In this document: piece by piece, positions 1-64,000 of the stretch
Layout: each line of letters starts with the position of its first letter
How positions within the stretch are numbered: position 1 is the stretch's first letter
DNA from: a virus
Direction: 5' to 3' (one strand)
Length of the DNA stretch: 64,000 nt
IMG/VR virus record: IMGVR_UViG_3300023276_001265
The notes under the pieces: generated by a model
What the model was told of the DNA's origin: nothing
The model's database searches: none
The model's input: the letters and a program-made list of their open reading frames with translations, nothing else
Position numbers and translations under genes: made by a program

Positions 1-1410
1 GTGGCGGACTTCGATGTCAGGACGTGCTCCACATTCTGGGCACTTGCCGTGTTGACCGGCGTAGTCGGTATAGCTCGTACCGCTCGCGCCGCAGCCCTTA
101 CAGCCGCAGGATTTGTCCTCGTTGCGAACATCGATCTGCTCACGATCACTGAGCTGAGGATCGGTCTTGTTGCCACCAGGCGTAGCTGAACCGCCGCCGC
201 CTTTGCCCTCTTTGTTCATGGCGACTTGCTGGCGCAAGGTCAACTGGGGGTCAGTTGACGCTGCGAGCGAATACTGAGTGTCTGGATTGCGCTGGAAGTG
301 TTCGGCATCACCCGCTTGACGCGCTGCCTGATTACCAGAACGACGCGCTCTCCTGGTAATACCCCTCCGCTCGGCGTTTCCGCTACGACCATCACCGGTA
401 CGGTCGTAGGCCTTCCCTTGAGGCTTGGAGTAGGGAGTCTGTCCAGTCTTCTGCCCCGTGTGACTCGTCGTTGCGCGGTTTAGGTGGTCGGCGAAATTGT
501 AAGCTGGTGATTTGATCGGGTAGCTGTTCTGGTGAGGAGCGCCGCCAAGTCCGGACTGCTTTCCAGGGCCGGTGTCCCTGCGGACTGATTCACTGAACGC
601 GCCAGTGTCCTTGTTCATGCGGACCAGCTGGCGCAGCTTCATCTGCGGGTCGCACTTGTTTCCACCAGAAGTAGCGCCACCGCTGCCACCGCCAGTCTCG
701 CTGTTGACGTCGACCAGTTCGCGCTTGTCGAGCTGGGCATCTCCATCTTCGACGTGCATCATCGAGTGTCGTAGAGGGCGACGATGAACAAAGCCGTTCT
801 CGTCTTCCATATCCCAAGACTCACTCTTGGAGCCCGCACCTTCAGGGGCCTTAGGAACGCGATCGTCCTTTTCCTTGACCTCTTCGAACTCCGTCTCGCT
901 CTCAGGGCCTGGGCCCTTCTTGCACTCGTTCTCGGTAAAGAACTTCTCCATGTTCCGGAGACGGCTCTTGCGACGGCCCTTTGAGCTCTTGGTCAGAGTC
1001 TTCTTGATACGGTCGAGCAGCATGTCGACGTCGGTGCGCTCCATCGTCTCTCGGAGAAGAGGCTGGCGCACCTCGATCAGGCGAGTGGTGGTGTCCCAGT
1101 CAGCGTCCTGGGTCATCTTTGTGAGCTTGTGGTAGTTGGCGTAGGTCAGGCCGGACTCGGTCATGCAGACGAATGTTTCTCTGCCATCCCAACCAGTAAC
1201 GTAGTGAGGATTTGACCCATCAGCCTCAGTGAGGCGCATCACAATGCTTGCATTGTCGCGGCCCGCACTGTTCCACTGTTCTTTGAGCGTGACGCTCGCC
1301 TCAGGGGATAGGATGGCCCGCTTTGCAGCAACGAGGTATTCCCTTCCACTGGCCCGATTACCGGTAGCCTTGAAGAGGATATCGCTGACAGTGTTTTGTT
1401 CTGCGCTCAT
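1..1410 (-). CDS. Partial (runs off the left edge) low-complexity protein with internal DPQLxxRQxVxMN/GGNKxDPQ repeats and CxxC motifs; probable virion/internal head protein
   Basis: Absent from the ORF track because it has no stop in the window. Translated by hand from ATG at 1410 (MSAEQNTVSDILFKATG...); open for 470 codons to position 1; same strand as neighbouring genes. Confidence 0.75.
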   Translation of the reverse strand, partial: MSAEQNTVSDILFKATGNRASGREYLVAAKRAILSPEASVTLKEQWNSAGRDNASIVMRLTEADGSNPHYVTGWDGRETFVCMTESGLTYANYHKLTKMTQDADWDTTTRLIEVRQPLLRETMERTDVDMLLDRIKKTLTKSSKGRRKSRLRNMEKFFTENECKKGPGPESETEFEEVKEKDDRVPKAPEGAGSKSESWDMEDENGFVHRRPLRHSMMHVEDGDAQLDKRELVDVNSETGGGSGGATSGGNKCDPQMKLRQLVRMNKDTGAFSESVRRDTGPGKQSGLGGAPHQNSYPIKSPAYNFADHLNRATTSHTGQKTGQTPYSKPQGKAYDRTGDGRSGNAERRGITRRARRSGNQAARQAGDAEHFQRNPDTQYSLAASTDPQLTLRQQVAMNKEGKGGGGSATPGGNKTDPQLSDREQIDVRNEDKSCGCKGCGASGTSYTDYAGQHGKCPECGARPDIEVRH

Positions 1411-1450
1411 GGTCAGATTCCTTCGACGGTATTCTGCATCAATGTACAGT

Positions 1451-2347
1451 CTACTTCAACAACAGGCTCAGACGGGGCAAGTTGTTGGAAGTGAGTCTAT
1501 ACGACTCATGGTGAGGTTGAGATTGTTTGATCTGCCGCAGCAGTCCTTCTAGCTCGTCATTCAGGCTATCGATCTGCTTCTGCTTTTGATCAATTTGCTG
1601 ATGAACCCCGATAAGCTGTGCCGACTGTGGTGGCGGCTGGGCGTGGTGGCGTCTCCCTTGATCGTGCTGGCGCTGTACCTGCAGACGCTCGCTATCGGAC
1701 TTTCTAATCTGACGATAGTCTCTAGATGTCTTTTTGCGCAGTCCCAGAGGCTGTTCTCGGGGTTTCTCCAGGTTATTAACCCAGGTCATTCCGCCCGCAC
1801 TGTCAGCGGGTCCGGGAGTATGTGGGTAGTCCCCGAGCGCCTCTCCAATCCGGACCGCAGATTGAGGATCATAGGCTGGTCTTTGGGACAAGGAGTCCTT
1901 CCCGGCCTGTGTTAATTGTTGCGACTGGTGGTTCAGCTCGGCGACCTTTTTCCGAAGCTCGGCGATTTCTTTGTGGATAGCATCAACCCTATCGTGTCGA
2001 TGGTCTCGGGCCCCAGGGGAGGGGTGGGCGGTCGATGAAGTGAACGATGGATGAGTAGGAGGGCTACTCTTGAATTCGCCTTCAGCCATATGCTTGGGCT
2101 TCGGAAGATCATACTTCCAGTCTTCTCGCTCTATCGCATCCCACGCATAGGGCGGCGCCATCTCGCCCCTCTGACGACCTGGTGGGACGATCTTTAGTCG
2201 CTTGATCGGTCGCTTACCCATCGTCTTCTTGAGAAGGCGCAATGGGACCCTATTGATGTTGTCTACGTCAATTCCAGGAGGAGGCGGGTCGCTGGAATAT
2301 CCACGCCCGACCGAGTTACCTGAAGTTGGAGCGAGGAATAAGCTCAT
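1451..2347 (-). CDS. Hypothetical Pro/Gln-rich protein with two coiled-coil segments
   Basis: 298-aa ORF tightly packed in the minus-strand gene run. Confidence 0.7.
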   Translation of the reverse strand: MSLFLAPTSGNSVGRGYSSDPPPPGIDVDNINRVPLRLLKKTMGKRPIKRLKIVPPGRQRGEMAPPYAWDAIEREDWKYDLPKPKHMAEGEFKSSPPTHPSFTSSTAHPSPGARDHRHDRVDAIHKEIAELRKKVAELNHQSQQLTQAGKDSLSQRPAYDPQSAVRIGEALGDYPHTPGPADSAGGMTWVNNLEKPREQPLGLRKKTSRDYRQIRKSDSERLQVQRQHDQGRRHHAQPPPQSAQLIGVHQQIDQKQKQIDSLNDELEGLLRQIKQSQPHHESYRLTSNNLPRLSLLLK

Positions 2348-2353
2348 ACTTGA

Positions 2354-3823
2354 TTAGTAGATCGACCCGCGACCCTGCGCCATATCGATCATGCGATTGA
2401 TGGTAAACACCAATGGCTCAGGAGTAGTGGACGACGCTCTAGACGCGTTTTGCTCAGTCTCGGCCGACATCATCGTCTGCCAGAGCTGGGTCAGGTTGGC
2501 GCCCTCAGCGACAAAGCCTTGATCTCTGATCCAAGGCTCTGCGAGAGAAGAGCTGACAATCTCGTGGTAAGCGTCCGGTGCGCCCTTACTGAGGCACTTC
2601 TTGTGGAGCTTCTTGGCCCACGTATCGGTGACCTTCTTGTCCTTCACGGCGGCGCAAGCATGGTCCATTTTGTGACCGAGCTGCTGGAACAGGGACGCAA
2701 CTTTGACGTTGGCGATGGTTTTGTCCATCTTGTCCGGGTCGGCCTTGATGCCCAGAGCCTTCTTATCTGGGGTCTTCTTACCACCCTTTTTGCTCTTGGT
2801 CTTGCTCTTGCTCTTCTTGGCCTCCGCGATCATGCTCTCCATCATGGTCGTCTTCTGGAAGAACCCGTTTGAGGACTTGGAGCGCGTGCGCGTGCGGCGC
2901 TTCTCGTCCCGAATCGCCTCGCTGCGGATCTCGATCTCAGCGGCTTGATCTTTTGGATCCTTCCGCTTACCGCCACCTAGCGCGTTGAGTGGCTCCCTTT
3001 GAAGAAAGGCCCCTTGGCGCATTTTGCCGATGTCGCTGAGGTCGCCGAGAGGCTTCAGAAATGGGCCGACAGATGGGGCACTAGTCGCCTCATGGCGCTG
3101 GTTTGTAGGCACCTCTTGTCGTTGGGCCGCAGTTGCGCCCTGTGCCGGATGTGCGGTGCGCTGGGGCTGACCGGTGGGTTGATCAACATTGGTGGGACCA
3201 GCGCCCTCTGGGACGGCTGATCTCTTAGCAGCTTCCTGGGCGCAGCGCTCTGACTCACAGCCGTGATAGTCCGCCAGCGCAGCATGCGACGAGCGCAGCT
3301 GCTTGAGCATCCCCATCTTCGCCTGGTGCTTCGCTGCAGTGAACGGCAGACCAGCTTTGCTAGCTTCTCCCGCTAGTCTGGTTAGCTCTTCTTCTTCCCT
3401 GCCGCTCTGGTCGGCCAGCGTTGCGTAGTGCTTCTTGAATGCAAGATGCTTGGCCGCTTCGTTCTCGGAGATAACGGGGAGTCCCTTGCGAAGCTCCTGC
3501 TCAAGGCCGAGCATCGCTGTTGCGACGAAGTCCTTGACAGCAAGCGCTTCATCACCAGCCAGGCCATAAAGACCAAGGTCTGGAATGCGGCCCATGCGCA
3601 TCGATGCCTCAACAGCACCGGCGACTACAGCCGGGTCAATCCGGCGATCTTCAGCGAATGCCATAATCTCAGGCATACGGGCTCGAAGAACCAGTTCTCT
3701 GGTGTCCGGGCTCATATCACGGGCGTAACGGCTAAAGCCGCGAACTGGCGCCTCAAGGGGCGAGTTCTCAGAAAGACGACGGCGGAAAGTCGCAGCCGCT
3801 GCGTTGAACTTGTTCTTGCTCAT
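2354..3823 (-). CDS. Hypothetical protein, probable internal head protein
   Basis: 489 aa; L/I-x-E motifs (RLSE, VISE); Lys-rich segment; SD-like GAGG upstream. Confidence 0.7.
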   Translation of the reverse strand: MSKNKFNAAAATFRRRLSENSPLEAPVRGFSRYARDMSPDTRELVLRARMPEIMAFAEDRRIDPAVVAGAVEASMRMGRIPDLGLYGLAGDEALAVKDFVATAMLGLEQELRKGLPVISENEAAKHLAFKKHYATLADQSGREEEELTRLAGEASKAGLPFTAAKHQAKMGMLKQLRSSHAALADYHGCESERCAQEAAKRSAVPEGAGPTNVDQPTGQPQRTAHPAQGATAAQRQEVPTNQRHEATSAPSVGPFLKPLGDLSDIGKMRQGAFLQREPLNALGGGKRKDPKDQAAEIEIRSEAIRDEKRRTRTRSKSSNGFFQKTTMMESMIAEAKKSKSKTKSKKGGKKTPDKKALGIKADPDKMDKTIANVKVASLFQQLGHKMDHACAAVKDKKVTDTWAKKLHKKCLSKGAPDAYHEIVSSSLAEPWIRDQGFVAEGANLTQLWQTMMSAETEQNASRASSTTPEPLVFTINRMIDMAQGRGSIY

Positions 3824-3890
3824 TCGTTTGCCTCAAACTCGCTAAAGTCTATACCAGGCTTCATGGTAACGCGGTAAGTGATGCAAGTCA

Positions 3891-4193
3891 CTACTCGTTC
3901 ACCAGCTCGGTGTAATAGCCCTTGAAAAGTAGTTCCTGACGCGCCCGCTCTCGCTGGTTGGTCAGGTGGAACCGGAATTCGGCGAAATCGGTGCCGAAGC
4001 TACCGCCAAACTGCCAGTCCTCGGGATCTGGAACCACCCCTCGGATGATCTTACCGATGCTATCCTCGGTCTCTCCGGCAATCATTGCGTGGAACGGACT
4101 CCGACGACGAACCCTGAGCACGAGAGTGTAGAGCTTTGGGCACTCTACAATCTGCTCTTTCCGCTGAGGGAGGTTGTCGGAGAGGTATCCCAT
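3891..4193 (-). CDS. Hypothetical protein
   Basis: 100 aa; start abuts the upstream stop (TAA-ATG). Confidence 0.65.
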   Translation of the reverse strand: MGYLSDNLPQRKEQIVECPKLYTLVLRVRRRSPFHAMIAGETEDSIGKIIRGVVPDPEDWQFGGSFGTDFAEFRFHLTNQRERARQELLFKGYYTELVNE

Positions 4194-6782
4194 TTAGGTG
4201 GAAAGCCTCAGTGAAACTGACTCGTAGAACACCTGCTCGTCGTGAAGAGCACGCAGCTCAGTGATGATGATGTCGAGACGACCGGGGTGGAGATTGACGT
4301 GCTCACCGAGCCACCCACGGAACAGGGCCAACATGTCGTCTTCAACGAGACGCTGATCTTGATTAGGATCATGCTCGCGCGTATGAGCACCCTGTTGTCT
4401 AGAAAACCCTTTTAGGGCTGGGTGCAAAACGTGCCATTCTTCATTATGATTTATCGCGTTTTCTGCCCGCTTAGCGACACTGCCTGTTTGTTTCCCCAAC
4501 TTATGGTCGCGCCCAACAATGGAATGCCAAAATGGGTAGTATTCGTGGGACGTGAGCTCTTCACCTTTCAAACCCTTAAGGGAACTGGTGATGCGATCCC
4601 ACTGAGGAATCTGCTTTCTAACAGCGTCCGCCATACTCTTTGAAGTCTTAACCGCCCCCCTCTCTATTTTACTCCTACCAGGCTTTTTAGAACCGGCCTG
4701 CCAATCAGCCATTAGCTTGACCGGATCGAGCTGATTGTTGTTGATCGCAATTCCGGGTGGTGGTTGAACCTCCAACTTATCAACTGAAATTGGTTGGAGC
4801 GCCGGGTGCCCAAGCGTCCGAAGCATGTCACCCCTAGCGGCTACACGCTGGGCATGAGCCTGAGGCTCTTCACCTATGTGTCGCTTAATTTCTGCGTGGG
4901 TATGCCACGCCTGTGTCGCCCGGTCCCGAAGACCATTGAGGATACCTGTCCACGGCCCACTGTGGGTGTAGTTAGGGATCACAGTCCTGAAATAATCAGC
5001 TCCAGAACCTCTCTTGAACATCCCCGCCTCTAACTGACCAGTCTTTGGGTTCTCTACCGCCGGAGCTCCGAGGGTGCTGCGCAACCAGTCCCCCATGTTG
5101 ACGGTGTAGGGCACAACCGCCCCGGTATTTGGATCTTTGTAGGATCGTTCAAAAACCCCAAGCCGCCCTTTGTTTCCACCTAGTCGTGGATCAGTAAGCA
5201 GTCTCTCCGCTCTCGCTAGAGCCCTCCCCTGGTAGGCCTTGATAGCATCTCTCGGCGACATATCTCCGTGTTGGGCCGCATCGAACTCCGAACCCATTGC
5301 GAGTCTACCGAGTGCATCGCCAGCAGCTCGCTGTTTCACAGGGTCGAGAGGTGCGGCCTGCACATCGCGTGCTCTTTCCAGGGCACCTTCTGCATGTTTA
5401 TCAATCGTCTGGTCGCGGGCAACCTGTGCCCGCTCCTTGGGCGTCATAGCTTTAAGTTCTTCAGGAGTGTAACTAGGACGGGCTGCGCCAGTCCCCTGCC
5501 GCCTATCGTTAATTGCGGACCGCAGACCCGCTTCGCCCTGCTGTCTTCCTCGTGCCCCTAAGCCTTCGACCCCCGCTTGACCTTCTATATATCTTCCCAT
5601 GTTCGTCAATTGCTTAACAAAGGTTGAAGCGTGGTCTTGGTGCGAGTCGTGGTCAACTTCGGGGTTTATTGACCCTGCCTCCCACGCCGCCTGCGCTTCC
5701 GCCCTCTTTGCACGGTGTGCATCCATTGCATCAGAAAAACCTGCCGGATCACCTCTAAAATCCTTTTTAACGGGCTCTCGCCCTAGCCCGAGGATAGCGT
5801 CATCGTGGTGCCTGAACTTCGTGGCGATGGCATTCGCCATAGCGGATCGACCGCCAATCGCATTACCCTTACCGGCGGACGGAGTCGCCCATGTGGCAAG
5901 AATCTCTGAAGCCCTAGCATCACTCTGAGGATTACTCTGCCCATCATTTAGTGCAGCAGAGATGTGTGGGTGAAGACGGGTCACCATGTCATTTATATGA
6001 GGCCTTACATTGTCCTCGACGTACTTCGCCGCAGCGCGTTTAGCCTCCGTACGCTGGGCGCGGGTCATGCCTGCTCCATGACCTTTAGCGTGTACCTCCT
6101 TAGCCCCAGCAAGCCCTTTATTGATGGCATGTCCGCTTTGGCGGGCGTCATAGCCCTCTTTGTAGCCCGCAGCGTATTCTCCACCCTCGGCCGGGTCCTC
6201 GTAAGCCTTTCCACGCTTGGATGCCACCCAACCGGCCTGATAGCCCTTACGGTGCTCAGGGGTTCCACTTGCTCCAGATTTTGATGAAGCGGGCTTAGGC
6301 TCCGGCTCCGGCTTTGATTGCGGCGCCTGACCTCCAGATCCCCGCATGAACCTGGCAGCAGCGTCATCATCAGGAAGGGAGCCAGCATCGTCTGGATTAT
6401 CATCGCTACCATCATCGATGAACAATGGCTCTGGTTCTGGTTCTGACTTTGGCTCTGACTTTGGCTCTGGCTCCTCAGAATCTTTGTGAATTTTGCGATA
6501 ACCTGGATCGTTTTTCATTCTCCAATCGTGGATAGCATCGTCGTCTTCATCTTCATCTCCAGCAGCTCTGTCGCGCTCTTCTGCGCCGTCACTCCCATCA
6601 TCAAAGTCATCGTCGTCGTAGTTATCCCAGTCGGGGCCCTCACTAAGGAGCTTCGCCTTGATACCTGGGGATAGGCTCTCCAGAACATCAAGGGTCTTCT
6701 GATACATTCGCTCAAGAACGGCGTTGCAAGAGTAGAACCCGTCAATGCTCTCGGCAATCAATTTGCCTACATCTACTGCCAT
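4194..6782 (-). CDS. Large acidic/low-complexity protein with an RMF-like GYxxG...GYxxGY hairpin; probable processed internal head protein
   Basis: 862 aa; N-terminal KLIAE and KLLSE; D-rich tract; EPKS/EPEP repeats; start overlaps the upstream stop, with AAGGAG SD. Confidence 0.75.
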   Translation of the reverse strand: MAVDVGKLIAESIDGFYSCNAVLERMYQKTLDVLESLSPGIKAKLLSEGPDWDNYDDDDFDDGSDGAEERDRAAGDEDEDDDAIHDWRMKNDPGYRKIHKDSEEPEPKSEPKSEPEPEPLFIDDGSDDNPDDAGSLPDDDAAARFMRGSGGQAPQSKPEPEPKPASSKSGASGTPEHRKGYQAGWVASKRGKAYEDPAEGGEYAAGYKEGYDARQSGHAINKGLAGAKEVHAKGHGAGMTRAQRTEAKRAAAKYVEDNVRPHINDMVTRLHPHISAALNDGQSNPQSDARASEILATWATPSAGKGNAIGGRSAMANAIATKFRHHDDAILGLGREPVKKDFRGDPAGFSDAMDAHRAKRAEAQAAWEAGSINPEVDHDSHQDHASTFVKQLTNMGRYIEGQAGVEGLGARGRQQGEAGLRSAINDRRQGTGAARPSYTPEELKAMTPKERAQVARDQTIDKHAEGALERARDVQAAPLDPVKQRAAGDALGRLAMGSEFDAAQHGDMSPRDAIKAYQGRALARAERLLTDPRLGGNKGRLGVFERSYKDPNTGAVVPYTVNMGDWLRSTLGAPAVENPKTGQLEAGMFKRGSGADYFRTVIPNYTHSGPWTGILNGLRDRATQAWHTHAEIKRHIGEEPQAHAQRVAARGDMLRTLGHPALQPISVDKLEVQPPPGIAINNNQLDPVKLMADWQAGSKKPGRSKIERGAVKTSKSMADAVRKQIPQWDRITSSLKGLKGEELTSHEYYPFWHSIVGRDHKLGKQTGSVAKRAENAINHNEEWHVLHPALKGFSRQQGAHTREHDPNQDQRLVEDDMLALFRGWLGEHVNLHPGRLDIIITELRALHDEQVFYESVSLRLST

Positions 6783-7633
6783 GCGGGTAGCTCCTTCTTG
6801 ATCGCTGAGATCAAGCCCGTTCTGTGACTACGATCCCCCCACGCTTGGCGTGCGTCGATCAGCCGTCTGTAGGTCTCATATTTTCGCGGCAGGTGGGGGA
6901 CCTGATCGCGAATCTCAAACATCCATTCTAGGATGGTAACCGAATCGTGATGCGGCCAGATCACCTGATTGGTTACTACTGATCCCCTGGTGTTGAGTTC
7001 AGCGCTGAGGCGAGACTTTACTGATTCCAGAAACTTAGGACTAGCTCCTGCGATAGATAGACCGACCATCGGCTTACGCCCAGGTCGTGATCCGTTGCTG
7101 TGGTAAACAGATCCATCACCGTCGAATAGTCCGAGCATGAAGTGCTGCATCAGACTTTCAGGAACTAGAGGAAGGTCAACCATCTTTAGGGACTTAGCCG
7201 GAACGACTCCTACCTGGGTGAGCCAGGTGGCCATTCGTGGGCTGCACACATTTAACGTGTAAACGTCGTCTTTGTAGGGACCACGGACACTACCCCCGAC
7301 CAGGGGAAGAACGGATCGCAAGTGGTCACGCCCGCTCTCATGGCTCTGACTAACGGAGAATCCGGTGCCGTTTTTCCTCACGTTCCCATCAGCGGTCAAA
7401 AACCCCACAACGTAGGACAACGACGCCGACCACGACTCGACGAATGCTTCGTTAGGAACGAGATTTGAGCCCCCGGTATGTGGGACTCGGATCTTCCAAT
7501 AACGATTGTTCCGGAGACGTACGGAGGTCCTAGACCGACCAAGTTGGTCGGCCACAGCTCCAAGATCACGGCTCTCCTCAAGGAGGAGACGGCCCAGAGA
7601 ATTATCGTCTGACGTCCAACGCTTACCGGGCAT
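6773..7633 (-). CDS. Free-standing LAGLIDADG homing endonuclease with N-terminal HTH
   Basis: Two LAGLIDADG motifs (YVVGFLTADG, FMLGLFDGDG); GVVPAKS motif; C-terminus LISAIKKELPAWQ duplicates the end of the upstream gene. Confidence 0.9.
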   Translation of the reverse strand: MPGKRWTSDDNSLGRLLLEESRDLGAVADQLGRSRTSVRLRNNRYWKIRVPHTGGSNLVPNEAFVESWSASLSYVVGFLTADGNVRKNGTGFSVSQSHESGRDHLRSVLPLVGGSVRGPYKDDVYTLNVCSPRMATWLTQVGVVPAKSLKMVDLPLVPESLMQHFMLGLFDGDGSVYHSNGSRPGRKPMVGLSIAGASPKFLESVKSRLSAELNTRGSVVTNQVIWPHHDSVTILEWMFEIRDQVPHLPRKYETYRRLIDARQAWGDRSHRTGLISAIKKELPAWQ

Positions 7634-7677
7634 CGCTATTGCCAGTTAGGCAACTCCTTCTTTATGGCAGAAATAAG
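6815..7677 (-). mobile_element. Homing-endonuclease cassette with a replacement 3' end of the ParB-like gene (boundaries approximate)
   Basis: Flanked by recoded duplicates 7636-7677 and 6773-6814 encoding LISAIKKELP(N/A)WQ*. Confidence 0.75.
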
Positions 7678-8541
7678 GAACTCATTGATCTGATCTGAAT
7701 TTGCCTGGCAAGTCTCGACCAACTCGCCAATTAGTTTATTGAGATGCGCCGTCTCGTTGACGACCAAGTGGGTGTGACCGGCAACGCCAAAGTAGAGATA
7801 TCCCTGGGTGCACGTATCTGCGCTCTGTTGCAGGACGTCCATCTGGAACGCCTTCAGTGATGTCAGCAGGGCCCTTTGATCGGCGAAGGCCTTCTTCTTA
7901 CCCTTGCCCGGCTGGGTCGTGACTTCGTTACCTTCGTCATCCTTTGGGGGACGGCGCTTATCTGGAGAGGCTCCAGTGTTGGCCTGCTCTGATGGTGTCT
8001 TGGAGTTCGAGGATCCGCCGCCGACCTTCGCCTTCTCCACTTCGACCATCGTGTCAATCACTTCTTGGCTGTAACGCTTCTTGAGATCCTCCATTCGCTC
8101 TTCACGAACGAGCATGCGCCGACGCGCAGCCTCAGATGAGATCCCCCACTTGCCAGTGATCTTCTTCTGAAGCTCTGCGTAACGCGTCCGGTTGATCTTG
8201 CCCCGGATGTTGTTCCGCTTAACGCTCCACTCCATGAGCGCTTCTTCGTCCGCATCAGAGAGGTGCTCTTTGACGACGCACGGCATGTGCGTCATCTCAA
8301 GCGCCAGGCACACCTTCTTACGGTGCTCACCACCGAGGAGACGGAACTTTCCTTTGTCCTCCCCCTCAGTGATAGGAACAACCTGTCCAGGCTCATCGAA
8401 CCCGCCGTCCCTGACTGCTTCAAGTAGGGCCGCAAATTCAGGCTCGTCCATCTCGTTCACGTTCCAGTCGCACAAGACTAGAGCATCAACGGGAATTAGA
8501 ACGGCACCCTCCCAGGTTGCGAATGACGCGTTTTTAGACAC
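7636..8541 (-). CDS. ParB/Sulfiredoxin N-terminal domain protein
   Basis: WNVNEM..EFAALLEAVRDGGFDEP..LLGGEHRKKVC..MPCVV. Confidence 0.85.
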   Translation of the reverse strand: MSKNASFATWEGAVLIPVDALVLCDWNVNEMDEPEFAALLEAVRDGGFDEPGQVVPITEGEDKGKFRLLGGEHRKKVCLALEMTHMPCVVKEHLSDADEEALMEWSVKRNNIRGKINRTRYAELQKKITGKWGISSEAARRRMLVREERMEDLKKRYSQEVIDTMVEVEKAKVGGGSSNSKTPSEQANTGASPDKRRPPKDDEGNEVTTQPGKGKKKAFADQRALLTSLKAFQMDVLQQSADTCTQGYLYFGVAGHTHLVVNETAHLNKLIGELVETCQANSDQINEFLISAIKKELPNWQ

Positions 8542-8546
8542 AGGAA

Positions 8547-10532
8547 TTATCTCCGTGGCGACCCAGTGTCGCGACGGCTTTGCCGCGCTGCAGCGTCTTG
8601 GGCGATATTGCGGCTCGGCTTGTCCTTCTTGCCGCTCTCAGCAGCCTTGTGGAGCCCAGTAATCTTGTCCTTGTCGTCGTGCTCAGGCCCGAACCCGGTC
8701 TTGTATTCACTACGACCCTTCTTAGTACCGCCTACGCCGTCATGCGAACCCTTGCACAGACGGTAGAACTCTTTCGGGTCCCGAGCCTGCAGCGCTTGAC
8801 CCGCTTGGCCGAGGTTGCCGTCCTTATCCTTCTGGCAGGCAGGGCGCTCATCGTGGAGATCACCAGTTGGGCGAACATTGATCTGGTGTCCAGACGAGTC
8901 TGCGAATCCGGTGCCCTTTACCTTGTCAATGACGCGCTGACTGGTCTCCTGGTCCTTGTGGTAGGACTTGCCCAGTGAAGCCATAGCTGATGCGTAACCG
9001 CCCTCCTTGGAGACGCGATACCACTTTTGGCGTGGATCCCTATCAGTGTCGCCGACAAAGGCGAACTGATCATCACCGGCCGACCCGCGAGATCCGGCCT
9101 TGCTCTTGTCGGTGTGAAGCATCGCGTCATCGTCTGAGTTGCCGAACGTCGTCGCGTTGGCAAACTTCTTGTTGTTCTTCTTCCCGGAAGAGTGGACGTT
9201 TTCACCTGTGTCGGGGTCCTTGTGGTGGCCCTTCCACTTCGGGTGCTCGTCCTTGCTGTAGCCCTTCGCATCGTCATGCTCGCGATCGCGCGAGGACGGG
9301 TTTGTGAACTGTGCCCGACGGAGCTTGGCAGCCTTTGCCCGTGTTGATCGTTCTGCGTAGTTAGGGTCCGAAGGATCTGTAACCCCTTGGGCCATTCCGT
9401 GCTTGTCCGGTCCTACTTTCTTGCCGGTATCCGGATCAATACGACGAGCTGAGTCGCGGTTTCCACGGCCACGGCCACGGCGCTTACGCTCGTCACTCAG
9501 CGATTGGAAGTCGGCGTTCGCCGATGCTCGATAGCGGGCGTGCTGCTCAGCGTCGTGAGTATCTTCTGGGTGATGGGCCAGAGACCTACGACGATTAGGC
9601 GCCACGAAGGGAGCGGCCTTGGTTGCCTTTCGACCCTTCTCAACGTGTTGCGTCAGGTCATTGAGCGTGTTCTGAAGCGCAGCGACCTTGTCGTGGATGC
9701 TGTCACCGGCCATGGTCTTTTCTGGCATGGCCCCGCTGCCGACCTTGCCTTCTCCACGGCGCTTGGCCATACGGTTCAGTCCGGCCTTACGACCTTGTCG
9801 ATTGCCAGCTGGTGTTTTGTAGACGTCTGCTGGGTCTTCGATCCCCGTTACCTTCTTGGCGCGGGACTTCCGAACACCTTTCAGCTTTCCTTTGATGCGG
9901 TCCGCAACTGCATCGTCGTCAGGAATCGGAGAAGGCTCAGGCCGGTCAGGACCAGGAGTAGGACGACCTAGCCAAGCTGGCCTCTTCGACTTTTTCTTGG
10001 AACCTGGATCGTCATCTAGGGCCTGGGCCCCGGCGCCTGGGGCAGCCGGAGGTGGAGTTCCACCACCACCATCACCACCACCACCACGGGGCGGCTTGTC
10101 CTTCTTGTCCTTCTTCGCCAGGGCCTTCATCTCATCTGGAGACATCCCGATCTTCTTACGGTCATAAGCGATCTTCGGCTTGAACTTGGACGCTTCCGGC
10201 TCCGGCTCACCGGCCGCTGCACGCGCCGCTTTTGCCGCCGCACGCTTTCTGGCCTGCTTAGCCTTGTTCTTCTCGTTCGCCCGGTTCTTAGCCACCTTAC
10301 GGGCGGCTTTGCCTTGAGCAAACTCTTCAGGAGATTGCTTCGGGATAGCCGCCTCCGCCAAGAAGCGAAGCGCGAAGCGCGAGTGTGTCCGACTTAGTCC
10401 TGCTGGGACTGGGGACTGGTGAGCACGTTCAACCAAGCGCATTGCGCCTGATCTACCGAGATCAGTATTGATGCTCTCAAGGATGTTGAGCACGCGAGCC
10501 GCGTGAAATTCCATCTTTGCTGTGTTGGCCAT
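8547..10532 (-). CDS. Large basic, disordered protein; probable internal head or DNA-condensing protein
   Basis: 661 aa rich in K/R/D/G; N-terminal ILE, LVE and LAE candidate cleavage motifs. Confidence 0.7.
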   Translation of the reverse strand: MANTAKMEFHAARVLNILESINTDLGRSGAMRLVERAHQSPVPAGLSRTHSRFALRFLAEAAIPKQSPEEFAQGKAARKVAKNRANEKNKAKQARKRAAAKAARAAAGEPEPEASKFKPKIAYDRKKIGMSPDEMKALAKKDKKDKPPRGGGGDGGGGTPPPAAPGAGAQALDDDPGSKKKSKRPAWLGRPTPGPDRPEPSPIPDDDAVADRIKGKLKGVRKSRAKKVTGIEDPADVYKTPAGNRQGRKAGLNRMAKRRGEGKVGSGAMPEKTMAGDSIHDKVAALQNTLNDLTQHVEKGRKATKAAPFVAPNRRRSLAHHPEDTHDAEQHARYRASANADFQSLSDERKRRGRGRGNRDSARRIDPDTGKKVGPDKHGMAQGVTDPSDPNYAERSTRAKAAKLRRAQFTNPSSRDREHDDAKGYSKDEHPKWKGHHKDPDTGENVHSSGKKNNKKFANATTFGNSDDDAMLHTDKSKAGSRGSAGDDQFAFVGDTDRDPRQKWYRVSKEGGYASAMASLGKSYHKDQETSQRVIDKVKGTGFADSSGHQINVRPTGDLHDERPACQKDKDGNLGQAGQALQARDPKEFYRLCKGSHDGVGGTKKGRSEYKTGFGPEHDDKDKITGLHKAAESGKKDKPSRNIAQDAAARQSRRDTGSPRR

Positions 10533-10680
10533 TGAGCAACTCCGAAAACCGTGTGATGGAGGAACAGACGTTGAGAGGATAGCATCAGCTGGATAGCTCC
10601 AACAAGATCAAGTAGCTTATCTTATGACGATGCGGGCTGTAATGTTGCTATAGTGATGGAGTCAAATTCCAGAGAGAAAC

Positions 10681-11370
10681 ATGGCAAAGAAGAAACAAGG
10701 CAAAAGAGCTAAGGCGACTCAGGCATCGATCCATGAGTTTCAGCAAAAGTTCGAAGCCCTCGACAATAAGCGGAAAAAGCACACAGCTCAGGCTATTGAG
10801 CGAAGGCGACATGACGTATGGGAGATGATGTGCCAAGACATCCCTCAGACTGAGATGGCTAACCTTCTATGTGTCAGTCGGTCTACGGTTGCGCTTGACG
10901 TCAAGTACTGGAAATTGAAGCTGGCTAGACGGGTTAGCCGCATCAAGGAGAACCCCGACTACGCGAACATCGAGCTTGGAACAACGATTCGCAAGCTCGA
11001 CTCCTGCACGGCAGCCGCATTTCAGGAGTACTCCATGGCCAAGAGCGGTGGAGAGAAGGCTAAGTTCCTGGACATTGTCACGAAGACACTGAGCACCAAG
11101 ACGCGTATCCTCCAGGATGCTGGATATCTGCCAAAAGCGGGCATTGAAATTCGTACTAAGGTCGAGCACGTCGCGACATTTGCGGACCGCTTTGGTGAAG
11201 ATCACGCCACCACAGCACTTGATGATGACACAAAGCGTCATAGACTCCTCGCCATGGCCGAGCGGTTCATTCGGTTGTCCGAGAGTAAAGAGACGATCGA
11301 TGTTGAGGGCACGGTGGTCTCGTCCGACCCCGATGCCAGCAAGCGCCTCACCAACGGTGATTCGGCCTAG
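10681..11370 (+). CDS. Probable terminase small subunit (HTH)
   Basis: HTH (QTEMANLLCVSRSTVALDV); immediately upstream of TerL. Confidence 0.6.
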   Translation: MAKKKQGKRAKATQASIHEFQQKFEALDNKRKKHTAQAIERRRHDVWEMMCQDIPQTEMANLLCVSRSTVALDVKYWKLKLARRVSRIKENPDYANIELGTTIRKLDSCTAAAFQEYSMAKSGGEKAKFLDIVTKTLSTKTRILQDAGYLPKAGIEIRTKVEHVATFADRFGEDHATTALDDDTKRHRLLAMAERFIRLSESKETIDVEGTVVSSDPDASKRLTNGDSA

Positions 11371-11373
11371 TCT

Positions 11374-13983
11374 TTGATCACCTACCAAAACGGACGATTT
11401 CGCAGTGTTCGACCGGTTGCAGAGGCAATGGCCCTTCTGCAGACTGAAATTGATGAGCTCACTCCTGATGAGAAAGGAGCTCTCGATCTCCTAATTAAGG
11501 ACATCGCTGGGAAGCAGGCAAAAGAGATTGCCGATGCTGCCGAGCGCCTTGAGTGGGATTCTGATACTGGACCGGCCATCCCAATCCGTCAGTGGGTCAA
11601 CGACGAATACTACCTCGGCGAGACGGCCCGCACTCTGTGGCCCAGGCTCAAGGAGGACATGATTGAGTATTTTGAGGGCGACTATGCGGAGTGCATCCTC
11701 ACTGGGTCGACACGCTGGGGTAAGGATTATTTCAGCACTACAGCCCTAATCCGGATCATCTACGAGCTTTATTGCCTGAAGCGGCCCACTGACACACTGG
11801 GACTTGGTCGTGGTGAGATCATTCACATCGTCCCTATCTCGCATACTAAGGAAGCTGCTCAACGAGTCGTTTTCCAGGGAATCGTGCGTAAGCTCGCCCT
11901 GACCCCATTCTGGAAGGGCCGGTTCGAGGTCACTAAAGAGGAGATTCGCTTCCCAGGTAAGGACATCATCATCATTGGTGGTGGATCTAATGAGGGCGCT
12001 GCACTTGGTCTTAATGTGTGGGCCGCACTTATCGATGAGGGCAACTTCATGGGTAAGCAGAAGAAGGGTCACGTAGCCGCCGGTGGCGGTAAGGACGACA
12101 AGTCCGAGTCCATCTACGATTCACTGCGACGTCGTATTCGAGGCACCTACTCGGCCACAGGCCTTCGTGGTCGTCTGATCATGATTTCATCGAAGAAGTC
12201 GATATATGACTTCACCGAGCGAAGACTCCGCGAGGCGATGCGGGAAAACGATACGAGCGTTTTTGTCCGAGATTACGCCACCTGGGACGTCCGACCAAAC
12301 GCGTTTATGGGCCAGAAATGGTGGCGTGCAGCCGTTTCTCAGAAGATTGGCCGCGTTCGCGTCCTTGATGATGGGGAAGAGGTAGAAGACCACGAGATTT
12401 GGTTCCGCTTCCCTGATGAGTATCTTCAGGACTTTCTGAACGATCCCGCAGGTGCGGCCCGAGACATTGCTGGTATTGCGCTGGAATCGTTCCGTCCGTT
12501 CTTCTCGAATCGAGAAGCCATTGACGCAATGATGAAGCCAGAGCGGGCGCACCCATTCCATATCTACGAGTGGGTCACCAGTAGGGAGATCAAGCCGATC
12601 TGGGACAACATGATGATCCGGAACGTGCACGGAGATCCGGTCCCGAGATGTTGCCCAAACGCACACCGACACGTCCACATGGACCTTTCAAAGAACAAGG
12701 ACGCTACAGGGTTTTGTGTGGGCCACGTTGCCGGAGAGGTCGAAGTCTCGCGCCTGGACCCAGAGACTCACGAGAAGAGGAAAGAGGACGCCCCTCTAAT
12801 CCACATTGACTTGTGCCTCCGTATCCTGGCCCCTCATGCGGGAGAGATTGAACATCAACTTGTCAGATCGTTGATCTACATGCTCCGAGAGGGTGGTCTC
12901 CCGATCAAGTCGGTATCTGCGGACCGTTGGATGGGGCTTCCAAACCTCCAGCTCATCGCTAAGCACGGATTCAAGACACAGGAGATATCGACCCAGAGAA
13001 CCCTTGATCCTTACCTGTCTGCACAGGGAGCTCTCTATGAGGGGCGGATTGAGAGCCCTGTTTACACCTTCTTGGCGAAGGAGCTCCGAGAGCTTGAGCT
13101 GAATTCCCAGGGAACCAAAGTCGATCACCCGCGCACGGGCTGCTTCGCGGGTGACACGAAGGTTCGCCTCTTGGACGGGAGGGCGATCACGTTTGAGCAG
13201 CTAGTGGCTGAGTATGGAGAAGGTCAGAGATTCCACACCTATACGATGCGAGAAGGTGCCGTGTCTGTCGGAATCGGTTACGCACCACGTCTGACGGCTA
13301 AGAACGCGCCTGTAGTGGCGGTCACGTTGGACAACGGCGAGACCGTCAGGTGTACGCCTGACCACAGGTTCATGCTCCGAGATGGGAGTTATCGCGAGGC
13401 CGGGGAGCTGCAACCCGGCGACTCGTTGATGCCGCTCTACACCAAGTTGTCCACAAAGTCGGCCCACAAGATGGTCGGTTACGAGCTCTACTTGTGCCCC
13501 GGCGATGGTAAGTGGCACTTCACCCATCGGATGGTCGGAAAGTGGAAGTACCCGGGCTACACAGGCAACCAGCACGGTAATGGACTGATTCACCACGACC
13601 GGGGGAAGCTAAACAACGCGCCCGACGCGTTCTGCATCGCGCCCGGTAATCACAAGGTCGTGAGCGTTGAGCCTAGTGGGACCGCCGATGTCTACGACAT
13701 TTCAGTCGAAGAGACATCGAACTTCGCTCTTGATGCAGGAATCTTTGTCCACAACTCAAAGGATCTGGCCGATGCGTTTGCGGCCGTCTGCTACTTCCTA
13801 GCCACGAACTGGAGATCCATTGGAGGGGGCGGCATTTCAATGGGCGCCTCTGTTATCGAGACTCCAGGCCTGCCAGGCGAGGCGGTTCCTACGTCAGACG
13901 GTAATTTCAGGTGGCCAGACGAGCCGCCCCTACCCACTGAGGGCGGGGAAGATTGGACCGGTCTACCAACGTGGATCATCTGA
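11374..13983 (+). CDS. terL: Terminase large subunit, intein-containing
   Basis: Walker A-like GSTRWGKD; Walker B ALIDEG; coupling motif ISS; RNase H-like nuclease (HVHMDLS, ADRW, DHP..SKDLADA). Confidence 0.92.
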   Translation: MITYQNGRFRSVRPVAEAMALLQTEIDELTPDEKGALDLLIKDIAGKQAKEIADAAERLEWDSDTGPAIPIRQWVNDEYYLGETARTLWPRLKEDMIEYFEGDYAECILTGSTRWGKDYFSTTALIRIIYELYCLKRPTDTLGLGRGEIIHIVPISHTKEAAQRVVFQGIVRKLALTPFWKGRFEVTKEEIRFPGKDIIIIGGGSNEGAALGLNVWAALIDEGNFMGKQKKGHVAAGGGKDDKSESIYDSLRRRIRGTYSATGLRGRLIMISSKKSIYDFTERRLREAMRENDTSVFVRDYATWDVRPNAFMGQKWWRAAVSQKIGRVRVLDDGEEVEDHEIWFRFPDEYLQDFLNDPAGAARDIAGIALESFRPFFSNREAIDAMMKPERAHPFHIYEWVTSREIKPIWDNMMIRNVHGDPVPRCCPNAHRHVHMDLSKNKDATGFCVGHVAGEVEVSRLDPETHEKRKEDAPLIHIDLCLRILAPHAGEIEHQLVRSLIYMLREGGLPIKSVSADRWMGLPNLQLIAKHGFKTQEISTQRTLDPYLSAQGALYEGRIESPVYTFLAKELRELELNSQGTKVDHPRTGCFAGDTKVRLLDGRAITFEQLVAEYGEGQRFHTYTMREGAVSVGIGYAPRLTAKNAPVVAVTLDNGETVRCTPDHRFMLRDGSYREAGELQPGDSLMPLYTKLSTKSAHKMVGYELYLCPGDGKWHFTHRMVGKWKYPGYTGNQHGNGLIHHDRGKLNNAPDAFCIAPGNHKVVSVEPSGTADVYDISVEETSNFALDAGIFVHNSKDLADAFAAVCYFLATNWRSIGGGGISMGASVIETPGLPGEAVPTSDGNFRWPDEPPLPTEGGEDWTGLPTWII
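13141..13755 (+). mobile_element. Intein (205 aa) in the TerL nuclease domain, with an HNH-like remnant
   Basis: Starts CFAGDTKVRLLDG; block B CTPDHRF; block F VYDISVEETSNF; ends VHN followed by Ser; removal restores DHPRTG|SKDLADA. Confidence 0.92.
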
Positions 13984-14029
13984 TCACCAGGTCTGGACCT
14001 CACCGGTCGACTATTGGTAAAATACTGGG

Positions 14030-14350
14030 ATGACTTTGCCTAGACGACAACAAGTCAGCGATGCACTGCATTTAATCGCAGACAGCATTCAAGAGGCAGA
14101 TATTCTCTTGCGTGAAGGGATAGTGCACGGCAAGTTTGATGCTCCGAAGCCGAAGCTAAAGGATGGCGTCGAACCCCATAAACGTGGAATCATGGACCGC
14201 ATCGAGCGGCGAGTTCGAGAAAAGGTCACCCCACTATCTCGCAATGTCTTGCGAGCGCGACGTGAGCGGAAAGCTCGCGACCGTTATCAAACGCTCAAGA
14301 ACGTCAAGACGCCTCGTAAGGTGCTCGGATCGAGAATCCGTAAGCGATGA
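14030..14350 (+). CDS. Small basic hypothetical protein
   Basis: 106 aa, Arg/Lys-rich; TAAAAT 6 nt before the ATG. Confidence 0.65.
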   Translation: MTLPRRQQVSDALHLIADSIQEADILLREGIVHGKFDAPKPKLKDGVEPHKRGIMDRIERRVREKVTPLSRNVLRARRERKARDRYQTLKNVKTPRKVLGSRIRKR

Positions 14351-14595
14351 AATGCCCTCGGTGTGAGCATGAGAAGACGTATGTCTTAAAGTCGACAAGA
14401 CCGTCCCGCAAAGCGGTTGATGTTTGCAAACAGAGAAGGCGTTCATGCGCCAAGTGCAAACGATCGTTCATGACGTTTGAAGTTCACGAAGTAGAGTTTG
14501 AACGTCTCTGCGCTCTAATTAAGCTAGAAGGCCCGACACGGAGCCCTCTACTAACTAGGACAACGGCGTCAGAGCCAGAGTCCAAGAAGTCCTAA
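14347..14595 (+). CDS. NrdR-like zinc-ribbon protein lacking an ATP cone
   Basis: MKCPRC..T.V..S....RRRSC..C..SF.TFE matches the NrdR N-terminal ribbon; ATGA overlap with the upstream gene. Confidence 0.75.
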   Translation: MKCPRCEHEKTYVLKSTRPSRKAVDVCKQRRRSCAKCKRSFMTFEVHEVEFERLCALIKLEGPTRSPLLTRTTASEPESKKS

Positions 14596-14625
14596 TCACC
14601 ACCAGCAAACAGCTGAGGTAAGCAA

Positions 14626-15546
14626 ATGAGCGTTACTGATACCATCGAGACCCGCATCAAGTCCTTTAAGGCCTCCTCGTTCTTTACGGCAGGAGACCCT
14701 TATAGCTTCAGCGTGAAGCTGAGTGATGAGTTTGCGCTTCCCGGAAAGTACAACCCCCGAGACTACCTGGCTCGCCTCGGGCTTGAACTTGAGGGCAAGA
14801 ATGTCCTAGTTGTCTGCCCAGGCAATTCTGGCCTCTGCATCGAGGCGATCCACGCAGGAGCATCAACGGTCGTAGGGTTCGAGCCGCGCACGATCTACTT
14901 GCGGCCCATGAACACGATCGCTGAGTTCGTTGACGAGCTTGTCGGGACATCGTTTATCCGCAGGAAGGCAGACGCCGAACTCGTTGAGAAGTTCGATGTG
15001 GTCATTTGGGCCGAAGGTGTCGATGACATCCCCCACCCAAGGCAGATATTCAACAAGGTCTTCGACGCTATTGCCCCTGGCGGGCAGTTCTGCTTGGAGA
15101 TTGGTCTCGGGACTCACGGAGAGCTCCCCCTGACCACTAACTGCTGGAAGCCAACCTCCCAGGCCGTTGTGTCCACCGTTGAGTCCTACGGTGACTTCTC
15201 GGTCATTGGGAAGTCTGCGGGCCGCAATCAAACGCGAAAGATATTCACGATCGCCAACAACGAAAAAATGAAGGTGGAATCCCTGTCCGGTTCGGGGTTC
15301 ACCACGGTTGAGAGTGTTGAAGATTTCGCTGCAAAGCTCAAGGAGGAGCTGTCCCCTAGCGATACCGACATCGACATTACGGTGAGCACCCCCAAGAGGG
15401 GCGCCCCGGACACTGGACTGGATTCGGTCTACGATGCGGCTGCCGATGACCAGAAAACGGCTTCAACGCCCAAGAGTCAGGCCAAAAAGGACAAAGCAGC
15501 AGCTGAGGCTGCCATCAAGCCAAAGAATGGCAAGCCTAAGGCATAA
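14626..15546 (+). CDS. Class I SAM-dependent methyltransferase-like protein (CmoB/DUF1698-like, degenerate motif I)
   Basis: LEGKNVLVVCPGNSG..AIHAGASTVVGFEP; KFDVVI; IAPGGQF. Confidence 0.6.
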   Translation: MSVTDTIETRIKSFKASSFFTAGDPYSFSVKLSDEFALPGKYNPRDYLARLGLELEGKNVLVVCPGNSGLCIEAIHAGASTVVGFEPRTIYLRPMNTIAEFVDELVGTSFIRRKADAELVEKFDVVIWAEGVDDIPHPRQIFNKVFDAIAPGGQFCLEIGLGTHGELPLTTNCWKPTSQAVVSTVESYGDFSVIGKSAGRNQTRKIFTIANNEKMKVESLSGSGFTTVESVEDFAAKLKEELSPSDTDIDITVSTPKRGAPDTGLDSVYDAAADDQKTASTPKSQAKKDKAAAEAAIKPKNGKPKA

Positions 15547-15604
15547 AGGTAACTGGCTACGCGCGACTGATGCTGTCGTGTAGAATGCCTGGACGAGGTG
15601 CGGT

Positions 15605-15967
15605 ATGGGTGCAAAGACAATCAAGGTCAACGGTACTTTCCAGGTCTACAATTCTGCTGGAACTATCGAGGCGCAGAAGGTCCTCAACGACACACTCCTC
15701 GTGTCTGAGGTCACTCAGCACTTTCCAATGGTCATCGCTGGCGGGGCTGTAGATCAGCAAGTAGGCTTCGGAGGGGTGCAGCTGTGTAAGCGGTTGTTCC
15801 TGCGGACCAACTTTCCGGTCATGCTTAAGTTCGATAGTATTGTCGCGCCTGCATTCTCGTTCGGTCCTGGAGATGGAATCCTGATGTCTGAAAACGGCAT
15901 CACCGCTCTCTTCGTCACGGCCGGTCCAAATGCAACAGAGCTTGAGGCGATGATCGCCGGTGACTAA
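15605..15967 (+). CDS. Small beta-rich probable virion structural protein
   Basis: 120 aa; GAGGTG SD. Confidence 0.6.
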   Translation: MGAKTIKVNGTFQVYNSAGTIEAQKVLNDTLLVSEVTQHFPMVIAGGAVDQQVGFGGVQLCKRLFLRTNFPVMLKFDSIVAPAFSFGPGDGILMSENGITALFVTAGPNATELEAMIAGD

Positions 15968-16010
15968 CACCACTAGTCGCCCTCAACACAGAAAGTAACG
16001 GGAGAATCAG

Positions 16011-16355
16011 ATGCACATCAAAAAGGACGACATCCCGCTCGTTGCAGCGCCGCTGGACGATCTCTGGATCAAGTTTGACACCCAGTCTCTAGGCGCTGTT
16101 ATCTGGGTTTCGTCCGTGTCGTCTGGCGCCACGTTCGAAATTTCGAGTGGCGTGACGGCTGAGCCAGGACTTCTCACGGTTCCAGTTGTGACTACCCTAG
16201 GTCAGAAGGGTCTCGTCGCCCTGACAACACTCCCTCTTGGTGCTGGAGACGTTTCGCACCGCTACGTGCGAGTGCGCCCTACTGCTGGACAGATATCTGT
16301 TTCAGTGGCCGGACCCCTTGGGTTTAGCCACCACATGAAGGTGCTGATCACGTAA
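16011..16355 (+). CDS. Small beta-rich probable virion structural protein
   Basis: 114 aa; GGGAG SD. Confidence 0.6.
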   Translation: MHIKKDDIPLVAAPLDDLWIKFDTQSLGAVIWVSSVSSGATFEISSGVTAEPGLLTVPVVTTLGQKGLVALTTLPLGAGDVSHRYVRVRPTAGQISVSVAGPLGFSHHMKVLIT

Positions 16356-16365
16356 CCTGGCATCA

Positions 16366-18216
16366 ATGCCACTGAATAGGTCAGCCCAGATGTCACTACA
16401 GCGATCTGCCTTAGTACTACGTGAGTCCGAGAGTATTGCCTGTCGGGCTTATCATCTAGTTGAGCATCAAGAGCTCGAACTGGAACACGCTCTTTACCGG
16501 AGCCCCCTGATTCTCCTTGATGAAGGCTTGGCCGGAGATGCGGCCAGAGGAATCGGAAGAGGACTTGGCTGGGCAGGCAAGGGAATTGCCGGAGGGATCG
16601 GCAGGGGGATCGGTCACGTAGGCAAAACAGCGTTCGATGCCGGAAGTCACGCCGCTAAGAAGGTTGCTGGCGGTGTCGCTGATACGGCTGTGAACTTTGC
16701 CCGTGGAGCAGCTGGAGGGGGCGATGATAAGGCCAAGGAGACCGCAGCTTACGCCCTTGGCAATAGGATGCAGTCGACACAGGTCGGCGGTAAGACCGCA
16801 GGAGGTGCTTTGGCCGGTGCTGCAATTGGCTCAGCCATCGCTCCTGGCGTTGGAACGGCCATCGGCGCTGGTATAGGTGCGGCAGCCCCTCACATCGCCA
16901 GTGGGGCAGCAAAAGCTGGTAAGAGCATCGCCGGTGGGGCAGCGGCGGCTGGACGCGGCGCAGCAAAAGCTGGTAAGTGGGTGCGCCAGAAGTGGCAGGA
17001 CCGTGGGGGCGGTCCAACCGCAGATGCGCCAACTGGGGACGAACACGGCCCTGTAAGATCAACACAGAATGCCCAAGATGCCCCGTTTACAAGGTGGGAA
17101 GCAGGTGAAAAGGAAAAAGCAGCCATTAACGCAAGGGCTACTGCTGCTGGTGACGACACACCGAAACTAGACACGTTTAATATGAATCCGGAAGCCGCCG
17201 CCGCCGAGCGCAACCGGACCGCTAAGGCCTCTAAGGCTACGGCTGATGCCTTACAAAAGCAGCAATGGACACAAGGTAAGGCGATAGCCAATGCCGGACC
17301 TTCCGCCGAATTCGCGGATCAAGCTCGCAAGCAGGCACGACTTGATAAGGTAGCCAAGGCAAAAGCGGCAGCAGTTCTACCGCCCGATGCTGTACCTAGC
17401 ATCGGACCCAGCGCACGGGCAGCGGCAGCACCAACGGCAGCACCAACGGCAGCACCAACGGCAGCGCCAACACCAGCAGCTTCTGATGCCAGTGCGATGA
17501 GCCAGGCCTACGCCCAGGGCGCCCAGACTCAGAGGGCGCCATTCTCCTACCCAGAAGGCGCCAAGCCTGAGGTCAAGCCTGAGGTCGAGCTGACCCCACA
17601 ACAAAAGAACGACCAGGCCTCTGCTGATTTTGCAAATCAGCAAAACATTAACAGGAGAAATACTCAGCAGACTAATCAGCCAACATCCAACATCCCGAGT
17701 AACCTTAAAGGTGGGGGAGCGCCAGTTGCTGCCCAAGGCCAGCAACTTCCAAGTAATCTTGGAGGAGGAGCAGCGCCAGTCGCCAGTAACCCAGAAGCCA
17801 ACCCTCTCGGTGACCCTACTGGAGATGGTGAGCAGATAGACCTTCACGACACACCACCGCACGCAGCAGCGCCTCCAGGTGGTGCTGCCCAGGCTATTCC
17901 GAATATCGGAGGAAAGAGGGAAAAGTCAGCTGGCGGTGGCGGTGGTAATGCTGATGACGCGGCCAGTTTAATGCCAGGCGTCGAAAACGCTGGCGACGAT
18001 GATGATCCAACAAGCTGCAACAAACAAGCTGATGGCTCCACAAAGTGCTACAACCGAAGCCTGTCGAAGAAGGGCTTGAAGGGTAACGTAGGGCGCAAGC
18101 CATCAGGAAAAACAGCAACGGCAACACCGACAGCATCGGTTAATGCGCTGATCGACTCCTTCGATTACTCACGAACCTTCAGAGCTAGGACCTGCCGGTT
18201 CAAGCTGCTAGCCTAG
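16366..18216 (+). CDS. Gly/Ala-rich disordered protein with LYRSPLILLDE tag and a glycine-zipper segment
   Basis: Tag at aa ~43-53; GGALAGAAIGSAIAPGVGTAIGAGIGA; AAPT repeats. Confidence 0.75.
   Translation: MPLNRSAQMSLQRSALVLRESESIACRAYHLVEHQELELEHALYRSPLILLDEGLAGDAARGIGRGLGWAGKGIAGGIGRGIGHVGKTAFDAGSHAAKKVAGGVADTAVNFARGAAGGGDDKAKETAAYALGNRMQSTQVGGKTAGGALAGAAIGSAIAPGVGTAIGAGIGAAAPHIASGAAKAGKSIAGGAAAAGRGAAKAGKWVRQKWQDRGGGPTADAPTGDEHGPVRSTQNAQDAPFTRWEAGEKEKAAINARATAAGDDTPKLDTFNMNPEAAAAERNRTAKASKATADALQKQQWTQGKAIANAGPSAEFADQARKQARLDKVAKAKAAAVLPPDAVPSIGPSARAAAAPTAAPTAAPTAAPTPAASDASAMSQAYAQGAQTQRAPFSYPEGAKPEVKPEVELTPQQKNDQASADFANQQNINRRNTQQTNQPTSNIPSNLKGGGAPVAAQGQQLPSNLGGGAAPVASNPEANPLGDPTGDGEQIDLHDTPPHAAAPPGGAAQAIPNIGGKREKSAGGGGGNADDAASLMPGVENAGDDDDPTSCNKQADGSTKCYNRSLSKKGLKGNVGRKPSGKTATATPTASVNALIDSFDYSRTFRARTCRFKLLA
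17425..17472 (+). repeat. 4 x 12-bp tandem repeat GCAGCACCAACG, coding (AAPT)4
   Basis: Three exact copies and one degenerate copy. Confidence 0.9.
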
Positions 18217-18582
18217 GATACCTGGGATATCTAGCCCTTCACTCTTAGCCAGCTTCTTAGCGATGTCGAGGAGTCCGTTCCCGACGCCTGGTTGCACGCT
18301 GCGCAGCTTGTCGATCTCTGCGTCGAGGTCGAGGCCTTCGTACTTGGCGAGCTTCCTCAGCACTACGAGGAAGTCCTCTACGCACTTGTCCGGGTCTAGC
18401 TTTCCAGTCCGGTAGACCACCTTTGATGCGGTCTCTCTAGTAGTTGCTAGAGCTTGGGCCGCATTTAGGATCTCCTGAGCCATCGGATGATCCCTAGGGA
18501 TACTTAGACTGATGGGTGCGGTCGGCTGGCCTGTTGGCGGATTAGACAGCCCACCGAGTAAACCGAGTAGATCACCAAGCAC
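18208..18582 (-). CDS. Hypothetical protein with an internal duplicated KLAKxEGLD motif
   Basis: 124 aa at the end of the tail operon; GGAGAG SD. Confidence 0.6.
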   Translation of the reverse strand: MLGDLLGLLGGLSNPPTGQPTAPISLSIPRDHPMAQEILNAAQALATTRETASKVVYRTGKLDPDKCVEDFLVVLRKLAKYEGLDLDAEIDKLRSVQPGVGNGLLDIAKKLAKSEGLDIPGILG

Positions 18583-18600
18583 TTTGTCACTCTCCGATTA

Positions 18601-21141
18601 CTAACCAACGAACATCACAACTGCGCCGCCAGTTATGGCCAGGGATGGTGTCAGTGTTATACCGCCAGCCCCGAGGGCCGACGAGACTATGGCAGCGGAG
18701 AAACCGACATTGTTTTGGAAGGATGTCCCCCACCCACCTGTGAGGGCATCCAACACTCCAGCAATCTCTCCTGAAGCTGTACACGTGGTATGGACGTGCC
18801 CATTGCCGCCACCTGTGGCCATGTGGGTGCCGCCGACCGCCCACTGACCCGCACCGGTGATGAACCCGAAGCTGTTCGCAGATTCACTGATACTTCTGAC
18901 AGTCGTGTATCCGGAGAAGATGACGAAGCCGAAGAGAGGGGTAAAGGAGACGACGCCGGTACTTTGACCGGTCAAAGAGTTGGCCCAGGCTAGAGGAACT
19001 ACATCGACCTTTAAAGAGGCTGGGTGAGTGTGGTCTGATGCTGAGGCAAGTAGACTTCCAAGAGGGTTAGCAGCGCCAGACCCACTTTCGATCAAGGGTG
19101 GGGTCCCTGTTTCTAGCGCCAGTCCGGCAGGAGGCGCTACCGCTGTCGACCTGATAGTGATGTTGATCCGCCCTGTTGCTGGATCGTCTTTGACGACGAG
19201 TCCAATATCCGCCCCTTCAATGAAGTTGAGCACTCCCTGAGGCGCACTGATTGCCGTTGCGCCTAGGGTAGAGCCCGTGTCCGTGCCCGCATACTGAGCC
19301 CTGACCGACAGAGGAGCTTCGCCTGGTTGCGCGTCGAGGGCCGCATTGAAGTTTGATTTCTCTGCCGTAAACCACGCTGGGAAATAGAACTGGTAGTCAC
19401 CGGCTGGAAGTGTAGCCGCTACTTCAGCGCCAGCGACCACTGTGTAGAACTCAAGAATGTAACGATGCCGGGTCATGCTGCCGACGTTGATCGCGGTCGG
19501 GCCAACGTAAGGCTTGGCGACTGGAGTGTCGAAGCTCGTGATCGGACCGCCGGTGACCGAGGATATCTCGTAGAACCTTCCATCATCGCCTTCGATGATG
19601 TCTCCAACGTCGAGATCCGCTGGGGTGTTGATGGTTCCCGCAGCTACAACTACCGTCGACGTGCTCGCCGTGAAGTTGAGTTGCTGGCCCGCCGCCAGTG
19701 TCAGGGCTCCTGGATTACTTGCCCCGCCAGGACCGTAGACCACTCGACCATAGATGATCTGGCCGGTGGTGTTGACGAGCTTCTGACCAGTGTCGGAGTC
19801 GACAATGGTTGCTACGTTCCGGCTCTCAATTACGGCCCCAGAGACCTCTGTAACGGCACCTTCTCTTAGGCTCACGGTTGAGACTGTTGCCGTTGCCGCA
19901 GGAGGGCCGCTCTGGTTAATTACCTCGCCGACAAAGAGTGATCCGACAAAATCACCTAACGTGAGTGTGAGCCCGACCACCTCTTTAACGATGGCAGTGC
20001 CACCGCTCGTAGCTCCTGTTATGAGGAGTCCCGGTGTGAAGGTTCCAACCAGTCCGGTGATCACTACGTCAATGAACTCAGATCCATCGTCAGCAATGAT
20101 TACGGGCACTCCTGCTGGTAAGTTAATTCCGGTAGCAGGGGAGATGTCCTTGTACGGCTCAAAGTCCCTATTGCGGGCCGCAAATGATCCGGAGACGTTA
20201 GCAGAGGTTCCAGGGGCAGCGAGTGTGAACTCGTTGCCTCTGACAGTGATGAGATTTTTACCCAGTCTCCCTGCCATGCTTACGTTAGACAGATCAGCTT
20301 TAAGACGCGCTGGGAGTCCAGTCGTTTGAGGAAAGAGCGAGTCGAACGTGCTCCCAGCAGTTCCATCGATGAGTTGGCGTGACGCGATTACCTCTTCTGT
20401 AGTGATCGCGGCAGCGATCAGCTTGGTGATCGAGCCGCCCGGCATGAAGCCGATCCGAGTGCCGTCGAACGCTACGGGCTCGTGTCGTGTCACGGGTGCT
20501 GTCGCAGCAACCGTCAGCACTGCTCCTACCTTTGTCACGACACAGATCAGGACCTCCGCAGCGCCGGACGGTTCTGGGGTAGTTCTGGTAATAATCGAGC
20601 CTAGAGTCGCGGCCCCAACCTCGTAAGACGCCTGAAGGATGACGTAGTAAGTGCCGTCGCTGAATCCTGTGAAGTCCAGCGAGGTGGTGTCTGTGGTTAC
20701 CACATCCAGCATGCGATCACTGCGGCCCGCAGATAGTGCAGAACTGGAGACAACACGCCCTATAGAAACATCCTCTTCTATGAAGAGTGCCACCGTAGCG
20801 GATATAGGACCACTAGTGACGGTCTCCCCTGTTTGGAATATCCCGACCACATTGTCTACGAGGATGTAGCCATCGCTGATTACGCGGATGGTTGCGGTCG
20901 CTCCGCTAATACCGCCGAGGATCGCGCTTCCGATAACGAATGACCCTACCAGCGTAGTGAATGTGATGGCCTTATCGACCTTGAGATCGAGAACAGCTCC
21001 AGTAGGGGACGGGACAAACCCGAGGTAGATCCCACGGGGAAGCCCGAGGAATTTCTTGTTGATGGCATCTGATGTATAGCGTTCAGTCCAACGCGCTTTG
21101 ACGTCGTCCTTTGTGAAAACTTGAACTGGTCCGGCTACCAT
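18601..21141 (-). CDS. Tail fibre/baseplate-associated structural protein
   Basis: 846 aa, T/G/A/V-rich beta protein with repeated FxxGExxTGxxSGATA modules; end of the baseplate operon. Confidence 0.7.
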   Translation of the reverse strand: MVAGPVQVFTKDDVKARWTERYTSDAINKKFLGLPRGIYLGFVPSPTGAVLDLKVDKAITFTTLVGSFVIGSAILGGISGATATIRVISDGYILVDNVVGIFQTGETVTSGPISATVALFIEEDVSIGRVVSSSALSAGRSDRMLDVVTTDTTSLDFTGFSDGTYYVILQASYEVGAATLGSIITRTTPEPSGAAEVLICVVTKVGAVLTVAATAPVTRHEPVAFDGTRIGFMPGGSITKLIAAAITTEEVIASRQLIDGTAGSTFDSLFPQTTGLPARLKADLSNVSMAGRLGKNLITVRGNEFTLAAPGTSANVSGSFAARNRDFEPYKDISPATGINLPAGVPVIIADDGSEFIDVVITGLVGTFTPGLLITGATSGGTAIVKEVVGLTLTLGDFVGSLFVGEVINQSGPPAATATVSTVSLREGAVTEVSGAVIESRNVATIVDSDTGQKLVNTTGQIIYGRVVYGPGGASNPGALTLAAGQQLNFTASTSTVVVAAGTINTPADLDVGDIIEGDDGRFYEISSVTGGPITSFDTPVAKPYVGPTAINVGSMTRHRYILEFYTVVAGAEVAATLPAGDYQFYFPAWFTAEKSNFNAALDAQPGEAPLSVRAQYAGTDTGSTLGATAISAPQGVLNFIEGADIGLVVKDDPATGRINITIRSTAVAPPAGLALETGTPPLIESGSGAANPLGSLLASASDHTHPASLKVDVVPLAWANSLTGQSTGVVSFTPLFGFVIFSGYTTVRSISESANSFGFITGAGQWAVGGTHMATGGGNGHVHTTCTASGEIAGVLDALTGGWGTSFQNNVGFSAAIVSSALGAGGITLTPSLAITGGAVVMFVG

Positions 21142-21143
21142 GC

Positions 21144-22766
21144 TTAAACCCCAGTAATCCTGTCTACGATGCGAAGGAGTAGGTTATCAAAGTCACCATC
21201 AAGGTCGGCGAACGTATCCCAGTTAAAGAAGTAAGGATCGCCAGATGGTGTCGCTGCGAGACTGTCTACGCCGCTATCGGCATCACCTTGCGTCATCGGG
21301 AAATACTGGTCTCCATCGATTGAATACTCAGGGAGTATTCCAACAGTACGCGCCGGATCGGCCTTTACGATGTAATCAATCCTAACCCGACCAGGGAAAG
21401 GTTGTGCGGCACTTGTGATGTGGACCGTTGGCTGCAGATTTGTAAAGGTTGCGCCTTCGCCTGTGCGCGTAGCTGGTAGAAGAAAGTCGGACCCGGTAAT
21501 GATCCCTTCTTCTACAAGAGCGGAGGCCCCATCCCAGGATGTAACTAGAGTCGTCCCTGCGTTCAGGTCGCGGATCAAAAGAGTCTGAAGAATGTTATCG
21601 CGGCGTCGGTCATCGGTGTATAGCGTAATGCCGAGGCTCGTCTTGGCCGCTATCGCTGAGGGGAGGATAGTGTTTGTCAGATCCAAGAACGAAAGAGGAA
21701 ATAGCTTACTGGTTGTTTTCGCCAACTTGGTGCTACCAGACCCAGAGTAAAACAAGCAGAGGTCGTCAGTCTTGTTGACGAACATCGACCACATACCGGC
21801 ATCTCCCGATACGGTTGCGATACCAACGTCACCGACTCCTGTGAAGATGACAGCCGTCCACTGCGGGGCAGGGACAACGAGAGGGGCTTCCCAGCTCGCG
21901 TCGAGCGAGTAGATCCTGATAGGACCATTGACCGTCTTCGGCTGCATAAAGTAGAGATTGCCATCCCAGCTTGCAAAGCTCCCGAGCAGGTTCGCTGAGC
22001 CCGATGCTCCCGTAAGGAACGTGTCGCTTCCGGTATCCGGTGCAGCGTTTACGAATGATGTGCTCGACGAAAAGTTTCCAGTGGCACCGCTGTTAAGACC
22101 GGTGACTACATCACCTATGGCAAAGCCAGTTCCTGAGACCGTATCAATGCGAAGCAGGGAACCGCTGAAGCTCCTGACCACACCTGTAGTTAGGCTAACG
22201 CTTCCGGTAACGGTCTCACCTGCTGTGTAGGCCCCTACGATACCGGCGAGCGTAATGAACCTGGCTAGGGGCGCATAACTCCACAGACCAATCGCCGTTG
22301 CAAACCAAATGGCGCCACGATATACGATTGAGTCTCCACCGTTTGATGCGCCGATTACGGCCAGCTCAGTCAAAGGCGTTGACCACGTAGTTCCGTCAGT
22401 AGACGACGAGACCGAGATTCCGTCCCCCGCGCCCGCTTCGTCTGACCACAGGGCCACAACGGTGTCATTGACGATCTGTAAGCAGATTGGCGTAAGGACA
22501 TGCCCAACTAGAGGAGAGAACGGCCCAGCAACGACGGACCATGTCCCAGCTATCAGCTGGTGAACTTCTATGTCCCCGACGGCGGACACGACGAGTATCA
22601 GGGGATTTCCCTGGAATACGGTGTAGATATTCACACAACGCGCTGGAAATGGCGCTGCAGTTTGCACGCCAGTGATGACAGTGCCTAAATCTGTGGCCGT
22701 AGCCTCCACCGTGTTGATGGTTACTGGCTGGCCAGTCGACCTCTTTAGCGCAAACGCTTTAGCCAT
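21144..22766 (-). CDS. Baseplate/tail structural protein
   Basis: 540 aa, beta-rich; Asp-box SSTDGTTWS; same GETVTG module. Confidence 0.65.
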   Translation of the reverse strand: MAKAFALKRSTGQPVTINTVEATATDLGTVITGVQTAAPFPARCVNIYTVFQGNPLILVVSAVGDIEVHQLIAGTWSVVAGPFSPLVGHVLTPICLQIVNDTVVALWSDEAGAGDGISVSSSTDGTTWSTPLTELAVIGASNGGDSIVYRGAIWFATAIGLWSYAPLARFITLAGIVGAYTAGETVTGSVSLTTGVVRSFSGSLLRIDTVSGTGFAIGDVVTGLNSGATGNFSSSTSFVNAAPDTGSDTFLTGASGSANLLGSFASWDGNLYFMQPKTVNGPIRIYSLDASWEAPLVVPAPQWTAVIFTGVGDVGIATVSGDAGMWSMFVNKTDDLCLFYSGSGSTKLAKTTSKLFPLSFLDLTNTILPSAIAAKTSLGITLYTDDRRRDNILQTLLIRDLNAGTTLVTSWDGASALVEEGIITGSDFLLPATRTGEGATFTNLQPTVHITSAAQPFPGRVRIDYIVKADPARTVGILPEYSIDGDQYFPMTQGDADSGVDSLAATPSGDPYFFNWDTFADLDGDFDNLLLRIVDRITGV

Positions 22767-22776
22767 TTAACCCTCT

Positions 22777-24585
22777 CTAGACCGCGACGTCTGCTGATAC
22801 AGGACCGGTTGTCCATACCTGCGAAGTTGCTAGTTGATTTCCGACCACTGAAGCTGACCACACGGCAGCTGCGGACGAGTCCGCATTAACCCCAGCTATC
22901 CGCCACACCTGTGATGACGCACGTGCCCCATCGAACGAAATTTTATCAAACTCGACGTGAATCGGCCTAAAAGACTCTAGAGCGAGCAGAACTCGGGCCG
23001 CGACATCGGTAAAGTTCTCGATTTCGGTGTTGTCTGGGGTAAAGAAGAAGAGTCTCAGTGAGTGAGACCGGCACTCACCATCGGTGATGATCCCTCCCCT
23101 AATTCTCACAGGTCTGAGCGTGTCGGGCCATTCTTCGTATCTGTCCGTCTTGATGAGGTCTATAGGCAGGAGGTCCGCACTCACCTCATCGTAGGACGCT
23201 AAGAACTGGGTAGGGCCAGCAGTAAGTAGTTCGACAACGAAGTTAACCGTGGAACCGGCCAGAAGAGGCACAGTCTCTCCGACCATCGATCCGCCGATGT
23301 AATCAATTGTGCCGTACGAGATTGCGTCAATGGTGGCCGAGTTGGCCCCAGAGGTAATAGTTTCCCCAACAGAAAATCCTGGGAGAGTGATCAATTCGAC
23401 GTTGATAGCTGATCCGCTGACACTTCCCACCAACCCTACAGAGGTGCTAGTGCCGCCAGTGACCTCGTCATCTGCGATAAACGCGCCAACTATGGCTGAG
23501 AGCGTAAGGCGAGCCCGTAGAGGACCAGGCACTAGTTGAGTGGTAATTCCGGCGATAGCGCGGCCTGAGCCCGTCAGACAGCGCAGAACTTCTCCGGGAG
23601 TGAACCCGGCAAGCGTGGTAATCCGGTCAATGATCATGAAAGACGTTTTGAAGTCTCTGAGAACTGCGGTAGTCCCAGATGTTTCTCCTACGAACGTATC
23701 CCCAGCAGCGATTACATCTGGCGAGGTGATGGTAACCGTAGCTGTAGCGAGAGACGTGGTGTCGAGGATAGCGCCTGTCCCAAACACGCCAGCAGTAGTG
23801 ACAACATTGATAGAGGAGGCGCCTATGGCGATGATCGTCCCGGTTGTGGCGCCCTGGGTGACCGTGTTGCCGACTCCGAAAAGCCCGACGATTGACGTGA
23901 GAGACAGAGTAGTAGTAGGGGTAATATCGATGCGAGTAAGTGGACCGTTTTGCTGATTGCCAGTTCCGAATAGCGAACCAAGTTCGTCATCGCTGATCTG
24001 TTCCGAAATACCGTATTTCGTGGTCACGTTGATGTGTAAGGTTCCAGGGCCGATAGGACGTGGATTGAGGAGAGTTGTGGAAAGATCGAACGGAGTTGCG
24101 AGCTCTCCAATAGTGCTGAGAACATGGTCCGCAGGCCCACAGGTCTGGGCCCACAGTGGGGTGGTCGTAACGAGCAGTCCTTCAAATGCGGCAGTGATGT
24201 CGTAACCCTTATCGGTGCCCTTATTCACCCAGAGTGTGCTGGCATTGAGGACCGAGCTTCGCTGTAGGCCTTCAGACTTGGTTGGATCGACCGTAATCCC
24301 GACGTTGTAGGCCAGCTGCGGGAGTTGGTCTAACGGAACCCTGATCGCATCCCACAGAGTTAAAAACTGGTGCCATTTGATCCGTAGATCCTGGTAGGAC
24401 GGTTTGAGCGCCGATTGGAACTTTCTTAGTGGCTGCTGGACCGAGCTTCCTGTTGGACCTTCTTCATCACAATCCCTGTAAGTCTCTGGAATAGCTTTCC
24501 AGAGCATCTCTTCGGCCCAATCACCAAACCCGAATTGGTGACTTCCGAACGGATTGTGTCCCCAACCGATAGAGGAATCAGGCAC
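22777..24585 (-). CDS. Baseplate wedge protein (P2 gpI / T4 gp7-like)
   Basis: LPQLAYNVG..NKGTDKG motif; C-terminal LESFRPIHV; lies downstream of the gp6/J gene. Confidence 0.7.
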   Translation of the reverse strand: MPDSSIGWGHNPFGSHQFGFGDWAEEMLWKAIPETYRDCDEEGPTGSSVQQPLRKFQSALKPSYQDLRIKWHQFLTLWDAIRVPLDQLPQLAYNVGITVDPTKSEGLQRSSVLNASTLWVNKGTDKGYDITAAFEGLLVTTTPLWAQTCGPADHVLSTIGELATPFDLSTTLLNPRPIGPGTLHINVTTKYGISEQISDDELGSLFGTGNQQNGPLTRIDITPTTTLSLTSIVGLFGVGNTVTQGATTGTIIAIGASSINVVTTAGVFGTGAILDTTSLATATVTITSPDVIAAGDTFVGETSGTTAVLRDFKTSFMIIDRITTLAGFTPGEVLRCLTGSGRAIAGITTQLVPGPLRARLTLSAIVGAFIADDEVTGGTSTSVGLVGSVSGSAINVELITLPGFSVGETITSGANSATIDAISYGTIDYIGGSMVGETVPLLAGSTVNFVVELLTAGPTQFLASYDEVSADLLPIDLIKTDRYEEWPDTLRPVRIRGGIITDGECRSHSLRLFFFTPDNTEIENFTDVAARVLLALESFRPIHVEFDKISFDGARASSQVWRIAGVNADSSAAAVWSASVVGNQLATSQVWTTGPVSADVAV

Positions 24586-25598
24586 TAGAACTCGACCTCG
24601 CGGAAGACGGTGAACCTCTCACCGGTAACCGCAGGAATGGTGATCGTGACCAGACCAGATGGTAGATCCAGTGTGTAGTCATCTGGAGCAGATTGGATCG
24701 AACCGTTTCGGTGGAACTCGATGCGCTGCAGAGCTGGGTAATCCAGAGATGTGACAAGCATGTCGATTTGGAAGGTCCCTGAGAGGGGATCAACGACACG
24801 CGGCGCCATATGTTGGTGATCGCCGGTAGTAATGATTGGAGGGAAGGTCTCCATCAAGATGACGAATCGCTCTGGATCCGGATCGAGGAGGTTCGGCCGA
24901 AAGCTGGGTACTACAAGCGTGACCAGTCCGGTACCAGTGTCTACAGAGTAATCATCTGGCTCACTCTGGAACTCGCCGTTACGGAAGAGCCTAATCCGCT
25001 TGAGGAGCGCCGGGGCGAAGCTGGCAATGTTCAGATCAAGGATTGATGTCCCTGAAAGTGGGGGCTCTATGATCTTCGCCGTCTGATGCTCGTGTGGTTG
25101 GACAGTAGATCCGGTGCCTCCACCGAATATCTCTCCAGACTCTCCATCCTTCAGGGACTTTCCGTCAGCGAAGAATACAGTTGTCCCTACCCGCGTGGCG
25201 AGGAGAGTGATGTCGTGGAGTCGTGTGCCAGGAATTAGAGTGATCGGGCCAACAATTAGAGAGGCGATCTGATTTCCAACGAGCAGTCGGGGGTGCTTGA
25301 AATAGGCACACTCGCCATCCAGTAGTACTACAGAACCACCGGGGGCAGGCGGACCTTGAATGGTGATGTTCCAGACCGTTGTCTTGGTGCGGATTTCCAC
25401 TGGGTTCGACCATATAAGAGCGCCCGTAGTGGCGCTCCAGGAGAAAGACCCACCTCCGGACCACACAAAGTTATCGTTCTCAGCAAGAGCCCAATCGGCC
25501 ATGTCGGTAGCGAGAAAGTAAGACTTGATGGTCGGGTAGTAGGGCTCCTCGAACTCTGTCGGGATCGGGAATTCATTTTGTGGGGTTAGGTCGGCCAT
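24585..25598 (-). CDS. Structural protein with two repeated C-terminal beta domains
   Basis: Duplicated RIxxxRNGxxQSxPDDYxxDxxxGLVT unit. Confidence 0.65.
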   Translation of the reverse strand: MADLTPQNEFPIPTEFEEPYYPTIKSYFLATDMADWALAENDNFVWSGGGSFSWSATTGALIWSNPVEIRTKTTVWNITIQGPPAPGGSVVLLDGECAYFKHPRLLVGNQIASLIVGPITLIPGTRLHDITLLATRVGTTVFFADGKSLKDGESGEIFGGGTGSTVQPHEHQTAKIIEPPLSGTSILDLNIASFAPALLKRIRLFRNGEFQSEPDDYSVDTGTGLVTLVVPSFRPNLLDPDPERFVILMETFPPIITTGDHQHMAPRVVDPLSGTFQIDMLVTSLDYPALQRIEFHRNGSIQSAPDDYTLDLPSGLVTITIPAVTGERFTVFREVEF

Positions 25599-25611
25599 TG
25601 TTTCCTATCTC

Positions 25612-28176
25612 CTACAAGAGCGATATATCAGGAGAAGCGCCCATCGTAATCACCTCGAACTCCGAGATTTCGAGATCGCCGAACGAGTTGAGTCTGGTGG
25701 AGCTAATATCGTCCCCGATGTTGTTTCGCACAACCACTGTGATGTGGGAATAGTCGACCCCCGTGATAGCCTCGACTGTCTGGTAGAGGTCTCCAGCCCT
25801 AAGAGAGTCGCCAAACTCCCGACCAATCAGGAGACTTTGAACTGCCGTACGAACATTGTCGACGATGCCGATTCGTATCTCATCACTGGTGATGTTACTA
25901 AGGGTTTTGACACCAATGATGGCATCCACCGATAGTAGGTTGACGGAACCATCTGTTACGACCGCCTCCACAGTGCTTTCAGCGATACCATTCAAAAACG
26001 TCGCTAGGTTTCTTGCCAGGCCTTCACTGGCAGGGACGTAGCGCCCGATCGAATCGGCCGCGAGGATCTGCGCGTTGACCACATTAGCCGAACAGTTTGA
26101 TGACAGGATAGCTTCGACGTAGTCCGAGAGGCGAGTTGTGAGCGAGGTTGGGACGTTGAGGGCGATCAGGCTAGCAATAATGCTCTGGGCTTCAGCGTCA
26201 GCAATAGCTGACCTAGGCGATGTGGCACGGCCTTTAGATACCGCGCCAAACACAGGATCAACGTAAGAGTTGATCCAGCCCGTTAGGTCGTCAGCCGTGA
26301 CCGCCCGTCCAGCTGCTTGGAATACTTGAGGGGCGTTGACCTTGATGCTGTTCAGCGGCTCTGGGTCAGACCCTGGAGTAGACGGGGACGTGTTTGAGAG
26401 CACGGTCGAGATGGTGGTCGTCCCGGCCACAATTGGAGTGGTGAAGTTTCCAATCGTGTCAGAGGCAATCGACCCAAATACGCCAGATGTTACGAAGAAC
26501 GTGACGATGATCTCCGCATCTTTAGGTGGAATGTTTCCGGCAATACCATCGCCGAAGATCACGCGCGGAGGGGACAGGCCATACTCGATCTCAACCTGAT
26601 CAGTCTGCTCATACGCTAGTAGAGCGGTCTCCGGCCACAGAATGCCAGCTACTGAGGTAACAGGCGATCCCTGGGCGATGGTAGAGGTTCCCGGTACAGA
26701 GAGTTCGTATATCTGGAACGGCTCTCCAGTGCTACGGAACACAGCCTGAAGCGTTCTCCCCTCCCGCATCTGAACGATCTTGATCGGATCATCAATCCCA
26801 TTGTTGATCGGATCCCATGTGACTGCTGAATTGATCGACACGAAGATGCCGCCATCGGTTGACCCAGCGTAGACGGTTACCGGGGTCAACGGATCAATAG
26901 CAAGGGCCTGATTGTTCGTGGCCGTCAGACCAGAAACAGCTGTGGCCCAGTTTGCGCCGCTATCGACGGTCTTAAAGACACCAGAGTCACTTGATGCCGC
27001 GTAAATGATCGATGGGGTGACCGGGTCGATTTTAATGTCTACTGGGGAGGTTGCGGTGAAACCGGCGTTAGTCTGGGCCCAGAGTGCACCAGATGTCGTC
27101 GTCTTGTAGATCCCCCCGCCTACGGTAGCCAAGTAGATCGTTGCGGGGGTGACTGGGTCGATGGCGATGTCTGTGACGTTGGTATCTGCGAGCCCGGTGT
27201 TCGATGCGGACCATGACAGGGCAGAGTTGATGGTCTTGAATACTCCCCCGCTGAACATTCCCGCGTAGATAGTAGCCGGGGTAACAGGATCGATGGCAAT
27301 GGACTGAATGACAAAATCAATGATTCCTACGTTGACCGACGACCACGTAGTCCCTGAGTTGATTGACTTGTACAGCCCGCCAGCGTTTGTCCCGGCGTAA
27401 AGCGTCGAAGGGGTAACCGGGTCGACTGCAAGCGCGGTTATCTTGATGTTCGACAAGCCGGTGCTGGAGGGTCCCCACGTTAGTCCGCCATCTGTCGTCT
27501 TGAAGACCCCAGAAGTAAGCGTCCCTGCGTAGAGGGTGGTAGGTGAAAGCGGATCAATAACCAACGCCGTTATGTTGGTGTTGCTCAGACCACTATTGGC
27601 AGAACTCCACAGCGTACCGGATGAGAGTGTTTTCAACACTCCGGACGTTGTGGCCGCATAGATCGTCGCTGGTGTCGCTGGATCGATGACCAGTTCGACC
27701 ACGTTCATGCCCAGGGGCAGCCCAGCGCCAACTTGACCAGGATCAAACACGAGATCCGCTAGGGTCTCGAAGCCTAGCCCGTCAGGTCCGGACGCCTTCT
27801 GACCCTTCGGAATGGTGAGTTGCACTGGAGGGGCTGTTACGAGCTGGACTCTTACATCAACTACGGCTGGAACTGACGAGGTGGTCTTGTAGCCCAACTG
27901 ACGGGCGATAGTGACGGCCGCAAAACGCAAGCGTGCGTATTGAAGTGTGACGTCATCGCCCTGACGATCTCCATACCACGACAGGGTAGAGAGGGCGTTA
28001 GCGTTCGCCTCGATGAGCATGACTCCCTGCTCAGATGCGACGATGTTTGATGCTACATCTGCGCCAAATGTGGCGTTGATCGCATCAATGATCTCCTGAC
28101 GATGGGTGTCGAAGTCTTTGCCGAAAAATGTGGACCGTGTCAGGAGCCGTGCGGTTGGGCTAAGTTCGATGCTCAT
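25612..28176 (-). CDS. Baseplate wedge subunit (T4 gp6 / baseplate J-like) with an inserted 7-bladed BNR/VPS10-type beta-propeller
   Basis: gp6 motifs KDFD, ARQLGYK, FGDGIAGNIPP, RAVTADD; seven ~44-aa AIDPxTPxTIYAGT..GVFKT..GxTW repeats. Confidence 0.88.
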   Translation of the reverse strand: MSIELSPTARLLTRSTFFGKDFDTHRQEIIDAINATFGADVASNIVASEQGVMLIEANANALSTLSWYGDRQGDDVTLQYARLRFAAVTIARQLGYKTTSSVPAVVDVRVQLVTAPPVQLTIPKGQKASGPDGLGFETLADLVFDPGQVGAGLPLGMNVVELVIDPATPATIYAATTSGVLKTLSSGTLWSSANSGLSNTNITALVIDPLSPTTLYAGTLTSGVFKTTDGGLTWGPSSTGLSNIKITALAVDPVTPSTLYAGTNAGGLYKSINSGTTWSSVNVGIIDFVIQSIAIDPVTPATIYAGMFSGGVFKTINSALSWSASNTGLADTNVTDIAIDPVTPATIYLATVGGGIYKTTTSGALWAQTNAGFTATSPVDIKIDPVTPSIIYAASSDSGVFKTVDSGANWATAVSGLTATNNQALAIDPLTPVTVYAGSTDGGIFVSINSAVTWDPINNGIDDPIKIVQMREGRTLQAVFRSTGEPFQIYELSVPGTSTIAQGSPVTSVAGILWPETALLAYEQTDQVEIEYGLSPPRVIFGDGIAGNIPPKDAEIIVTFFVTSGVFGSIASDTIGNFTTPIVAGTTTISTVLSNTSPSTPGSDPEPLNSIKVNAPQVFQAAGRAVTADDLTGWINSYVDPVFGAVSKGRATSPRSAIADAEAQSIIASLIALNVPTSLTTRLSDYVEAILSSNCSANVVNAQILAADSIGRYVPASEGLARNLATFLNGIAESTVEAVVTDGSVNLLSVDAIIGVKTLSNITSDEIRIGIVDNVRTAVQSLLIGREFGDSLRAGDLYQTVEAITGVDYSHITVVVRNNIGDDISSTRLNSFGDLEISEFEVITMGASPDISLL

Positions 28177-28182
28177 TGTCCG

Positions 28183-28551
28183 TTACACCACTCGTGGGAG
28201 GGCCAAAGTCGTTCTGGCTTCAAGGTTTCCACTAGACCTCCATGTTACATGGAGGGTGATCGTAGTATCGTCCAGCTCGAACAAAACATCTTGAACAGCG
28301 ACCCTTGGCTCCCATACTGAAATGGCCCGAAACACCTCAGCACGAGCGCGGAACCCGGTGGCCCTTGAGATCGAATCGAACAGAATAATGCGTAGGTAAG
28401 ACCCGAAGGTCGACCGCATTACGCGTTCTCCTGGAATCGTGCTTAGGATTGTGAATACGGAGTCGTGAAGACACTTCTCATCCACACACGACTCTGGATA
28501 ACCACGACTCGTGAACTTGAAGGGGACTGAGATTCCTTTGATTCTGGTCAT
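28183..28551 (-). CDS. Baseplate wedge protein, gp25/gpW-like
   Basis: GISVPF..ILSTIPGERVMRSTFGS..WEPRV. Confidence 0.9.
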   Translation of the reverse strand: MTRIKGISVPFKFTSRGYPESCVDEKCLHDSVFTILSTIPGERVMRSTFGSYLRIILFDSISRATGFRARAEVFRAISVWEPRVAVQDVLFELDDTTITLHVTWRSSGNLEARTTLALPRVV

Positions 28552-28552
28552 G

Positions 28553-29995
28553 TTAGGTCGACTTCATGATTGATGCGTATTGGGCCAAGGTAATAGGGGG
28601 CAAAGCGTTTCCAACGAATCCAGGGGCAAGCGTGCTGATAGGCCCTGGAGTAGGTATTCCGGTCGGCGAGCCTGAGTCTCCGAGAGGGTGCTCGTGATTA
28701 AGCACAAAGTCTACAAGAAGGTCATTGGCCAGGTTCCTGGCAGTAGCCGGGTTACCGATGGTGACGAGCCCGCCGAACAACACGATCCCCGTTCCAGGGG
28801 GCCCCAGAGACACAGCCGCTGCGGGGACGTTGAAGATCCCCGAGTTAATGATCAGGGAAGGCGTAGTAATGAGCATCGATGTGGTCGCAGTAATCGCCAC
28901 GGTCGCGGCCGTCTGGGCAAACGATCCCAGCGTCTCAGTGACAGCTCCTACGAAGTTGATGATCTTCGCACCGACCCCTGTCTCGACTGCAACCCCAGGA
29001 CCACTAGGAGCAGGTGGCGCAGCCCCAGAGCCCATCGCGATGCCTCCAGCAGCGGACATGGTTAGAGCCCCAGTAGCAGTCACGTTGATGTTCCCGGTGT
29101 TCGAGTCGATAACGACAGACTGAGTGGGCCCAACTCTTGACTGAATTGTGATCAGGCCAGTCTTGTTATCAAGGTCGATCGTATGCGCTAAGCCTGCTGG
29201 ACCAGCTGTCTTAACCGTGACCTTGCCAGGTATGTCTTCTATCTTGATCGAGTTGGCATTGATTCCATCTACATCAGCTCGGAGTCCGGAGATCATGATG
29301 TATTTGGATGTGTCGTTAAGAGCGATGCGGTGACCGTAGATCGTGTCGGCGTAAATGCCTTCCTCAACTGTTTCATCCCTCACAGTGGGAGCGGCCGTCG
29401 TATCAGAGAGCGTGATCTGCTGACTGCGCCGAGCCTCACCCTGCTTAGGACGCCCCTTGTCGTCTTTTCCTAGCTGCTCGCCGCTCCAGATCGCCACATA
29501 GGGCTCCTCTGGGTCATCGCAGAAGATCAGACCATGGCCGAACCCAGTCTTGATTCCACGCTTCAGTGGAATGCCCTTCCCCTTTTTGGCTTTGAATTCG
29601 GTCGGTAGGTGAGATGTGCTAGCCGCCTTCGACGCGTTTGGGTTCGACCAGAAACTTCCGACCTGTCGAGGGGCTTGACCATCACCGTGATCGAAGGACA
29701 CGTAGATCGAATCACCGTCTTCTGGAGGGAAGTAGATGCCGTGCTCGACCCCTGCGTAAATGGACATAGGCATGAGCATTTCCGGGTGAACGTCCGGAGT
29801 AAAAACTTTAGCCGCGTCCGTAGTCCCGATTGCTAAGACGCCAATTCTCGCTGAGACACGTCCTTGCTGGCGCCTGTCATCGTTCGACTCTACAGTGGCT
29901 CCGTAGAGCCCGTAGTAGCGCCTCGACGCGAACTCTAGCCCGAGCTCGGTTACGTTTGAGATCCATCTCACTACTGAGTTAGCTGTAAATTCCAT
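28553..29995 (-). CDS. Baseplate central spike (gp5/gpV/VgrG-like OB-fold plus beta-helix)
   Basis: YYGLYGATVESNDD..QGRV; GIYFPPEDGDSIYVSFDHGD..GSFW; terminal HEH metal-binding tip motif. Confidence 0.85.
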   Translation of the reverse strand: MEFTANSVVRWISNVTELGLEFASRRYYGLYGATVESNDDRRQQGRVSARIGVLAIGTTDAAKVFTPDVHPEMLMPMSIYAGVEHGIYFPPEDGDSIYVSFDHGDGQAPRQVGSFWSNPNASKAASTSHLPTEFKAKKGKGIPLKRGIKTGFGHGLIFCDDPEEPYVAIWSGEQLGKDDKGRPKQGEARRSQQITLSDTTAAPTVRDETVEEGIYADTIYGHRIALNDTSKYIMISGLRADVDGINANSIKIEDIPGKVTVKTAGPAGLAHTIDLDNKTGLITIQSRVGPTQSVVIDSNTGNINVTATGALTMSAAGGIAMGSGAAPPAPSGPGVAVETGVGAKIINFVGAVTETLGSFAQTAATVAITATTSMLITTPSLIINSGIFNVPAAAVSLGPPGTGIVLFGGLVTIGNPATARNLANDLLVDFVLNHEHPLGDSGSPTGIPTPGPISTLAPGFVGNALPPITLAQYASIMKST

Positions 29996-29996
29996 A

Positions 29997-31676
29997 CTAA
30001 TTCCCCAGATTGAGGACTTGGTCCTTTTGAAGGTCTAGTTTCTCTTCCTCAATTGCACTTGCAGTAGCATCCCCTCCGCCAGCCCCGGTTGTCGGCGAGC
30101 GCACGTCTTTCGGCTTTTTCACATCGTGCCCTTTAACCGTGAGTCGCATCAATTCAAGCTGCATGTCATAGCCGCTATTCCCGATGGTGTGCGTCGCATT
30201 CAAGACGTAGTAAGGACCATCAAACAGGACGCTAGTGCCCTCAAGTTGCACAACTACACCAGGCCACATATCAACAACACCTGGGGCGGTCACCCCCACC
30301 TTGGGGTGGGAAAATGTCTGCGCCTCCTTGACTACGGCCGCAGCTTTCTGATTAGCGTTGTGGCCTTTAGCTGGAGTGGATAGCACGTTAGGAAGATCCT
30401 TATCCTTCTCGTTTGCGGGTGACGGTGTAGTAGGGCCTATCTCTTCGTCCGGCTCGCTTACTCCGCTTCCTTTATCGAAAAGAATTCCAGCATCCTCGGG
30501 AGAGTTCCCTGTGGTCTTACCGGGCTCACCGCTTCCCGGACCGAGCAGGGGTTTGTCTGAGTCTGCCCCAGTGTCCTCAACCATTGAGCTTTTGTCGTCA
30601 CCGTCAGCATCAGGATCGTATTTGTAAGAAACTAACCCTCTACCGGATACTGGTAGGAAAACCCACGGTTGCAGATTCCCGTTAATGTTCATGACGGGTA
30701 TATCGTTCGGCCCCTCAGGGGCTTGACGATAAAGAAACCGATAGGAGTAGGTGTTGTCCTTAGACGAATCGTGCAAAGAAAAAATGCGGAACGTGTTGCT
30801 CGATGATGTGAAGGTCAACGAGTGGTCACGGCACAGTCTTCTAATGAGGGCCCAATCTGTGACCTGCTGCATAACCCCGCCTGGAGGGGCTGGGGGCCCC
30901 TCTTCTACCGGCCTGTTCGCTCCGGTAAGGAAGGTTGAATCTTCCGGCACTGCCGAGATGTCTAGAAGGGTCTGAGTTCGGCCTACGATCTCAGCTACGA
31001 TCTCGCAATCGTTCTTGTACTCTTTGAACAGCCAGTTCCTACGACCTGTGTTCCTAGAACCAACAGAGTAGGTCAGGTCATGCCCAGAAACGGTGATCGA
31101 AATATCCTCCCCAAATTGGGCCTGCGGATAGTTGTTCCGGAACACATAGACATCGCTAAGAATGGTGGCCCCTCCCCAACCCGCGTAGCCCCATTGAACC
31201 TTTACTAGGGTTCCGAAGTTAAGCAGTTTATTGTTCAGCAGCCTGATCCCATCATCGTATGGAGGGGTCAGAACCAGCGTGAACTTCAACGGGGACCCAG
31301 CCTTTGATTCAATCTTCAGATTCGCGGCTATATTCTGGAGCAGTCTGGAATCGAGCGCGAACGAATCATCTCCTGGAACCAAGGATTCTTGCTCAGAGAA
31401 ATCTGAACTTCCAAGATTGGAGATGATGCTCCCGAGAGCCGATACATTCGTTGCGCCCGCAAGTGGATCTGCACCTGGAACGAGTGCAAGCGCGTCGTTT
31501 ATTTGATCGATGTCGAACTGATCCTGGTTTCTTTGGTTAGCGACTTGCTCCTTGGAGACGTTCTTAAACTGCACTCGAAAGAATGGCGCAAACAGATCAC
31601 CGACGTTGCCGGTCTGGGAGGACCCAGATACAGGATCGGCACTATCGTCTGGAAGTTTGGCGCCCGCTTGACTCAC
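29997..31676 (-). CDS. Baseplate hub protein (gp27 / P2 gpD-like)
   Basis: VKVQWGY; QVTDWALIRRLCRDH; PGVVVQLEG..FDGPYYVLNATHTI..GY. Confidence 0.8.
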   Translation of the reverse strand: MSQAGAKLPDDSADPVSGSSQTGNVGDLFAPFFRVQFKNVSKEQVANQRNQDQFDIDQINDALALVPGADPLAGATNVSALGSIISNLGSSDFSEQESLVPGDDSFALDSRLLQNIAANLKIESKAGSPLKFTLVLTPPYDDGIRLLNNKLLNFGTLVKVQWGYAGWGGATILSDVYVFRNNYPQAQFGEDISITVSGHDLTYSVGSRNTGRRNWLFKEYKNDCEIVAEIVGRTQTLLDISAVPEDSTFLTGANRPVEEGPPAPPGGVMQQVTDWALIRRLCRDHSLTFTSSSNTFRIFSLHDSSKDNTYSYRFLYRQAPEGPNDIPVMNINGNLQPWVFLPVSGRGLVSYKYDPDADGDDKSSMVEDTGADSDKPLLGPGSGEPGKTTGNSPEDAGILFDKGSGVSEPDEEIGPTTPSPANEKDKDLPNVLSTPAKGHNANQKAAAVVKEAQTFSHPKVGVTAPGVVDMWPGVVVQLEGTSVLFDGPYYVLNATHTIGNSGYDMQLELMRLTVKGHDVKKPKDVRSPTTGAGGGDATASAIEEEKLDLQKDQVLNLGN

Positions 31677-31978
31677 TTAACGATCCCCCGTGCCTGCAAG
31701 CTCGCCCTAGTCGGGATAAAGATCCTGTGACCAGGTACGAGATCGTTGGGAGCTAGGCGGAGGTCGTTCCGGTGGAGAATGACCCAGCCCAGTTGTTCAT
31801 CCAGGAGCTGCTCCGCTGCAATGTTGTCGAGGCGGTCGTGACTGCGGATGAGATAGACAACATCATCGTCACGAGGCAGGATCTCCGGGGGCCTGGTTGG
31901 CGCCCAGAAGATTACCTCGTTCACTCGACGCAGAGTCGACGTGGTAAGTGGTCCAGTTGGGTTTCGTTTAACTCCCAT
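31673..31978 (-). CDS. LysM-domain baseplate protein (gpX/gp53-like)
   Basis: YLIRSHDRLDNIAAEQL..WVILHRN..LVPGHRIFIP. Confidence 0.8.
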   Translation of the reverse strand: MGVKRNPTGPLTTSTLRRVNEVIFWAPTRPPEILPRDDDVVYLIRSHDRLDNIAAEQLLDEQLGWVILHRNDLRLAPNDLVPGHRIFIPTRASLQARGIVK

Positions 31979-34900
31979 TTATTGACCGGCTCCAGTCTTT
32001 CCGGCTAGATCATTCTCATCAGCCTTCACTTTGAGACTCTCTTGAGCATTCGCAGCGAGTCCGACCTGGAAATGGGGCGGAACCTGCCACCACGCGGGAG
32101 GTTTGTCCCAGAACGCCCCTTGACCTTGTCCCTGACCGGGGGCAACCGGGCCAAGCCCCGCTGACGCAGCCCCGGCCGGGGTTGGGACTGCCTTTGCAGT
32201 GGCCTTACGCACGTTCTCCTGAACAGCTTGTGACGGGTCAGCCGATCCTGCCGTCTTGTAGGCATCACTAGCCTTAGCCTCGCCAAGCACCTGTGACCCG
32301 ACAAGGCCTTCTGTCTCCTTCATGAGAGACATCATCTTGTTTGGATCGTGCATGACCGTGAACTTGTCAATGTTCTCGCTCATCTGCGACATTGTTGAAC
32401 CGATGCGATCCGCGAATTCAATCTTGCCCGCCTTGGCGTACTGGCCTTGGTAGTGGGCAAGACGACCCATCAGGGCCTCGGTACGGCCAATAAATCCGCC
32501 GCGCATCTTGTCGGCGATTGCGCCCTGGGCGAGCTTTTCATCGTGTACAGCTTTACGGCGGAGGTGCTTAGATTTCGCTGTCTGCTCAGCACGGCCTCGT
32601 CGCTCTCTTGCATTCTTATCACGCGCCTCAGCCTTGAGCTTGTAAGACGCCTTACCCCTCTTTTCTTCTTCAGCGAAAATAGTCGCGTAACCGTCCGCAG
32701 CCGTCCGAGCTGCCTTTGCCGCTTCTTCGATCCCCTTTGTCTTGATTGTGCTCGCTTTTATCGATGCCTCGGCCTCTTTGCCCAGAGAGGCGGCTGTGGC
32801 ATCGGCGACCTTCATTCGCTCTTTGTAGAGAGCGTTCGCCTTTAACAGGTCAGCCTCCTCGCCGTTAGCTGCATAACTGGCCTCAGCCATCGCCATTGCT
32901 ACCTTTGCGTAGCCCTGCAACAGCGGCCCGAATGTATGCTCAATTATCCAGCCGATGGCTGTGGCCATTGAGTACTTAATGGTGTTCCACGTCTTTGACG
33001 TTTCTACGACCAAGGCTGACCATACCTCTAAGGCATCCGCTTTTACCTCTAACCACGTTGCGGTAATCGGAGCCATTGCTACGTCTTTGAACCAATCTGC
33101 CCAGTCCTGGAACCAATCTCCGACATCCTGGAACGACGCCTTAACCTCCTCCAGGCTGGACCCAAAGCTCAAGAATATCTCCTCGGCAACCCCAGCAGAA
33201 AATTCTGACACGACGTCCCAAACCCCTCCCAAGATGTTCATGAAAGAGTTATTGAGATCCGTATCAGAGGCGAACCATTCGGTGACGGCTTTCCACGCCT
33301 TCTGCCAGTTACTGACTTTGAACAGCTCTTTGATGCCGTCCCAGGCCCACTTTCCCAGTCGACCCAAGACTCGACCGATGTTCTTACCCATTTCACGAGC
33401 ACCGGTCTTCCAGCCCTCAAGTTTCCCCTTCATGTTGGCCCAGATGTTGTCGAGCTTTTCGCCCATCCAAATGCCGATTCTGGTGAACACCTCTGAGAAC
33501 GAGGAATTACCGGCTCGAACCATCTCCGCTTGGAGGTGGAGGAACAAACGACGAGTACCATCTGCGAGTGTACCCCGCATTTTAGGGAAGAAGAACTTCA
33601 CGATCTTTGTTGGGATGCCCATCAGTAGCCCATCGACGAGGTCAACGATGCCAACAAAGACGCTTTCAACTCCCTTCAGCATCGCCTCAGCGCCGCCGAG
33701 GTTCGGGTCGGCCAGGGCTTTACCAAACCCCTCGATAGCCGTAACAACGGCCGCGATAGCCGTAAGCGGGAACAGGATCTTCTTGCCGAGAGTCATGGCG
33801 ATCTTCCCAAGACCGCCGAAGAGACTAGAAACCGGACCGCCTACGATCGGGAGTCTAGTCAGAAGTACCTTCAAAGATGTGAACGGCAGGACCAGAGCAC
33901 CGACAGCTGAGGCCAGCGTGGCAGCAGTAGCTCCGAGGATGGCGCCGTACTTAATCAGCTTCTGAATCTGAGCAACAACAGGTTTGTTTTCGTCCCGCCA
34001 ATCAGCGAAGCTGGTTGCAAGGCCCTTGATCCTGAGGTTGAGAGCCTTCGCCCAGTCATGGAGATCCTCGAAAGATTTCGAGGCGTCGTCCACTATTGAA
34101 AGCCCAATAATGGACTTCCCAAGGTCTAGAAGGTTTTTGAGGGTGTCGAGCGCCGTAGCTCCAACTTTACGGAGTGCGCCGGACATTTGAGCGAAAGTTG
34201 CTTTCCCCTTTCCAAAATTAGACGCCGCCTCCTTCTCGGCCGCACTCGCAGCCTCAAACGACTCTTTAATCTTGCTCGGGAACTGGAGCATATCCTGTAC
34301 GGTCTCGGAAGATGACGCCCTTACCTGCTCCATCAAGCGGCCTGCCATCATCTCCCCGGCCGGGCCTGTCGCGAGCATCGCATCGCGCATCTTCAAAATT
34401 TGATCAGCAAATTCGGCTGGATTATCTTGACCCTTAGTTATCAACTCATCGACTTCGCTGAACTGCAGACCAGCTTCAAATAAGGCATTGGTGAGAGGGC
34501 TAAAGCTATCCGCCAATCCGAGGAATACCTTCTTGTTTGTCGCAGACTGCTGCATGAAGTGCTGCTGGTGCTGCTGAGCTTTAGCGATCCCGCCAGCGAT
34601 GTCTGTCCCGTAGACCTTCGCGAAGGTAGCACCGAGCTTTATCGTATTTTCGACCATATCCCGCGAGTTAACTCCGAGGAGTGCTCCGAACTCCACAACG
34701 GACTTCTCGGCGAATGACACGGCTATAGGGATCTGGCCGATCATTCCGGGGATCTTGTATTCCTTCTGCCACTTGGTGACATCGTCTGACAAATCCCCCA
34801 GGGACGATCCCATGTGACTAAGCGACTTGTTCGTCTTGATAACGGCGGACGCAGCTAGACCATGTCGACCGGTCAGCTCGGCCATCATCTCAAGGTTCTT

Positions 34901-35254
34901 GGCGCCGCCCTTACTGATGGCCCCGAAGGTGTCCTTTTGTCCCTTAAGACTCTTGTCCAAGTCTTCGGCGGTTAGTCCGGCCGCAGCCATTGCGTTGACG
35001 AGTGCGCCCGTCTTTTCGGTACTCAGTCCAGTGACGTTGGACAGACCGGTAATCGTGTCTGCCATCTGCGTCGTCTGTTGGCGATTGAGTCCCATCTGAA
35101 TGCCAAAATTCTTGATCTGTCGATCAATGGCAAACGTCTTGGTAGCGGCGATCCGAGTTACATCTAGTTGAGATGCAATTTGGTTAAGGTTCGTGATGAT
35201 GGCGCGTGCACCACGAAACTCTCCTTGGATTGCGTAGTTTGGGTTCCTAGGCAT
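31979..35254 (-). CDS. Tail tape measure protein
   Basis: 1091 aa, helical, Ala/Lys-rich, with hydrophobic segments and periodic Trp/Phe; follows the tail chaperones. Confidence 0.85.
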   Translation of the reverse strand: MPRNPNYAIQGEFRGARAIITNLNQIASQLDVTRIAATKTFAIDRQIKNFGIQMGLNRQQTTQMADTITGLSNVTGLSTEKTGALVNAMAAAGLTAEDLDKSLKGQKDTFGAISKGGAKNLEMMAELTGRHGLAASAVIKTNKSLSHMGSSLGDLSDDVTKWQKEYKIPGMIGQIPIAVSFAEKSVVEFGALLGVNSRDMVENTIKLGATFAKVYGTDIAGGIAKAQQHQQHFMQQSATNKKVFLGLADSFSPLTNALFEAGLQFSEVDELITKGQDNPAEFADQILKMRDAMLATGPAGEMMAGRLMEQVRASSSETVQDMLQFPSKIKESFEAASAAEKEAASNFGKGKATFAQMSGALRKVGATALDTLKNLLDLGKSIIGLSIVDDASKSFEDLHDWAKALNLRIKGLATSFADWRDENKPVVAQIQKLIKYGAILGATAATLASAVGALVLPFTSLKVLLTRLPIVGGPVSSLFGGLGKIAMTLGKKILFPLTAIAAVVTAIEGFGKALADPNLGGAEAMLKGVESVFVGIVDLVDGLLMGIPTKIVKFFFPKMRGTLADGTRRLFLHLQAEMVRAGNSSFSEVFTRIGIWMGEKLDNIWANMKGKLEGWKTGAREMGKNIGRVLGRLGKWAWDGIKELFKVSNWQKAWKAVTEWFASDTDLNNSFMNILGGVWDVVSEFSAGVAEEIFLSFGSSLEEVKASFQDVGDWFQDWADWFKDVAMAPITATWLEVKADALEVWSALVVETSKTWNTIKYSMATAIGWIIEHTFGPLLQGYAKVAMAMAEASYAANGEEADLLKANALYKERMKVADATAASLGKEAEASIKASTIKTKGIEEAAKAARTAADGYATIFAEEEKRGKASYKLKAEARDKNARERRGRAEQTAKSKHLRRKAVHDEKLAQGAIADKMRGGFIGRTEALMGRLAHYQGQYAKAGKIEFADRIGSTMSQMSENIDKFTVMHDPNKMMSLMKETEGLVGSQVLGEAKASDAYKTAGSADPSQAVQENVRKATAKAVPTPAGAASAGLGPVAPGQGQGQGAFWDKPPAWWQVPPHFQVGLAANAQESLKVKADENDLAGKTGAGQ

Positions 35255-35275
35255 GCCGTCTTCCTTTTGATGCTC

Positions 35276-35653
35276 CTATACGCCGTAGTCTAAGCTAATC
35301 GCCTCCGAAGAAGTATGTGCTGGCTCGATACCTGTCGGAACTGATGGCTGTAGATTTGTTGTTTGACCTTTACTTGCTGCGTTTTCCTGCCGTGTGACCT
35401 CTTCTTGCAATCGGAGCATCCTCCGACGTCTTGATGAGGTCATGTTCATGACTGACTCTGGTGACCAGTGAAATACCTTGGCCAGAATTAGCATGTCGAT
35501 TTCAAGCTGCGATTTTGACCCGAGTGGGGAAAACGCAAAGAACCTGGGGCCATCCACAGTCCACCAGCCGGACTGGTCGTAGATGACGGGGGTTTCTACA
35601 CCCAGTCCAGAGTCTCCACGCTGAGCTCTTCCTCCTCGGGGTTGGAGAAAAAA
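35276..35653 (-). CDS. Tail assembly chaperone extension (gpE'/GT-like), expressed by -1 frameshift
   Basis: FHWSPESVMNM..RRR motif; -1 frame open from the slippery site to the stop at 35276. Confidence 0.75.
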   Translation of the reverse strand, partial: FFLQPRGGRAQRGDSGLGVETPVIYDQSGWWTVDGPRFFAFSPLGSKSQLEIDMLILAKVFHWSPESVMNMTSSRRRRMLRLQEEVTRQENAASKGQTTNLQPSVPTGIEPAHTSSEAISLDYGV

Positions 35654-36477
35654 ACCTGGCCCAAATCCAAGTCAAATTTGAACTCGGTCTGACAGCCGGG
35701 TCGATTGCAATTGATTTCGATCTCTGTCTCGATACTCCCTTCCATGATGTTGATTACGTTAATGAGGTGAATGCGATCTACGCGAGGCAGACTTTGAACT
35801 ACCTTCAGGTCCTCAACGTCATTCTCGCCGGTAACGGCGTAGTCATCGATTGAGACCAGCCGTCCGAGGATGGCGTAGGATCGAGCGTTCTTGGCTGTGG
35901 GACGCGCCTCAGACACACGACGCTCTCCCGAAGCCGCGAGAACTGTGAGAGTGGCCGTCTTCTTACTCTTGGGCAGCTTGACCCGCACATTGCGCTTCGT
36001 AGCGTCTTTGCAGAAGCCAACCTCTAGCTTAGACAGGTCGATGCGCTTGTTGTGGAGCGGCTTGTTGCACCCTGGGCAAATGCGCCCGTCCACCTTGTAG
36101 TTGTCACCAAGAGACAGCCGACGAATGTAGAGCAAACACGCCATGCGGTCCGCAATTGTGAACGCCAATCCACCTTTCAGATCATCACCCACAGCGCCCA
36201 TGATCTCGTCTCGATCGGTGATCATCTGAGGGCCTGCGCCCTCCTTGCTTATCGTGGAGAGCTTTTCGATGCAGTTGCCAATGATCTGAGTCATACGATC
36301 TGATAGGTGCAGATCGTCGTCTCCCATAATGTCGTCCTCCAGACCAGACATTTCTCGGAGGTAGACATGGTTGTAAACACGACCCTCGGCGCTGACATAG
36401 CCGCACGGCAGCCTGAAGTCGCCGCGCCCTTTGCCGAACACTTCTAGGTTCGGGATGTTGTTGTGTGGTGCTGCCAC
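35596..36477 (-). CDS. Tail/baseplate assembly chaperone (T4 gp26-like) with Zn-binding CxxC
   Basis: FRLPCGY; REMSGLEDDI; DRMACLLYIRRLSLG; CPGC; AAGGAG SD. Confidence 0.75.
   Translation of the reverse strand: MAAPHNNIPNLEVFGKGRGDFRLPCGYVSAEGRVYNHVYLREMSGLEDDIMGDDDLHLSDRMTQIIGNCIEKLSTISKEGAGPQMITDRDEIMGAVGDDLKGGLAFTIADRMACLLYIRRLSLGDNYKVDGRICPGCNKPLHNKRIDLSKLEVGFCKDATKRNVRVKLPKSKKTATLTVLAASGERRVSEARPTAKNARSYAILGRLVSIDDYAVTGENDVEDLKVVQSLPRVDRIHLINVINIMEGSIETEIEINCNRPGCQTEFKFDLDLGQVFFSNPEEEELSVETLDWV
35647..35653 (-). other. Programmed -1 ribosomal frameshift heptamer T TTT TTC
   Basis: CAG GTT TTT TTC near the chaperone 3' end; the -1 frame joins the downstream ORF with no stop. Confidence 0.75.
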
Positions 36478-36503
36478 TGTGATGCTCCTTGGCGGTAAAG
36501 CGC

Positions 36504-37001
36504 TTAAGTTGTTGGCTTACCTTGAGTTACAAATGCTTTGCATAGATCGTAGACTAGTTCTTCGACTGGCTGCTGGCGATCAGCAGCCACCATCGCCAAT
36601 TTGGTGAAGGTGATCCGGTCAATGAAAGGTGCGATCCTCACCATTTCAGTGCCAGCATGGTTTGCTCTTGTAGACAAGAACTCATTAAGCAGGAACGCGA
36701 TCACCGCGCTTTTGCCTGGGTATCCGTCCTCGGTCAGCTTTTTATCGAATGTGGTTAATGAATGAGCTGACATCCACATGTCCGTCCGTCGATCTCTGCG
36801 ATCACCATCACGCACAAAGGCGACGATATCCGCCGGAGGGGGCAATGGGCGGTCGTCCTCAAGGACCTCGCATACGAGCTGTCTCACTAGGTCCGATGCG
36901 GTCCGACCCGTGATCTCGCAGTAGCCGGAGAGGAGATCGTCTATCGAATTAGAAATCGTGTAGTTAAGCCGGACATTATCTGGCGCCATAGTGATTAGCA
37001 T
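36504..37001 (-). CDS. Tandem ribbon-helix-helix DNA-binding protein
   Basis: VRLNYTISNSIDDLL..TGRTASDLVRQLV plus two similar units. Confidence 0.65.
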   Translation of the reverse strand: MLITMAPDNVRLNYTISNSIDDLLSGYCEITGRTASDLVRQLVCEVLEDDRPLPPPADIVAFVRDGDRRDRRTDMWMSAHSLTTFDKKLTEDGYPGKSAVIAFLLNEFLSTRANHAGTEMVRIAPFIDRITFTKLAMVAADRQQPVEELVYDLCKAFVTQGKPTT

Positions 37002-37253
37002 GCCTCGCTCGTATTCCCTCGAAAGAGTCGATCAGACTCACCGAGTCTATCAGAATCATCAATGTCTGCAAGGTATTGATGTAGATGCCCTTTATTAGGC
37101 ATCATTTGGCGAAATGCTGATATCAGAACCCACTTAATGCGCTCTGGGGATCGCTTAATTGATCGATTCTGGCGGGACGCATCTATCCCTTGTTGAAATT
37201 GCCCTTGCCCACGGTCACTGATGGACTTAGAACCATCACTAACGGAGACATCT

Positions 37254-38099
37254 ATGTCAAACGATTCGACTATTGCAGAAGCACTCCGAGCTGCCCGTGG
37301 TGAGGTTGACCTCATCACTAAGCTCAAGGAGGGTTCGCTTGAAGCTCGTCGTGATCGCATCTCAGAAGCTCTTAAAAGTAATGACTGGGATGGAGGACCG
37401 GCTGAGCTTATTGCCAGCTACCCCCACCACGCCATTGCTCGCAAGGAAGGGGTCCTGATGCGGATCCCCGTAGCCGAAGAAGATGGCAACCTCACATTCG
37501 GCAAAGCCGATGTGTTCTCCGTCCCCACACCTGTCGGGGATATCGGAACCGAGGTCATGGAGACGGCGAAGCGAGCCGTCGAGTTCCTCCTCGCAGAGGA
37601 CCACGAGGCCGCAGACCCGATGATTCGTGGCATTGCGGGCGCCCTCGACGTGAAGGGTGACCTCCACCGTCGCCTGTCGATGGCAGTTCAGTTGAAGAGC
37701 CTGGGCCGCAAAACGTGGTGGCAGGAGACGATCGGTGAGCAGTTCGCCGCTGACGTCGTCATTCCAGGGGTCGTTCAGTCGAGTGAGCTGGCAGAAATGT
37801 CTGACGCCATTGAGGCGATGCACACACTCCTGAAGGAGAGCACGACTTTCGCGGTTACCGCGTTGACCGAGCTCCATACCGCCGGGACCCCAAATACTGG
37901 CGCGATTGAGTGCGCTGGTGATATTGCCGAAGACCTCAAATCGGCGATGTCAATTTTGAATGACGTCAACCGCACCGATCTTGAAGAGATGATCCAAGTC
38001 CACGAGGAAGTACGGCAAGTTGTGCCGCGCCTACTCGCAGGCATCAACTTCCTCACCCACTTGACCGGGGCGACTTCCAGGGATTCCGGACAGGAGTAA
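37254..38099 (+). CDS. Head-module protein (probable prohead core component)
   Basis: Start at ATG 37254 after GGAG; acidic and helical; first gene of the head operon. Confidence 0.65.
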   Translation: MSNDSTIAEALRAARGEVDLITKLKEGSLEARRDRISEALKSNDWDGGPAELIASYPHHAIARKEGVLMRIPVAEEDGNLTFGKADVFSVPTPVGDIGTEVMETAKRAVEFLLAEDHEAADPMIRGIAGALDVKGDLHRRLSMAVQLKSLGRKTWWQETIGEQFAADVVIPGVVQSSELAEMSDAIEAMHTLLKESTTFAVTALTELHTAGTPNTGAIECAGDIAEDLKSAMSILNDVNRTDLEEMIQVHEEVRQVVPRLLAGINFLTHLTGATSRDSGQE

Positions 38100-38102
38100 G
38101 AA

Positions 38103-39083
38103 ATGTACGACCAGAAGCCGACAACCTCGCTGATGGAGGACCTCCAAGTCCTCGGTCTCGTCAAGCAGCCAAGGGGCAATCGCCGTCTCAACGAGATGGA
38201 TGATCCGAATGATCCGATGGCGCCTGAAGAAGATCCCAGCATGGCCGCGCCAGATCCGACCGGCGCTCCCGCTGCTCCGGCGCCCAAGCTCACTCCGTTC
38301 CAGCCCAAGGGCGGCGGCGGAGCTCCTCCTGCTCCTGCTCCTGCTCCTGCCCCTGAGCCGGAAGAGAAGGAAAACTACGACACGGGCGCTGGCTTCAGCG
38401 ACTACGACATGTCCCCAGAAGAAGAGTACGCGTCCTACGAGTCCGCATGGAACTGCGTCAAGCAGTACTACGCCCTCAACGAGCGCAATGAGCGTCTCAA
38501 CGAGTCCGACTATAAGACCGTCGTCAACGCCATGTCCTTCATCATCGAGACCCAGGGCAAGTACCTCAAGCAGGAGCCTGACCACGATCCCGATGAGCTT
38601 CCCGCCGGAAACTTCCCAGCATGGGCTGGTAACGGCGAGAACAACCCGATCGAAAAGGTCGACGGGACTAACGCGATGCGTCAGAACAAGGGCTGGCGTT
38701 ACCACGACGCTTCCCCTCGCCCCAGCGAAAAGGCCGAGTCTCTCGGCAGCCTCGTCGGTGAGCTCAAGAAGCTGACGGCGAAGACCGAGTCCAACGACGA
38801 GATGCAGGATCTTGGCAACAAGATCATCGAGGGTTTCGAGGCGATCCGCGACACGGCCAGCGAAGTTGCTCACGGCATCGCTAACCAGCTCCGCGAGTCG
38901 AACCAGCGGGTCACGTCCGGCAACCCACGCGTGAAGCTCGGCAAGTTCTTCGAGGGTGTCGCAAGCGATGCGGTGCTTCTCCTCAGGGCGATCTCCGAAA
39001 GCCAGACCACTGATGTGGACGACGCGATCGAAGACCTCAACAGCCTGTCTCGCGATCTCAAGAGGGGTCTCGCACAGCTGTAA
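38103..39083 (+). CDS. Acidic prohead core/scaffold-like protein
   Basis: Many L/I-x-E sites (LME, LNE x3, LRE, ISE); PA repeat; strong C-ending codon bias. Confidence 0.65.
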   Translation: MYDQKPTTSLMEDLQVLGLVKQPRGNRRLNEMDDPNDPMAPEEDPSMAAPDPTGAPAAPAPKLTPFQPKGGGGAPPAPAPAPAPEPEEKENYDTGAGFSDYDMSPEEEYASYESAWNCVKQYYALNERNERLNESDYKTVVNAMSFIIETQGKYLKQEPDHDPDELPAGNFPAWAGNGENNPIEKVDGTNAMRQNKGWRYHDASPRPSEKAESLGSLVGELKKLTAKTESNDEMQDLGNKIIEGFEAIRDTASEVAHGIANQLRESNQRVTSGNPRVKLGKFFEGVASDAVLLLRAISESQTTDVDDAIEDLNSLSRDLKRGLAQL

Positions 39084-39120
39084 CGTTTGATGCTAGCCTG
39101 ATGCTTGGCTAGCAATGGTT

Positions 39121-39188
39121 TGTGGAGTGCCCATTGGGGGCAAGCTGGCCTTAACAACTAGCGCCGGGTTCGAATCCTGGCTTCACGA
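39121..39188 (+). tRNA. Atypical tRNA-like element (anticodon ambiguous, no encoded CCA)
   Basis: Acceptor TGTGGAG/CTTCACG; D arm GCCC-ATTGG-GGGC; stem GCTGG/CTAGC with a 9-nt loop; T arm CCGGG-TTCGAAT-CCTGG. Confidence 0.55.
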
Positions 39189-39209
39189 TAAAGAAACAAG
39201 GGAGCACAC

Positions 39210-41015
39210 ATGTCGACCACGCTAATTACTGAGCGTCGTGTTCTGATCGACAACCAGGGCGTAGCGCAACTCGCGGCGTCCATCGTTGAATCGGAGGACG
39301 GCGGAGACAAGAAGCTCTTCGCAGAAGGCAAGATCGGACACTGCGACACCCCAACAGCTAACGGGCGCATCTACCCCACTCGACTCATGAACCGTGAGTT
39401 GGACCGCCTTCAGACACGCATCGATGAGTCGTCTCTCTACGCAGCCGTTGATCACCCAGGCGATGGCAAGAGTCGTATCCGCGACACCGGTGCGATCATC
39501 CGTGCCCTCCGCATCGAATCTGACGGAACGATCTTCGGCAAGTTCCAGATCATTGAAGAGACCGACCACGGCCGCAACCTGGCCGCAATTCTTCGCGCTG
39601 GCGGCGCCGTTGGTGTTTCTAGCCGTGGCCTCGGGTCGACCCGCCCACACCACGAGTCCGGCAAAGAGATCGTTGGTGAGGACTTCCGCCTCGTCGCGTT
39701 CGACTTCGTCCTCGACCCCGCAGTCTCCACCGCCTACCCCAAGTTCTTCTCCGAATCAGATGAGGGCATCGCCGAGAACGTCACCTCAGACGATCTTCGC
39801 GCCAAGTTCCCTAGCTTGATCAACTCGATTGAGGAGCAGGCACTCAGCATTGGATCTTCGACCACCGTCGAGGCGATGCGAGTCGAGATGGAGCAAGACG
39901 TCCAGAAGGCACTTGCGGCGAGTCGTGAGACCCTCCGTGAGGACTTCAAGGTCGAGCTCTACCCAGTGGTCGTCAAGGAGCTGAAAGAAGACTTCGCGGC
40001 CAAGCTGGTTCGGGCAACCGCTGGTATCCGCGAAGAGGTCGAAGCCGTCGTCCGCTCTGAGATGGCAGCGGATCCACAGGTCGCTGGCGCCAAGCTCGCT
40101 CTGGAGCAGATCGCCAAGCTCGTGATCCCCTTCAACCCTCCCGTCGACGTCAAGAAGGTCATTGACGAGAAGCATGAGGAAGTTCAGAGCCTCTCCCAGA
40201 ACATCAAGGGCTACCAGGCCAAGCTCGCAGAAGCTGCGGCTGAGAAGGCCGAAGCTGTCGAGCACGCCCGTAACCTCGGCTTCCGCCTCTACGTCTCCGA
40301 GATCACTGCGGGCCGCAGCGATGCGACCACGATCAAAGAGATGGTCGGCGACATTGCCCTTATTACCGACGTCGAGGTTCTTCAGCAGCGCGTTGAGACG
40401 GCGATCAACTCTGCCGACCAGGCTTTGGAAGAGGCGAAATCTGCGGTCCGCGAAGAGCGCGACACTGAGCTCAAGGTTGAGCAGCAGAAGGCCAAGCTCG
40501 CCCAGAAGCGTGCGGACCGTCTCAAGGAAGAAGACTCCGAACTGCGCAAGCAGATGTCAGCTCTCGCTGAGCGCCTTGAAGAGGGCCTCGCCAGTAAGGA
40601 TCGAACGATCTCTAACCTGGCCCAGCAGAACGACGAGATGCAGCAGCGCCTTGGACGGGCCAATCAGCTCGCTGCACAGATGGAGGATCGCTCCTACGCG
40701 TCCACCCGTCTGGCCGGTCACCCAAACCGTCGAGAGCTCCTGGGCCGCATCGAAAGCGGCGAGGTTCGCGGCAAAGAACGAATCAATCAAATCGCCGAAC
40801 ACTCCGACTGGAGTGCGGACGAAATGGGCGCCAAAGAGCGCGTCCGTACGTTCTTCGGCTCAGGCCGGGAGTTCGCCCCCGATCAGGATCGCCGTCGTCA
40901 AGAAGTGATGAACGAGCAGTCCGGCGGTCGTGGAACCCCAGTCCCCAACCTCGAAGGAATGGACATCTCCATGGAGGAGATCAGGACTTTGGGATCTGCA
41001 GGTCGGCGCAGGTAG
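39210..41015 (+). CDS. Prohead protease (T4 gp21-like) fused to a long coiled-coil scaffold (gp22-like)
   Basis: ANGRIYP; VDHPGD; GRNLAAIL..GVSSRGLGS; DFRLVAFDFVLDPA; then ~400 aa of coiled coil. Confidence 0.9.
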   Translation: MSTTLITERRVLIDNQGVAQLAASIVESEDGGDKKLFAEGKIGHCDTPTANGRIYPTRLMNRELDRLQTRIDESSLYAAVDHPGDGKSRIRDTGAIIRALRIESDGTIFGKFQIIEETDHGRNLAAILRAGGAVGVSSRGLGSTRPHHESGKEIVGEDFRLVAFDFVLDPAVSTAYPKFFSESDEGIAENVTSDDLRAKFPSLINSIEEQALSIGSSTTVEAMRVEMEQDVQKALAASRETLREDFKVELYPVVVKELKEDFAAKLVRATAGIREEVEAVVRSEMAADPQVAGAKLALEQIAKLVIPFNPPVDVKKVIDEKHEEVQSLSQNIKGYQAKLAEAAAEKAEAVEHARNLGFRLYVSEITAGRSDATTIKEMVGDIALITDVEVLQQRVETAINSADQALEEAKSAVREERDTELKVEQQKAKLAQKRADRLKEEDSELRKQMSALAERLEEGLASKDRTISNLAQQNDEMQQRLGRANQLAAQMEDRSYASTRLAGHPNRRELLGRIESGEVRGKERINQIAEHSDWSADEMGAKERVRTFFGSGREFAPDQDRRRQEVMNEQSGGRGTPVPNLEGMDISMEEIRTLGSAGRRR

Positions 41016-41034
41016 CGCCGAGCTAATTCACAAC

Positions 41035-41054
41035 AGCCGACAAAGGCGTCGGCT
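41035..41054 (+). promoter_or_regulatory. Stem-loop in the 5' leader of the major capsid gene
   Basis: AGCCGAC/GTCGGCT hairpin just upstream of the AAGGAGG SD. Confidence 0.5.
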
Positions 41055-41073
41055 TTGATTTGCCAAGGAGGCA

Positions 41074-42510
41074 ATGATGTTTCAAGCAAGACAAATGCTG
41101 ACAGAGAACATGGATGGTGTTGCTCTGTCGGACGACAGTGTGGTCGGCGCCTACACGCGCAAGTGGGCCCCGGTACTAGAGGGCATGGAGCACGAGATCG
41201 CGGATTTCGTTCCTCCAGGCCATACCTCCTACGTGAAGAGCATCGCTGCCTTCATGCTGGAAAACGAGAGTAAGCACCTTCGCCGTCTCTCTGAGGAAAC
41301 CCGCGCCTTGTCGGTCGGCCCATTCCTCAAATTCGTTTTCCCCGTTATCAGGCGAACCGCGATTCGCTTGGTTGCAACCTCGATCGCATCGGTCCAGCCC
41401 ATGACGGGCCCGATCGGTGGCATCGCGTTCTACCGTCCTCGCTACGCTTCTGACAAGGGTCAGATCACGGCTGGCACGGAGATGAACAAGAACTTTAACC
41501 GCTGGTATTCCAGCAACTTCATCGACGGCGAGCCGTTCGGCACCGGCGATGGCGTTACTGCTACCTTCACGGGTGCCCTCAAGTGGCCTCCAGTGATCGG
41601 CGGAACGGTTCAGATTCGCACCCAGGCTGGCGGAACGGCTGTCCTCGCGGTTGACGCCGGTGGCACCTTCACCGCTCTGGCTGGCGCCATGGCTGGTGGT
41701 TCTGGAACCATCAACTACACCACGGGCACCGTCACCCTCAACTTCGGAACCGCGCCTGCGCTCGGTGACACGGTCGAGGTCTTCTACCGGTACAACAACG
41801 AGCTCAACGCTCGTATCCCGGAAGTTCAGCTGGACATCACGATCCAGGAGATCCAGGCCGAGAGCCGCAAGCTCAAGAGCCTCGCCAGCGTCGAAGCCGC
41901 TGATGACCTCCGCGCCCTCTGGGGCCGTGACGTCGATGCGGACCTGGTCGCCCAGATGTCCGATGAGATGACCGCTGAAATCGATCGCGAGATCGTCGGC
42001 ACGATTCTTAACGGTGTCGAGTCTGCCGCCATTGTCCCTTGGGACCGTGCGACACCTTCGGCCGTTTCGGATCCTGAGCACCTCAAGTCGCTCGTGATCC
42101 GCATGTCGACTGCCTCGCAGGTCATTCACCGTCGCACCCAGCGTGCACCGGCCAACTGGGCGATCACCTCGTCTGAGGTCGCTGCTCTTCTGGAGACGAT
42201 GGAAGGCTTCTCGGCGATTGACGAAGGTCACGTCTACCAGGGCGGCATCAGCAAGGCTGGTGTTCTCAACCGCAAGTGGGTCATCTACGTTGATCCTGTC
42301 TTCCCGCAAGACAAGATCCTCATGGGGTATCAAGGACCAAGCATCCTCGATACGGGCGTCATCTACTCGCCCTACATCCCGATGGAGATCACGCCGAACT
42401 TCGTTGATCCAAATGACATGTCGCTGAGGCGTGCCATCCGGACCCGACACAAGATCTCGATGGTTCGTCCTGAATTCTTTTCTATGGTTAACATCACAAA
42501 CCTTGTCTAG
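41074..42510 (+). CDS. Major capsid protein (T4 gp23-like)
   Basis: KWAPVLEG; SVQPMTGPIGGI; AESRKLK; EAADDLRA; EIDREI; YSPYIP; RTR motifs. Confidence 0.95.
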   Translation: MMFQARQMLTENMDGVALSDDSVVGAYTRKWAPVLEGMEHEIADFVPPGHTSYVKSIAAFMLENESKHLRRLSEETRALSVGPFLKFVFPVIRRTAIRLVATSIASVQPMTGPIGGIAFYRPRYASDKGQITAGTEMNKNFNRWYSSNFIDGEPFGTGDGVTATFTGALKWPPVIGGTVQIRTQAGGTAVLAVDAGGTFTALAGAMAGGSGTINYTTGTVTLNFGTAPALGDTVEVFYRYNNELNARIPEVQLDITIQEIQAESRKLKSLASVEAADDLRALWGRDVDADLVAQMSDEMTAEIDREIVGTILNGVESAAIVPWDRATPSAVSDPEHLKSLVIRMSTASQVIHRRTQRAPANWAITSSEVAALLETMEGFSAIDEGHVYQGGISKAGVLNRKWVIYVDPVFPQDKILMGYQGPSILDTGVIYSPYIPMEITPNFVDPNDMSLRRAIRTRHKISMVRPEFFSMVNITNLV

Positions 42511-42552
42511 GCAAGGGGTTAGGTCCTAGACCTGACCAGTGTGACCAAGAAG

Positions 42553-42579
42553 AAGCCCACCCTTCGGGGTGGGCTTTTT
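42553..42579 (+). terminator. Rho-independent terminator, possibly bidirectional
   Basis: AAGCCCACCC-TTCG-GGGTGGGCTT followed by TTT. Confidence 0.9.
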
Positions 42580-42584
42580 CGCAT

Positions 42585-43445
42585 CTACAGGTGTTTCCAG
42601 GATCGCTGATATTTGATGTCGCCGATGGTAGCCGAGTGGACGCCGAACTCTTTGGCCAAGACGATGTTCTTCTCGCCGGAATTCAATCGCTCGCGGATTG
42701 CTATTACGTCCTCCGGCTGCAGCTTAGCCTTTCCGGCAGATGCGCCGCGTGCCTTTCGGCCTCGGCCACGCGCATACATGTCCTCAAGGTTCTTGCGCTG
42801 TGTCCCGCCGACTAGGTGCTGTGGGTTCACGCACCACGGTTCATCACATTCGTGAAGAACGAACAGTCCGTGCCCATATCCATTCGCGAGGGCGTAGCTG
42901 ATCTTGTGGGTATCGACCGTTTTCCCGGAGATCCGAAGCACTCCATAGCCTCGACCATCAGCGAACTGATTCTTCCTGGTGGCACCGATCCATAGCCAGC
43001 ACTCGTCTGGGGCTCCTTTATCGACGTAGGACCAGAACCTGTCCTCGTCAGGACCAGTGAGCTCAGGGATGGGCTTAGTAGGTCTGTGCGGCCTGTAGAC
43101 CTTCGGCTTGGCCGTGCCCTTACGCCAGTGGCGGCCCGCAGCCACCATCTGCTGCATATTTTGTAGGTGCGTTCCAGGGCTCAGGTGAGCAGGATTGCAG
43201 CAGGACCTAACGTGGCAGCTGTGGAGCGCGTCTAAGGGCCCCAGGACCTTACCGTTGCCGAGGATGTAGGCCACGCGGTGCGCTCGGTAGAGCTTTTTCC
43301 TGACCCTCCAGAGGCCATACCCGTGGGCCTTGCTCTTGGCGATCCACGGCCAGCACTGATCGGGCCGCAGTTTCTGCACCTTAGCCCAGAATCGTGCTTC
43401 TTCTTGAGATTCGAGCTCTAGGAGGATACTCTCGCTGGCAGCCAT
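42585..43445 (-). CDS. HNH homing endonuclease with two tandem HNH (His-Cys box-like) domains and a C-terminal HTH
   Basis: RFWxxV..CWxW..GYG..HxxxY..LHxCxxxxCxNPxHL, twice; LAKEFGV..WKH. Confidence 0.9.
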   Translation of the reverse strand: MAASESILLELESQEEARFWAKVQKLRPDQCWPWIAKSKAHGYGLWRVRKKLYRAHRVAYILGNGKVLGPLDALHSCHVRSCCNPAHLSPGTHLQNMQQMVAAGRHWRKGTAKPKVYRPHRPTKPIPELTGPDEDRFWSYVDKGAPDECWLWIGATRKNQFADGRGYGVLRISGKTVDTHKISYALANGYGHGLFVLHECDEPWCVNPQHLVGGTQRKNLEDMYARGRGRKARGASAGKAKLQPEDVIAIRERLNSGEKNIVLAKEFGVHSATIGDIKYQRSWKHL

Positions 43446-43529
43446 GTGGACCCTCTCCGGTCTGCTGGTCAGGGCCGGTATAAGGTGTTAGCGCACCTTT
43501 CCCGGCTCGTCCTATGGGTATAACACATC

Positions 43530-44540
43530 ATGGGCTTAATAGACATGACAGGGAAGAGGTACGGCAGTCTCCTAGTGGTCAAGCGAGTCGATCCTCCTCC
43601 GGAAGCTGGGCTCTACATAAGGCAGCACGCACACTGGCTGTGCGTATGCGACTGCGGCAACGAGAAGGTCATCCCAGGTCGCCACATGAGAAAAAATGGC
43701 GTCCGGACGTGCGGGCATGATCTTAGTGAACGTAGGTCGGCGGCCCGCCGAGACCACGGTCTGACATATACCGTGGAATGGTATACCTGGAGTGGGATGA
43801 GCGCTCGTTGCTACAACCCAAACAGTGCGTCTTATGGGCGGTATGGTGGTCGCGGAATCAGGGTGTGCGACCGCTGGAGGGGGAAGAATGGGTTTCGCAA
43901 CTTCTACGAAGACATGGGAAAGCGCCCGTCCGATAAGCATTCAATAAATCGCATCGACAACGACGGCAATTACACTCTCAAGAACTGCGAGTGGGCGACT
44001 GACACAGAACAGGCTAACAACAAGAGCTCCAACCGCCGACTTACACTTGGTGATGAAACGCACACACTCACCGAGTGGGCTCGCATAAAGAGCACGAAAC
44101 CGCACGTGTTCTACAATAGACTGAACGCGGGGTGGTCTGTTGAGAAGACGCTGACTACCCCGGCCCGCGTTAATGTCATGAACCGTAGGCTGACTGCAGA
44201 CGAAGTTCGCGAGATCAAGGCCTGGCTGCGAGACAATCCAGCCAAGAAGGACGTAGATATCGCCGGTGTCTATGGAGTCAGCATCGACACCATCGCGAAT
44301 GTTCGGACAGGAAAAGCATGGGACCACGTTGTAGTTGAGGGATTTACTCCGCACAGGAAGATCCCAGTCTTCTCTGGTGAGAACAACCCTCGCGCAAAGA
44401 TGAACTGGGCCAAGGTCAGAGAGGTTCGAGCACGAGCCGCACAGGGAGAGAAGGTGTCTGATCTAGCGGAAGAGTTCAAGGTGGGTCGCTGGATCATCAG
44501 TGACATCGTAAATCTACGAACATGGAAAGAGGCCAGATGA
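43530..44540 (+). CDS. HNH homing endonuclease with two C-terminal HTHs
   Basis: DMTGKRYG..WLCVCDCG; YGGRGIRVCDRW; SINRIDNDGNY..NCEWAT..QANN. Confidence 0.9.
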   Translation: MGLIDMTGKRYGSLLVVKRVDPPPEAGLYIRQHAHWLCVCDCGNEKVIPGRHMRKNGVRTCGHDLSERRSAARRDHGLTYTVEWYTWSGMSARCYNPNSASYGRYGGRGIRVCDRWRGKNGFRNFYEDMGKRPSDKHSINRIDNDGNYTLKNCEWATDTEQANNKSSNRRLTLGDETHTLTEWARIKSTKPHVFYNRLNAGWSVEKTLTTPARVNVMNRRLTADEVREIKAWLRDNPAKKDVDIAGVYGVSIDTIANVRTGKAWDHVVVEGFTPHRKIPVFSGENNPRAKMNWAKVREVRARAAQGEKVSDLAEEFKVGRWIISDIVNLRTWKEAR

Positions 44541-44564
44541 TTCTCTGGCACTGCAGCCTCTCTG

Positions 44565-44594
44565 AGCATGGTCAACATCACAAACCTTGTCTAA
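44565..44594 (+). pseudogene. Displaced duplicate of the major capsid gene 3' end
   Basis: AGC ATG GTC AAC ATC ACA AAC CTT GTC TAA versus TCT ATG GTT AAC ATC ACA AAC CTT GTC TAG. Confidence 0.85.
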
Positions 44595-44613
44595 CCGACG
44601 GTCGGCGATTGCG

Positions 44614-44641
44614 AAAGGTCACCCTTCGGGGTGGCCTTTTT
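44614..44641 (+). terminator. Rho-independent terminator, paralogous to 42553-42579
   Basis: AAAGGTCACCC-TTCG-GGGTGGCCTTTTT. Confidence 0.9.
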
Positions 44642-44652
44642 GCATGTACGGA

Positions 44653-44922
44653 CTAGAGATTCAGTGAGCGATGGAACAGGAACGACTCGTTGCTCAGAAG
44701 GATCGCTCTGGCGGACTCCATGAACTCCCTGATTGGGGCATCAGGGAATCTCTTTTCCAACATGGATACCTGCTCCTCAGACTGAGCTATGGCGGATGGA
44801 TCCGGCACTAGGGAGACCATAGCTGTGAGCATGACCTGACAGCGAAGGCACATCGGCTCTTCAGTGACCGGAGGGAGAAGGTCGGCTTCGTTTCCGCAAT
44901 CGCACGTTTGTGGTTGATTCAT
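44653..44922 (-). CDS. Small Cys-containing hypothetical protein
   Basis: CDC..CLRC; TATAAG 5 nt before the ATG. Confidence 0.55.
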   Translation of the reverse strand: MNQPQTCDCGNEADLLPPVTEEPMCLRCQVMLTAMVSLVPDPSAIAQSEEQVSMLEKRFPDAPIREFMESARAILLSNESFLFHRSLNL

Positions 44923-44951
44923 GTCTTCTTATACCCAGCCTTCGGTGGGGG

Positions 44952-45110
44952 GCTCCCCAGGAACCCGGCGCTCCCCAGGGAACCTGAATCCGCTCCCCAG
45001 GGAGCGCGACTAGTCCTGAGCTAGGCGCGACTAGTCCTGGCCGATTCCGGCTGATTCCGGCCAAACGCGGCTAGCCACGGCTAGCCACGGCTGGCTGCGG
45101 CTGGCCCGAC
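44952..45110. repeat. Intergenic cluster of short direct repeats
   Basis: GCTCCCCAGG x3 (44952, 44970, 44992); GCGCGACTAGTCCTG x2 (45004, 45025); GATTCCGG x2; CGGCTAGCCA x2; CGGCTGGC x2. Confidence 0.85.
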
Positions 45111-45146
45111 TAACCGTAATCCACGAGTTAAGTTAATAAGCACGAA

Positions 45147-45162
45147 TGGCACGGATCCTGCG
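45147..45162 (+). promoter_or_regulatory. sigma54-type -24/-12 promoter
   Basis: TGGCACGGATCCTGCG gives GG-N10-GC with TGGCACG, ending 45 nt before the ATG at 45208. Confidence 0.6.
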
Positions 45163-45207
45163 TCTTGGTTTGGTGATTTAGTAAACACCAACAGATACCA
45201 GGATCTC

Positions 45208-45846
45208 ATGCACCTCTCCCTTTCCTTTTCCCAAGACCTCTCCTATCGGCAAGAACTACGACTTGATCAACGACTCACACTGACCCAACGACTAATAGTC
45301 GAGGAGCGGATGCTCGCCAAGCGCCTGCTGCTAATCAAGAGAGTCCACGACATCAAATACAGGCTCTGGTGCGAGTGCGATAACTGCGGCCGGATGATCA
45401 AACCCATCGATATCCTGAAAGGCTTCAGCAACGACGTCACCGACACGAGGACTGCGTGCCCTAGATGCGGGAACAAGACACAGCCGAGACTGCTCGGCAA
45501 GGTCCAGGAGACAGGACGCTACAACTTCGCCTTCTATTGCCCAGAGCAGACGCTAGACAGGCTGGTGGACCTCGGCAGCGTGCCGTTCTATCAGCTTGAG
45601 CGAGACTACACTGATGTCCTACACTCTGCGGTCGTCCACTTCGGGAACATCTCCGCCGCCTACAAGCGGATCGGAATTGATTACGAAGTGCCAGCAATTC
45701 CGGACTGGAAACGGAGAGCTAGGCCGGTCCTTGGACTGCTGCCGGATAAGCAGATCGCCGACATAGTCGGAACAACCGTATACCAGATCAGAAAGCTGAG
45801 GAAGCGGTTCAAGATCGCCGGATTCAGCAAACGAAAGCTGCTGTGA
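45208..45846 (+). CDS. Zn-ribbon/HTH regulator with an RpoN Region I-like N-terminus
   Basis: LSLSFSQDLSYRQELRLDQRLTLTQRL; CDNC and CPRC; LPDKQIADIVG..RKLRKRFKI..SKRK. Confidence 0.65.
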   Translation: MHLSLSFSQDLSYRQELRLDQRLTLTQRLIVEERMLAKRLLLIKRVHDIKYRLWCECDNCGRMIKPIDILKGFSNDVTDTRTACPRCGNKTQPRLLGKVQETGRYNFAFYCPEQTLDRLVDLGSVPFYQLERDYTDVLHSAVVHFGNISAAYKRIGIDYEVPAIPDWKRRARPVLGLLPDKQIADIVGTTVYQIRKLRKRFKIAGFSKRKLL

Positions 45847-45860
45847 AGGTAGAACACTGT

Positions 45861-45995
45861 ATGGAAGATCACAAAGAATCCTGTCACTGCACGTGCCACG
45901 AACCTTACGAGACGTTCGATAGGGGCGATCTCTGCAGTGATGGGACCAGCTACTGGTGCGATCCCTGCTGGCAGAGCACGTGCGAGAACGGGTAG
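45861..45995 (+). CDS. 44-aa Cys-rich miniprotein
   Basis: MEDHKESCHCTCHEPYETFDRGDLCSDGTSYWCDPCWQSTCENG*; fills the gap between genes; GAAGGT upstream. Confidence 0.5.
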   Translation: MEDHKESCHCTCHEPYETFDRGDLCSDGTSYWCDPCWQSTCENG

Positions 45996-46000
45996 GGTCC

Positions 46001-46609
46001 TTAGCGTGCCATCCGATCGACAACGTGAACGGTGCCGGTGAGCGGGATCCAGTCGGACAAGCGCTCTCCCTGGGAGTTCTTCAGAAGGTTATTTGACCGG
46101 ACCGCTGGCACTCCGTGAGCCGACCCTATCGTCACGTGCTTGTCCGGCTTGTTCGAGAGGTGGTTAAGTCCTCGAACTCGCCCTGCTTCGATCTCGTCGT
46201 TTGCAGCGCGGTGAGTTACGTGGAAGTTAACCTGCTGACCGATGTGCTTGGAGAGCGCTTTCTTATGTTCATCCGTAAGATGTTGACCTGGAGGAACAAT
46301 CGTCACATGATCGCCCTGCACATTGGCGTGCTTCGGAGGGACGCCATTAAGCAGTCGTTGCTTAGATTTAGGCGACAAGGTGACCGCGACGTGATGTCGA
46401 GCTGGATCGTAGTGCGCTAGACTCGGATGAACTGGCTGCGAGGGTGCGCCTGGCTTAGTTCTAGGCTCTCTAGGACGACTGGGCCCAACCGGACGCCTAT
46501 GCGGCGCCCCTGATGGAGATACGGCTTCAACTGAAACATGATTCAGCGGGGACCTGAATAACTGATTCAGCAGAATCAGAGGAGTTCTACCTGTACGAGG
46601 TCCTACCAT
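46001..46609 (-). CDS. 2H phosphoesterase (cyclic phosphodiesterase, tRNA-ligase CPD-like) with an N-terminal tag
   Basis: Two HxT motifs (DHVTI, KHVTI); AVRSNNLL..LTGTV; N-terminus GRTPLILL..LFRSPL. Confidence 0.75.
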   Translation of the reverse strand: MVGPRTGRTPLILLNQLFRSPLNHVSVEAVSPSGAPHRRPVGPSRPREPRTKPGAPSQPVHPSLAHYDPARHHVAVTLSPKSKQRLLNGVPPKHANVQGDHVTIVPPGQHLTDEHKKALSKHIGQQVNFHVTHRAANDEIEAGRVRGLNHLSNKPDKHVTIGSAHGVPAVRSNNLLKNSQGERLSDWIPLTGTVHVVDRMAR

Positions 46610-46660
46610 GTTGCCCAGTATACCTCTAAGGGCGGCTATTCGAGTTTGGTGGCGGACTCG

Positions 46661-46746
46661 GATAGGCTAAGATGAGCTGATGCTCGCACAAAACTTCAAT
46701 CTTATTGAAGGTTCGCTCTACCGGTCCCCTCTAAGGCTGATGGAAG
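46661..46746 (+). repeat. 86-bp exact direct repeat, copy 1 (promoter plus tag codons)
   Basis: Identical to 47714-47799. Confidence 0.95.
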
Positions 46747-47690
46747 AGATGGACCCAGAGCTGAAAAAGGTGTGGGACCGTGGCTACCACCACGCCGTCA
46801 GAGGTACCGGGGTAAGCAATTTCGATTTTCAAGGTGAAGAATATAAAGCCTACAACGCTGGCTACGATTCTGGGATGAAGAGTCACGAGAAGATTCAGGT
46901 GGCGCCAGCTGAAGAGGGTGACGAAGTCTGGGATGCCTTTGACCGTAGTCAGCCTAAAACTCCCTGGTGGCATCGAGTCTTTAAGAATGATCGTAAAGAC
47001 TTCCAGTATGACATGTATGACTCAATTAGAGACGCCAGTGGGGATCTGGAGAGTAGTCAGGGGCACAAGTACGGGGAGCGGTTAGGGATCGGCGGCACTG
47101 CTATGGTCTTCAGGGGAGGATTGCACCCAGACCACGTCACTAAGCTCGAACTGGGTAACAGCGAAGCGCGACTAGCTGAATATGTAATGGGCAATGAAGC
47201 TCTTCGGAACAACGGAGCTTTACCTAATTTCCATGGGGTAACCCGCACGGAACACGCCCCGAGGGACAGGCGGATGGAACCTGGTCAGACTGTGCACGCC
47301 ATCCATCGCGAGGATCTCAAAGACGTTGAATTCAATGACGAAGAGGCGTGGCGCAAATATGTTAGCGCCGCAGGCAATTCAATCGGGACCCAGCAGTTCA
47401 ACTTTCACACTACTGCCGGGCGCGACAATATCGGTAGTCTTCTGGACCAGATCACCAGTGAACATCGACCGAATATGCACCCAGAGGATCTTGAGCAGTT
47501 CGATCAGTTTTCAGAGAACATAAAGTCAATGGCCCAAAACGGGATCCTGCCATCTGATATGTCCGTTACAGACAATGACCGCCATCTTGTGAACCTCGGT
47601 GTCAGACCATCCACGAACGAGGTCGTTGTCCGCGATATCGGCAGCTATCGTGTCGTAAGAAAGCCCTCTGGTCCGCGTCCGCAGATTTAG
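46680..47690 (+). CDS. Protein-kinase-fold protein with tag and RMF-like hairpin
   Basis: LGIGGTAMVF; VTKLE; IHREDL; PSDM....N; RDIG. Confidence 0.75.
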   Translation: MLAQNFNLIEGSLYRSPLRLMEEMDPELKKVWDRGYHHAVRGTGVSNFDFQGEEYKAYNAGYDSGMKSHEKIQVAPAEEGDEVWDAFDRSQPKTPWWHRVFKNDRKDFQYDMYDSIRDASGDLESSQGHKYGERLGIGGTAMVFRGGLHPDHVTKLELGNSEARLAEYVMGNEALRNNGALPNFHGVTRTEHAPRDRRMEPGQTVHAIHREDLKDVEFNDEEAWRKYVSAAGNSIGTQQFNFHTTAGRDNIGSLLDQITSEHRPNMHPEDLEQFDQFSENIKSMAQNGILPSDMSVTDNDRHLVNLGVRPSTNEVVVRDIGSYRVVRKPSGPRPQI

Positions 47691-47713
47691 AGCTAACCCC
47701 TCTGACTCTGAGA

Positions 47714-47799
47714 GATAGGCTAAGATGAGCTGATGCTCGCACAAAACTTCAATCTTATTGAAGGTTCGCTCTACCGGTCCCCTCTAAGGCTGATGGAAG
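47714..47799 (+). repeat. 86-bp exact direct repeat, copy 2
   Basis: Identical to 46661-46746. Confidence 0.95.
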
Positions 47800-48875
47800 G
47801 ATCCCCATCTGGATATTGGGACCATGAGAAAGAGGACTGGGTCCTTAACACCCCTAAGAGCCCCGCCACAGTGGCACGCGAAAAGGCAGAAATGGCTGCC
47901 AACACGAAGGCTTTTTACGACAACATGCGAGCGAATGAAACGCCCGAGGACAAGAAGAGACGCGCCCACGACCTCGGCTACCATCATGCTGTTCGCGGAC
48001 ATGAGCAGGACCCTAGCGCCTCCGATAACCAAGAGGCCTATATGGCCGGGTTCGAGGCGGCTAGAGGGAAGCACATTCCTGGGCTTCCTCCTAGCCTACG
48101 CCGAGACCTTGGCGGGCACTCCGGCATGCCCCGCTCCCGCCAGCACAAAAGTTTGATAGCGCTGCGTGACGCTTACGGTGATGATGGCCTTGCACGGACA
48201 ATGCGTGAGACGGGAGAGACCGCCGTTAAGGAACTAAAACAGTCTCGCCCAGAGCTCCAACTCGGTGATGAGCTCGGCTGCGGCAAGTTCGGCTGCGTCT
48301 ACAGGGCCCCTCCGCTATCAGATGGCACGGAGGCGATCATGAAGATCGATAGAGGCCTTGATGAAGGTGTGCTCGCTGAGGCCGTAATGCGAGACCCTGT
48401 CCTCAGCAAGCTCTCGTCCCTCCCGCGCTTTGGAAGCGTTACACCATTAAGTACTAATGACCCAGTGATGAAAAGAGGGGTAACGGCGATCCATCGAGAG
48501 AACCTTCGTGACCTTAACGCTGATGACCCACAGGAAAAGCAGCTTCAAGCATTCTTCGGGAATTGGTACCGGCCGTCCGGATTTGGACGGCATCTGAACG
48601 ACATTCTCCTTTACATGAGAGCAAAAAGGGGCATGGGTCGAGAGGACTACCTGCGCGGTTACGACGAGTTAATAAAGGAGGAACGACAACGGGCGGCTAA
48701 GAGCTTCGAGCCCCATGTAGGGGAACAGTTCGAGCGTGTCGCAGCTGATGTGCGTGAGCTTGTATCGCGAGGTGTGGTGCCGTGTGACCTTCATGAGGAT
48801 AATTGGGGAATTCGCCACAGTACCGGCGAGATTGTGATGCGCGATGTAGGCTGCGCTAAGGTGGCCGATGACTAG
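47733..48875 (+). CDS. Ser/Thr protein-kinase-like enzyme with tag and RMF-like hairpin
   Basis: LGCGKFGCVY; IMKI..E; CDLHEDNWG; RDVG. Confidence 0.85.
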   Translation: MLAQNFNLIEGSLYRSPLRLMEGSPSGYWDHEKEDWVLNTPKSPATVAREKAEMAANTKAFYDNMRANETPEDKKRRAHDLGYHHAVRGHEQDPSASDNQEAYMAGFEAARGKHIPGLPPSLRRDLGGHSGMPRSRQHKSLIALRDAYGDDGLARTMRETGETAVKELKQSRPELQLGDELGCGKFGCVYRAPPLSDGTEAIMKIDRGLDEGVLAEAVMRDPVLSKLSSLPRFGSVTPLSTNDPVMKRGVTAIHRENLRDLNADDPQEKQLQAFFGNWYRPSGFGRHLNDILLYMRAKRGMGREDYLRGYDELIKEERQRAAKSFEPHVGEQFERVAADVRELVSRGVVPCDLHEDNWGIRHSTGEIVMRDVGCAKVADD

Positions 48876-50526
48876 GCCCCTACTAAATCTGATAGAAGGG
48901 TCACTCTACCGGTCCCCTCTGAGACTGCTGGAAGCGCTGCAGGGCGAGCGTAAGCGCTCGTGGGACCTCGGCTATCGCCACTTCAAGAGATACGGGCCTG
49001 ATGGCTTCGATGACAGTAAGGCCGTTGACAAGGCCGCTTACAAGGTCGGATTTGATGGCGCAAGAGAGGAAGCCTCACAGGGAGCCTCACAAAGCGGACT
49101 TCGCGAGGTAAGCCGCGCTTCAGCTGTCCAAACACTGAAAGCCCTTCCGAGGGGTCTTCTGGCTGGATGGTTCAGGAACGCGGACCGAAAATACAAGGCC
49201 ATGCTCCTGAACCACATCAAGAAGAATCCAGAGGTTCGGAACGCCGGGCTGAACATCATGCACCAGGAATACCAGTCCATGACCAGGTCTCAGGTGCCGT
49301 TTGATGAGTTCATGGACACCCCCATCAGAATGTATCGAGGGGGTGGATCTCCTGCGGACGAGGCAGCCACGTCCTATTCCATGGACCAGAAGGTCGCCGA
49401 CTCATTCGTAGACCGGAAGGGCGCTGGTCTGTCTGTGATAGAGATCAAACCAAGGGATACCCTTGGGTCCTATCAGACCACCGCTGAGACTGAGGTTTTG
49501 ATTCCCTCGTGGGAAGGGAAGGACTTCATGGACGGTGACCCGCAGTTTAGAGGCCGCTCGAACTATGAGCTCCAGGCTGCAATCGGGGACACGAAGGCAG
49601 AACTGCGTCAGGACCGAAGCAGGTTGCCTGAGCTAAAAGCTCGCCACGGGGCCCTTCGTAACGAGCTCAAGGTTAGAGCTGCATCTGGCCATCAGAGCGT
49701 GAACCCTTACGATGTAGACCTGGAAGACGAGCGTAGAGAAGACGCGTGGGAACTAGGACGGTCTCACCGCGTAGACGGTCTCCCTAGAGACCCTGATCAC
49801 GCCGATGTCCGGCACAAAGGAGGTTATGAGGAAGGGTATAGTTCCGCCGAGATGAGTAGGGGTCAATTCCCCCAGGCTTCATGGGATGCAGGGCATGCTG
49901 CTGCCGATGCTGGAGAACTGGCCGATCGCCACCATCCGGACGTAGAAGATCCCAATGTCTACTTGAATGGCTACATGGCCAGTATGAATAAGCGCCCAGA
50001 TCCAAGGACGTCCGATCCGAACTATACCTATACGCCAGCCAACGATAACTATTACGACGTCGACCCAAATGATCACATCCAGCTACTAATTGATAGGTGG
50101 CAACAGGAGGAGCAGAGGCCTCGTCACGGAATAGGTCCTTTAATGGTTCCAGTTCACGAACTTTGGCCACACCGAGAGTATCTGCGCAACCCTGAACACA
50201 GTCGCGGTGGCGCCGAGCATTGGCATCAACTGAAGAAGAAGATGTCAGATGAGGGGTGGAATTCAGAGGAACCACTCGAACTACGCGTAGGCAGCGACGG
50301 GGGTGTGAAGATCGGCGAAGGAAATCACCGGCTGGCTATATCGAGAGAGCTAGGAGTCGACAAGGTGCCCGTTGATGTCGTCTACGATATAGGGCGTGTG
50401 ACGAAGAGTCCCCAGTCAACGCGTAGGACGCTCCCTAAAGAGAAGCCTCCAGAGTGGATGACCAAGGAACCCGGACCAGATAGCGATGAAGACCCGTTGA
50501 TTAAAGAACTATCAGGCCTATTTTGA
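48868..50526 (+). CDS. Multidomain protein: tag, RMF-like hairpins x3, ADP-ribosyltransferase-like domain, ParB/Srx domain
   Basis: R-S-E pattern MYRG..TSYS.D..VA..F..ETEVL; IGEGNHRLAISRELGVDKVPV. Confidence 0.75.
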   Translation: MTRPLLNLIEGSLYRSPLRLLEALQGERKRSWDLGYRHFKRYGPDGFDDSKAVDKAAYKVGFDGAREEASQGASQSGLREVSRASAVQTLKALPRGLLAGWFRNADRKYKAMLLNHIKKNPEVRNAGLNIMHQEYQSMTRSQVPFDEFMDTPIRMYRGGGSPADEAATSYSMDQKVADSFVDRKGAGLSVIEIKPRDTLGSYQTTAETEVLIPSWEGKDFMDGDPQFRGRSNYELQAAIGDTKAELRQDRSRLPELKARHGALRNELKVRAASGHQSVNPYDVDLEDERREDAWELGRSHRVDGLPRDPDHADVRHKGGYEEGYSSAEMSRGQFPQASWDAGHAAADAGELADRHHPDVEDPNVYLNGYMASMNKRPDPRTSDPNYTYTPANDNYYDVDPNDHIQLLIDRWQQEEQRPRHGIGPLMVPVHELWPHREYLRNPEHSRGGAEHWHQLKKKMSDEGWNSEEPLELRVGSDGGVKIGEGNHRLAISRELGVDKVPVDVVYDIGRVTKSPQSTRRTLPKEKPPEWMTKEPGPDSDEDPLIKELSGLF

Positions 50527-50548
50527 TACTCGCACAAACTTCAATCTT
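50524..50548 (+). pseudogene. Degenerate remnant of the tag-coding repeat
   Basis: TGATACTCGCACAAACTTCAATCTT versus TGATGCTCGCACAAAACTTCAATCTT (ATG>ATA, 1-nt deletion). Confidence 0.75.
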
Positions 50549-50553
50549 GTAGC

Positions 50554-50865
50554 CTATTTGAACTTGAGGTGGATCCGGTTACCAGTCTTCGGGTGTTCCC
50601 AGTAGTGGATCGTAACCTTACTCCCACCACTGGCCCGAGAGACGGCCTGACCTTTTAGGTGCCCCCTACGCTCGTCCTTACGGGTGCCAGGCTCGCCGCC
50701 TGGGTGAATGATGTGTTTACCCGTTCTGTTGTCCCGAAGGAATGACCCACCGTGTCCTGCCTGGACCGCACTTTTGAACATGTGCTCGTGGGTGTTGTTA
50801 GGCTCCTCACGGTAGGCCTGACCCTCGGCGATCAGACGAAGCGGAGATCGATGTAGCAGGGCCAT
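50554..50865 (-). CDS. Tagged miniprotein with a polymorphic-toxin-like C-terminus
   Basis: MALLHRSPLRLIAE; ends KVTIHYWEHPKTGNRIHLKFK. Confidence 0.65.
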   Translation of the reverse strand: MALLHRSPLRLIAEGQAYREEPNNTHEHMFKSAVQAGHGGSFLRDNRTGKHIIHPGGEPGTRKDERRGHLKGQAVSRASGGSKVTIHYWEHPKTGNRIHLKFK

Positions 50866-50927
50866 ACCCCCAGAATATCACACGTCGTTTTGCCTAGATC
50901 CCCTTTCTTGTCCATAAGGAGGCAGCA

Positions 50928-51101
50928 ATGGACGACATCGATAAAGAGGTCATTGCCCTAAAGGCGGCGATGGACAAAATCCTCGACGACCGAAGATCCA
51001 TCCACGCACCGTGCGAGAATGCCTACAAGGACGGCAGGGACGGTCTATGCTTCTGTGCTTGCTGGCGCTGCAGAGGGAGGGAGACCAGACACTGGCGTTA
51101 G
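50928..51101 (+). CDS. 57-aa protein with a Cys-rich C-terminus
   Basis: TAAGGAGG SD; MDDIDKEVIALK...CFCACWRC. Confidence 0.55.
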   Translation: MDDIDKEVIALKAAMDKILDDRRSIHAPCENAYKDGRDGLCFCACWRCRGRETRHWR

Positions 51102-51587
51102 GGCACACGTAGGGCACCCTTTCCGTATTTTCAGGAGTTGGCCGACCAGGAGCTCCAGCGATGCAACACGTTTACGCAGGGCATCCTTTGTTATCGGCTT
51201 GAGCTTCTCCTCAGGACAAGCGTTAGAGGTCACGTCGTAGAGGGGTTCCTCCTTGTTAGAGACCGTGCAGACCCTGGTCTGCCCTATCGCCGAGACGAGC
51301 CCATGAGCGCGAAGATCGTAAAGCCGTCGCACAAACGTGCTACCACGCGATACGTCCTTTGCGGTGTAGGCTTTTGTCGGCACCCCAGCCGCAACCGAAG
51401 CGTCCCGGTCCAGTTCTCTGAGAGTAAGGGGTCCACCCTCGTAAAGGACCTGGTAGACGACTCTCAGCGCCTTGGTAGCCCATCCTGATGCTTTGACCGA
51501 CTCCCAGGCCTCCGCAGACGCCGGACGCTTCCACGGACTAGAGTGAAGCATTGAATCATCAATTGTCGGCATGTCGTTCTCGTTCAT
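51045..51587 (-). CDS. Winged-helix-like DNA-binding protein
   Basis: VYQVLYEGGPLTLRELD..RRLYDLRAHGLV..RVCTVS. Confidence 0.6.
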   Translation of the reverse strand: MNENDMPTIDDSMLHSSPWKRPASAEAWESVKASGWATKALRVVYQVLYEGGPLTLRELDRDASVAAGVPTKAYTAKDVSRGSTFVRRLYDLRAHGLVSAIGQTRVCTVSNKEEPLYDVTSNACPEEKLKPITKDALRKRVASLELLVGQLLKIRKGCPTCALTPVSGLPPSAAPASTEA

Positions 51588-51748
51588 CTAGTACCACTTC
51601 CCGCAATCAAGGCACTCTCGCGATGGATCCCCTGTGCGAGCGAAGTTTGATGAAGATCGTGGCGGTTGCTGGACGCTGTGCGTCCCGCTCGACGTAGTCG
51701 CATATCAGCTCTACGTCGAGACCGGGCCACACATCAATCTGCTTGTCG

Positions 51749-52789
51749 CTACGACCCATCTGCGAGAGCGTGCTTGGCCACGCTGGACTTGAGCTTATCG
51801 ATCTCAATGCACCACGTCTCCATGCCGTTGAGACCGGCGTCACGGCGCAGAGTTGGACTCTTGAACCGAATGGACTTCTGGGCGACACGGACGATGGTCC
51901 GCACCTGCCGAGGAGTGGTGGCGCCGAGATCACGCACGACGGCTCCTACGACCTGGAGCATCCCAGGGACGCAGTAGGCGCTCTTGCAGGACGCCACGAC
52001 GCGCTTGGAGATACAGCGTGTGACCTCACCCTTCTTTTCATCCGGGAACTTGCCAGGAGTCCACCGCTTGTCGGTAGTCCACATAGTGAGGATGGTCCGC
52101 ATTTGCGTAACGAAGGTCTCGGGAATGACCGCATCGTGGGCCACCTCGTCCCAATACTTGGTCGTCTTTCCGCCCAGGAGTCCGATCCCGAGGCGCTTGA
52201 TGTGCTCGTAGAAGGTGCTGTATTCGCTAGCCAGGTCACGGGTCAGCTTTGCGACCTCGTTGTTCGAGACCAGACCGATGAACTTCTTCGACACCTTCGT
52301 CGCCTTGGAGTTGTAGATCAAGAACAGGTATCGAGCCTGCTCAAGGGACTTCACGGTGATGGTGACTGCAGGAATGCTCAGGCCAGCCTGAAGGGCGCCC
52401 TTCAGACGATGCTGACCATCAATGCACCACCGCTTGAGTCCGCGCTCACCTTTGAGGCGGGCCAGGAGAATAGGCGGCACAACAGGCGTGGGAGAGTAGA
52501 GCATGAACGCCGCCACCTCGTTGACCTGCTTATTGGAGAGCTGGCGCTGAAATCCGCCCTCCGTAGAAGTCCACTGCTGGACCTGATTCATCTCAGCGAG
52601 CGTGAGGTCCTTATAGGCCTTGGGAAGTTGGCGCTTAATGGCAGCTTTCCTGAGCTTGGACATCTCGGAAGCAGAGAGGGGTTGAGGTCCCTTCCGCTTC
52701 TTTTTCTTCTTGGTCGTCTTTTTGGTCGCCTTCTTGGTGACCTTCTTCTTCTTCTTGGTCTTTTTCTTTGCCTTCTTCTTGGTAGCCAT
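51749..52789 (-). CDS. DGQHR (ParB/DndB-superfamily) protein with a Lys-rich histone-like N-terminal tail
   Basis: FQRQL..IDGQHRL..FLIYNS; MATKKKAKKKTKKKKK... Confidence 0.8.
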   Translation of the reverse strand: MATKKKAKKKTKKKKKVTKKATKKTTKKKKKRKGPQPLSASEMSKLRKAAIKRQLPKAYKDLTLAEMNQVQQWTSTEGGFQRQLSNKQVNEVAAFMLYSPTPVVPPILLARLKGERGLKRWCIDGQHRLKGALQAGLSIPAVTITVKSLEQARYLFLIYNSKATKVSKKFIGLVSNNEVAKLTRDLASEYSTFYEHIKRLGIGLLGGKTTKYWDEVAHDAVIPETFVTQMRTILTMWTTDKRWTPGKFPDEKKGEVTRCISKRVVASCKSAYCVPGMLQVVGAVVRDLGATTPRQVRTIVRVAQKSIRFKSPTLRRDAGLNGMETWCIEIDKLKSSVAKHALADGS

Positions 52790-52836
52790 AGGGCCCCTTT
52801 CGTTGTCAATCCTTATACCTGGATGCTTGGCCGCGA

Positions 52837-53208
52837 TTAAAGCATTGCCATCCAGTCGAGAACAGACATATCAATGACCGCCTGACGGGCCAGACTCCAG
52901 GCTGATCTCATGTTCCACTTACCTGACTTCAGGATATCGATGGGGCGGTCCACGTGTTTACTGTGGAATGCCCCTCCCACCGTGACCGTCCACTCTTTGA
53001 GGGCATCGTCGCACGTAAGCTCAATCCCACAGGGCTCTGAGGTGGCATTGATGATCACGTCTGGGTTGTTATCGATCTCGTGATCCTCGTAGGACATCTT
53101 CTCTACGAGATAGAGTTTGATGGGCGCATTGTCTCGTTCACCTTGTGCGACGAACCTGACCCAACCTATAGCTGCTTTCATCGGTCCCAAGTCGGTATGT
53201 CCTATCAC
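52837..53208 (-). CDS. Hypothetical protein with C-terminal SVLDWMAML motif
   Basis: 123-aa ORF. Confidence 0.55.
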   Translation of the reverse strand: MIGHTDLGPMKAAIGWVRFVAQGERDNAPIKLYLVEKMSYEDHEIDNNPDVIINATSEPCGIELTCDDALKEWTVTVGGAFHSKHVDRPIDILKSGKWNMRSAWSLARQAVIDMSVLDWMAML

Positions 53209-53243
53209 GACATGGTTATACCGACTTAGGCGCTAGCAGCTAC

Positions 53244-54653
53244 TTAGTTCCCACTCTCACGACCGCCGCCAGGGGCGCGACGTCCGCCTCGTCTACGGCT
53301 GTTCGTGCGACCACGACCGCCCCCCTCATGGGGGCGGTGGCTGGTGCGGTTGCTGCCACGATTTCTGCCGCTTTGGGGATTATCATCTGCCCCGCCGCCT
53401 TGGGGGTCCTTACGCTGTCCAGTTCTAGCCCAACGCGGCTCGCCACGACCCGCAGGACCTGAGAATTCTCCAGGAGATGTATCTGGTTCTGGACGGGACG
53501 CTTGCCGGTCGCCCCTACCTTGGCGGGTGAATCTCGCATGGTAGCGATCGCGATCCTGCTGTCGAGCACTGGCTCTCTCTTGAGTATCCTTCTCATGCTC
53601 TGCCGAACTACCGTCAAACTGAGGGTAGTCTGGGTGTCCTGGGTAACCTGGATGGTTCTCGTAACCGCCTATGACCGGAGCACTATCGTCGTCGTAGTCA
53701 TCGTAGTCGAAGCGTCGATCGTCGTAGTCATAATCGTCATCGTAGTCATCGTAGTCGGCATAGTGGTAGCGATCGAGGTCATCGTCATCCCCGTTAGCCA
53801 GACGTGCCGCTCTCTGTGCTTCCCTGTCAGCCGCTTCAACGTCTCTCTGGCGTTGATCTATTACCCTTTTCCTCTTAGCCGCCCTAAGCGTTGTCTTCCG
53901 ATCAGGAATTCTTTCGACGTCCGCGTCGGACAGACCACTGATGTCCGAGTTCTTCTCACGACCACTAAGCGTCGACCGAACATACTTTTCATCGTAACCA
54001 CGATCTGTGTAGTGGTTGACAATTCGGTCGCGTTCCGCCTGGCGTTCCCGCCCGTAACGGCCAATCCCTGGATTACCCTGTGTAAACGCGTGCCCAATGT
54101 GTTCTGGGCTATGAGGAAGAGCGCGAGGCGTCTCGTTGTCATGCGGCTCGTAGATGCGCGGTCCGTGTGGGTGATCCCAGTTAATCTTGCTCCCCTTCTT
54201 GGAATAGATGGGCGAGTTTTCTACCTCTGGAGTTCGGGCTATTTCTGCCCGCTTAGTCCAGCGATCCGATGCTGGGTTAGCGTCATGGTCCCAACTGACT
54301 TTATTCTCCGGCTCCATCTCTTCAGGACTTTTGGTGTTGTATTGATGTTTATCCGGGTCGTCATCACCAATACAGGTGTTGTGCTGTGTTGCCTTAGAAC
54401 CTGAAGGGCACTTACCACCGTTCCACTGAGGACGAGTGAACCAACCCTTACCGTTGAAGCGCCAGTTGTGTTCTTTATCTGGAGGACCAGCACGCCTCTT
54501 CTCATGACCGGCCCGCTGTTGGGCGTGCGTATCTGTTGGATCTGCGGCTGCTCGACGCTCAAGTGCGCGGAGCCCACGATCCATCTCGCTGAGCAATTTC
54601 AACGGTGATCGACCGATGGAATCTAGAAGGATGAGGCTGGATCTGGTGAGCAT
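53244..54653 (-). CDS. Tagged disordered protein with D/Y-rich and R/G-rich tracts
   Basis: MLTRSSLILLDSIGRSPLKLLSE; TATACT 7 nt before the ATG. Confidence 0.75.
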   Translation of the reverse strand: MLTRSSLILLDSIGRSPLKLLSEMDRGLRALERRAAADPTDTHAQQRAGHEKRRAGPPDKEHNWRFNGKGWFTRPQWNGGKCPSGSKATQHNTCIGDDDPDKHQYNTKSPEEMEPENKVSWDHDANPASDRWTKRAEIARTPEVENSPIYSKKGSKINWDHPHGPRIYEPHDNETPRALPHSPEHIGHAFTQGNPGIGRYGRERQAERDRIVNHYTDRGYDEKYVRSTLSGREKNSDISGLSDADVERIPDRKTTLRAAKRKRVIDQRQRDVEAADREAQRAARLANGDDDDLDRYHYADYDDYDDDYDYDDRRFDYDDYDDDSAPVIGGYENHPGYPGHPDYPQFDGSSAEHEKDTQERASARQQDRDRYHARFTRQGRGDRQASRPEPDTSPGEFSGPAGRGEPRWARTGQRKDPQGGGADDNPQSGRNRGSNRTSHRPHEGGGRGRTNSRRRGGRRAPGGGRESGN

Positions 54654-54716
54654 GATGCTCAGTATAACTCCTTGTTGGTCCCCTATTGTAGGTAGAAAGG
54701 ACTAGATAGGAGCCCT

Positions 54717-54929
54717 ATGAGCAATGACGCAGACGCACGTAGACGGCAGGCCATAGCCAAGCTCAGCAGCGCAATAATGATCATAACCCACCTAGTCGGC
54801 GAGCCTGAGCTATCTGACTACTACAAGGAGCGACTCAGTGAGGTCTTAGAGAGCCTCACTAGATCCCGATACCTACTCGTTGAGCATGAGGAGCCGGATG
54901 GGATCCTAGACGAACTAGCGCAACTATGA
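54717..54929 (+). CDS. Small helical protein with C-terminal GILDELAQL motif
   Basis: AGGAG SD; 70 aa. Confidence 0.6.
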   Translation: MSNDADARRRQAIAKLSSAIMIITHLVGEPELSDYYKERLSEVLESLTRSRYLLVEHEEPDGILDELAQL

Positions 54930-54966
54930 AGTTCAGACCAGTGCTTCCTTTGGGTATACTTTGGTC

Positions 54967-56604
54967 ATGTCCAAGCATCACCTCAATCTGATCGAAGGCT
55001 GTCTCTACAGGACACCTCTCATTTTAGAGGCGAAATCGCCGACCGACATGTCCTGGGACCTCGGCTTCCACCACGCCAATCGTGGCAAGAAGGCTGAACC
55101 TAACGGCCCCACCGTCAGCGACGGTGACGCCTACATGGCTGGGTATAACCACTCCAGGCAAAAGGTGACAGCCGCACAGCCGGATCACGGTCAAGGTGGC
55201 GACCAAGAACTACGTCCCTCTAACTGGGCCGATAGTCGACCAGAACAGGACATCAAACCCAGTATGAGACTCAGTCTCCACGATGTGCCTAAATCCGTGC
55301 TAACCCTTGCGAAGGCCCTCGAAGCGGCTGGAGGGCGTGCGCTTGTGGTTGGTGGAGCGGTACGTGACAAGATCATCGGCAGCTCTCCGAAGGATTGGGA
55401 CGTCGAAGTCTACGGGATGGACCCGGACAAGTTGACGGAGGAGCTTTCCAAGCTAGGTCGAGTTGACGCCGTTGGAAAGAAGTTCGGCATCCTGAAAATC
55501 GTCATTGGGGACGAGGACTTTGATGTGTCGATCCCTAGACGTGAGAATAAGGTGGGCCAAGGACACAAAGGCTTCATCCCCGTCCCAGACCCGACAATGA
55601 CGATCAGTGAGGCGGCTAAGCGGCGCGACGTCACCATCAACACCGTGTCGATGGATCCGTTCACCGGGGATGTCTACGACCCCTACAACGGGGTCGATGA
55701 CATCAACAACCGCGTACTAAGGGCCACGGACCCTGAAGCGTTCGCCGAAGACGCGGTTCGGATACTTCGCGGTGCCCAGTTTGCCGCCCGATTTCAACTC
55801 TCTGTAGATCCTGAGACGATGCAGCTAATGGCGGACGCCGCTCCGGAACTCGCCCTTGAGCCCCCGGAGCGCGTTGGAGATGAATGGCGGAAGCTCCTGC
55901 TAAAGAAGGGCGTAAAGCCGTCTATTGGCATGGAGGTGCTAAAGCGGTCTGGCGCCCTGAAGATCCTTCACCCCGATCTCGCCTCTCAGGCTGATAGTGA
56001 GTCCTGGGAAAGGCTTAAGCAGGTCACAGATCGTTCGATTGGCCTCACCGCCGAGTCGGAAGAAGACTTCAAGGTAATGGTTCGTTTTGCGTCAGTGTTC
56101 CACAACACTAATCCGCGTGGAATGGCCAAGATGCTCCACTCAAGTCTGAGGATTCCTAAAAACTCTGGGCAAGCGATGAGGATCGAGCGACTGGTCGGAG
56201 CGCTACCTCACGCTAACAGCGAGATGTCGGACGCTGATATCCGACATCTGTCCAAGCGTCTTAGCCCTAAAAATATCCAAGACCCGACTAACACATCAAT
56301 CGAAGCCTTCGCTCTCCTGGTCGGGAGTGTTCGCGGTGAAGAAGAAGGAGCACAGCTCCTTCAAAGGGCAGAAAATCTAGGTGTGAGCAAAGCGCCACCT
56401 GTTGAGCTCTTCACAGGAGATCACCTGAACAGTTTCGGGGTTAAGCCCAGTCGGCAGTTCGGAGAGATCCTTAGGCAGGTCTACAAATTGCAGCTAGACG
56501 GCCAGGTTGTAGACCTTGATAGCGCGAAGGTAGCCGCCAGGCAACTCGCCGGGCTTCCTCCAGAAGATCCAAGCCAGCAGCGAGAATCGCTCAACCTGAT
56601 CTAA
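54967..56604 (+). CDS. cca: Class II tRNA nucleotidyltransferase (CCA-adding enzyme) with tag and RMF-like hairpin
   Basis: VGGAVRD..KDWDVE; RRDVTIN; EDAVRILRGAQFAARF; PERVGDEW. Confidence 0.88.
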   Translation: MSKHHLNLIEGCLYRTPLILEAKSPTDMSWDLGFHHANRGKKAEPNGPTVSDGDAYMAGYNHSRQKVTAAQPDHGQGGDQELRPSNWADSRPEQDIKPSMRLSLHDVPKSVLTLAKALEAAGGRALVVGGAVRDKIIGSSPKDWDVEVYGMDPDKLTEELSKLGRVDAVGKKFGILKIVIGDEDFDVSIPRRENKVGQGHKGFIPVPDPTMTISEAAKRRDVTINTVSMDPFTGDVYDPYNGVDDINNRVLRATDPEAFAEDAVRILRGAQFAARFQLSVDPETMQLMADAAPELALEPPERVGDEWRKLLLKKGVKPSIGMEVLKRSGALKILHPDLASQADSESWERLKQVTDRSIGLTAESEEDFKVMVRFASVFHNTNPRGMAKMLHSSLRIPKNSGQAMRIERLVGALPHANSEMSDADIRHLSKRLSPKNIQDPTNTSIEAFALLVGSVRGEEEGAQLLQRAENLGVSKAPPVELFTGDHLNSFGVKPSRQFGEILRQVYKLQLDGQVVDLDSAKVAARQLAGLPPEDPSQQRESLNLI

Positions 56605-56723
56605 ATCAGGTCAGCAGCTATCTGCTGGCTAATTAGGCCATTAGACATTCGGCTCTAATGCTCTGTAAATGATTAAGCCTAGTCAACCGTACTGATGCGT
56701 AATACGCTGCATTGGAGGGTTGT

Positions 56724-57056
56724 ATGGGACAATTTGAGATAGGACTCATTTACAAGAAAAGTGGACGCCTCCACATCGCGGTGGACCCCGACACACTTGT
56801 CAGCTGCAAGAACGGCAAAGCCAGCAAGATTAAACCGACATCAAAGTATGAGGTGGTCCGGTCGATCTCAGTTGAGGCTCTCACAGAGAGCTGGGGTATT
56901 ACCCTCGATGCGTTCGACAAACTGGTTGGCGCCTACCTTGGTCCACCAGAAGGTTGCGTCAAGGCAAGGCCGCGTGGAACGCGCCGCACTACCCAAACTG
57001 AAGAGGACTACTGGAAGCGTTCGCGCACTGGCAGGATCGCTCGGCCTCGTCTCTAA
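56724..57056 (+). CDS. Basic hypothetical protein
   Basis: GGAGG SD before ATG 56724. Confidence 0.6.
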   Translation: MGQFEIGLIYKKSGRLHIAVDPDTLVSCKNGKASKIKPTSKYEVVRSISVEALTESWGITLDAFDKLVGAYLGPPEGCVKARPRGTRRTTQTEEDYWKRSRTGRIARPRL

Positions 57057-57063
57057 TAGGCGC

Positions 57064-57315
57064 ATGACCAAGTGCACTAACGAGATAACCGGAATGGATC
57101 TTACCTGCGGCGAGGTTGGGTCCCACGACCTCAGACGCTACTGCTCTGACGAATGTGCGGACCGAGAGGGAAAGGCAGAGCTAGCGGCCCTCGGCATTAC
57201 GCAGGGAATGATGGAAGAGGCGCGTGACGGCTACTACGAGTGCAAGGATATGATCGAGCAACGCAAGGGCAGAAGTTCTACTTCCGGCGAAGAGACACCA
57301 TCGTGCTCCCCCTAG
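57064..57315 (+). CDS. Small Zn-finger-like protein
   Basis: C..C..YCSDEC. Confidence 0.5.
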   Translation: MTKCTNEITGMDLTCGEVGSHDLRRYCSDECADREGKAELAALGITQGMMEEARDGYYECKDMIEQRKGRSSTSGEETPSCSP

Positions 57316-57721
57316 TCGTCAGACTAAGGGTGATGATGTTGTGGGCCAAGAGCGCGTCGATATAGACGTCGATGACTGAGATTTCGAGGTTGAGCTCACG
57401 GCAGAGACGTTGTTTCGTCCGAGCGCCGTGGTCCACAAGATTCTGTAGGATTTCTTGAGCTGTGATACCACGGAGGTTGACGTCGGTGGGCGCCGTCAGC
57501 CCCTGGCGGATTCGGTCGTCCTCATCAGCACGGCGACGGATATCGGCGGCTACCCTACGACTGTAGGGATTCAGCTCTACATGTTCAGGGCAGTATGGTT
57601 TGCCCTCACGTGTGGCTAGCACGCACTCATCCGCAGAGCACGAACGAGTATTGGAGAGACTTGATTTGACTCTCGCCGGGAGCACTACTTTCATTTCCAT
57701 CTCCGTTCTGTCGGAGCCCAA
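57278..57721 (-). CDS. Zn-finger plus winged-helix protein
   Basis: CSADEC..YCPEH; RTKQRLCRELNL..YIDALL..II. Confidence 0.6.
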   Translation of the reverse strand: MGSDRTEMEMKVVLPARVKSSLSNTRSCSADECVLATREGKPYCPEHVELNPYSRRVAADIRRRADEDDRIRQGLTAPTDVNLRGITAQEILQNLVDHGARTKQRLCRELNLEISVIDVYIDALLAHNIITLSLTTRGSTMVSLRRK

Positions 57722-57804
57722 ACCGTAGACATTCGCAAATGAACGTCACTAGGTCCAGAACTCCTAGTCTGCTTTTACCCAGTTACGACAGGTATACATA
57801 AGTC

Positions 57805-58107
57805 ATGAGGACACCTAGTTGGATTGCAATGGAGCAGGTTCGGCTCGACTCCAAACTTGCATTCACGATAGAACCGGCGCCGCCCCATCCTCCCAGGTCA
57901 GAGCTAGCCTTGGAGAAAGGTCAGAGAGTGTTCCTTCTAACCATTGAGGGAGAATTTCCAGCACGGGTAGTTAAGGCCTGGACTGGAGGAAATATGCTGA
58001 TCCCCGTCAGGGCTCTCCTCGATGGCGCCGAAGAGTCCCGATGGATTCGAATGCACCGTAAGAGCTTTAGAGCTTTCTCAGTGCTGGATTTGCTGGCTGA
58101 TGTGTAG
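57805..58107 (+). CDS. Hypothetical protein with C-terminal SVLDLLADV motif
   Basis: 100-aa ORF; GGTATAC upstream. Confidence 0.6.
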   Translation: MRTPSWIAMEQVRLDSKLAFTIEPAPPHPPRSELALEKGQRVFLLTIEGEFPARVVKAWTGGNMLIPVRALLDGAEESRWIRMHRKSFRAFSVLDLLADV

Positions 58108-58178
58108 AGGATTCGTACCACTGAGAGTTTGGAGCTATCGCTGATTCTGGAAAGCATCACATCTGATACACTTAGTGG

Positions 58179-58670
58179 ATGATATTACCGAAAACCCCCA
58201 GATACGGCACCTTCGATCAACTCATGGAGAATCGTCCGGGGCACGGCGGCTACGGAGATGTGACCTGGAACGTAGGACCTCACTCATCCCCCATCCAAGA
58301 AGGTAGGGTCGTGTGGGCAGATGTGGGACGTCTGCTGACCATGATTCCTAAGAAGAAGTTGGCTGAGTCGATTGATCGATTCGTGAACTCGGCCAGTCAA
58401 TCCATGGTTCGCGGTGACGTTGTAGAGGTCCCAAAGATCGTATTTGAGGGAATGGCGGCTGTGATCGACCCAGCGCACCATGGCGCTATGGTCGCCGCAA
58501 GTAGGCGAGGTGCGACCCGCGTACCAATCGTCTACCAGGAGGGCTCTCCTGGCGTCCTAGGGCTAGGCGGTGTCGAGCCTATCTCTCCGGGTCGCCCTGA
58601 CCAGAGCCCTGACCAGAAGTGGCGCTGGAACGGTCGTAGCTGGTACACCAACGACAGCTTCGGCAAATAG
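58179..58670 (+). CDS. Degenerate ParB-like protein with a Trp-rich tail
   Basis: VIDPAHHGAMVAASRRGATRVPI; SPDQKWRWNGRSW; N-terminal TFDQLME. Confidence 0.55.
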   Translation: MILPKTPRYGTFDQLMENRPGHGGYGDVTWNVGPHSSPIQEGRVVWADVGRLLTMIPKKKLAESIDRFVNSASQSMVRGDVVEVPKIVFEGMAAVIDPAHHGAMVAASRRGATRVPIVYQEGSPGVLGLGGVEPISPGRPDQSPDQKWRWNGRSWYTNDSFGK

Positions 58671-58772
58671 CTTTATTTATCGATTTTCAGGCCTCATCGC
58701 CCAAATAAACCTTCCCAGTCGGGTAAAAGGTTGAGAGCTTAAGTATGTACTAACCCCCCCAGGAGAATTCTC

Positions 58773-59039
58773 ATGATGATCTTTCCATCGTCCATGAAGC
58801 CCAAGGCACTACTACAGAACAAAGGTCAGCCTCACCCGTTTAAGTGCGACCTCTGCGGTGAGTCCGATGAGGGCGTATGCGTTCAGCCAGACGATTCGGA
58901 GCGGAGCGCCTGGGCCGTATTGCCTGAGGAATGGGAAGAGGTCGAGGATCGCAGACCGAAGGTCAAGCAGAAATTCATGATCGTCTGCTCCAGTTCGGAA
59001 TGCCTCCACAAAGCCCACGAGCGGGCCAACGTCGGGTAG
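58773..59039 (+). CDS. Zn-ribbon protein
   Basis: CDLC..LPEEW..CSSSEC; AGGAG SD. Confidence 0.6.
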   Translation: MMIFPSSMKPKALLQNKGQPHPFKCDLCGESDEGVCVQPDDSERSAWAVLPEEWEEVEDRRPKVKQKFMIVCSSSECLHKAHERANVG

Positions 59040-59227
59040 CCATTGGCGTTAGGATCATCGCCGAGAACCAGGTTGCACGAAAGCCGTGAGAGTTGTAATT
59101 TGGTCGATACGGGGCCAGAATCTAAAGAAAAATAGATTCTTCGAACATTCGGGCCATGAAGTCGGGTATACGAACATTGCAGCGACGATGATTCTACCCA
59201 CGACACAGACAACAGGAGGTTAAACCA

Positions 59228-60931
59228 ATGGCCCACACTTCGACCGATACCAACACCTACATTGGCGTTCACGTAGGCGCCGCCCTTAGCAGGGCAGCAA
59301 ACAAGTACAAGACGCTCTGGGAGGCCATTCTTGAGGCCATTCAGAACGCCATTGACGCGGGGGCCAGGAAGGTCAACGTCAACATTAACCAGCAGACCCA
59401 TACCGTCTACGTCCATGACGACGGCGAAGGGGCCTCTGTAGAGCACATGAACGCGGCCCTGTTGCTGGTCGGCAACTCCCTGAAGCCGAAGAGCGAGGGT
59501 AAGCTCGGCCAGTTCGGAATTGGCGTCATCGCCAGCTTTGGTAAGTGCGAGCGCTTCATCTTTACGACCACCCCAATTGACGGTAGTAACGGCACCAAGA
59601 AGTGGACCTTTGAGTGCGCGAAGCTGAAGAAGCTCTCTAACACTGGCCGCATTCCGTGCGTGGACGTTACGAACGATCAGTGGTGGCGTTCTGAACTCAT
59701 CATCAAGAACTACACGAAGGATCAGCTGCGTTCAGCCATCAACTTCGACGAATTCTGCACCGCCATCTACGACCGCTACAACACCGCCATGCTGCGGTCG
59801 CCGAAGACTACTGTCTTCGTCAAGTTGACGACCCCCGACGGCAAGCACCACGCGGCAAAGCTGACGCCGCTGAACTACACGGGCAGACCTCTGAAGGTTT
59901 GCACCTACGATAGTGACATCTGTGGGCAGACCACGATCCGCATGTTCATCGCTAAGAAACCTCTTGGGGCGAACAAGAAGCGTAAGGGCCGCGTCAAGCT
60001 CATGGACTCGACGGGTTACACGATCCCCCTCTCTGACAAGGCTCTGTCTCACCTCCTCACCAAGAAGGACGTGAACACTCTCACCAGTGGCTACTTTGAA
60101 GGCGAAATCGTCTTCTCCGATAAGCTACGGGTAGACCCCTCTCGTAGATTCTTCAACGAAGACGAGATCACGCTTGAGGCCACGAGCCACATCGAACTGT
60201 GGTTGAAAGATCACGGGCGCAAGCTCATCTCCAAGATGGAGGATGAGGAGTCGATGACTCGTTACCGGAATCTCGGAATTGGCTCGCTCAAGATTATTCG
60301 CAGCCTGGCGTCGTCGATGGGACTTAAGCACGTCCTCAAGTGCCCTAGCTGGGGCCACCAAGGCGATGCTCACACCAAGAACAACGCCGAGCGTAACGGC
60401 AAGATCGCCGCTACGTCCATTGATGGGACCGGCAAGCGGACTCCCAAGGACAAAGACAAGGACAAGACCAAGACGCCACGGAAGCCTAGAGAGAAGAAGG
60501 CTCACAACCCGCTTGCGGTGGGCGGAGGTGATAAGTCTAGAACTCAGGTGAAGGATACTTCCACCGGACTGATTCTCGATTTCGTCCCCTCTGACAAAGA
60601 GGCTCTTTGGACATTTGACAATGTGAATGGGATCATCGCTATCAGCATCAGCCACCCTGTGTGGGTAGAGTCCGATCGCCTTGAAGGGACCACTGAAGGC
60701 GTTCGCAATTTACGTCTCCAGCATCTCCAGGAGCGGATCATCCTCCACGTTCTCGTAGCTCTGAAGCTGGAACAGGACAAGAACGACGGAGGCATCCTGG
60801 TCAAGCCCGACGCCTACGCTCAGGAATTCGTTAAGTACGAGCACTTTTTAACCATCCAGGCAGATCGTATTGCCAAGCGTGGCCGCTTCCGCCAGAGCGG
60901 AAAGCACACGTTCGGAGGAGAGAACAAATGA
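59228..60931 (+). CDS. GHKL (Hsp90/MORC-like) ATPase
   Basis: EAIQNAIDAGA; HDDGEG; GKLGQFGIG; AGGAGGT SD. Confidence 0.85.
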   Translation: MAHTSTDTNTYIGVHVGAALSRAANKYKTLWEAILEAIQNAIDAGARKVNVNINQQTHTVYVHDDGEGASVEHMNAALLLVGNSLKPKSEGKLGQFGIGVIASFGKCERFIFTTTPIDGSNGTKKWTFECAKLKKLSNTGRIPCVDVTNDQWWRSELIIKNYTKDQLRSAINFDEFCTAIYDRYNTAMLRSPKTTVFVKLTTPDGKHHAAKLTPLNYTGRPLKVCTYDSDICGQTTIRMFIAKKPLGANKKRKGRVKLMDSTGYTIPLSDKALSHLLTKKDVNTLTSGYFEGEIVFSDKLRVDPSRRFFNEDEITLEATSHIELWLKDHGRKLISKMEDEESMTRYRNLGIGSLKIIRSLASSMGLKHVLKCPSWGHQGDAHTKNNAERNGKIAATSIDGTGKRTPKDKDKDKTKTPRKPREKKAHNPLAVGGGDKSRTQVKDTSTGLILDFVPSDKEALWTFDNVNGIIAISISHPVWVESDRLEGTTEGVRNLRLQHLQERIILHVLVALKLEQDKNDGGILVKPDAYAQEFVKYEHFLTIQADRIAKRGRFRQSGKHTFGGENK

Positions 60932-61638
60932 CCGACACTGACGCACAGATTGCGCCGACCCTGCTAGAGCGGGTGATCGACTACACGAATATCCTCGACA
61001 TGGAACGGAAGAGAAAACTCGCCGACTTTGTCGGCGTCCAACCGCAGACCGTCCGTCAATGGCAGAGGGGGAAGTCCGTACCGATGGGGCGAAGGGCCCT
61101 CCAGCTTCACTACCTACTCGAATGGGTAGGGTATGGAGATCATCAGTGGAGAGAGACGAACGTCTCGGCTGAGATGGTAGGCAGGTGCTTGGCATTTGGC
61201 CTTATCTCTGACGAGAAGCTCCTAGATGCGTTCAAGGGTGAATGTGATGAGCCGACCAGAATCACGCAGATTTTGAGCGGCCATAAGCACATCACGCCGA
61301 GAAGCCAAGAGATCATCAACGACCTGGCCGATGAATTTAGTTGGCACGTCCAAGACGCCCAAACAAAATGGGCGTGTCTCAAGGTCTCCAACGAAAAGGA
61401 ACGACTGCTCTCTGAGCTAGCTACTCGTCTCCGTAATATCCTGCCGCTGGTCAAGGACATGGTCTCGGACAACTGGTCCGAGGGAGATCGCTATGAACTC
61501 CGAGATCGTGCCGGTACCTATACCGTGTTTGAGCTCTACCACGCTATGGGTGCTCTTTGCGGAGAACGTATGCGGCAGGCGAACGAATCTGATCGCTCCG
61601 AAGCTGCACGGGCGGCATTGATGATCACAAAGGAGTAG
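60928..61638 (+). CDS. XRE-type HTH protein
   Basis: RKLADFVGVQPQTVRQWQRGKSVP; ATGA overlap with the ATPase gene. Confidence 0.75.
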   Translation: MTDTDAQIAPTLLERVIDYTNILDMERKRKLADFVGVQPQTVRQWQRGKSVPMGRRALQLHYLLEWVGYGDHQWRETNVSAEMVGRCLAFGLISDEKLLDAFKGECDEPTRITQILSGHKHITPRSQEIINDLADEFSWHVQDAQTKWACLKVSNEKERLLSELATRLRNILPLVKDMVSDNWSEGDRYELRDRAGTYTVFELYHAMGALCGERMRQANESDRSEAARAALMITKE

Positions 61639-61654
61639 TCCGCGAAACCAACTA

Positions 61655-61680
61655 GAAAGCGCCCCAAAGGCGCTTTCGTT
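61655..61680 (+). terminator. Probable terminator hairpin
   Basis: GAAAGCGCC-CCAAA-GGCGCTTTC, weak U tail. Confidence 0.55.
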
Positions 61681-61708
61681 ATGTACAGAGATCCGCTAGG
61701 GTTTACCC

Positions 61709-62008
61709 ATGTTCCACAACTACCAGACTAAAGAAGACATCCAGGCGATCATTATCGACGCGCTCGTCTCGATGGACCGACCATCGTTGATGGTCGAAGT
61801 GTCGTCATGGGCCTGGCATCGAACACTGATCGATGGGACCGCAGACACTGTCCGCCAAACCATCAAAGTAGAGATGGCCCACATGCAGAATGTCGGCGTC
61901 CTCGATACTGTCTTTCGTAGAGGTGCCGGTTACGGGATCTACTTCGTCATCCAATGCCCATTGTCCGCGATTGCAATCAAGCAGGTACAGCAAAACAGCC
62001 AGGCATAA
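61709..62008 (+). CDS. Hypothetical protein
   Basis: 99-aa ORF. Confidence 0.5.
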   Translation: MFHNYQTKEDIQAIIIDALVSMDRPSLMVEVSSWAWHRTLIDGTADTVRQTIKVEMAHMQNVGVLDTVFRRGAGYGIYFVIQCPLSAIAIKQVQQNSQA

Positions 62009-62053
62009 ACCTGGCTGCTTTGAGGCCCGTTAGTCGAAACCGCAGGGTGGGTA

Positions 62054-62353
62054 TTAGTCGTACTGCGAGTTCTCGGTGGGGAGCACTGGCTCCTGAATGA
62101 CGTTGCTGTCGCCCGAGGAATCGGGTGGAAGCGTGCCGGTGCTTTGCTGCAGACCGAGCTGATCCGCGAGCGGAACAGCAATGTAGTGGTCGGGCAAATA
62201 CTGGAGACCAGCAACCCGAGCACGGGGGACTGCATCAAGTGACGCGGCTGCGGCGACGACGGCAGGAAGACTTTGGGCCGCATTTAGAATGTCGCCCCGG
62301 AGGTAAGGAAGCCCCTCGAAAGTGAGGTCGGCAGTCAGAACGTATCGAGCCAT
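62054..62353 (-). CDS. Hypothetical protein
   Basis: GAGGAG SD; 99 aa. Confidence 0.6.
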   Translation of the reverse strand: MARYVLTADLTFEGLPYLRGDILNAAQSLPAVVAAAASLDAVPRARVAGLQYLPDHYIAVPLADQLGLQQSTGTLPPDSSGDSNVIQEPVLPTENSQYD

Positions 62354-62611
62354 GTCAATCTCCTCTGTTGAGAGTATTCAATCTACATCAGAAGGGTAAC
62401 TGATGCCACAGAAGTGCCGAAAACAATCGAGCCGCCCAGTAGGCGGCTCGACCGCCCTATGACGGCCCTCACCCGCGCAGGGTGAGTTACCTAGATGGTC
62501 CCAATCATTGATGCTCTTCGCAAGGGTCTAGCGGGGCATCAGGCCTTATGATGTGCTATGTAGTGGTGTCGGCAGGAAAACGCTAAACTGACGTCACCCC
62601 AGGAGCCTCTA

Positions 62612-63331
62612 ATGGGCATGACCGAAGACGAAATCAAGGCTTACGTTCTCCGACGCCTGGGCTCTGGCATCATTGACGTCGAGCTGACTGGCGCTATGCA
62701 GAATGACGTCATCAAGGACACCAAGCGCTGGTTTGGATTCCGTGTTGGCCAGAAGCGAGTGGTCCAGATTCCGCTCACAACAGCTACTAACGTCTACATC
62801 CTCGAACCGGACGTAACTGAAGTTCTGCGGGTGTTCCTACCGTCATCCCACTTTCCAGCTGTGGATACAGACGACTTCTCTTACACCTATTCGCTCCTAT
62901 TCGGACAATGGCGCTCCCCAGGAGCATCACCAATGCCGTATTCCGACCTCATTCAGCGCCTCCAATACCTGAATGTGAGCAAGAGGATCTTTTCTGCGGA
63001 CCGTGAATGGACCTATGACAGGGACACGCATGAGCTTCAGATCATGCCCCGCCCATCCATCGTGGGCAACGCGCTGATCGAGGTGTGGACTAAGGACATC
63101 GATACGCGTCAATTCGGCCCAGAAGACGAGGACATCTTCCTTCGCTACTCACTGGCGCACTCTAAGACGTTCCTCGGTGAGATCCGATCGAAGTACGACA
63201 GCATGTCTATGGTCGGAGGGGATCGGAGCCTGAACGGTGAATCCCTGCTTGAGGCTGCTAAAGCGGAGAAGGAGCAGCTTGAGAAGGACGTGATTAACTG
63301 GAGGAGAGCTACCCCACTCATCATGGAGTAG
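62612..63331 (+). CDS. Neck/head-completion protein (T4 gp13-like)
   Basis: IKAYVLRRLG..IDVELT; LGEIRSKY..LNGESLL.AAKAEKEQLE. Confidence 0.85.
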   Translation: MGMTEDEIKAYVLRRLGSGIIDVELTGAMQNDVIKDTKRWFGFRVGQKRVVQIPLTTATNVYILEPDVTEVLRVFLPSSHFPAVDTDDFSYTYSLLFGQWRSPGASPMPYSDLIQRLQYLNVSKRIFSADREWTYDRDTHELQIMPRPSIVGNALIEVWTKDIDTRQFGPEDEDIFLRYSLAHSKTFLGEIRSKYDSMSMVGGDRSLNGESLLEAAKAEKEQLEKDVINWRRATPLIME

Positions 63332-63884
63332 AGTCGTTTATATGAGCAAGTGGAGACCAATTCCTGGGTTTGACGGTTACTGCGCTTCTGCGGATGGGGA
63401 GATTTTCTCTGCAAAGAGGAACGTAGTAATGAAGCCTCAGAAGATGTCGAACAAACACAACGCTCGCCATCTTTACGTGGGACTCTACCTAGGTAAAGGG
63501 CGGCGCATGCGCCGTGGGGTGCATCAACTTGTGGCATTAACTTACCTGGACCCCAAGCCGACCACGGAGCACGAGGTCAACCACATCAACGGCGATCCGA
63601 CGGACAACCGGTCGACGAATCTGGAATGGCTCACCAGGGCTGAAAATGAGGCGCACGCTGTAGTCAATAGGCTCAAGGCCAGCGGTAAGCGACATGGCAG
63701 GAGCACGAAACCAGAACGAACGGCACGCGGCACGCGGCATGGCCGATCTAAGATCACCGAGGACATCGTTAGGGAGATCAGAACTTTCAGAGAAGAAGGA
63801 GTAACCGAGCCGGTATTGGCAGAGAGGTTTGGAATCTCCAGATCGCTGGTAGGTCAGATCGGGCGCTGTGAGATCTGGAAACAC
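63290..63884 (+). mobile_element. HNH cassette with a replacement 3' end of the neck gene (boundaries approximate)
   Basis: VINWRRATPLIME* encoded at 63290-63331 and 63885-63926 with different codons. Confidence 0.8.
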
Positions 63885-63926
63885 GTAATCAACTGGCGCC
63901 GTGCAACTCCTTTGATCATGGAGTGA
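63342..63926 (+). CDS. NUMOD4-HNH homing endonuclease with C-terminal HTH
   Basis: WRPIPGFDGY..S..G.I; VHQLVA..VNHINGDPTDNRSTNLEW.T..EN. Confidence 0.92.
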   Translation: MSKWRPIPGFDGYCASADGEIFSAKRNVVMKPQKMSNKHNARHLYVGLYLGKGRRMRRGVHQLVALTYLDPKPTTEHEVNHINGDPTDNRSTNLEWLTRAENEAHAVVNRLKASGKRHGRSTKPERTARGTRHGRSKITEDIVREIRTFREEGVTEPVLAERFGISRSLVGQIGRCEIWKHVINWRRATPLIME

Positions 63927-63929
63927 TAG

Positions 63930-64000
63930 ATGCCTACGCATAAGCTCCCCAATGGTTTTCCTGAACCAGATTCGCTGATTCGAGACCCTAAATGGAACGA
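63930..64000 (+). CDS. Partial next gene of the neck operon
   Basis: ATG 6 nt after GGAG; MPTHKLPNGFPEPDSLIRDPKWN.. open to the window edge. Confidence 0.5.
   Translation, partial: MPTHKLPNGFPEPDSLIRDPKWN

Follow-up and report, generated by a model that had tools for sequence, protein, structure and literature searches.

The endonuclease gene that follows a ParB-like gene in the window, the whole 64,000-nt stretch of viral DNA analysed here, is probably part of a splicing-free homing-endonuclease cassette that was inserted between the ParB codons F288 and L289. The homing behaviour we infer from sequence comparison; observed directly are the anatomy of the locus, the alleles without the endonuclease, the agreement of the enzyme model with a known fold and the recurrence of the arrangement in three lineages.

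Organization of the locus

All genes at the ParB/endonuclease locus lie on the minus strand. The features relevant for the analysis are:

7636..8541, minus strand: ParB-like gene, 301 aa; ORF with a ParB N-terminal/nuclease-like domain
7636..7677, minus strand: upstream (putative replacement) tail copy of ParB, last 13 codons and stop, LISAIKKELPNWQ + TAG
7634..7635, minus strand: spacer CG, 2 nt, from the ParB stop to the endonuclease ATG
6773..7633, minus strand: LAGLIDADG endonuclease gene, free-standing, 286 aa, ATG start
7496..7612, minus strand: N-terminal three-helix (Myb/HTH-like) domain, residues 8-46, from the model
6914..7450, minus strand: LAGLIDADG core, residues 62-240, with both motifs
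6773..6814, minus strand: downstream tail copy, putative native ParB end, LISAIKKELPAWQ + TAG
6791..6796, minus strand: AAGGAG Shine-Dalgarno (SD) of the next gene, inside the downstream copy, 8 nt before the ATG
6780..6782, minus strand: ATG of the next gene, inside the downstream copy
4194..6782, minus strand: next gene, 862 aa, without family match

The ParB-like protein matches phrog_26387 "ParB-like partition nuclease" (E 3e-15), and the C-terminus ...FLISAIKKELPxWQ is present in all of its 91 homologues, most of which also carry PF02195 (precomputed). An exact-sequence look-up of the protein (P0001) gave no record, blastn of 6000..9000 against GenBank phages yielded nothing beyond one 48-nt low-complexity match, and IMG/VR contained 0 relatives of the endonuclease and only one close ParB locus.

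The ParB-like ORF terminates in ...NEF LISAIKKELPNWQ TAG and the endonuclease ORF in ...HRTG LISAIKKELPAWQ TAG. The original prediction of nearly identical protein tails with eight synonymous codon changes could be reproduced from the ORF ends: 12 of the 13 residues are the same, 12 of 42 bases differ, 8 codons are changed synonymously, and the longest run identical between both copies is AAGAAGGAG (9 nt). The span it had assigned to the insertion, 6773..7677, coincides exactly with the unit formed by the two tail copies and the endonuclease between them. As a chance control, the 420 stop-to-stop ORFs of at least 60 aa in the window were compared pairwise, strand by strand, in their 13 C-terminal residues. 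Eight or more common residues occur in two pairs only, namely ParB/endonuclease and 62612..63331 / 63342..63926. The second pair is also a gene plus endonuclease, and the end-replacing layout recurs in the window at 62612..63926.

The upstream copy completes the ParB ORF, an arrangement also observed in lineage L006, where the spacer to the endonuclease comprises 3 nt (CTG) compared to 2 nt (CG) in the window. The downstream copy now serves as C-terminus and stop of the endonuclease. It also holds, as had been claimed, both translation signals of the next gene, the AAGGAG SD and an overlapping ATG. This ATG and the endonuclease stop share a 10-nt overlap (ATGGCAGTAG), and the same 10-nt overlap exists with the ParB stop in the alleles without endonuclease (empty alleles). 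The next gene has a strong SD of its own; its N-terminus is conserved in relatives.

A further hint arises from the codons that underlie these signals. The SD AAG GAG is kept in the empty alleles (AAC GAG in L022) and in all three downstream copies, while the upstream copy of L006 has it altered to AAA GAA. All 13 empty alleles, like the three downstream copies, have A or G at the third position of the x codon, which yields an ATG or GTG start for the next gene; the two upstream copies have C or T there. In the window, the upstream copy has AAC TGG in the xWQ codons and is without a start codon for the next gene. Translational coupling of the next gene may matter. The endonuclease ATG has no usable SD in front, so that ribosomes that have terminated on ParB probably re-initiate there. 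Between the genes, neither a promoter nor a terminator motif was found on the minus strand.

Alleles without the endonuclease

We found 13 endonuclease-less relatives with DNA and two more from gene tables (P0006 and P0013 contigs). In all of them ParB adjoins the next gene directly, as had been predicted, and does so with the 10-nt overlap. The further expectation that empty tails are nearer to the downstream copy holds for 10 of the 13 alleles. None of the 13 matches the upstream copy or has a donor-like tail for it; the closest agrees at only 32 of 42 nt, and a foreign donor of the upstream copy is therefore unsupported. The tail of the closest relative, L007, differs at 5 of 42 nt from the downstream copy and at 12 from the upstream copy, and the downstream copy shares 37/42 nt with the tails of both L007 and L018. 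One must keep in mind that the SD/start constraint accounts for part of this likeness to the empty alleles: at five unconstrained codons, the comparison with L007 gives 3 differences for the downstream and 5 for the upstream copy.

To calibrate these values, gene-body identity was subtracted from tail identity in 45 native tail pairs. The downstream copy reaches +4.1 points, close to the native mean of +5.3, and the upstream copy averages −5.4 points against 10 empty alleles, which is lower than 98% of the native pairs. By this measure the downstream copy looks like a native tail, and the outlier is the upstream copy. This is in agreement with the earlier claim that the element uses the original ParB end as its own stop. 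The upstream copy may have been imported already recoded, or it may have drifted after release from the SD/start constraint.

The duplication lets the final structure be described in the opposite way as well, with a cassette of endonuclease plus downstream copy that went in directly behind the ParB stop. In that case the native copy would be the upstream one, and the downstream copy would be an import that equipped the next gene with a fresh SD and start codon; drift of the unconstrained upstream copy would explain its outlier identity. We consider this unlikely. The junction between the downstream copy and the next gene is unbroken and resembles the empty alleles, as the 37/42 nt shared with L007 are followed by 16/20 nt in the next gene. 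With a target at this junction, the occupied genome would be exposed to its own enzyme. Moreover, the downstream copies of the three occupied lineages differ at all free positions and show no sign of having travelled with the endonuclease.

Within the gene body, the window ParB resembles L007 over codons 25-192 and again over codons 265-288, with an unlike patch at codons 193-264. A co-conversion tract beside the insertion was sought, and this mosaic patch (codons 193-264) does not touch the insertion point.

The endonuclease and its predicted fold

The ORF 6773..7633 is a single-chain LAGLIDADG enzyme with two motifs and predicted activity. Profile matches, invariant motif residues and the predicted fold agree in this respect with the identity originally given to it. 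The protein matches PF14528 (E 5.5e-8) and phrog_4645 (E 2.6e-23) and has 5263 homologues at E<=1e-3. Its motifs read ..GFLTADGNV.. (approximately residues 74-85) and ..GLFDGDGSV.. (approximately 165-176). Both align to 2dch with both acidic motif residues present, and G77, D82, G83, G168, G172, D173 and G174 are invariant across the 64-sequence alignment A2. The AF2 model (pLDDT 94.1, pTM 0.83) has the pseudo-symmetric alpha-beta-beta-alpha-beta-beta-alpha fold, and Foldseek with this model returned I-Tsp061I, PI-PfuI, I-DmoI, I-SceI, I-AniI and I-OnuI at probability 1.00.

In the model, N-terminal helices are located at residues 8-21, 24-31 and 35-46. The equivalent region of the L006 copy gave a weak Myb_DNA-binding match (E 0.0078), and the three-helix domain is probably an extra DNA-binding module. 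The endonuclease proper extends over approximately residues 1-268, followed on the same minus strand by a 5-residue linker, the 13 native ParB tail codons and the native stop. Most family relatives end about 14 residues past the RKY motif, and in the 64 rows of A2 the ParB tail occurs only in copies at the ParB site (besides the window, the L031 allele). In L034, which has the P0105 endonuclease and a second LAGLIDADG ORF, the C-terminus of each of the two is unlike that of its upstream gene.

Recurrence in other lineages

Three occupied lineages (window, L031 and L006) carry the element at one codon, fused in frame to the native tail. As at least 13 syntenic relatives have an empty allele there, this one site is polymorphic for the presence of the element. 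The window version is found in identical copies on 14 contigs. The L031 endonuclease is 61% identical to that of the window and has intact motifs; in the L006 copy (68% identity), an in-frame deletion of residues 73-200 has removed both catalytic motifs. Overall, the enzymes of the three lineages differ by 32-39%. The contig of L032 (P0104) begins within the endonuclease and so offers no upstream gene for a comparison of C-termini. Comparison of the occupied lineages shows saturation at synonymous sites, so that horizontal spread and old vertical descent are indistinguishable; dN/dS on the 13-codon tails is uninformative for the same saturation and for too few sites.

This saturation, together with the lineage without both motifs and the fact that no near-identical empty/occupied genome pair was found, would suit an old vertical insertion whose enzyme no longer homes and whose copy differences are neutral drift. 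Such a defunct relic has little probability in our view. Motifs are intact in two lineages and the protein is under purifying selection (pN 0.17-0.22, pS saturated). The occupied lineages are scattered among empty ones with differing types of next-gene N-terminus, and an identical imported copy would have restored the target at the left junction.

Splicing and frameshift signals

ParB and the endonuclease are separated by TAG, 2 nt and ATG; the endonuclease has its own ORF in a changed frame, with non-coding sequence of just 2 nt on one side and 0 nt on the other. Rfam intron families gave no match at E<=1 in 6400..8100, and the endonuclease ORF contains no Hint domain. We thus ruled out an intein (stop codon, frame change, no Hint match) and a group I/II intron (no intron-family match, non-coding flanks of 2 and 0 nt). 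The claimed insertion without splicing is thereby supported, as a stop codon splits the two ORFs. A ParB-endonuclease frameshift fusion was dropped, since a slippery heptamer is absent before the TAG.

A spliced element of either kind, with a mature ParB ending with the downstream copy, could point to the inteins that occupy the same gene in the relatives L018 and L025, but is extremely improbable given these findings and the fact that the upstream copy retains all invariant ParB tail residues despite saturating synonymous change in two lineages, which argues that the upstream copy is the translated ParB end.

Proposed mechanism

We propose that the cassette comprised the diverged last 13 ParB codons with their stop, the 2-nt spacer and a LAGLIDADG ORF without a stop of its own. 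After insertion, the cassette copy would complete ParB, and the endonuclease would read in frame through the displaced native tail and terminate at the native stop, while the next gene would keep its SD and its overlapping ATG in place.

As LAGLIDADG enzymes tend to cut where they are inserted, the enzyme would by analogy cut at F288|L289, or close to it, in empty alleles. Repair from an occupied genome, with homology in the ParB body to the left and in the native tail and next gene to the right, would transfer the endonuclease together with the replacement tail to the allele that had been cut. An occupied allele would have its target broken at both junctions: the left one has 6 changes within the first 15 nt of the tail, and at the right one endonuclease sequence stands before the tail. 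The upstream copy would accordingly seem to resist cleavage by its own enzyme. The limitation of continuous identity between the copies to 9 nt would in addition guard against loss by repeat recombination.

The in-frame fusion of endonuclease and tail persists in three lineages, even in the copy without catalytic motifs. It is conceivable, although doubtful, that the element makes use of the displaced native tail, which would then be more than a leftover. Ribosomes may have to run to the native stop for the overlapping downstream gene to be translated, in which case simple deletion or truncation of the parasite would not be open to the host. Alternatively, the strongly conserved ParB C-terminal peptide may be a docking motif that takes the endonuclease where ParB goes.

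Implications

Homing endonucleases are usually said to require an intron, an intein or intergenic space to spare the host gene. The ParB locus represents a third route in phage, in which the gene end is replaced and the old end reused. This layout suits compact genomes with overlapping genes, because the ribosome site and start of the downstream gene are left untouched. For annotation, a short C-terminal identity between a gene and a following "HNH/LAGLIDADG" ORF marks the insertion site, and hence the probable target of an uncharacterised meganuclease.

The ParB-like gene of relatives also hosts two inteins (L018, L025) and a nuclease element that replaces the 5' end of the gene, a mirror version of the layout described here. 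These elements provide a natural comparison set for the solutions found by selfish elements.

Comparison with known systems

Prophage e14 at icd and integrative elements at tRNA genes bring a replacement 3' end with the inserted DNA, and their integration at an att site depends on a tyrosine or serine integrase. The analogy to e14 drawn in the original prediction holds in that a replacement 3' end keeps the target intact; it fails for the mechanism, since the ParB element is without an integrase. SegF, SegG and MobE of T4 are reportedly free-standing and patchy, and are said to spread by double-strand-break repair with co-conversion of the flanks. The phage element resembles them in its patchy distribution and its position between phage genes. 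These T4 enzymes, however, are reported to be intergenic and to cut a neighbour gene at a distance, with no gene end duplicated or replaced. In the full-text literature we found no published phage case of the end-replacing layout, which is weak evidence as subscription journals are mostly outside this scope. The Xanthomonas phages, Rephine.r, Klebsiella KP27 and Skunavirus HNH genes were set aside as literature candidates, as this layout is not described for them.

Terminus replacement as such is known from fungi and yeast, and the ParB element is a variant of it that differs in its retained displaced tail. In the fungal mORF "gene hybrids" (Allomyces macrogynus atp6; Glomus sp. atp6, atp9, cox2 and nad3), a LAGLIDADG or GIY-YIG ORF has entered a conserved gene close to its 3' end; the gene is made whole by an inserted copy of the C-terminus, and the native one, displaced downstream, is nearer to that of ORF-less relatives than the inserted copy is (PMC3630166). 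The WHO elements at FBA1 of Torulaspora and Lachancea yeasts combine an endonuclease with a resistance-conferring target 3' end upstream of it; the old 3' end, moved downstream, acts as repair homology, and the target gene is a chimera (PMC7282813). WHO proteins are intein-derived zinc-finger fusions that are transcribed independently and form clusters (PMC7282813).

In common with both systems, the phage element has its endonuclease flanked by two copies of the target 3' end, of which the upstream one completes the target and the downstream one is apparently native and nearest to the empty alleles, a likeness to which the SD/start constraint contributes. The host here is a phage, and the repeat amounts to just 13 codons. 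The phage endonuclease has its own ATG after the stop of the gene, whereas the mORFs are fused to it. The displaced tail is not decaying as in fungi and yeast; it is in frame in three lineages and provides the end of the endonuclease as well as the SD and start of an overlapping gene. The suggested fungal mitochondrial analogue thus applies to the duplicated 3' end with the native copy downstream, but not to the fate of the displaced end. For WHO6, cleavage and resistance were demonstrated (PMC7282813), whereas for the phage element both are predicted from sequence.

The MobA element of T4-like phages places mobA and the gene 60 bypass cassette in the topoisomerase gene and carries homR, a diverged target copy with 67-81% DNA identity that shields the occupied allele (10.1101/2022.08.31.505936). 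MobA is an HNH enzyme; the element splits the gene, deletes 55-75 nt of the target and adds new tails, and ribosomal bypass is required (10.1101/2022.08.31.505936). Both are phage endonuclease cassettes in a conserved ORF with a diverged target copy and decay in some lineages. In contrast to MobA, the ParB gene stays whole, nothing is deleted and no translational recoding is needed.

Organization of the locus

The ParB-like gene, the endonuclease gene and the gene that follows them are arranged in the window as listed here.

7636..8541 (-): ParB-like ORF, 301 aa, C-terminal end ...NEF-LISAIKKELPNWQ-TAG
start 7633, end 6773 (-): endonuclease ORF, 286 aa, C-terminal end ...HRTG-LISAIKKELPAWQ-TAG
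4194..6782 (-): next ORF, 862 aa, ATG inside the A-W-Q codons, 10-nt overlap with the endonuclease stop

The last 13 codons and the stop of ParB (upstream copy) recur at the end of the endonuclease ORF (downstream copy). The 42-nt tails differ at 12 bases and share at most 9 nt of continuous identity. The original prediction of a shared but synonymously recoded tail is confirmed by eight synonymous codon differences and a single residue change (N vs A). It had also assigned the Shine-Dalgarno (SD) motif AAGGAG and the overlapping next-gene ATG to the downstream copy, and both are found there, with AAGGAG located 8 nt upstream of the ATG. Only two bases (CG) lie between the ParB stop and the endonuclease start. 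As a control for chance 420 ORFs of the window were compared all-against-all in their 13 C-terminal residues. Only two same-strand pairs share at least eight terminal residues, ParB/endonuclease and 62612..63331/63342..63926, and the duplication of the ParB tail is therefore real.

The large flanking genes 4194..6782 and 8547..10532 (-), with 862 and 661 aa, are charged and of low complexity; no Pfam or PHROG family was found for them, and both are syntenic with ParB in every relative examined. Three genes from ParB/endonuclease an 869-aa ORF (11374..13983, +) contains an intein splicing domain (PF14890, E 2e-15, residues 641-794).

Identity of the endonuclease

The middle ORF matches LAGLIDADG_3 in Pfam (E 5.5e-8) and an endonuclease family in PHROGs (E 2.6e-23), and a full HMMER scan yielded 5263 relatives at E<=1e-3. 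G77, D82 and G83 as well as G168, G172, D173 and G174 of both motifs are invariant in a 64-sequence alignment, from which an AlphaFold model (pLDDT 94) was built:

residues 8-46: three-helix N-terminal domain
residues 62-240: double alpha-beta-beta-alpha-beta-beta-alpha core
residues 249-281: long terminal helix

Foldseek neighbours of the model are I-Tsp061I, intein endonucleases, I-DmoI, I-SceI, I-AniI and I-OnuI. Most relatives end about 14 residues past the conserved RKY motif, which corresponds to about residue 264-268 of the window protein, and the ParB-like tail is confined to copies at the ParB site in the 64-row alignment. The last 13 codons of the ORF thus do not belong to the endonuclease family.

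Relatives in the 36-38% identity range occur at two further loci. One (L032:1-897, +) immediately precedes a T4 gp19-type tail-tube gene on a contig that begins inside the endonuclease, so that the upstream gene falls outside it. The other locus (L034:3001-3897 and 4849-5901, +) carries the relative near a capsid gene and beside a second LAGLIDADG ORF; no tail common to these LAGLIDADG copies and the gene upstream was found.

Comparison with alleles lacking the endonuclease

The protein collection contains 91 relatives of the ParB-like protein, nearly all ending in ...FLISAIKKELPxWQ with x variable. The endonuclease-less sample comprised the DNA of 13 distinct alleles (L001, L007-L011, L013, L015, L018, L020, L022, L024, L025), and two further such alleles are known from gene tables. 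In every one of these empty alleles ParB directly abuts the next gene, as had been predicted, and the two overlap by the same 10 nt, [A/G]TGGCAGTAG or close variants of it. The overlapping ATG or GTG demands A or G at the third position of the x codon, and one of these bases is present there in 13/13 empty alleles as well as in the downstream copy of each of the three occupied alleles (window, L031, L006). The upstream copies carry C in the window and T in L006, and the latter has also lost AAGGAG.

The downstream copy was expected to resemble the ParB ends of relatives, and over 42 nt it shows fewer differences from the empty allele than the upstream copy does in 10/13 comparisons (5 vs 12 for L007, the closest relative, with a gene-wide nt identity of 80%; 5 vs 12 for L018; 6 vs 16 for L011). 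As the SD and the overlapping start constrain the tail at the nucleotide level, the comparison was calibrated on 45 empty-allele pairs by subtracting gene-body identity from tail identity. In these native pairs tail identity exceeds gene-body identity by a mean of 5.3 points (sd 6.3). The downstream copy of the window reaches +4.1 points, the upstream copy -5.4 points, below 98% of native pairs. This calibration bears out the expectation: the downstream copy has the profile of a native tail, and the upstream copy does not. The upstream copy may either have been imported already different or have drifted after release from constraint, as the calibration fits both. No donor could be identified for it among the empty alleles, the best tail matching at 32/42 nt.

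Other occupied lineages

The identical endonuclease with the same neighbours is present on 14 contigs, and diverged copies occupy the same ParB codon in two other lineages. In L031 the enzyme is intact, with both motifs and 61% identity across residues 10-286; it ends in ...LISAIKKELPSWQ, and its stop overlaps the next-gene GTG. L006 (113-586, +) holds a 157-aa remnant (67-69% identity) from which residues 73-200 with both motifs are deleted in frame, leaving an open frame running into the native tail, which selection may maintain, for instance for translating the next gene. L006 has two tails of its own: the upstream one, LISAIRKELPSWQ, retains every invariant ParB residue, and in the downstream one, LIHAIKKELPKWQ, SD and start persist but the invariant serine is gone.

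Between window and L006 synonymous sites are saturated and pN is 0.17-0.22, which indicates purifying selection on the enzyme for most of their divergence. The type of next-gene N-terminus differs among occupied lineages, and each type is also found among empty alleles. This distribution fits an element that spread by homing and then decayed. With synonymous sites saturated, an old endonuclease inherited vertically and lost repeatedly could also account for it.

Proposed mechanism

The element is best described as a cassette of replacement tail, stop, spacer and endonuclease without a stop, inserted between F288 and L289. Since LAGLIDADG enzymes normally cut where they are inserted, the putative target in empty alleles would extend over ...AATGAGTTC|CTCATCTCGGC.... 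Both junctions of the occupied allele would be protected from cleavage, the left one by 6/15 differences in the first 15 nt of the tail, the right one by the endonuclease sequence that precedes it. Had the imported copy been identical, the site would have been restored, which is an argument for a copy different from the outset. The 9-nt limit on continuous identity should also hinder loss by repeat recombination.

In the mirror description the endonuclease and the downstream copy were inserted after the ParB stop. Its probability is low, since the uninterrupted downstream-copy/next-gene junction, indistinguishable from that of empty alleles, would be self-cut. An intein is ruled out by the stop and the frame change that separate the ORFs, and no intron family matches the locus, so that the claim of an element without splicing holds.

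With regard to expression of the cassette, no usable SD precedes the endonuclease ATG, which lies 2 nt (window) or 3 nt (L006) after the ParB stop; this suggests low-level re-initiation. The next gene retains its own strong SD, by which the predicted translational coupling would be preserved, although the gene may not depend on it. Neither a sigma-70-like promoter nor a minus-strand terminator motif was found between the three genes. Taken together the sequence comparisons support the original prediction, with cleavage, resistance and coupling as its putative parts.

Related mobile elements and mosaic structure of ParB

A second case in the window is the 239-aa gene 62612..63331 (+), which ends in VINWRRATPLIME and a stop; the following 194-aa HNH-type ORF 63342..63926 (+) has the same 13 terminal residues (13/13) in different codons, and the next-gene ATG lies a few bases after it. 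A mirror image is seen at the 5' end of ParB in L025, where an EndoVII/HNH-like ORF (L025:1418-2143, +; phrog_1035, E 3e-32) carries the native ParB N-terminus at its start (about 31 of the 35 N-terminal residues agree with the endonuclease-less relative P0044), and ParB itself (L025:2121-4304, +) starts with a different, replacement N-terminus. Two different inteins (Hint + LAGLIDADG_3) reside in the ParB-like genes L018:1039-2946 (+) and L025:2121-4304 (+), one before C88 (..EMTHMP|C..) and one before C78 (..GGEHRYKA|C..). The ParB-like gene thus has four mobile-element sites, two for inteins and two for end-replacing nucleases.

Codons 25-192 and 265-288 of the window ParB are closest to L007 (81-89% nt). 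Codons 193-264 (7747..7965) are nearer to L010 and L013 (81-89%) than to L007 (70-74%). The gene is thus a recombination mosaic internally, and the mosaic patch does not reach the endonuclease.

Comparison with known systems

Fungal mitochondrial mORFs have the same layout: a C-terminus brought in by the insertion completes atp6, atp9, cox2 or nad3, and the native C-terminus, which is more similar to its counterpart in relatives without the ORF, is found downstream of a LAGLIDADG or GIY-YIG ORF (PMC3630166). The layout is shared as well by yeast WHO elements, whose unit consists of an endonuclease gene and a resistance-conferring FBA1 3' end, with the old end displaced downstream (PMC7282813); at the ParB locus resistance is putative. 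Full-text searches of literature mostly outside the subscription journals yielded no phage description of this layout. The nearest published phage case we found is the MobA cassette, which imports its own diverged homologue of the target region, 67-81% identical at the DNA level; unlike at the ParB locus the gene is split, target sequence is deleted and ribosomal bypass is needed (10.1101/2022.08.31.505936). From these systems taken together the ParB element is set apart by its phage host, the very short repeat and a displaced tail that is still in use, as the last 13 codons and stop of the enzyme and as SD and start of the overlapping gene.

Follow-up and report, generated by a model that had tools for sequence, protein, structure and literature searches.

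Duplicated end of the major capsid gene around two nuclease-type genes in a T4-like phage, compared with known cases of gene-end displacement

Displaced gene ends and cassette exchange in described systems

The displacement of a gene end is a pattern already known from two settings, namely the mobile endonuclease ORFs (mORFs) of fungal mitochondria and one-sided homing in phage T4. In the first instance, mORFs replace the C-terminus of the gene they enter, i.e., atp6 in Allomyces macrogynus and atp6, atp9, cox2, and nad3 in Glomus (PMC3630166). In T4, one-sided homing with illegitimate repair of the double-strand break is described in PMC2988022, which cites Parker et al. (1999). Besides, genes of T4-type phages can be shuffled as cassettes, for which PeSLs and mini-circles have been documented (PMC2839356). 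As regards phages, our literature search turned up no account of gene ends displaced next to nuclease genes, which is not proof of absence.

The locus considered here lies in the window, i.e., the whole stretch of 64,000 nucleotides of the viral record IMGVR_UViG_3300023276_001265, which comes from a T4-like phage with a Gp23-type capsid gene. Its features are as follows (coordinates, strand, description).

41074..42510, plus: major capsid protein gene of the Gp23 family, complete, 478 aa (Pfam PF07068, E 3e-58)
42481..42510, plus: working gene end, SMVNITNLV and stop (repeat core 42484-42509)
42511..42584, plus: spacer 1 and terminator 1 (stem 42553-42576), the spacer resembling those of L001, L004, and L016
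42585..43445, minus: HNH-A, 286 aa, two HNH_3 domains and a C-terminal helix-turn-helix (Pfam HNH_3, E 9e-13, two stretches)
43446..43529, plus: promoter-like region P, conserved, heading a variable gene slot
43530..44540, plus: HNH-B, 336 aa, C-terminal helix-turn-helix, in the slot behind P (phrog_374, E 3.5e-55)
44541..44564, plus: linker of 24 nt, unlike the capsid gene, after which the displaced copy begins with a sharp left edge
44565..44594, plus: displaced (orphan) capsid-gene end (repeat core 44568-44593)
44595..44651, plus: spacer 2, terminator 2, and GCATGTACGG motif, i.e., the former capsid 3' untranslated region
44652..45848, both strands: extra block with an 89-aa gene (minus) and a 212-aa gene (plus), absent from relatives L017 and L018

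The resemblance to mORFs is close in geometry. As in the mitochondrial cases, an inserted working end and the displaced native end enclose an endonuclease gene, the working copy standing upstream and the duplicated end downstream of the endonuclease ORF, and the gene remains functional; the native copy likewise matches the ends of relatives and keeps the native downstream context. Unlike in mORFs, though, the gene concerned encodes a phage capsid protein, the repeat spans just 26-30 nt and is near-identical rather than diverged (25/26 bases, including bases unique to this genome), the inserted piece comes with an entire terminator, the nuclease gene that follows first lies antisense, and the displaced terminator appears reused for a swappable gene slot. 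The nuclease ORF is neither in phase with nor fused to the capsid gene, as a stop codon, a terminator, and an antisense gene intervene. Furthermore, the inserted end of an mORF is clearly foreign, whereas here the difference is confined to the flanks and to the three codons that precede the repeat.

As in one-sided homing in T4, homology is found on one side and junctions fall at variable resection points; unlike the T4 events, which were experimental and concerned introns, the natural junctions persist here in several lineages and the target is a predicted one. Like PeSL cassettes, the locus has conserved promoter and terminator motifs bracketing variable genes in a hyperplastic region, and differences among relatives map to these motifs. 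Unlike in PeSL cassettes, one of the arms contains a coding fragment of an essential gene, promoter and terminator do not form one compact repeated unit, and nuclease genes are constant companions.

Two capsid-gene ends, two terminators, and the genes between them

The C-terminus of the capsid protein, EFFSMVNITNLV followed by the stop, is the natural end in relatives. As a preliminary description had claimed, the last residues, SMVNITNLV and stop, are encoded twice, 2084 bp apart: the two repeat cores are identical at 25 of 26 bases and both copies keep the same reading despite Ser TCT vs AGC and stop TAG vs TAA. In a BLAST search with the last 90 nt of the gene against the surrounding 24 kb, the second copy was the single match (E 1e-7), with no further one in that range. 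Although the cores are near-identical, their flanks are unrelated, and both copies share bases absent from the working end of every relative (ACA, which is rare, and CTT, which is unique). The codons preceding the working end (GAA TTC TTT TCT) are unlike those of any relative, and the AGC of the orphan is otherwise seen in HNH-bearing genomes. It had also been argued that the functional end breaks the codon bias of the gene and that the orphan fits it; this argument fails, as TCT occurs 6 times and AGC 7 times in the capsid gene, GTT 15 times and GTC 20 times. An assembly artefact is ruled out by four other assemblies of the same phage (L042, L067, L068, and L069), in which the sequence is 100% identical and, as such, without allelic polymorphism. 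Searched by megablast against 50,697 phage records, the region found no match, and the best match of the capsid protein stands at 35%.

The related hairpin terminators reported after each copy are indeed present, with 24 of 27 bases matching between 42553-42579 and 44615-44641 and strong predicted folding in both (-28.8 kcal/mol, z -6.1 for terminator 1; -23.5 kcal/mol, z -4.1 for terminator 2). Folded on the minus strand, terminator 1 still reaches -24.1 kcal/mol, and it could serve as terminator for the capsid gene and for HNH-A, which converges on it, alike. Comparison with known RNA families gave sub-threshold, terminator-like matches only. While GCATCTAC and GCATGTAC stand after the two terminators as described, their resemblance is partly incidental because the CTA of the first is at the same time the stop of HNH-A, read on the minus strand. 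The proposal that the terminator serves as a device insulating the nucleases from capsid transcription has to be abandoned, a terminator following the capsid gene in every relative, with or without a nuclease.

Between the two copies lie, as previously noticed, two nuclease-type genes. HNH-A matches PHROG endonuclease families (E 8e-55), with a His/Asn motif legible in the sequence of both halves, and its intact nuclease domain together with a DNA-binding module are the predicted make-up of a homing endonuclease. Among its relatives, the flank spanning the L070 gene is 74% identical at the nucleotide level and a full-length match in L020 is 43% identical in amino acids; the double-domain HNH_3 architecture is further encountered in L019, L026, and L008. 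HNH-B has no Pfam match and belongs to a PHROG family named HNH endonuclease; an invariant Arg occupies the canonical HNH His position in 32 homologues. When its AF2 model was compared by VIA-align, the PacI nuclease matched weakly over residues 70-165 (Z 5.2), Foldseek against the PDB returned nothing at E<=0.001, and a profile search of PDB sequences nothing relevant. Relatives of HNH-B are at most 47% identical and lie in unrelated contexts.

As for region P, its 15-mer at 43475-43489 recurs without a mismatch in 20 loci, each time on the downstream side of the capsid gene, and P keeps 83-92% identity where the adjoining genes differ. Between P and the terminator, the content of the slot varies (window, L070, L024, L002, and L060). 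These data support HNH-B as a later occupant of a variable slot within an older HNH-A block, with which the earlier suggestion that one HNH gene invaded the cassette of the other agrees. No homologues were found for the extra block downstream, and its 212-aa gene has no relatives in viral contigs.

Empty site, recurrence, and breakpoint clustering in relatives

An empty site is observed in L017 and L018, where the capsid end is present once and an intact HNH gene is lacking. There, the capsid end, the terminator, and GCATGTACGG join homologues of the window genes at 45843-46609, the GCATGTACGG motif abutting the homologue of a 50-aa gene (window 45843-45995). Each locus has this motif a single time, right behind the terminator of the capsid gene, with the window and L024 as exceptions. 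Since the spacer, terminator, and GCATGTACGG motif of the orphan are collinear with the functional capsid flanks of L060, L054, L002, and L041, sequence comparison supports the reading that the downstream copy is the displaced original capsid end and that the working end arrived with the block. This agrees with one part of the preliminary description, namely the replacement of the 3' end. The closest relatives, L001 and L014, have 98-99% capsid identity.

At least four other lineages also have displaced capsid ends. The match is 26/26 in L014 and 29/30 in L039, the displaced end is split in L019 and present in two copies in L070, L071, and L072, and L024 possibly retains a 13-nt remnant; a search of the remaining ~16 lineages of the clade returned no such end at E<0.05. 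Wherever an orphan is accompanied by enough flank, an HNH_3 gene or its remnant is present as well, the flank of L014 being too short. The right-hand breakpoints lie without exception within the last ~12 capsid codons (~22 in L019), four of them exactly at the ATG of Met471. Immediately 3' of the capsid gene, ~10 of 22 lineages carry an HNH_3 gene, some in one orientation and some in the other; in the remaining lineages it is absent, decayed, or replaced. Its presence is patchy among close relatives at a site adjoining a conserved essential gene, as with the free-standing homing endonucleases Seg and Mob of T4-type phages. Across the clade, at least four kinds of nuclease gene crowd this flank.

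The claim that the duplicated end is part of the nuclease element itself has to be divided. The association holds, as the duplication recurs by HNH blocks, but the copy is not an obligatory part: relatives of HNH-A stand behind the capsid gene without a second end copy in L002, L060, and L073, and in L070 displaced ends come immediately after non-nuclease genes.

The codons before the breakpoint also differ with the neighbouring gene. Variant codons (TTT TCN or TTC AGC) are present in 8/8 full-length lineages with HNH_3 directly 3', and TTC TCG, the type seen in L017 and L054, in 5/5 scored lineages without the gene, an association (8/8 vs 0/5) that amounts to only 2-4 phylogenetically independent contrasts, with L040 as exception; a phylogeny-aware test has few independent pairs to draw on, in a capsid gene that is mosaic. 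TTC TCG as the sensitive target fails as an account of the event in the window, where the orphan carries AGC. Compared with L017, the divergence of the gene is 7% ahead of its last 106 nt and 32% within them (p 8e-10). Yet every pair shows this stretch to be 2-3 times as diverged as the 330 nt before it, and the rise against L017 is not specific enough to claim a co-conversion tract.

Origin of the arrangement

Judged from the sequences, the arrangement is probably best explained by nuclease-associated recombination at a hotspot at the 3' end of the capsid gene. As for the cutting nuclease, the cut position, and the repair route, we infer the following course. A homing nuclease whose own gene adjoins that of the capsid protein would break the capsid gene of a co-infecting relative within its last ~12 codons. 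The broken left end would be repaired by homologous copying from the donor capsid gene, through the donor end and into the nuclease block. The copied strand would then be joined to the recipient's right end, which begins at the break; homology existing on the capsid side only, this other junction would be illegitimate, because the sequence beyond the capsid gene is hypervariable and without homology. The capsid gene would remain intact since it now ends in donor sequence, and the old end of the recipient would be stranded downstream. As such, the stretch at 44565-44651 would be the leftover of a second parental capsid gene, i.e., its last nine codons and whole 3' untranslated region, and the ~2.06-kb block between gene body and orphan would comprise the replacement end, spacer, terminator, antisense HNH-A, P, and HNH-B. 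Thereafter, the stranded terminator would close whichever gene sits behind P, and P and the orphan could act as arms for swapping the slot gene. Against this course stand the lack of the canonical catalytic His in HNH-B, the position of the L070 orphans, and the shared rare or unique bases between unrelated flanks, which are easier to reconcile with crossing-over or gene conversion inside the repeat than with an entirely illegitimate junction.

A possible, if doubtful, alternative merges homing with PeSL-like shuffling. The capsid-end fragment, the terminator, and P would form a standing docking site of a cargo slot, nucleases would cut at TTC-TCG/ATG, the synonymous variants TTT-TCN and TTC-AGC would be immunity alleles, and HNH-B, small ORFs, and a 1149-aa gene, all unrelated, would be exchanged between phages via the P and tail arms.

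Modular shuffling independent of any nuclease, in the manner of PeSL cassettes, seems unlikely. Here, the tail with its terminator and P would be repeated regulatory arms, and cassettes would be stacked behind the capsid gene by homologous exchange or by integration of small circles through the 26-nt tail. The two tandem cassettes of L070, each composed of P, a small ORF, and a tail, with non-nuclease cargo, suit this route, as do the documented precedents and the persistence of P and terminator where slot content varies; a Campbell-type crossover inside the tail would also explain why derived bases are shared between differing flanks. The origin of a coding-fragment repeat, however, is left unexplained, P is single in the window (two terminators and one P, as compared with two P and two tails in L070), the breakpoints sit at one site instead of being spread over the repeat, and a nuclease gene or remnant accompanies every orphan-bearing block with enough flank.

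A purpose-built end-replacing element, whose unit would comprise the spare end, the terminator, and the nucleases and would insert nine codons before the capsid stop, is a decidedly weak candidate. The geometry matches, mORFs offer a precedent, and at 62612-63926 of the same window a clean case exists in which a nuclease ORF reads into 13 displaced codons. HNH-B is in the frame of the orphan, but its own stop comes 8 codons before it, such a shared frame has 1 in 3 chance, and ORFs upstream of the L070 orphan overlap it out of frame. The length and position of the orphan vary by lineage, and the HNH-A relatives of L002, L060, and L073 lack it altogether.

Finally, a group I intron or an intein, with the downstream copy as second exon, is highly improbable despite the capsid introns with HNH genes recorded for other phages (PMC3706429) and the split capsid gene of Bacillus phage SP-15, as the capsid ORF is complete ahead of the insert, a search of 42300-44800 gave no intron family at E<=1, intein domains were not detected either, and the supposed intron would contain a strong terminator and an antisense gene.

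Under nuclease-associated recombination, the locus would provide natural, multi-lineage evidence that the most conserved phage gene can have its flank reshaped by selfish nucleases and yet stay unharmed, the leftovers, i.e., a terminator and a short homology arm, becoming infrastructure for gene exchange. For the uncharacterised two-domain HNH_3 family, the predicted target is the stretch of ~30 bp that surrounds the capsid codon for Met471. For annotators, short in-frame echoes of gene ends near nuclease genes may be regarded as recombination joints. The neck-gene case at 62612-63926 is alike in that a gene end is duplicated around an HNH gene; it shows a 10-nt gap and no terminator, whereas at the capsid gene the two ends are kept apart by a promoter and an antisense nuclease gene as well as a terminator, and no nuclease ORF reads into the displaced end.

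The duplicated end of the major capsid gene

Within the window's T4-type head module, two nuclease-type genes, namely HNH-A and HNH-B, lie between two copies of the end of the major capsid gene, in the order HNH-A, promoter-like region P, HNH-B.

Features of the capsid region in the window
39210-41015, prohead protease gene, preceding the major capsid gene
41074-42510, major capsid gene, Gp23 family (Pfam E 3e-58)
42481-42510, working copy of the capsid gene end
42585-43445, minus strand, HNH-A (286 aa; two HNH_3 domains and a C-terminal HTH)
43446-43529, region P, 84 nt, conserved
43530-44540, HNH-B (336 aa; PHROG HNH families, E 3.5e-55)
44565-44594, displaced second copy of the gene end, or orphan
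44652-45848, extra block relative to loci L017 and L018, with an 89-aa gene (minus) and a 212-aa gene (plus)

The capsid gene terminates in ...EFFSMVNITNLV*, a natural terminus shared with more than 20 relatives, and its final 26 bases are repeated with 1 mismatch at 44568-44593, 2084 bp downstream. BLAST of the gene end retrieves this downstream copy (E 1e-7) and no comparable match elsewhere. Behind each copy stand a hairpin with a TTCG loop and a T run, with folding energies of -28.8 kcal/mol for the working copy and -23.5 kcal/mol for the orphan, values that no shuffle reaches. The stop-to-hairpin spacers are unrelated (42 nt vs 15 nt). The presence of gene end and terminator in duplicate, as reported in the preliminary description, is thus borne out. 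An assembly artefact is excluded, since four independent assemblies carry the same DNA at 100% identity. Codon bias was also proposed to separate the two copies, but codon usage in the gene does not distinguish them; nor is the terminator an insulator added for the nucleases, since every relative has one behind its capsid gene, and it is therefore ordinary 3' region carried along. Similarity to L017 falls over the last 106 nt of the capsid gene, as it does in all pairs, so that no co-conversion tract can be claimed. Neither intron nor intein is present in the capsid gene. A second hairpin followed by TATGTAC occurs at ~61640-61690, upstream of the gene at 61709, and the terminator-plus-ATGTAC composite is therefore not limited to the capsid flank.

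As to which copy is the original, the orphan's spacer, hairpin and subsequent GCATGTACGG motif line up position by position with functional capsid 3' flanks, namely those of four relatives (L060, L054, L002 and L041). This motif occurs once per locus, immediately behind the capsid terminator, except in the window and L024, where it is found kilobases downstream. In L017 and L018 (capsid identity 92%), capsid end, terminator and motif directly adjoin homologues of the window's 50-aa and 202-aa genes; both loci possess a single copy of the gene end and no intact HNH gene, rather than the two copies in HNH-less relatives that would run counter to the preliminary description. Taken together, the collinear flank and these single-copy loci indicate that the orphan is the stranded end of a capsid gene formerly placed where that of L017 sits, and that the working gene end came in together with the nuclease block. 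Compared with L017/L018, the 1.2-kb block at 44652-45848 is inserted precisely between GCATGTACGG and GTAGAACA; for its two genes, neither the retrieved loci nor viral contigs gave a homologue.

Displaced gene ends in relatives

Capsid 3' flanks were gathered from viral contigs, metagenome contigs and exact-protein look-ups, giving ~22 distinct lineages of the clade, and each of these was searched for a repeat of its own capsid end. Displaced copies are found in L014 (26/26, E 1e-10) and L039 (29/30, E 5e-11), the copy here (EFF...ITN) having the capsid terminator on one side and an antisense HNH-A-like gene on the other, with an HNH-B-like gene next in L039. In L019, a split, decayed copy lies behind a two-domain HNH gene, immediately ahead of P. 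L070, L071 and L072 have two copies each, both directly 3' of a small non-nuclease ORF with its own P copy in front (in L070, P at 8385-8460 and 8870-8930), and the spacer and terminator behind the second copy share 77.5% identity with the orphan region of the window. L024 shows a possible 13-nt remnant 5.9 kb downstream, before the displaced terminator and motif, too short to count alone; the remaining lineages scanned have no second copy. The right-hand breakpoints all fall within the last ~12 codons, except in L019 (~22), and an exact start at the ATG of Met471 is common to the window, both L070 copies and the second L019 piece. Where enough flank is available, all orphan-bearing loci have an HNH_3 gene or its remnant, the L014 flank being too short to tell.

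The codons just before the common breakpoint are TTT TCN or TTC AGC in 8/8 full-length lineages with HNH_3 directly 3', and TTC TCG in 5/5 without; partial loci follow the same pattern, with the exception of L040. A capsid tree that leaves out the last 60 nt yields only 2-4 independent contrasts, all concordant but not significant. The pattern is as such a lead to a predicted cleavage site, not a result. The window's orphan carries AGC, and a single sensitive allele therefore does not explain the event in the window.

Nuclease-type genes and region P

Across the clade, four kinds of predicted nuclease gene occupy the capsid 3' flank, i.e., (i) HNH_3 genes, directly 3' of the capsid gene in ~10 lineages and in both orientations, including relatives at only 68-71% capsid identity, (ii) an HTH protein with an HNH_4-type nuclease behind the capsid gene (L004, L024 and L062), (iii) a candidate GIY-YIG gene, and (iv) the HNH-B type, present in the window and L039. 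HNH-A is reduced to N-terminal remnants of 16-25 codons, the rest of the gene being gone, in L004, L024 and L017.

Nuclease-related features in relatives
L004 2499-4684 and L024 9630-11677, HTH protein and HNH_4-type pair
L060 7089-7982, P-slot gene, weak GIY-YIG match
L004 4685-4756 and L024 12056-12130, HNH-A remnants adjoining P
L017 5844-5908, HNH-A remnant elsewhere, between two other genes

In L072 (2783-3515), an internal deletion has split the HNH-A orthologue, a decaying homing nuclease gene, into one piece of 65 aa and another of 162 aa.

HNH-B matches no Pfam family; its large PHROG family (phrog_374/3377), annotated "HNH endonuclease", likewise has no Pfam model. A clear HTH is found at its C-terminus. 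It is a putative nuclease by family annotation alone, because Arg, invariant across 32 homologues, replaces the canonical HNH catalytic His and the predicted model (pLDDT 82) only weakly matches the solved HNH nuclease PacI (Z 5.2).

Region P has two boxes, one TTGACG-like and the other TATAG-like, together with what may be an interrupted hairpin (GCCGG...CCGGC), and an exact 15-mer within P is common to 20 loci, conservation of the core being far above that of the flanking genes. Most relatives share an AGGAG leader after P, in place of which HNH-B-type genes have their own GGTATAAC leader. Since P heads different genes in different lineages, namely HNH-B, two small ORFs, a 73-aa ORF, a 297-aa gene or a 1149-aa gene, HNH-B is a tenant of a variable slot within the older HNH-A block. 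An 86-bp exact repeat (46661-46746 and 47714-47799; third copy at 48849-48934, 62% identical) covers the starts of paralogous genes and is another repeated regulatory/5' cassette of the same hypervariable region.

Possible routes of duplication

A nuclease-initiated route is probable, and the anatomy fits double-strand-break repair with one-sided homology: the left end would recombine inside the capsid gene, copying would continue into the donor's gene end and on across its nuclease block, and a homology-free joint would link the product to the right end of the recipient, at or close to the break. Such one-sided repair has been documented experimentally in T4 (PMC2988022). Derived bases are common to the two copies in the window, whose flanks are unrelated; this fits one-sided repair less well and suggests that crossover or conversion took place later inside the repeat, comparable to the shuffling of promoter/stem-loop (PeSL) cassettes of T4-type phages (PMC2839356). 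These shared bases also favour a cassette route independent of any nuclease, as do the "P - ORF - tail" units that stand in tandem in L070; such a route is nonetheless considered unlikely.

The closest described system is the mobile endonuclease ORF (mORF) of fungal mitochondria, which brings a foreign gene C-terminus (PMC3630166), but the diverged inserted end and in-phase nuclease ORF of that system are absent here; that the block is an element purpose-built to replace gene ends is more doubtful still than the cassette route. Literature searches returned no published phage description of displaced gene ends beside nucleases. A cleaner phage example than the capsid case lies at 62612-63926 in the window, where a neck-type gene and the next HNH gene (194 aa) share their final 13 residues (VINWRRATPLIME*), the nuclease ORF running into the displaced end.

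The phage is known from metagenomes only, members of the capsid cluster being found on contigs of up to 400 kb, some binned with Nitrospira MAGs. In relatives of the L002 group, as at L055 2123-4945, the prohead protease gene contains an intein (Hom_end_hint, LAGLIDADG) and encodes 940 aa, against 601 aa in the window, where the empty site is at 39474-39477.

Follow-up and report, generated by a model that had tools for sequence, protein, structure and literature searches.

Diverse defence proteins of phage T4 have in common a capsid-targeting sequence of 10-20 residues that is cut by gp21 (PMC3012670, PMC7697877, PMC5694885), and the internal proteins of the T-even phages, themselves diverse defence proteins, share only this sequence (PMC3012670). 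The T4 prohead protease acts inside proheads, and multiple cuts inside one propeptide are known (PMC5694885). In the T4 record, the leaders end in I-A-E (IPII and IPIII), I-T-E (IPI), and F-D-E (Alt). The ejection proteins of the giant phages phiKZ, 201phi2-1, and SPN3US carry propeptides that are cut several times at x-x-E sites by a T4-related prohead protease, and include diverged paralogs with conserved N-termini (PMC5694885). [quoted passage not shown] The polyvalent proteins described by Iyer, Burroughs, Anand, de Souza, and Aravind in 2017 combine 2-15 conflict-related domains in one polypeptide (the ART, MPTase, ParB, and related set with kinases) and are predicted to accompany the DNA on delivery (PMC5512222).

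The window, the whole stretch of DNA that was analysed, comprises 64,000 nt within a 167.8-kb contig. Eight of its open reading frames (ORFs) were reported in a preliminary description to begin with a common leader containing R-[ST]-P-L, and all eight N-termini match the reading quoted there:

46680-46748, plus strand: leader (residues 1-23) of kinase-like protein 1 (gene 46680-47690; tag HMM E 2e-12)
47733-47801, plus strand: leader (residues 1-23) of kinase-like protein 2 (gene 47733-48875; found by the tag HMM)
48868-48936, plus strand: leader (residues 1-23) of a 552-residue multidomain protein (gene 48868-50526; found by the tag HMM)
54967-55032, plus strand: leader (residues 1-22) of a CCA-adding enzyme (gene 54967-56604; found by the tag HMM)
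50821-50865, minus strand: shortened leader (residues 1-15, one unit) of a 103-residue protein (gene 50554-50865)
54585-54653, minus strand: leader (residues 1-23, two units) of a 469-residue highly charged, low-complexity protein (gene 53244-54653; HMM E 4e-6)
46523-46609, minus strand: leader (residues 1-29, two units) of a 202-residue 2H-like protein (gene 46001-46609; HMM E 1e-7)
16366-16527, plus strand: N-terminal 54 residues, with units at residues 13-20 and 45-53, of a 616-residue protein (gene 16366-18216; HMM E 0.003)

Counted in the six-frame translation of the window, R-[ST]-P-L occurs 30 times. Of 51 genes, 7 have it among their first 30 residues, against an expectation of ~0.36 (Poisson P ~1e-7). 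An HMM of the tag, run on the ORFs of the window, separates the eight tagged ORFs (E values from 2e-12 to 0.06) from every other six-frame ORF, the best of which reaches 0.09.

The leader, with a total length of ~22 residues, is bipartite and consists of two tandem units of ~10 residues, each of the form R-[ST]-[PSA]-L-x-L-[LIV]-[ED] and closing in [LI]-x-E. Unit 2 terminates in L-x-E in almost every family member; the middle residue of this motif varies among L, M, V, T, A, and S, and the position after the Glu is taken by A, G, E, D, M, T, S, or K. A methionine lies 10-15 residues upstream of R-[ST]-P-L in more than 20 proteins, and at a distance of 14 in most of them. The 103-residue protein has an ortholog in L014 and L015 (74% identity) that possesses both units, and orthologs of the 469-residue protein are present in L015, L016, L018, and L020. 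In the 616-residue protein, the additional unit at residues 13-20 makes the leader N-terminal there as well. The leader is disordered in both available AlphaFold2 (AF2) models (pLDDT 20-36), as would be consistent with a linear motif.

Across 91 pairs, the pS value of the leader is 0.58 versus a pN of 0.19, and the R, S, P, and L of the tag are written with many different codons, indicating selection on the peptide and not on the DNA. These values bear on the idea that the leader is a functionless passenger, hitch-hiking in a promoter-plus-start cassette spread by duplication and recombination. An exact 86-bp repeat (46661-46746), spanning part of the leader of kinase-like protein 1 and covering the promoter and tag common to both kinase-like genes, would fit such a cassette, as would the shuffling of cargo, exemplified by P0005, whose N-terminal half is as in the 48868 protein while its C-terminal half is different. 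Beyond this one recent duplication, however, the DNA has diverged to the pS given above with the peptide kept, and the tag is conserved among loci whose cargo shares only 30-60% identity. On the pS and pN values, we reject the view that a cassette at the DNA level explains the leader by itself, and we regard this idea as exceedingly improbable.

The proteins carrying the tag had been described as unrelated. Once the tag is taken away, kinship is indeed limited to the two kinase-like proteins (28% identity, E 2e-19), but the proteins starting at 46680, 47733, 48868, and 54967 also have a second common module behind the tag, helical and ~40 residues long, so that the set is not wholly unrelated. 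The assignments of individual proteins fared differently. The CCA-adding enzyme is supported by Pfam matches to PolyA_pol (3e-21) and PolyA_pol_RNAbd (9e-11) and by the PHROG tRNA nucleotidyltransferase family (8e-58). For kinase-like protein 2, the AF2 model has a mean pLDDT of 69 (~30 for leader residues 1-41), and the top Foldseek matches in the PDB are all kinases (E ~1e-4), in agreement with the initial label. The "2H" label of the 202-residue protein has two H-x-T motifs as its only basis, and we term it 2H-like; the C-terminal end of P0049, which has a canonical tag and module, is similar to it. In the 48868 protein, proposed to be an ART plus ParB, no Pfam match was obtained and the family profile found no PDB relative. 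Its AF2 model is poor (pLDDT 47, with leader residues 1-18 disordered) and provides a weak DRAT-like lead (TM 0.44). Tagged P0032 has a Pfam ART-PolyVal match (1e-7), and hhalign of the 48868 protein against it aligned only the leader and module; the ART-like and ParB-like parts are weak leads and putative.

Among the relatives, further tagged cargo comprises ART-PolyVal, HD, HEAT, and HExxH proteins. P0026, P0027, and P0038 are multi-module tagged proteins, in which, as in P0019, the tag is also found internally at domain junctions. The domain repertoire overlaps with that of the polyvalent proteins (ART-PolyVal, kinases, Pol-beta nucleotidyltransferases, 2H, ParB-like domains, and zincin-like peptidases). 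It differs in that the domains mostly occupy separate genes under the same leader; no MuF match was obtained in any tagged protein scanned, and fusions to MuF or portal domains were not observed.

The head genes that would take part in loading and processing lie upstream of most of the tagged genes:

37221-39083 (37221-38099 and 38103-39083), plus strand: two putative core or scaffold proteins with N-terminal [LI]-x-E sites
39210-41015, plus strand: gp21-type prohead protease fused to a long coiled-coil tail (Pfam Peptidase_S77, 7e-15; PHROG head maturation protease, 4e-36)
41074-42510, plus strand: gp23-type major capsid protein with propeptide [LI]-x-E at residues 9-11 and 72-74 (Pfam Gp23, 3e-58)

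The identification of a gp21-like protease is confirmed by its S77 domain and by its alignment with T4 gp21, which includes an identical nine-residue block containing a serine. We take the aligned gp21 regions to be those bearing the catalytic His and Ser, and propose this protein as the putative processing enzyme for the leader. The claim that the end of the tag recurs in the capsid propeptide and the core proteins is likewise borne out. In 11 relatives, the capsid propeptide keeps the pattern [RK]-R-L-[SNT]-E and L-x-E, the L and E being conserved with a varying middle residue. The sites of the core proteins, I-A-E and R-R-L-N-E, are conserved in L002, where these proteins are 69-79% identical.

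With moderate confidence, and on circumstantial evidence, we consider the leader to be a capsid-loading propeptide removed by the prohead protease. This reading is based on a leader that is N-terminal, disordered, selected as a peptide, and terminated by [LI]-x-E plus a small residue; on the same motif in head propeptides, together with a gp21-type protease and a gp23-type capsid; on cargo domains of kinds known from injected polyvalent proteins (PMC5512222); and on the constant Met spacing, the tags at domain junctions, and the position of the cluster next to the head genes. The ~22-residue leader would dock the protein into the assembling prohead core. Both units end in an [LI]-x-E site predicted for the gp21-type protease, which may clip the leader in one or two cuts. 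The mature enzymes would then be retained inside the head until they pass into the cell along with the DNA, and an internal tag in a longer protein could serve as a protease-cut joint. Every prediction of the T4-style reading that can be tested at the sequence level holds, while docking, packaging, cleavage, and injection are steps that we infer.

As in T4, where the capsid-targeting sequence of IPI, IPII, IPIII, and Alt is cut by gp21, otherwise unrelated accessory proteins carry a short N-terminal leader that terminates in [LI]-x-E and a small residue (PMC3012670, PMC7697877). Both phages have a gp21-type protease, a gp23-type capsid, and hypervariable cargo loci, and the T4 cargo also includes an enzyme, Alt. 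Unlike its T4 counterpart, the leader is about twice as long, bipartite, built around a conserved Y-R-[ST]-P-L core, and in most cases backed by a helical module; its cargo consists mostly of large enzymes encoded by leaderless genes, and packaging in this phage is a prediction. The tag HMM gave negative scores on T4 IPII, IPIII, Alt, gp24, gp67, gp68, and gp22 and did not report IPI, also in the set, and this dissimilarity to the T4 leaders counts against capsid loading. Most likely, the leader represents a new version of the T4 load-then-clip signal, a kind of idea that is already known. The giant-phage propeptides, which are mostly longer than 100 residues, differ in not being one portable tag on unrelated proteins and in their [ASG]-x-E cleavage motif (PMC5694885). 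In P1, where no protease-site logic is described, the Dar proteins have no common consensus.

Other features of the tagged genes speak against capsid loading or leave it open. They are leaderless, and a separate -10-like hexamer lies 5-8 nt upstream of every ATG, unlike in the head genes, which have Shine-Dalgarno sites in an operon arrangement. The tagged genes were also searched for the T4 late box (TATAAATA), which is absent, and for -35 elements of the sigma-70 type, found at one site only; the tagged genes could be expressed early. Y-R-[ST]-P-L, the most strongly conserved part of the tag, is outside the putative cut sites and is not accounted for by them. Two further observations appear to argue in the same direction. 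The conserved helical module usually lies behind the tag, and the CCA enzymes keep a unit-like motif, with a conserved L-N-L-[ILV], at their extreme C-terminus as well, which the propeptide model would not need.

The own promoters, the joint occurrence of tag and module in most family members, and the C-terminal motif, as expected of a binding peptide usable at either end, could instead indicate that the leader, often with the module, docks onto a cytoplasmic partner (the host ribosome, the clamp, or a phage adaptor) and gathers the enzymes at one site with no packaging. Translation or tRNA could be the target of much of the cargo (the CCA-adding enzyme, the 2H-like protein, and the kinases). 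The units show x-[LF]-x-L-[LIV], resembling clamp-binding peptides, but the bacterial sliding-clamp binding motif is Q-L-x-L-[FL] with a conserved Gln, and this Gln is missing from the units. Moreover, tag and module are also found apart (the tag without the module in three window proteins and in L017:3010, the module in internal repeats without the tag), and the invariant L and E around a variable middle residue, with a small residue next, follow the site pattern of the head proteins. No candidate partner was identified, and we consider docking unlikely, if credible.

A leader that is N-terminal, disordered, and attached to potentially cell-harming enzymes could also be a degron or an inhibitory propeptide that limits their lifetime or activity and is recognised or removed by a host or phage cytoplasmic protease, for which the conserved acidic-ended units could be the sites. 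This seems very unlikely to us: the internal and C-terminal copies are hard to account for, the match to the head-protein sites points to the prohead protease, and the leader does not seem to resemble the known classes of bacterial N-terminal degrons. Lastly, a modification could be made at the conserved Y-R-S-P-L core, the leader being recognised by one modifying enzyme encoded elsewhere in the genome in the manner of RiPP leaders. The cargo, however, consists of large enzymes and not of small precursors, and no candidate enzyme co-occurs in the loci compared, which are short contigs; we judge this highly improbable.

Like encapsulin cargo peptides, the leader is a short peptide in which a conserved G-S-L has hydrophobic and basic residues on its flanks, and the shell has the HK97 fold in both cases. 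Unit 1 matches the native Myxococcus xanthus encapsulin peptide at 5 of 8 positions (PMC7925596). Encapsulin peptides are typically C-terminal and uncut, on cargo encoded beside an encapsulin shell gene, and their key hydrophobic position is a Glu in the tag; the tag being N-terminal and the shell a gp23-type phage capsid, the leader does not fit this class and the resemblance may be due to chance. As a long shot, unit 1 (L-I-E-G-S-L-Y-R) and the C-terminal L-N-L-[ILV] of the CCA enzymes might be encapsulin-like loading peptides that bind the inner face of the HK97-fold shell instead of the scaffold, with unit 2 serving as the site of release by the protease and the helical module then sending the freed enzymes to the host translation apparatus. 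Were this true, the leader would be a two-stage address label and a mechanistic link between phage heads and encapsulins.

If the leader loads proteins into the head, as in the capsid-loading reading, phages of this lineage would bring a swappable kit into the cell along with their DNA, made up of kinases, a CCA-adding enzyme for tRNA, a 2H phosphoesterase, and proteins of the ART, HD, and peptidase types. The idea of T4 internal proteins would then extend from small inhibitors to whole enzymes, phage engineering would gain another portable tag for packaging, with no sequence relationship to the first, and the tag would flag uncharacterised proteins as candidate anti-defence or host-takeover factors.

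Among 1.84 billion protein clusters, the tag is found in only 43, all of them metagenomic, from one phage lineage, and with no isolate. A megablast of the head region gave no match to isolated phages, the best isolate capsid protein being 35% identical; tblastn searches of 50,697 phage records with the tag region returned chance matches only, and scans of IMG/VR with the 48868 protein, the exact tag 17-mer, and the tag alignment returned nothing. That the matches include no cultured relative, the lineage being known from metagenomic sequence alone, weighs against capsid loading. The tag profile found nothing in the whole contigs of five relatives, as was confirmed on all 203 kb of the near relative G001. 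G001 has the same head genes (capsid protein 94% identical, core proteins and protease 64-79%) but lacks the entire 45-63 kb accessory region and any homolog of the 616-residue protein, whose gene is inserted in the tail module. The presence of these head genes in a tag-free phage speaks against capsid loading or leaves it open: the tag receptor is either unused in G001 or not a head protein. A search of G001 for another common N-terminal tag using shared 5-mers found none, and only a C-terminal motif of the V-L-D-R-L type. In the window, the tagged cluster occupies a hypervariable region immediately downstream of the head genes, and the layout in L024 is identical.

All eight N-termini quoted in the preliminary description were confirmed in the window sequence. 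Six-frame translation of the window contains 30 instances of R-[ST]-P-L, and the motif falls within the first 30 residues of 7 of the 51 genes versus about 0.36 expected (P about 1e-7). With the tag profile, the eight ORFs score E-values from 2e-12 to 0.06, the top other six-frame ORF scoring 0.09.

The leader consists of two tandem units of roughly ten residues that follow the pattern R-[ST]-[PSA]-L-x-L-[LIV]-[ED]. In its usual version, only a degenerate [FL]-N-L-I-E-G is left of unit 1, and unit 2 reads L-Y-R-[ST]-P-L-x-L-x-E. Both units are recognisable in a second form, found in the family of the 54653(-) protein and in the metagenome loci L014, L018, and L021, and the 16366 protein has an extra unit at residues 13-20. 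The distance from Met to Arg is 10-15 residues in more than 20 proteins, mostly 14. Since the R, S, P, and L codons vary freely from gene to gene and substitution over 14 tags gives pS of 0.58 versus pN of 0.19, what is conserved is the peptide, not the DNA. The exception to this DNA divergence is an 86-bp exact repeat common to the two kinase-like genes, and a hitch-hiking cassette is a barely credible origin for the tag. The leader is disordered in both AlphaFold models (pLDDT 20-36). That it acts as a degron or inhibitory propeptide is improbable, and recognition by a modifying enzyme seems quite improbable.

The capsid protein is of the gp23 type (Pfam 3e-58), and the protein at 39210 is, as proposed, a gp21-like protease (S77/gp21-type, 7e-15) that carries a long coiled coil as a fusion. 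A nine-residue Ser-containing block is identical in this protease and T4 gp21, and their alignment spans the regions that we take to hold the gp21 catalytic His and Ser. In the capsid propeptides of 11 relatives (68-98% identical), two sites are kept in which [LI] and E never change but the residue between them does, one near residue 10 and the other, [RK]-R-L-[SNT]-E-E, near residue 74. The two putative core proteins carry I-A-E and R-R-L-N-E sites, also found in L002. The [LI]-x-E pattern noticed earlier at the tag ends holds: unit 2 terminates like these sites, typically with R-L-x-E followed by a small residue, its middle residue varying across the family, and unit 1 ends in L-I-E-G. According to the T4 record, I-A-E precedes Ala at the end of the leaders of IPII and IPIII, the IPI leader ends in I-T-E, a leader of the L-x-x-E / F-D-E kind opens Alt, and cleavage of gp23 follows L-T-E. 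The T4 gene 67 product (prohead core gp67; NC_000866) contains N-F-L-I-E-G, near the N-F-N-L-I-E-G of unit 1, a likeness that may merely reflect a common protease site.

In T4, the capsid-targeting sequence is an N-terminal propeptide of 10-20 residues removed by gp21; it allows almost any protein to be loaded into the prohead and is the sole feature that T-even internal proteins, otherwise diverse, have in common (PMC3012670, PMC7697877, PMC5694885). The tag has no sequence homology to it, but shows the testable structural features of that system and is predicted to work in a like manner. The best reading, to which we give about an even chance, is that the tag is a propeptide that loads proteins into the capsid and is clipped off by the prohead protease. 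This would account for the placement of the tag at the N-terminus, its disorder, the invariant L..E, the likeness to head-protein sites, the copies found internally at junctions, and the types of cargo. Left unexplained by it is the very strong conservation of Y-R-S-P-L. That the tag is instead a docking motif binding a cytoplasmic partner is rather unlikely. Distinctive of this case are the bipartite 22-residue tag, the coupled helical module, the leaderless cassettes, and the enzyme cargo.

The tagged proteins had been described as unrelated past the tag apart from the kinases. The kinase-like pair is indeed the only related one (28% identity, E 2e-19), but four of the proteins share a weak match of about 40 residues. 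Directly behind the tag in the 46680, 47733, 48868, and 54967 proteins lies a second module, W-D-L-G-Y-H-H-A-x-R-G ... A-Y-x-x-G-[YF], of about 40 residues, modelled as a helical hairpin (pLDDT 58-76). It is repeated within the 48868 protein, and occurs without the tag in the relatives P0046, P0052, and P0054. A tentative likeness to RMF has been suggested for it.

Copies of the helical-hairpin module
46773-46880
47970-48070
48961-49060
49750-49990
55054-55150

The kinase-like proteins conserve G-x-G-x-x-G, Lys, H-R-E-D, D..N, and D-V-G, with weak profile matches to Ser/Thr kinases. The assignment is borne out by an AF2 model of the 47733 protein (core pLDDT 80-92) for which all top Foldseek matches are kinases, and both Pfam and PHROG back that of the CCA enzyme. 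On inspection only, the 46001-46609 protein, with its two H-x-T motifs, appears 2H-like; the ART and ParB parts of the 48868 protein are leads only. Tagged relatives include an ART-PolyVal protein (P0032; Pfam, 1e-7) and proteins with HEAT repeats (P0043), HD (P0055, P0015), or HExxH (P0006, P0009), and P0019 has a SET domain fused ahead of the tag. This repertoire overlaps that of the polyvalent proteins, catalogued as moving together with the DNA of phages or plasmids (PMC5512222). Tags internal to longer proteins lie at module junctions (P0026, P0027, P0038), as protease-cut joints would be expected to look.

The first ~270 residues of P0005 are as in the 48868 protein (48868-50526), its C-terminal half being kinase-like, not ParB-like, and the SET-domain protein that stands alone in L022 (L022:2341-2778) is joined in frame to a tagged kinase in P0019; both pairs are cases of cargo shuffling. 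Most CCA-adding enzymes (window 56584-56604; L016, L021, L022, L023; 48-64% identity) end in R-E-[SNQ]-L-N-L-[ILV], which resembles unit 1 and in L016 lies ten residues before the end. The capsid-loading reading does not explain this R-E-x-L-N-L-[ILV] terminus. The C-terminus of P0010 is a nearly complete second tag, cut off by the stop.

Every tagged gene, in the window and in relatives, has a -10-like hexamer T-A-n-n-n-T that lies 5-8 nt ahead of the ATG, and lacks a Shine-Dalgarno site, whereas the head genes have Shine-Dalgarno sites and an operon arrangement. No T4 late box was found before the tagged genes, and a plausible -35 precedes only one. Leaderless genes without the tag (43530, 53208, 57805, and a small ORF near 14,031) indicate that the tag is not required for leaderless translation. 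Hexamers at these starts include TATACT, TAAGAT, GATATT, and TAAAAT, and in relatives TAGAAT, TATGAT, and TATAAT; TATACT has three copies in 64 kb, all before tagged genes.

Leaderless start regions in the window
46610-46679
50866-50927
54654-54716
54940-54966
57780-57804
14017-14033

The nearest capsid protein from an isolated phage is 35% identical, and a tag search among isolated phages found no carrier. The tag alignment, run as a word-indexed search, added about 17 proteins, and a metagenome scan gave 12 loci. Because only 43 tag clusters came up when 1.84 billion cluster representatives were searched exhaustively with the profile, the tag is confined to one narrow lineage. The accessory region is syntenic with L016 and L020, and in L024 (capsid gene 95% identical) a tagged gene lies 3 kb downstream. 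G001, a 203-kb relative, has a 94% identical capsid protein and all of the head-tail module (window 1-44,500) in common, syntenic at 50-94% identity, but lacks the 16366 gene and every window gene from 45,208 to about 63,000. The tag profile found nothing in G001 (best E 2), nor was an alternative shared N-terminal peptide found there; this absence beside conserved head genes is not explained by capsid loading.

Window stretches without a homolog in G001
45208-63331, a large hypervariable accessory region directly after the capsid gene
16366-18582
4194-6782

Other genes of the accessory region
51749-52789, minus strand, ParB/DndB-like protein (PHROG ParB-like 2e-8, Pfam DndB 1e-3)
59228-60931, plus strand, 567-aa protein with a GHKL-type ATPase domain (Pfam HATPase_c_3 2e-15), kept in L020
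52837-53208 (minus), 54717-54929 (plus), and 57805-58107 (plus), small proteins with a C-terminal motif of the [VI]-L-D-x-[LM] type

The N-terminus of the ParB/DndB-like protein is rich in Lys and is coded for by a periodic repeat of 12 nt, and the gene is kept in L016, L018, and L020, adjoining tagged genes. The [VI]-L-D-x-[LM] C-termini presumably resemble T4-type clamp-binding tails, and the most widely shared 5-mer of G001, V-L-D-R-L (8 ORFs), is of the same C-terminal type.

Follow-up and report, generated by a model that had tools for sequence, protein, structure and literature searches.

Internal proteins of bacteriophage T4 and its Alt protein carry N-terminal capsid-targeting sequences (CTS), and the head protease gp21 cuts behind Glu, with a cleavage logo that includes L-I-E (PMC9026906, PMC3012670). 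A site of the gp21 type consists of a hydrophobic residue, any residue and Glu, behind which the cut is made (PMC9026906). The internal proteins of the T-even phages form a diverse set in which the CTS alone is conserved (PMC3012670), and it was suggested that evolution may use the CTS as a means of loading capsids with different proteins (PMC9026906). As checked here, the tandem genes ipIII and ipII of T4 share an exact 47-nt repeat, made up of 14 upstream nt that include the ribosome site, the ATG, 10 CTS codons and 2 nt; the repeat stops directly behind the cleavage Glu, and weaker similarity extends about 90 nt further upstream.

Other described systems combine constant blocks with variable genes. 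PeSL elements are short, conserved, promoter-bearing blocks that lie beside variable genes in the plastic parts of T4-like genomes and provide homology for the phage recombination system, for which less than 50 bp is enough (Arbiol et al. 2010, PMC2839356; Comeau et al. 2014, PMC4122927). Mini-circle intermediates of PeSL exchange were demonstrated (PMC2839356, PMC4122927). According to a passage in PMC2839356, PeSL-like elements also occur at the internal-protein loci of T-even phages (Repoila et al. 1994) and may underlie the plasticity of these loci. Polyvalent proteins are multi-domain effectors of phages and conjugative elements that are thought to enter the host together with the DNA (Iyer et al. 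2017, PMC5512222), and polymorphic toxins join a constant N-terminal delivery part to variable C-terminal payloads that are diversified by recombination (Zhang et al. 2012, PMC3482391).

Here we describe an array of tagged genes in a 64-kb stretch of DNA, referred to as the window in its full length, from an uncultured T4 relative of about 168 kb with a T4-type head. The leader repeat of this array is a fresh example of the pattern known from T4 ipIII/ipII.

Results

The window contains two leaders of 86 nt with 100% identity (Table 1), which form the longest direct repeat in the whole 64 kb. The first-pass annotation had reported this repeat, and our check of its extent confirmed that it covers TAAGAT, the ATG and the 22 tag codons and stops just past the Glu codon. 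The last base of the -10-like TAAGAT lies 6 nt upstream of the ATG, and the tag codons close with Leu-Met-Glu, followed by one extra base. Both edges of the repeat are sharp, and a unique 23-nt spacer separates the stop codon of gene 1 from the second leader. The diverged third copy that had also been proposed was recovered; it shares the exact 17-mer CTCTACCGGTCCCCTCT with the exact copies and encodes about the same peptide, although 6 synonymous sites differ. Its promoter-like part (GCTAAGGT) sits within the final codons of gene 2. A pattern that had been written to fit all three copies gave 3 matches, a number reached in 0 of 100 shuffles (mean 0.00 per shuffle).

Table 1. Leader copies, tagged genes and head genes in the 64-kb window
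Feature	Position	Strand	Remarks
Leader copy 1	46661..46746	+	Exact 86-nt repeat: 19 nt upstream with -10-like TAAGAT, ATG (46680), 22 tag codons, 1 nt
Leader copy 2	47714..47799	+	100% identity to copy 1 over 86 nt; ATG at 47733; codon test
Leader copy 3, diverged	48849..48934	+	62% identity overall
Leader remnant, truncated	50524..50548	+	Overlaps TGA stop of gene 3
Gene 1 (P0001, 336 aa)	46680..47690	+	Tag, helical-hairpin module (WDxGYHH), kinase-like domain
Gene 2 (P0002, 380 aa)	47733..48875	+	Tag, ~50-aa insert, WDxGYHH module, kinase-like domain
Gene 3 (P0003, 552 aa)	48868..50526	+	Tag, WDxGYHH module, N-terminal half with R-S-E-like motif, ParB-like C-terminal half
Fourth long-tag gene, tRNA nucleotidyltransferase / poly(A) polymerase family enzyme	54967..56604	+	GGTATACT ends 6 nt before ATG
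103-aa gene, short tag form (MALLHRSPLRLIAE)	50554..50865	-	-10-like hexamer 6 nt before ATG; homolog in L003
469-aa gene, short or decayed tag (…GRSPLKLLSE)	53244..54653	-	TATACT 7 nt before ATG
202-aa gene, short tag (…FRSPL…)	46001..46609	-	GGTATACT 7 nt before ATG
Prohead protease, presumed tag remover	39210..41015	+	Pfam Peptidase_S77, E 6.9e-15; phrog_207
Major capsid protein, T4 gp23 family	41074..42510	+	Pfam Gp23, E 3.2e-58; phrog_138

The broken copy at the end of gene 3 stood as well. It matches the first 26 nt of the leader except that ATG has become ATA and one base is missing; it retains only about the first 8 codons, and 5 nt separate it from the stop of the convergent 103-aa gene. 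It would be the leftover of a further tagged gene, as in the earlier reading of a scar of a lost cargo. The truncation suits an illegitimate deletion and not a crossover from tag to tag.

The products of genes 1 and 2 are paralogs with an identity of only 29%, in agreement with the high divergence noted before for the two kinases behind the repeat. An insert of ~50 aa directly behind the gene 2 tag is atypical. In a Foldseek search with the structure model of P0002 the top matches were all kinases or aminoglycoside phosphotransferases (APH(2''), VRK2, CK2, PknB; E 4e-5 to 3e-4), K204, D352, N357 and D371 are invariant in the family alignment, and one relative carries Pfam ABC1. Kinase N-lobes were matched weakly by the family profile (E 0.01). 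Both genes are predicted to encode proteins with a bilobal protein-kinase-like fold that has a Gly-rich loop, the Lys, the catalytic Asp/Asn pair and a DFG-like Asp. The sequence of gene 3 contains, in its N-terminal half, an R…S-x-S…E-x-E-like pattern, on which an Alt-like ADP-ribosyltransferase with an R-S-E or H-Y-E catalytic motif was considered for this half. Searches of Pfam and PDB sequences with this half gave no match, the Atlas returned weak leads only (DRAT, TM 0.44), and its own structure model is poor (pLDDT 39). Comparison with P0019, P0031 and P0015 suggests that gene 3 arose by fusion of two modules, each of which is a tagged protein of its own in relatives.

The shared leader peptide comprises ~22 residues with the core NLIEGSLYRSPLRL[LM]E. 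In an alignment of 14 sequences L13, R15, L18 and E22 are invariant, and all 14 tags end with L-[LM]-E or I-L-E, which fits the gp21-type site motif. The tag is disordered in the structure model (pLDDT about 30), and directly behind it follows a second conserved module, WDLGYHH. Since the tag Glu is invariant and the head genes are of the T4 type (Peptidase_S77, Gp23), the tag is, by analogy with T4, most likely a capsid-targeting propeptide that would be removed at this Glu.

Within the window four strong and four weaker tags were counted. Among 1.84 billion proteins the tag bearers form 37 representative clusters with varied cargos, and the tag is nearly always N-terminal, in front of unrelated domains (kinase-like, PolyA_pol, SET, HEAT, ART-PolyVal and ParB-like). 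A few relatives (P0010, P0016, P0017 and P0037) carry the tag module internally, an arrangement outside what the T4 precedent covers.

Of the tagged genes 9/9 have a TAnnnT hexamer 5-7 nt upstream of the ATG, compared to 1/37 of the untagged genes (Fisher p = 9e-9). TATACT occurs three times in 64 kb, each time preceding a tagged gene, and the tagged genes of relatives are arranged alike, with CTAGAAT or GTATACT, 6-7 nt and the ATG. The 202-aa gene is divergent from gene 1, the two being separated by a 70-bp spacer. No ribosome-binding site at a working distance was found at the tagged genes. The repeats contain no -35 element, no standard two-hexamer promoter and no terminator-like site, and no -35 element is conserved among the copies. 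Because the hexamer lies 5-7 nt from the ATG and a ribosome-binding site is absent there, the arrangement suggests -10-only (T4-late-like) promoters and leaderless or nearly leaderless mRNAs at the tagged genes.

Identical codons are used by genes 1 and 2 at 20/20 degenerate positions in the tag but at only 30/85 in the gene bodies. At the background rate the chance of 20/20 is about 0.35^20, roughly 1e-9, and the difference between tag and bodies points to a recent gene conversion confined to the leader of both genes, not to selection at the protein level. Orthologous tags are free to vary at synonymous sites, so that selection at the nucleotide level does not explain the identity either. Folding of the leader RNA was no better than that of shuffled sequences (z = -0.40), and a comparison with Rfam gave no match.

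A similar case was found among the relatives. Between the kinase genes of L003 and L006 there are 31 mismatches within nt 1-131 and only 1 within nt 132-383. Over nt 16-67 (52 nt) the L003 gene matches the tag of L006 gene 2, the neighbouring gene with unrelated cargo, with 100% identity. This mosaic marks the patch as a textbook conversion tract, independent of the event in the window. In L012, two tandem paralogs are almost identical over about 80 nt that cover the upstream region and the gene start.

Fixed gene content and order in related phages had been named as an argument against exchange at this locus; neither is fixed. L004 has one kinase gene in place of the two in the window and different neighbours, and the gene orders of L007 and L012 are unlike that of the window. 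P0019, the product of the third gene of a near-identical relative and encoded on a 106.8-kb contig, is identical in protein sequence to gene 3 over the first ~271 residues, after which a kinase-like half replaces the ParB-like half. This is the only recent strain-level cargo swap that was seen, and its break near residue 271 coincides with a module border, not with the tag.

Discussion

The locus shares with T4 ipIII/ipII a T4-type head and tandem genes with unrelated mature parts behind an N-terminal leader that ends in Glu, and the 47-nt repeat of T4 has the same anatomy as the 86-nt repeat described here. That large enzymes are possible as cargo is exemplified by Alt, which belongs to the system of the T4 CTS. 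Several features differ: the tag has 22 residues instead of 10, shows no sequence similarity to the T4 CTS and is usually followed by a helical module (WDLGYHHAxRG…AYxxGY). Its cargos are mostly large enzymes (kinase-like, nucleotidyltransferase, ParB-like, SET, HEAT), whereas those of T4 are small basic proteins. The T4 repeat contains a ribosome site, in contrast to the repeat of the window with its -10-like box 6 nt from the ATG. While packaging and cleavage are proven in T4, for this phage they are inferred.

With a probability of about 75% we favour a T4-type phage in which a capsid-targeting-type tag and a promoter box form one block that is spread by gene conversion. Through the tag the protein would enter the scaffolding core of the prohead, where a gp21-type protease would cut the tag off behind the invariant Glu; packaged in the virion, the mature enzyme would reach the next host together with the DNA. 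Promoter box, start codon and tag make up a short stretch of DNA homology that recurs on adjacent genes and that the phage recombination machinery occasionally copies from gene to gene. The 86-bp identity of genes 1 and 2 is one recent conversion event and the tract of L003 and L006 another. Leader homology and the WDLGYHH module probably also help cargo genes to be duplicated, deleted, fused and re-assorted.

The same data bear on other explanations of the identity. Selection on the DNA or RNA, for a promoter with a leaderless initiation region or for a regulatory RNA, could keep 86 nt identical with no recent recombination, and the block does include, at a set position, a -10-like box, as well as the extreme 5' end of the presumed transcript; in addition, one Leu codon (CTC before TAC/TAT) is constant in nearly all tags. 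We consider this very improbable in view of the many synonymous differences among orthologous and paralogous tags (TAC/TAT, CGG/AGG, TCC/TCT/TCA, CCT/CCC/CCA, CTA/CTG/CTC), of those in copy 3 of the same genome, and of the folding and Rfam results. Moreover, the mosaic of L003 and L006 has the form of a tract and not of site-wise conservation. The window is a metagenomic assembly and assemblers can be misled by repeats, so that two strain variants of one gene might have been joined in tandem via the leader. Such an artefact, a concern raised in the first-pass annotation, is extremely improbable, since typical sequencing reads are longer than 86 bp, a false join via the repeat would skip gene 1 and not create the unique 23-nt spacer, and each of the two proteins, P0001 and P0002, is found in identical form on 5 contigs; tandem tagged genes are also present in L006 and L012.

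A stronger form of exchange, close to what had been proposed before, assumes that cargo enters and leaves mainly by crossovers at the tag, either inside one genome or between phages that infect the same cell, as in PeSL or polymorphic-toxin loci, and that genes 1 and 2 share identical leaders because one of them arrived recently. The variable gene content and order of the relatives, the occurrence of the same tag DNA in front of unrelated cargos from two separate samples (L003 and L006 gene 2), the atypical insert directly behind the gene 2 tag and the remnant leader are in line with it, as is the finding that genes of T4-type phages are excised and inserted by recombination between promoter-bearing PeSL repeats of about 50-100 bp (PMC2839356, PMC4122927). 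However, no pair of relatives was found with different cargos behind the same tag at the same position and breakpoints at the tag. In L003 and L006 it was the tag patch that moved, not the cargo, and the break of the P0019 swap lies elsewhere. After a crossover from tag to tag one would expect a complete hybrid tag and not a truncated remnant, and the repeats have neither the stem-loop nor the sigma-70 -35/-10 pair by which PeSLs are defined. We regard tag crossovers as an unlikely main route: of the earlier claim of recombination at the tag, the conversion confined to the leader is supported, but not that crossovers at the tag move cargo in and out.

The locus also differs from the other systems. 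PeSLs are intergenic and contain an early, sigma-70-like -35/-10 promoter, a stem-loop and a ribosome site, whereas the block in the window lacks a stem-loop and a -35 element and reaches 67 nt into the coding region. As in polyvalent proteins, domains are re-assorted among relatives; one tag-bearing relative matches Pfam ART-PolyVal, and gene 3 ends with a ParB-like part. In contrast to them, the modules are mostly separate genes, each with its tag, and gene 3 has only two or three modules. The resemblance to polymorphic toxins that was drawn earlier proved to be loose, the internal-protein loci of T-even phages being much closer: all genes are complete, and an ATG, a tag and a -10-like box belong to each, delivery would occur via the capsid and not via a secretion system, and neither promoterless or silent spare cassettes nor small immunity-like genes were found between the genes of the array.

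Beyond the favoured reading, promoter box, start, tag and WDLGYHH may together form a general capture-and-shuffle module for virion cargo in this phage clade, and fusion of tandem tagged genes may give polyproteins with internal tags, of the kind present in P0010, P0016, P0017 and P0037, at which the head protease would cut inside the capsid. We consider this distinctly unlikely. If true, any gene that recombines behind the module would become both expressed and loaded into the capsid, and the clade would possess an integron-like system that builds a kit of injected enzymes.

Results

Phage setting

The virus is a distant, uncultured member of the T4 superfamily, because the window encodes a T4-type prohead protease and a Gp23 capsid protein, the latter is at most 35% identical to that of any sequenced phage, and the locus DNA had no match among 50,697 phage records. 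Tail and baseplate genes are also present. The products of genes 1 and 2 (P0001 and P0002) are carried by five contigs, and P0002 is encoded on one of 167,811 bp. Since the tag profile found no relative in a set of one genome per prokaryote species, it gave no lead to a host or a prophage; a degenerate DNA pattern of the tag had no match in IMG/VR viral contigs. Two HNH homing-endonuclease genes lie directly 3' of the capsid gene, with the tagged array ∼2 kb downstream of them; enzymes of this type introduce double-strand breaks, which could promote recombination nearby.

The leader repeat and its copies

The first-pass annotation had reported a promoter-like box and an N-terminal tag repeated in front of diverged kinase genes; the feature is real and was described accurately. 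The leaders of genes 1 and 2 are 100% identical over 86 nt, the longest direct repeat of the entire 64-kb window, and the paralogous proteins behind them (336 and 380 aa) share only 29% identity. Each copy comprises 19 nt 5' of the start codon, the ATG (46680 or 47733), 22 codons and 1 base, so that identity stops one base past the codon for the Glu that closes the tag peptide (Leu-Met-Glu), and TAAGAT within the upstream 19 nt ends 6 nt before the ATG in both. The diverged copy heading gene 3 was recovered as well: it is 62% identical overall, includes the exact 17-mer quoted in the annotation, and encodes nearly the same peptide with 6 synonymous differences. The broken copy across the TGA stop of gene 3 corresponds to the first 26 nt of the leader, with the ATG changed to ATA and one A missing, and its likeness is lost after about codon 8.

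At 48849-48875 the promoter-like part of the gene 3 leader (GCTAAGGTGGCCGATG) falls within the final codons of gene 2, whose C-terminal residues are unlike those of any relative; apparently the spacer between the two genes was lost, with gene 2 now terminating inside the gene 3 leader. Both exact copies contain a two-codon mini-frame, ATG AGC TGA, the TGA of which overlaps the true ATG (TGATG) and which may be accidental. A short match belonging to repeat family D3 was taken as chance.

Positions of the tagged leaders, tagged genes and neighbouring features
Feature	Position	Strand	Remark
Gene with shorter or decayed tag	16366-18216	+	
Prohead protease	39210-41015		Pfam Peptidase_S77 (T4 gp21)
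Major capsid protein	41074-42510		Pfam Gp23
Two HNH homing-endonuclease genes	42585-44540		
Short match, repeat family D3	45301-45317		
Gene with shorter or decayed tag	46001-46609	-	
Leader copy 1	46661-46746		heads gene 1
Mini-frame, copy 1	46671-46682		
Gene 1 (P0001)	46680-47690	+	kinase-like
Second module	46773-46860		
Leader copy 2	47714-47799		heads gene 2
Mini-frame, copy 2	47724-47735		
Gene 2 (P0002)	47733-48875	+	kinase-like
Second module	47950-48060		
Leader copy 3	48849-48934		heads gene 3
Gene 3 (P0003)	48868-50526	+	
Second module	48960-49050		
Leader remnant	50524-50548		across the stop of gene 3
Gene with shorter or decayed tag	50554-50865	-	
Gene with shorter or decayed tag	53244-54653	-	
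Fourth gene with long tag	54967-56604		tRNA nucleotidyltransferase/poly(A) polymerase family enzyme
Second module	55045-55150		
Gene with second leader type	58179-58670	+	…YGTFDQLME, then N

The tag family

Four positions, L13, R15, L18 and E22, do not vary in an alignment of 14 tags. In metagenomes, homologs of the kinase-like genes start with the same tag and continue into a second module, KRSWDLGYHHAxRG…AYxxGF. When 1.84 billion proteins were searched with a profile of this 60-residue module, no more than 37 representative clusters were retrieved. The module is nearly always N-terminal, in proteins of 91 to 853 residues; most of these have no Pfam match, and the Pfam families present include PolyA_pol, HEAT repeats, SET, ART-PolyVal, ABC1 and Arr-ms.

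Most tagged proteins have this second conserved module, W-D-L-G-Y-H-H-A-x-R-G … A-Y-x-x-G-Y/F, behind the tag, and in gene 3 it is repeated internally as an inter-domain linker (residues 293-330 and 342-375). In a few relatives (P0010, P0016, P0017 and P0037) the tag module is internal: P0010 has the order SET domain, tag, kinase-like domain, and the 853-aa P0017 holds two tag modules. Such internal tags suggest fused tagged genes, whose products might be separated by the head protease. The second leader type, on the gene at 58179-58670, is shared with P0008 and P0013 (…YGDFDRLME-N and …YGNFRKLME-G) and also ends in L-M-E; in the window gene a -10-like hexamer stands 6 nt before the ATG.

The promoter-like box

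A TAnnnT hexamer stands 5-7 nt before the ATG in 9/9 tagged genes of the window and in 1/37 of its other genes (Fisher's exact p = 9e-9), most untagged genes having a Shine-Dalgarno sequence instead. All three occurrences of TATACT on either strand of the 64 kb lie 6-7 nt before the ATG of a tagged gene. The relatives are arranged likewise, with CTAGAAT, GTATACT, TATGAT or TATAGT, 5-7 nt and then ATG. No conserved -35 element was found at the leaders, and a simple sigma-70 promoter scan with a terminator check gave no match at the repeats. T4 late promoters are of the -10-only type. Because of the spacing between box and ATG, the leaders likely act as -10-only promoters of leaderless or near-leaderless mRNAs. 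The -10 box placed within the repeat by the first-pass annotation is thus backed by position-specific enrichment, that is, by sequence and not by transcripts.

Cargo proteins

For the kinase family, an alignment of 12 members shows a common Gly-rich loop, an invariant Lys, D-x4-N and an R-D-x-G motif, and the family profile gave weak matches to kinase N-lobes in the PDB (E 0.01). The AlphaFold model of P0002 (pLDDT 73), in which the tag is disordered, had only protein-kinase-like folds as best matches, namely APH(2''), VRK2, CK2 and PknB, with E values from 4e-5. Since the model matches such folds and one relative carries Pfam ABC1, the predicted assignment of genes 1 and 2 as kinase-like is supported.

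In the gene 3 product (552 aa) the C-terminal part is ParB-like (phrog_3147), and the N-terminal half contains a pattern resembling the R-S-E motif of ADP-ribosyltransferases. This half is at most a candidate ADP-ribosyltransferase, with no Pfam match even at E = 1, no match to PDB sequences, weak leads only in the Atlas, and an unusable AlphaFold model from a 4-sequence alignment (pLDDT 39.5).

Discussion

Gene conversion between the leaders

Peptide-level or nucleotide-level selection could account for the 86-nt identity, as could recent transfer between the leaders. The alignment of genes 1 and 2 beyond the tag spans 287 codons; 89 of them encode the same residue, and the same codon is used in 30 of the 85 degenerate ones among these; inside the tag it is used in 20/20 degenerate codons, and the 19 upstream non-coding bases are identical too. 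At synonymous sites there is free variation among the tags of other genes and among those of orthologs. An RNA element was rejected as a reading of the repeat, since its fold scored z = -0.40 against shuffled controls and had no Rfam match. With synonymous variation elsewhere and no predicted RNA structure, selection at either level does not account for the identity, whereas recent non-reciprocal transfer from one leader to the other does and is well supported by the codon comparison.

A comparable tract is found in the relatives. Orthologous kinase-like genes on L003 and L006, contigs from different samples, differ at 31/131 positions in the first 131 nt and at 1/252 in the next 252 nt. Within the divergent stretch, a segment of the L003 gene (nt 16-67) matches at 100% identity the tag of the gene that comes next in L006 and has an unrelated cargo; the following 48 nt are only 19% identical. 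The pattern is that of conversion from tag to tag. Downstream, the tract is bounded inside the WDLGYHH module, which therefore acts as a second homology patch. Two tandem paralogs on the contig L012 are nearly identical over ∼80 nt of upstream region and gene start and diverge afterwards. Gene conversion of the promoter-box and tag leader is thereby well supported at the sequence level, in the window and in relatives.

Gene content and order are not fixed among relatives, as the first-pass annotation had expected of exchanging cargo. Contig L004 keeps a block homologous to 51749-56604, with one kinase-like gene versus two in the window and unrelated neighbours on both sides; L007 has the nucleotidyltransferase gene followed by a kinase-like gene; L012 has an additional 214-aa tagged gene ahead of the nucleotidyltransferase gene; and L003 has a homolog of the gene at 50554-50865 with flanks unlike those of the window. 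Most telling are the proteins themselves. P0019, from a 106,812-bp contig, does not differ from the gene 3 product as far as about residue 271, beyond which a kinase-like domain replaces the ParB-like half. The N-terminal half of gene 3 exists alone as a 288-aa tagged protein (P0031), and the ParB-like half alone with its own tag (P0015). By this comparison gene 3 is evidently a fusion of two formerly separate tagged genes, and P0019 shows that its C-terminal half was exchanged very recently in a near-identical relative.

The proposal that recombination at the tag swaps cargo genes holds for conversion of the leader, but in the relatives compared none of the changes in content or order had endpoints traced to a tag. 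The remnant at the end of gene 3 is what an illegitimate deletion leaves, because after crossover from one tag to another the tag would still be complete. Strong cassette exchange, in which tags would mediate the swapping of whole cargo genes, is at most a plausible possibility. Upstream of the 214-aa decayed-tag gene, L012:3915-3975 holds a partial leader (…ATAGAATGCTCTGATGCGC…) like the promoter box and first codons of the L003 leader, which passes into a short reading frame closed by a stop codon and represents a second remnant of this kind.

Relation to known systems

The first-pass annotation had likened the arrangement to polymorphic-toxin cassettes. This analogy is loose, because the window has neither silent cassettes nor immunity genes. 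Nor is the element one of the promoter-containing PeSL cassettes of T4-type phages, since the defining stem-loop and the -35/-10 pair are both absent. Recombination between PeSL elements was demonstrated, and, as related in the same paper, Repoila et al. (1994) described PeSL-like elements at two plastic loci of internal proteins (IP), perhaps causing their plasticity (PMC2839356).

The anatomy of the window repeat is that of the T4 tandem genes ipIII and ipII (NC_000866). These share an exact 47-nt repeat that runs from 14 nt carrying the ribosome-binding site through the ATG and ten codons of the capsid-targeting sequence (CTS) to 2 final bases, and stops immediately past the Glu of the cleavage site. 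Over 74 nt the two genes are 84% identical, and upstream they have another conserved element, which is palindromic. The window element fits the CTS-leader pattern on every feature open to in silico testing. In T4, gp21 cleaves after a Glu preceded by a short hydrophobic motif, and IPI-III and Alt enter the prohead via N-terminal leaders that gp21 removes (PMC9026906, PMC3012670). Because of this precedent and the features of the tag family, a capsid-targeting propeptide is the likely and most economical reading of the tag. T-even internal proteins are a diverse set with the CTS alone conserved (PMC3012670), the propeptides of IPII and IPIII are identical, and the CTS may be an evolutionary mechanism that puts varied proteins into capsids (PMC9026906).

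The picture of how such systems work is unchanged, the kind being already known from T-even phages. From these the window locus differs in its tag, the second homology module, the promoter arrangement and an enzyme-rich cargo: its cargos are large enzymes, kinase-like and CCA-adding/poly(A)-polymerase-type, plus ParB-like domains. The T-even arrangement, in which unrelated proteins carry one short address tag whose DNA doubles as a recombination handle, would thus extend to a very distant uncultured T4-like clade. Capsid-carried phage proteins act within seconds of the start of infection and probably form a reservoir of enzymes for counter-defence and for taking over the host; searching for the tag offers a simple route to candidate injected effectors in metagenomes.
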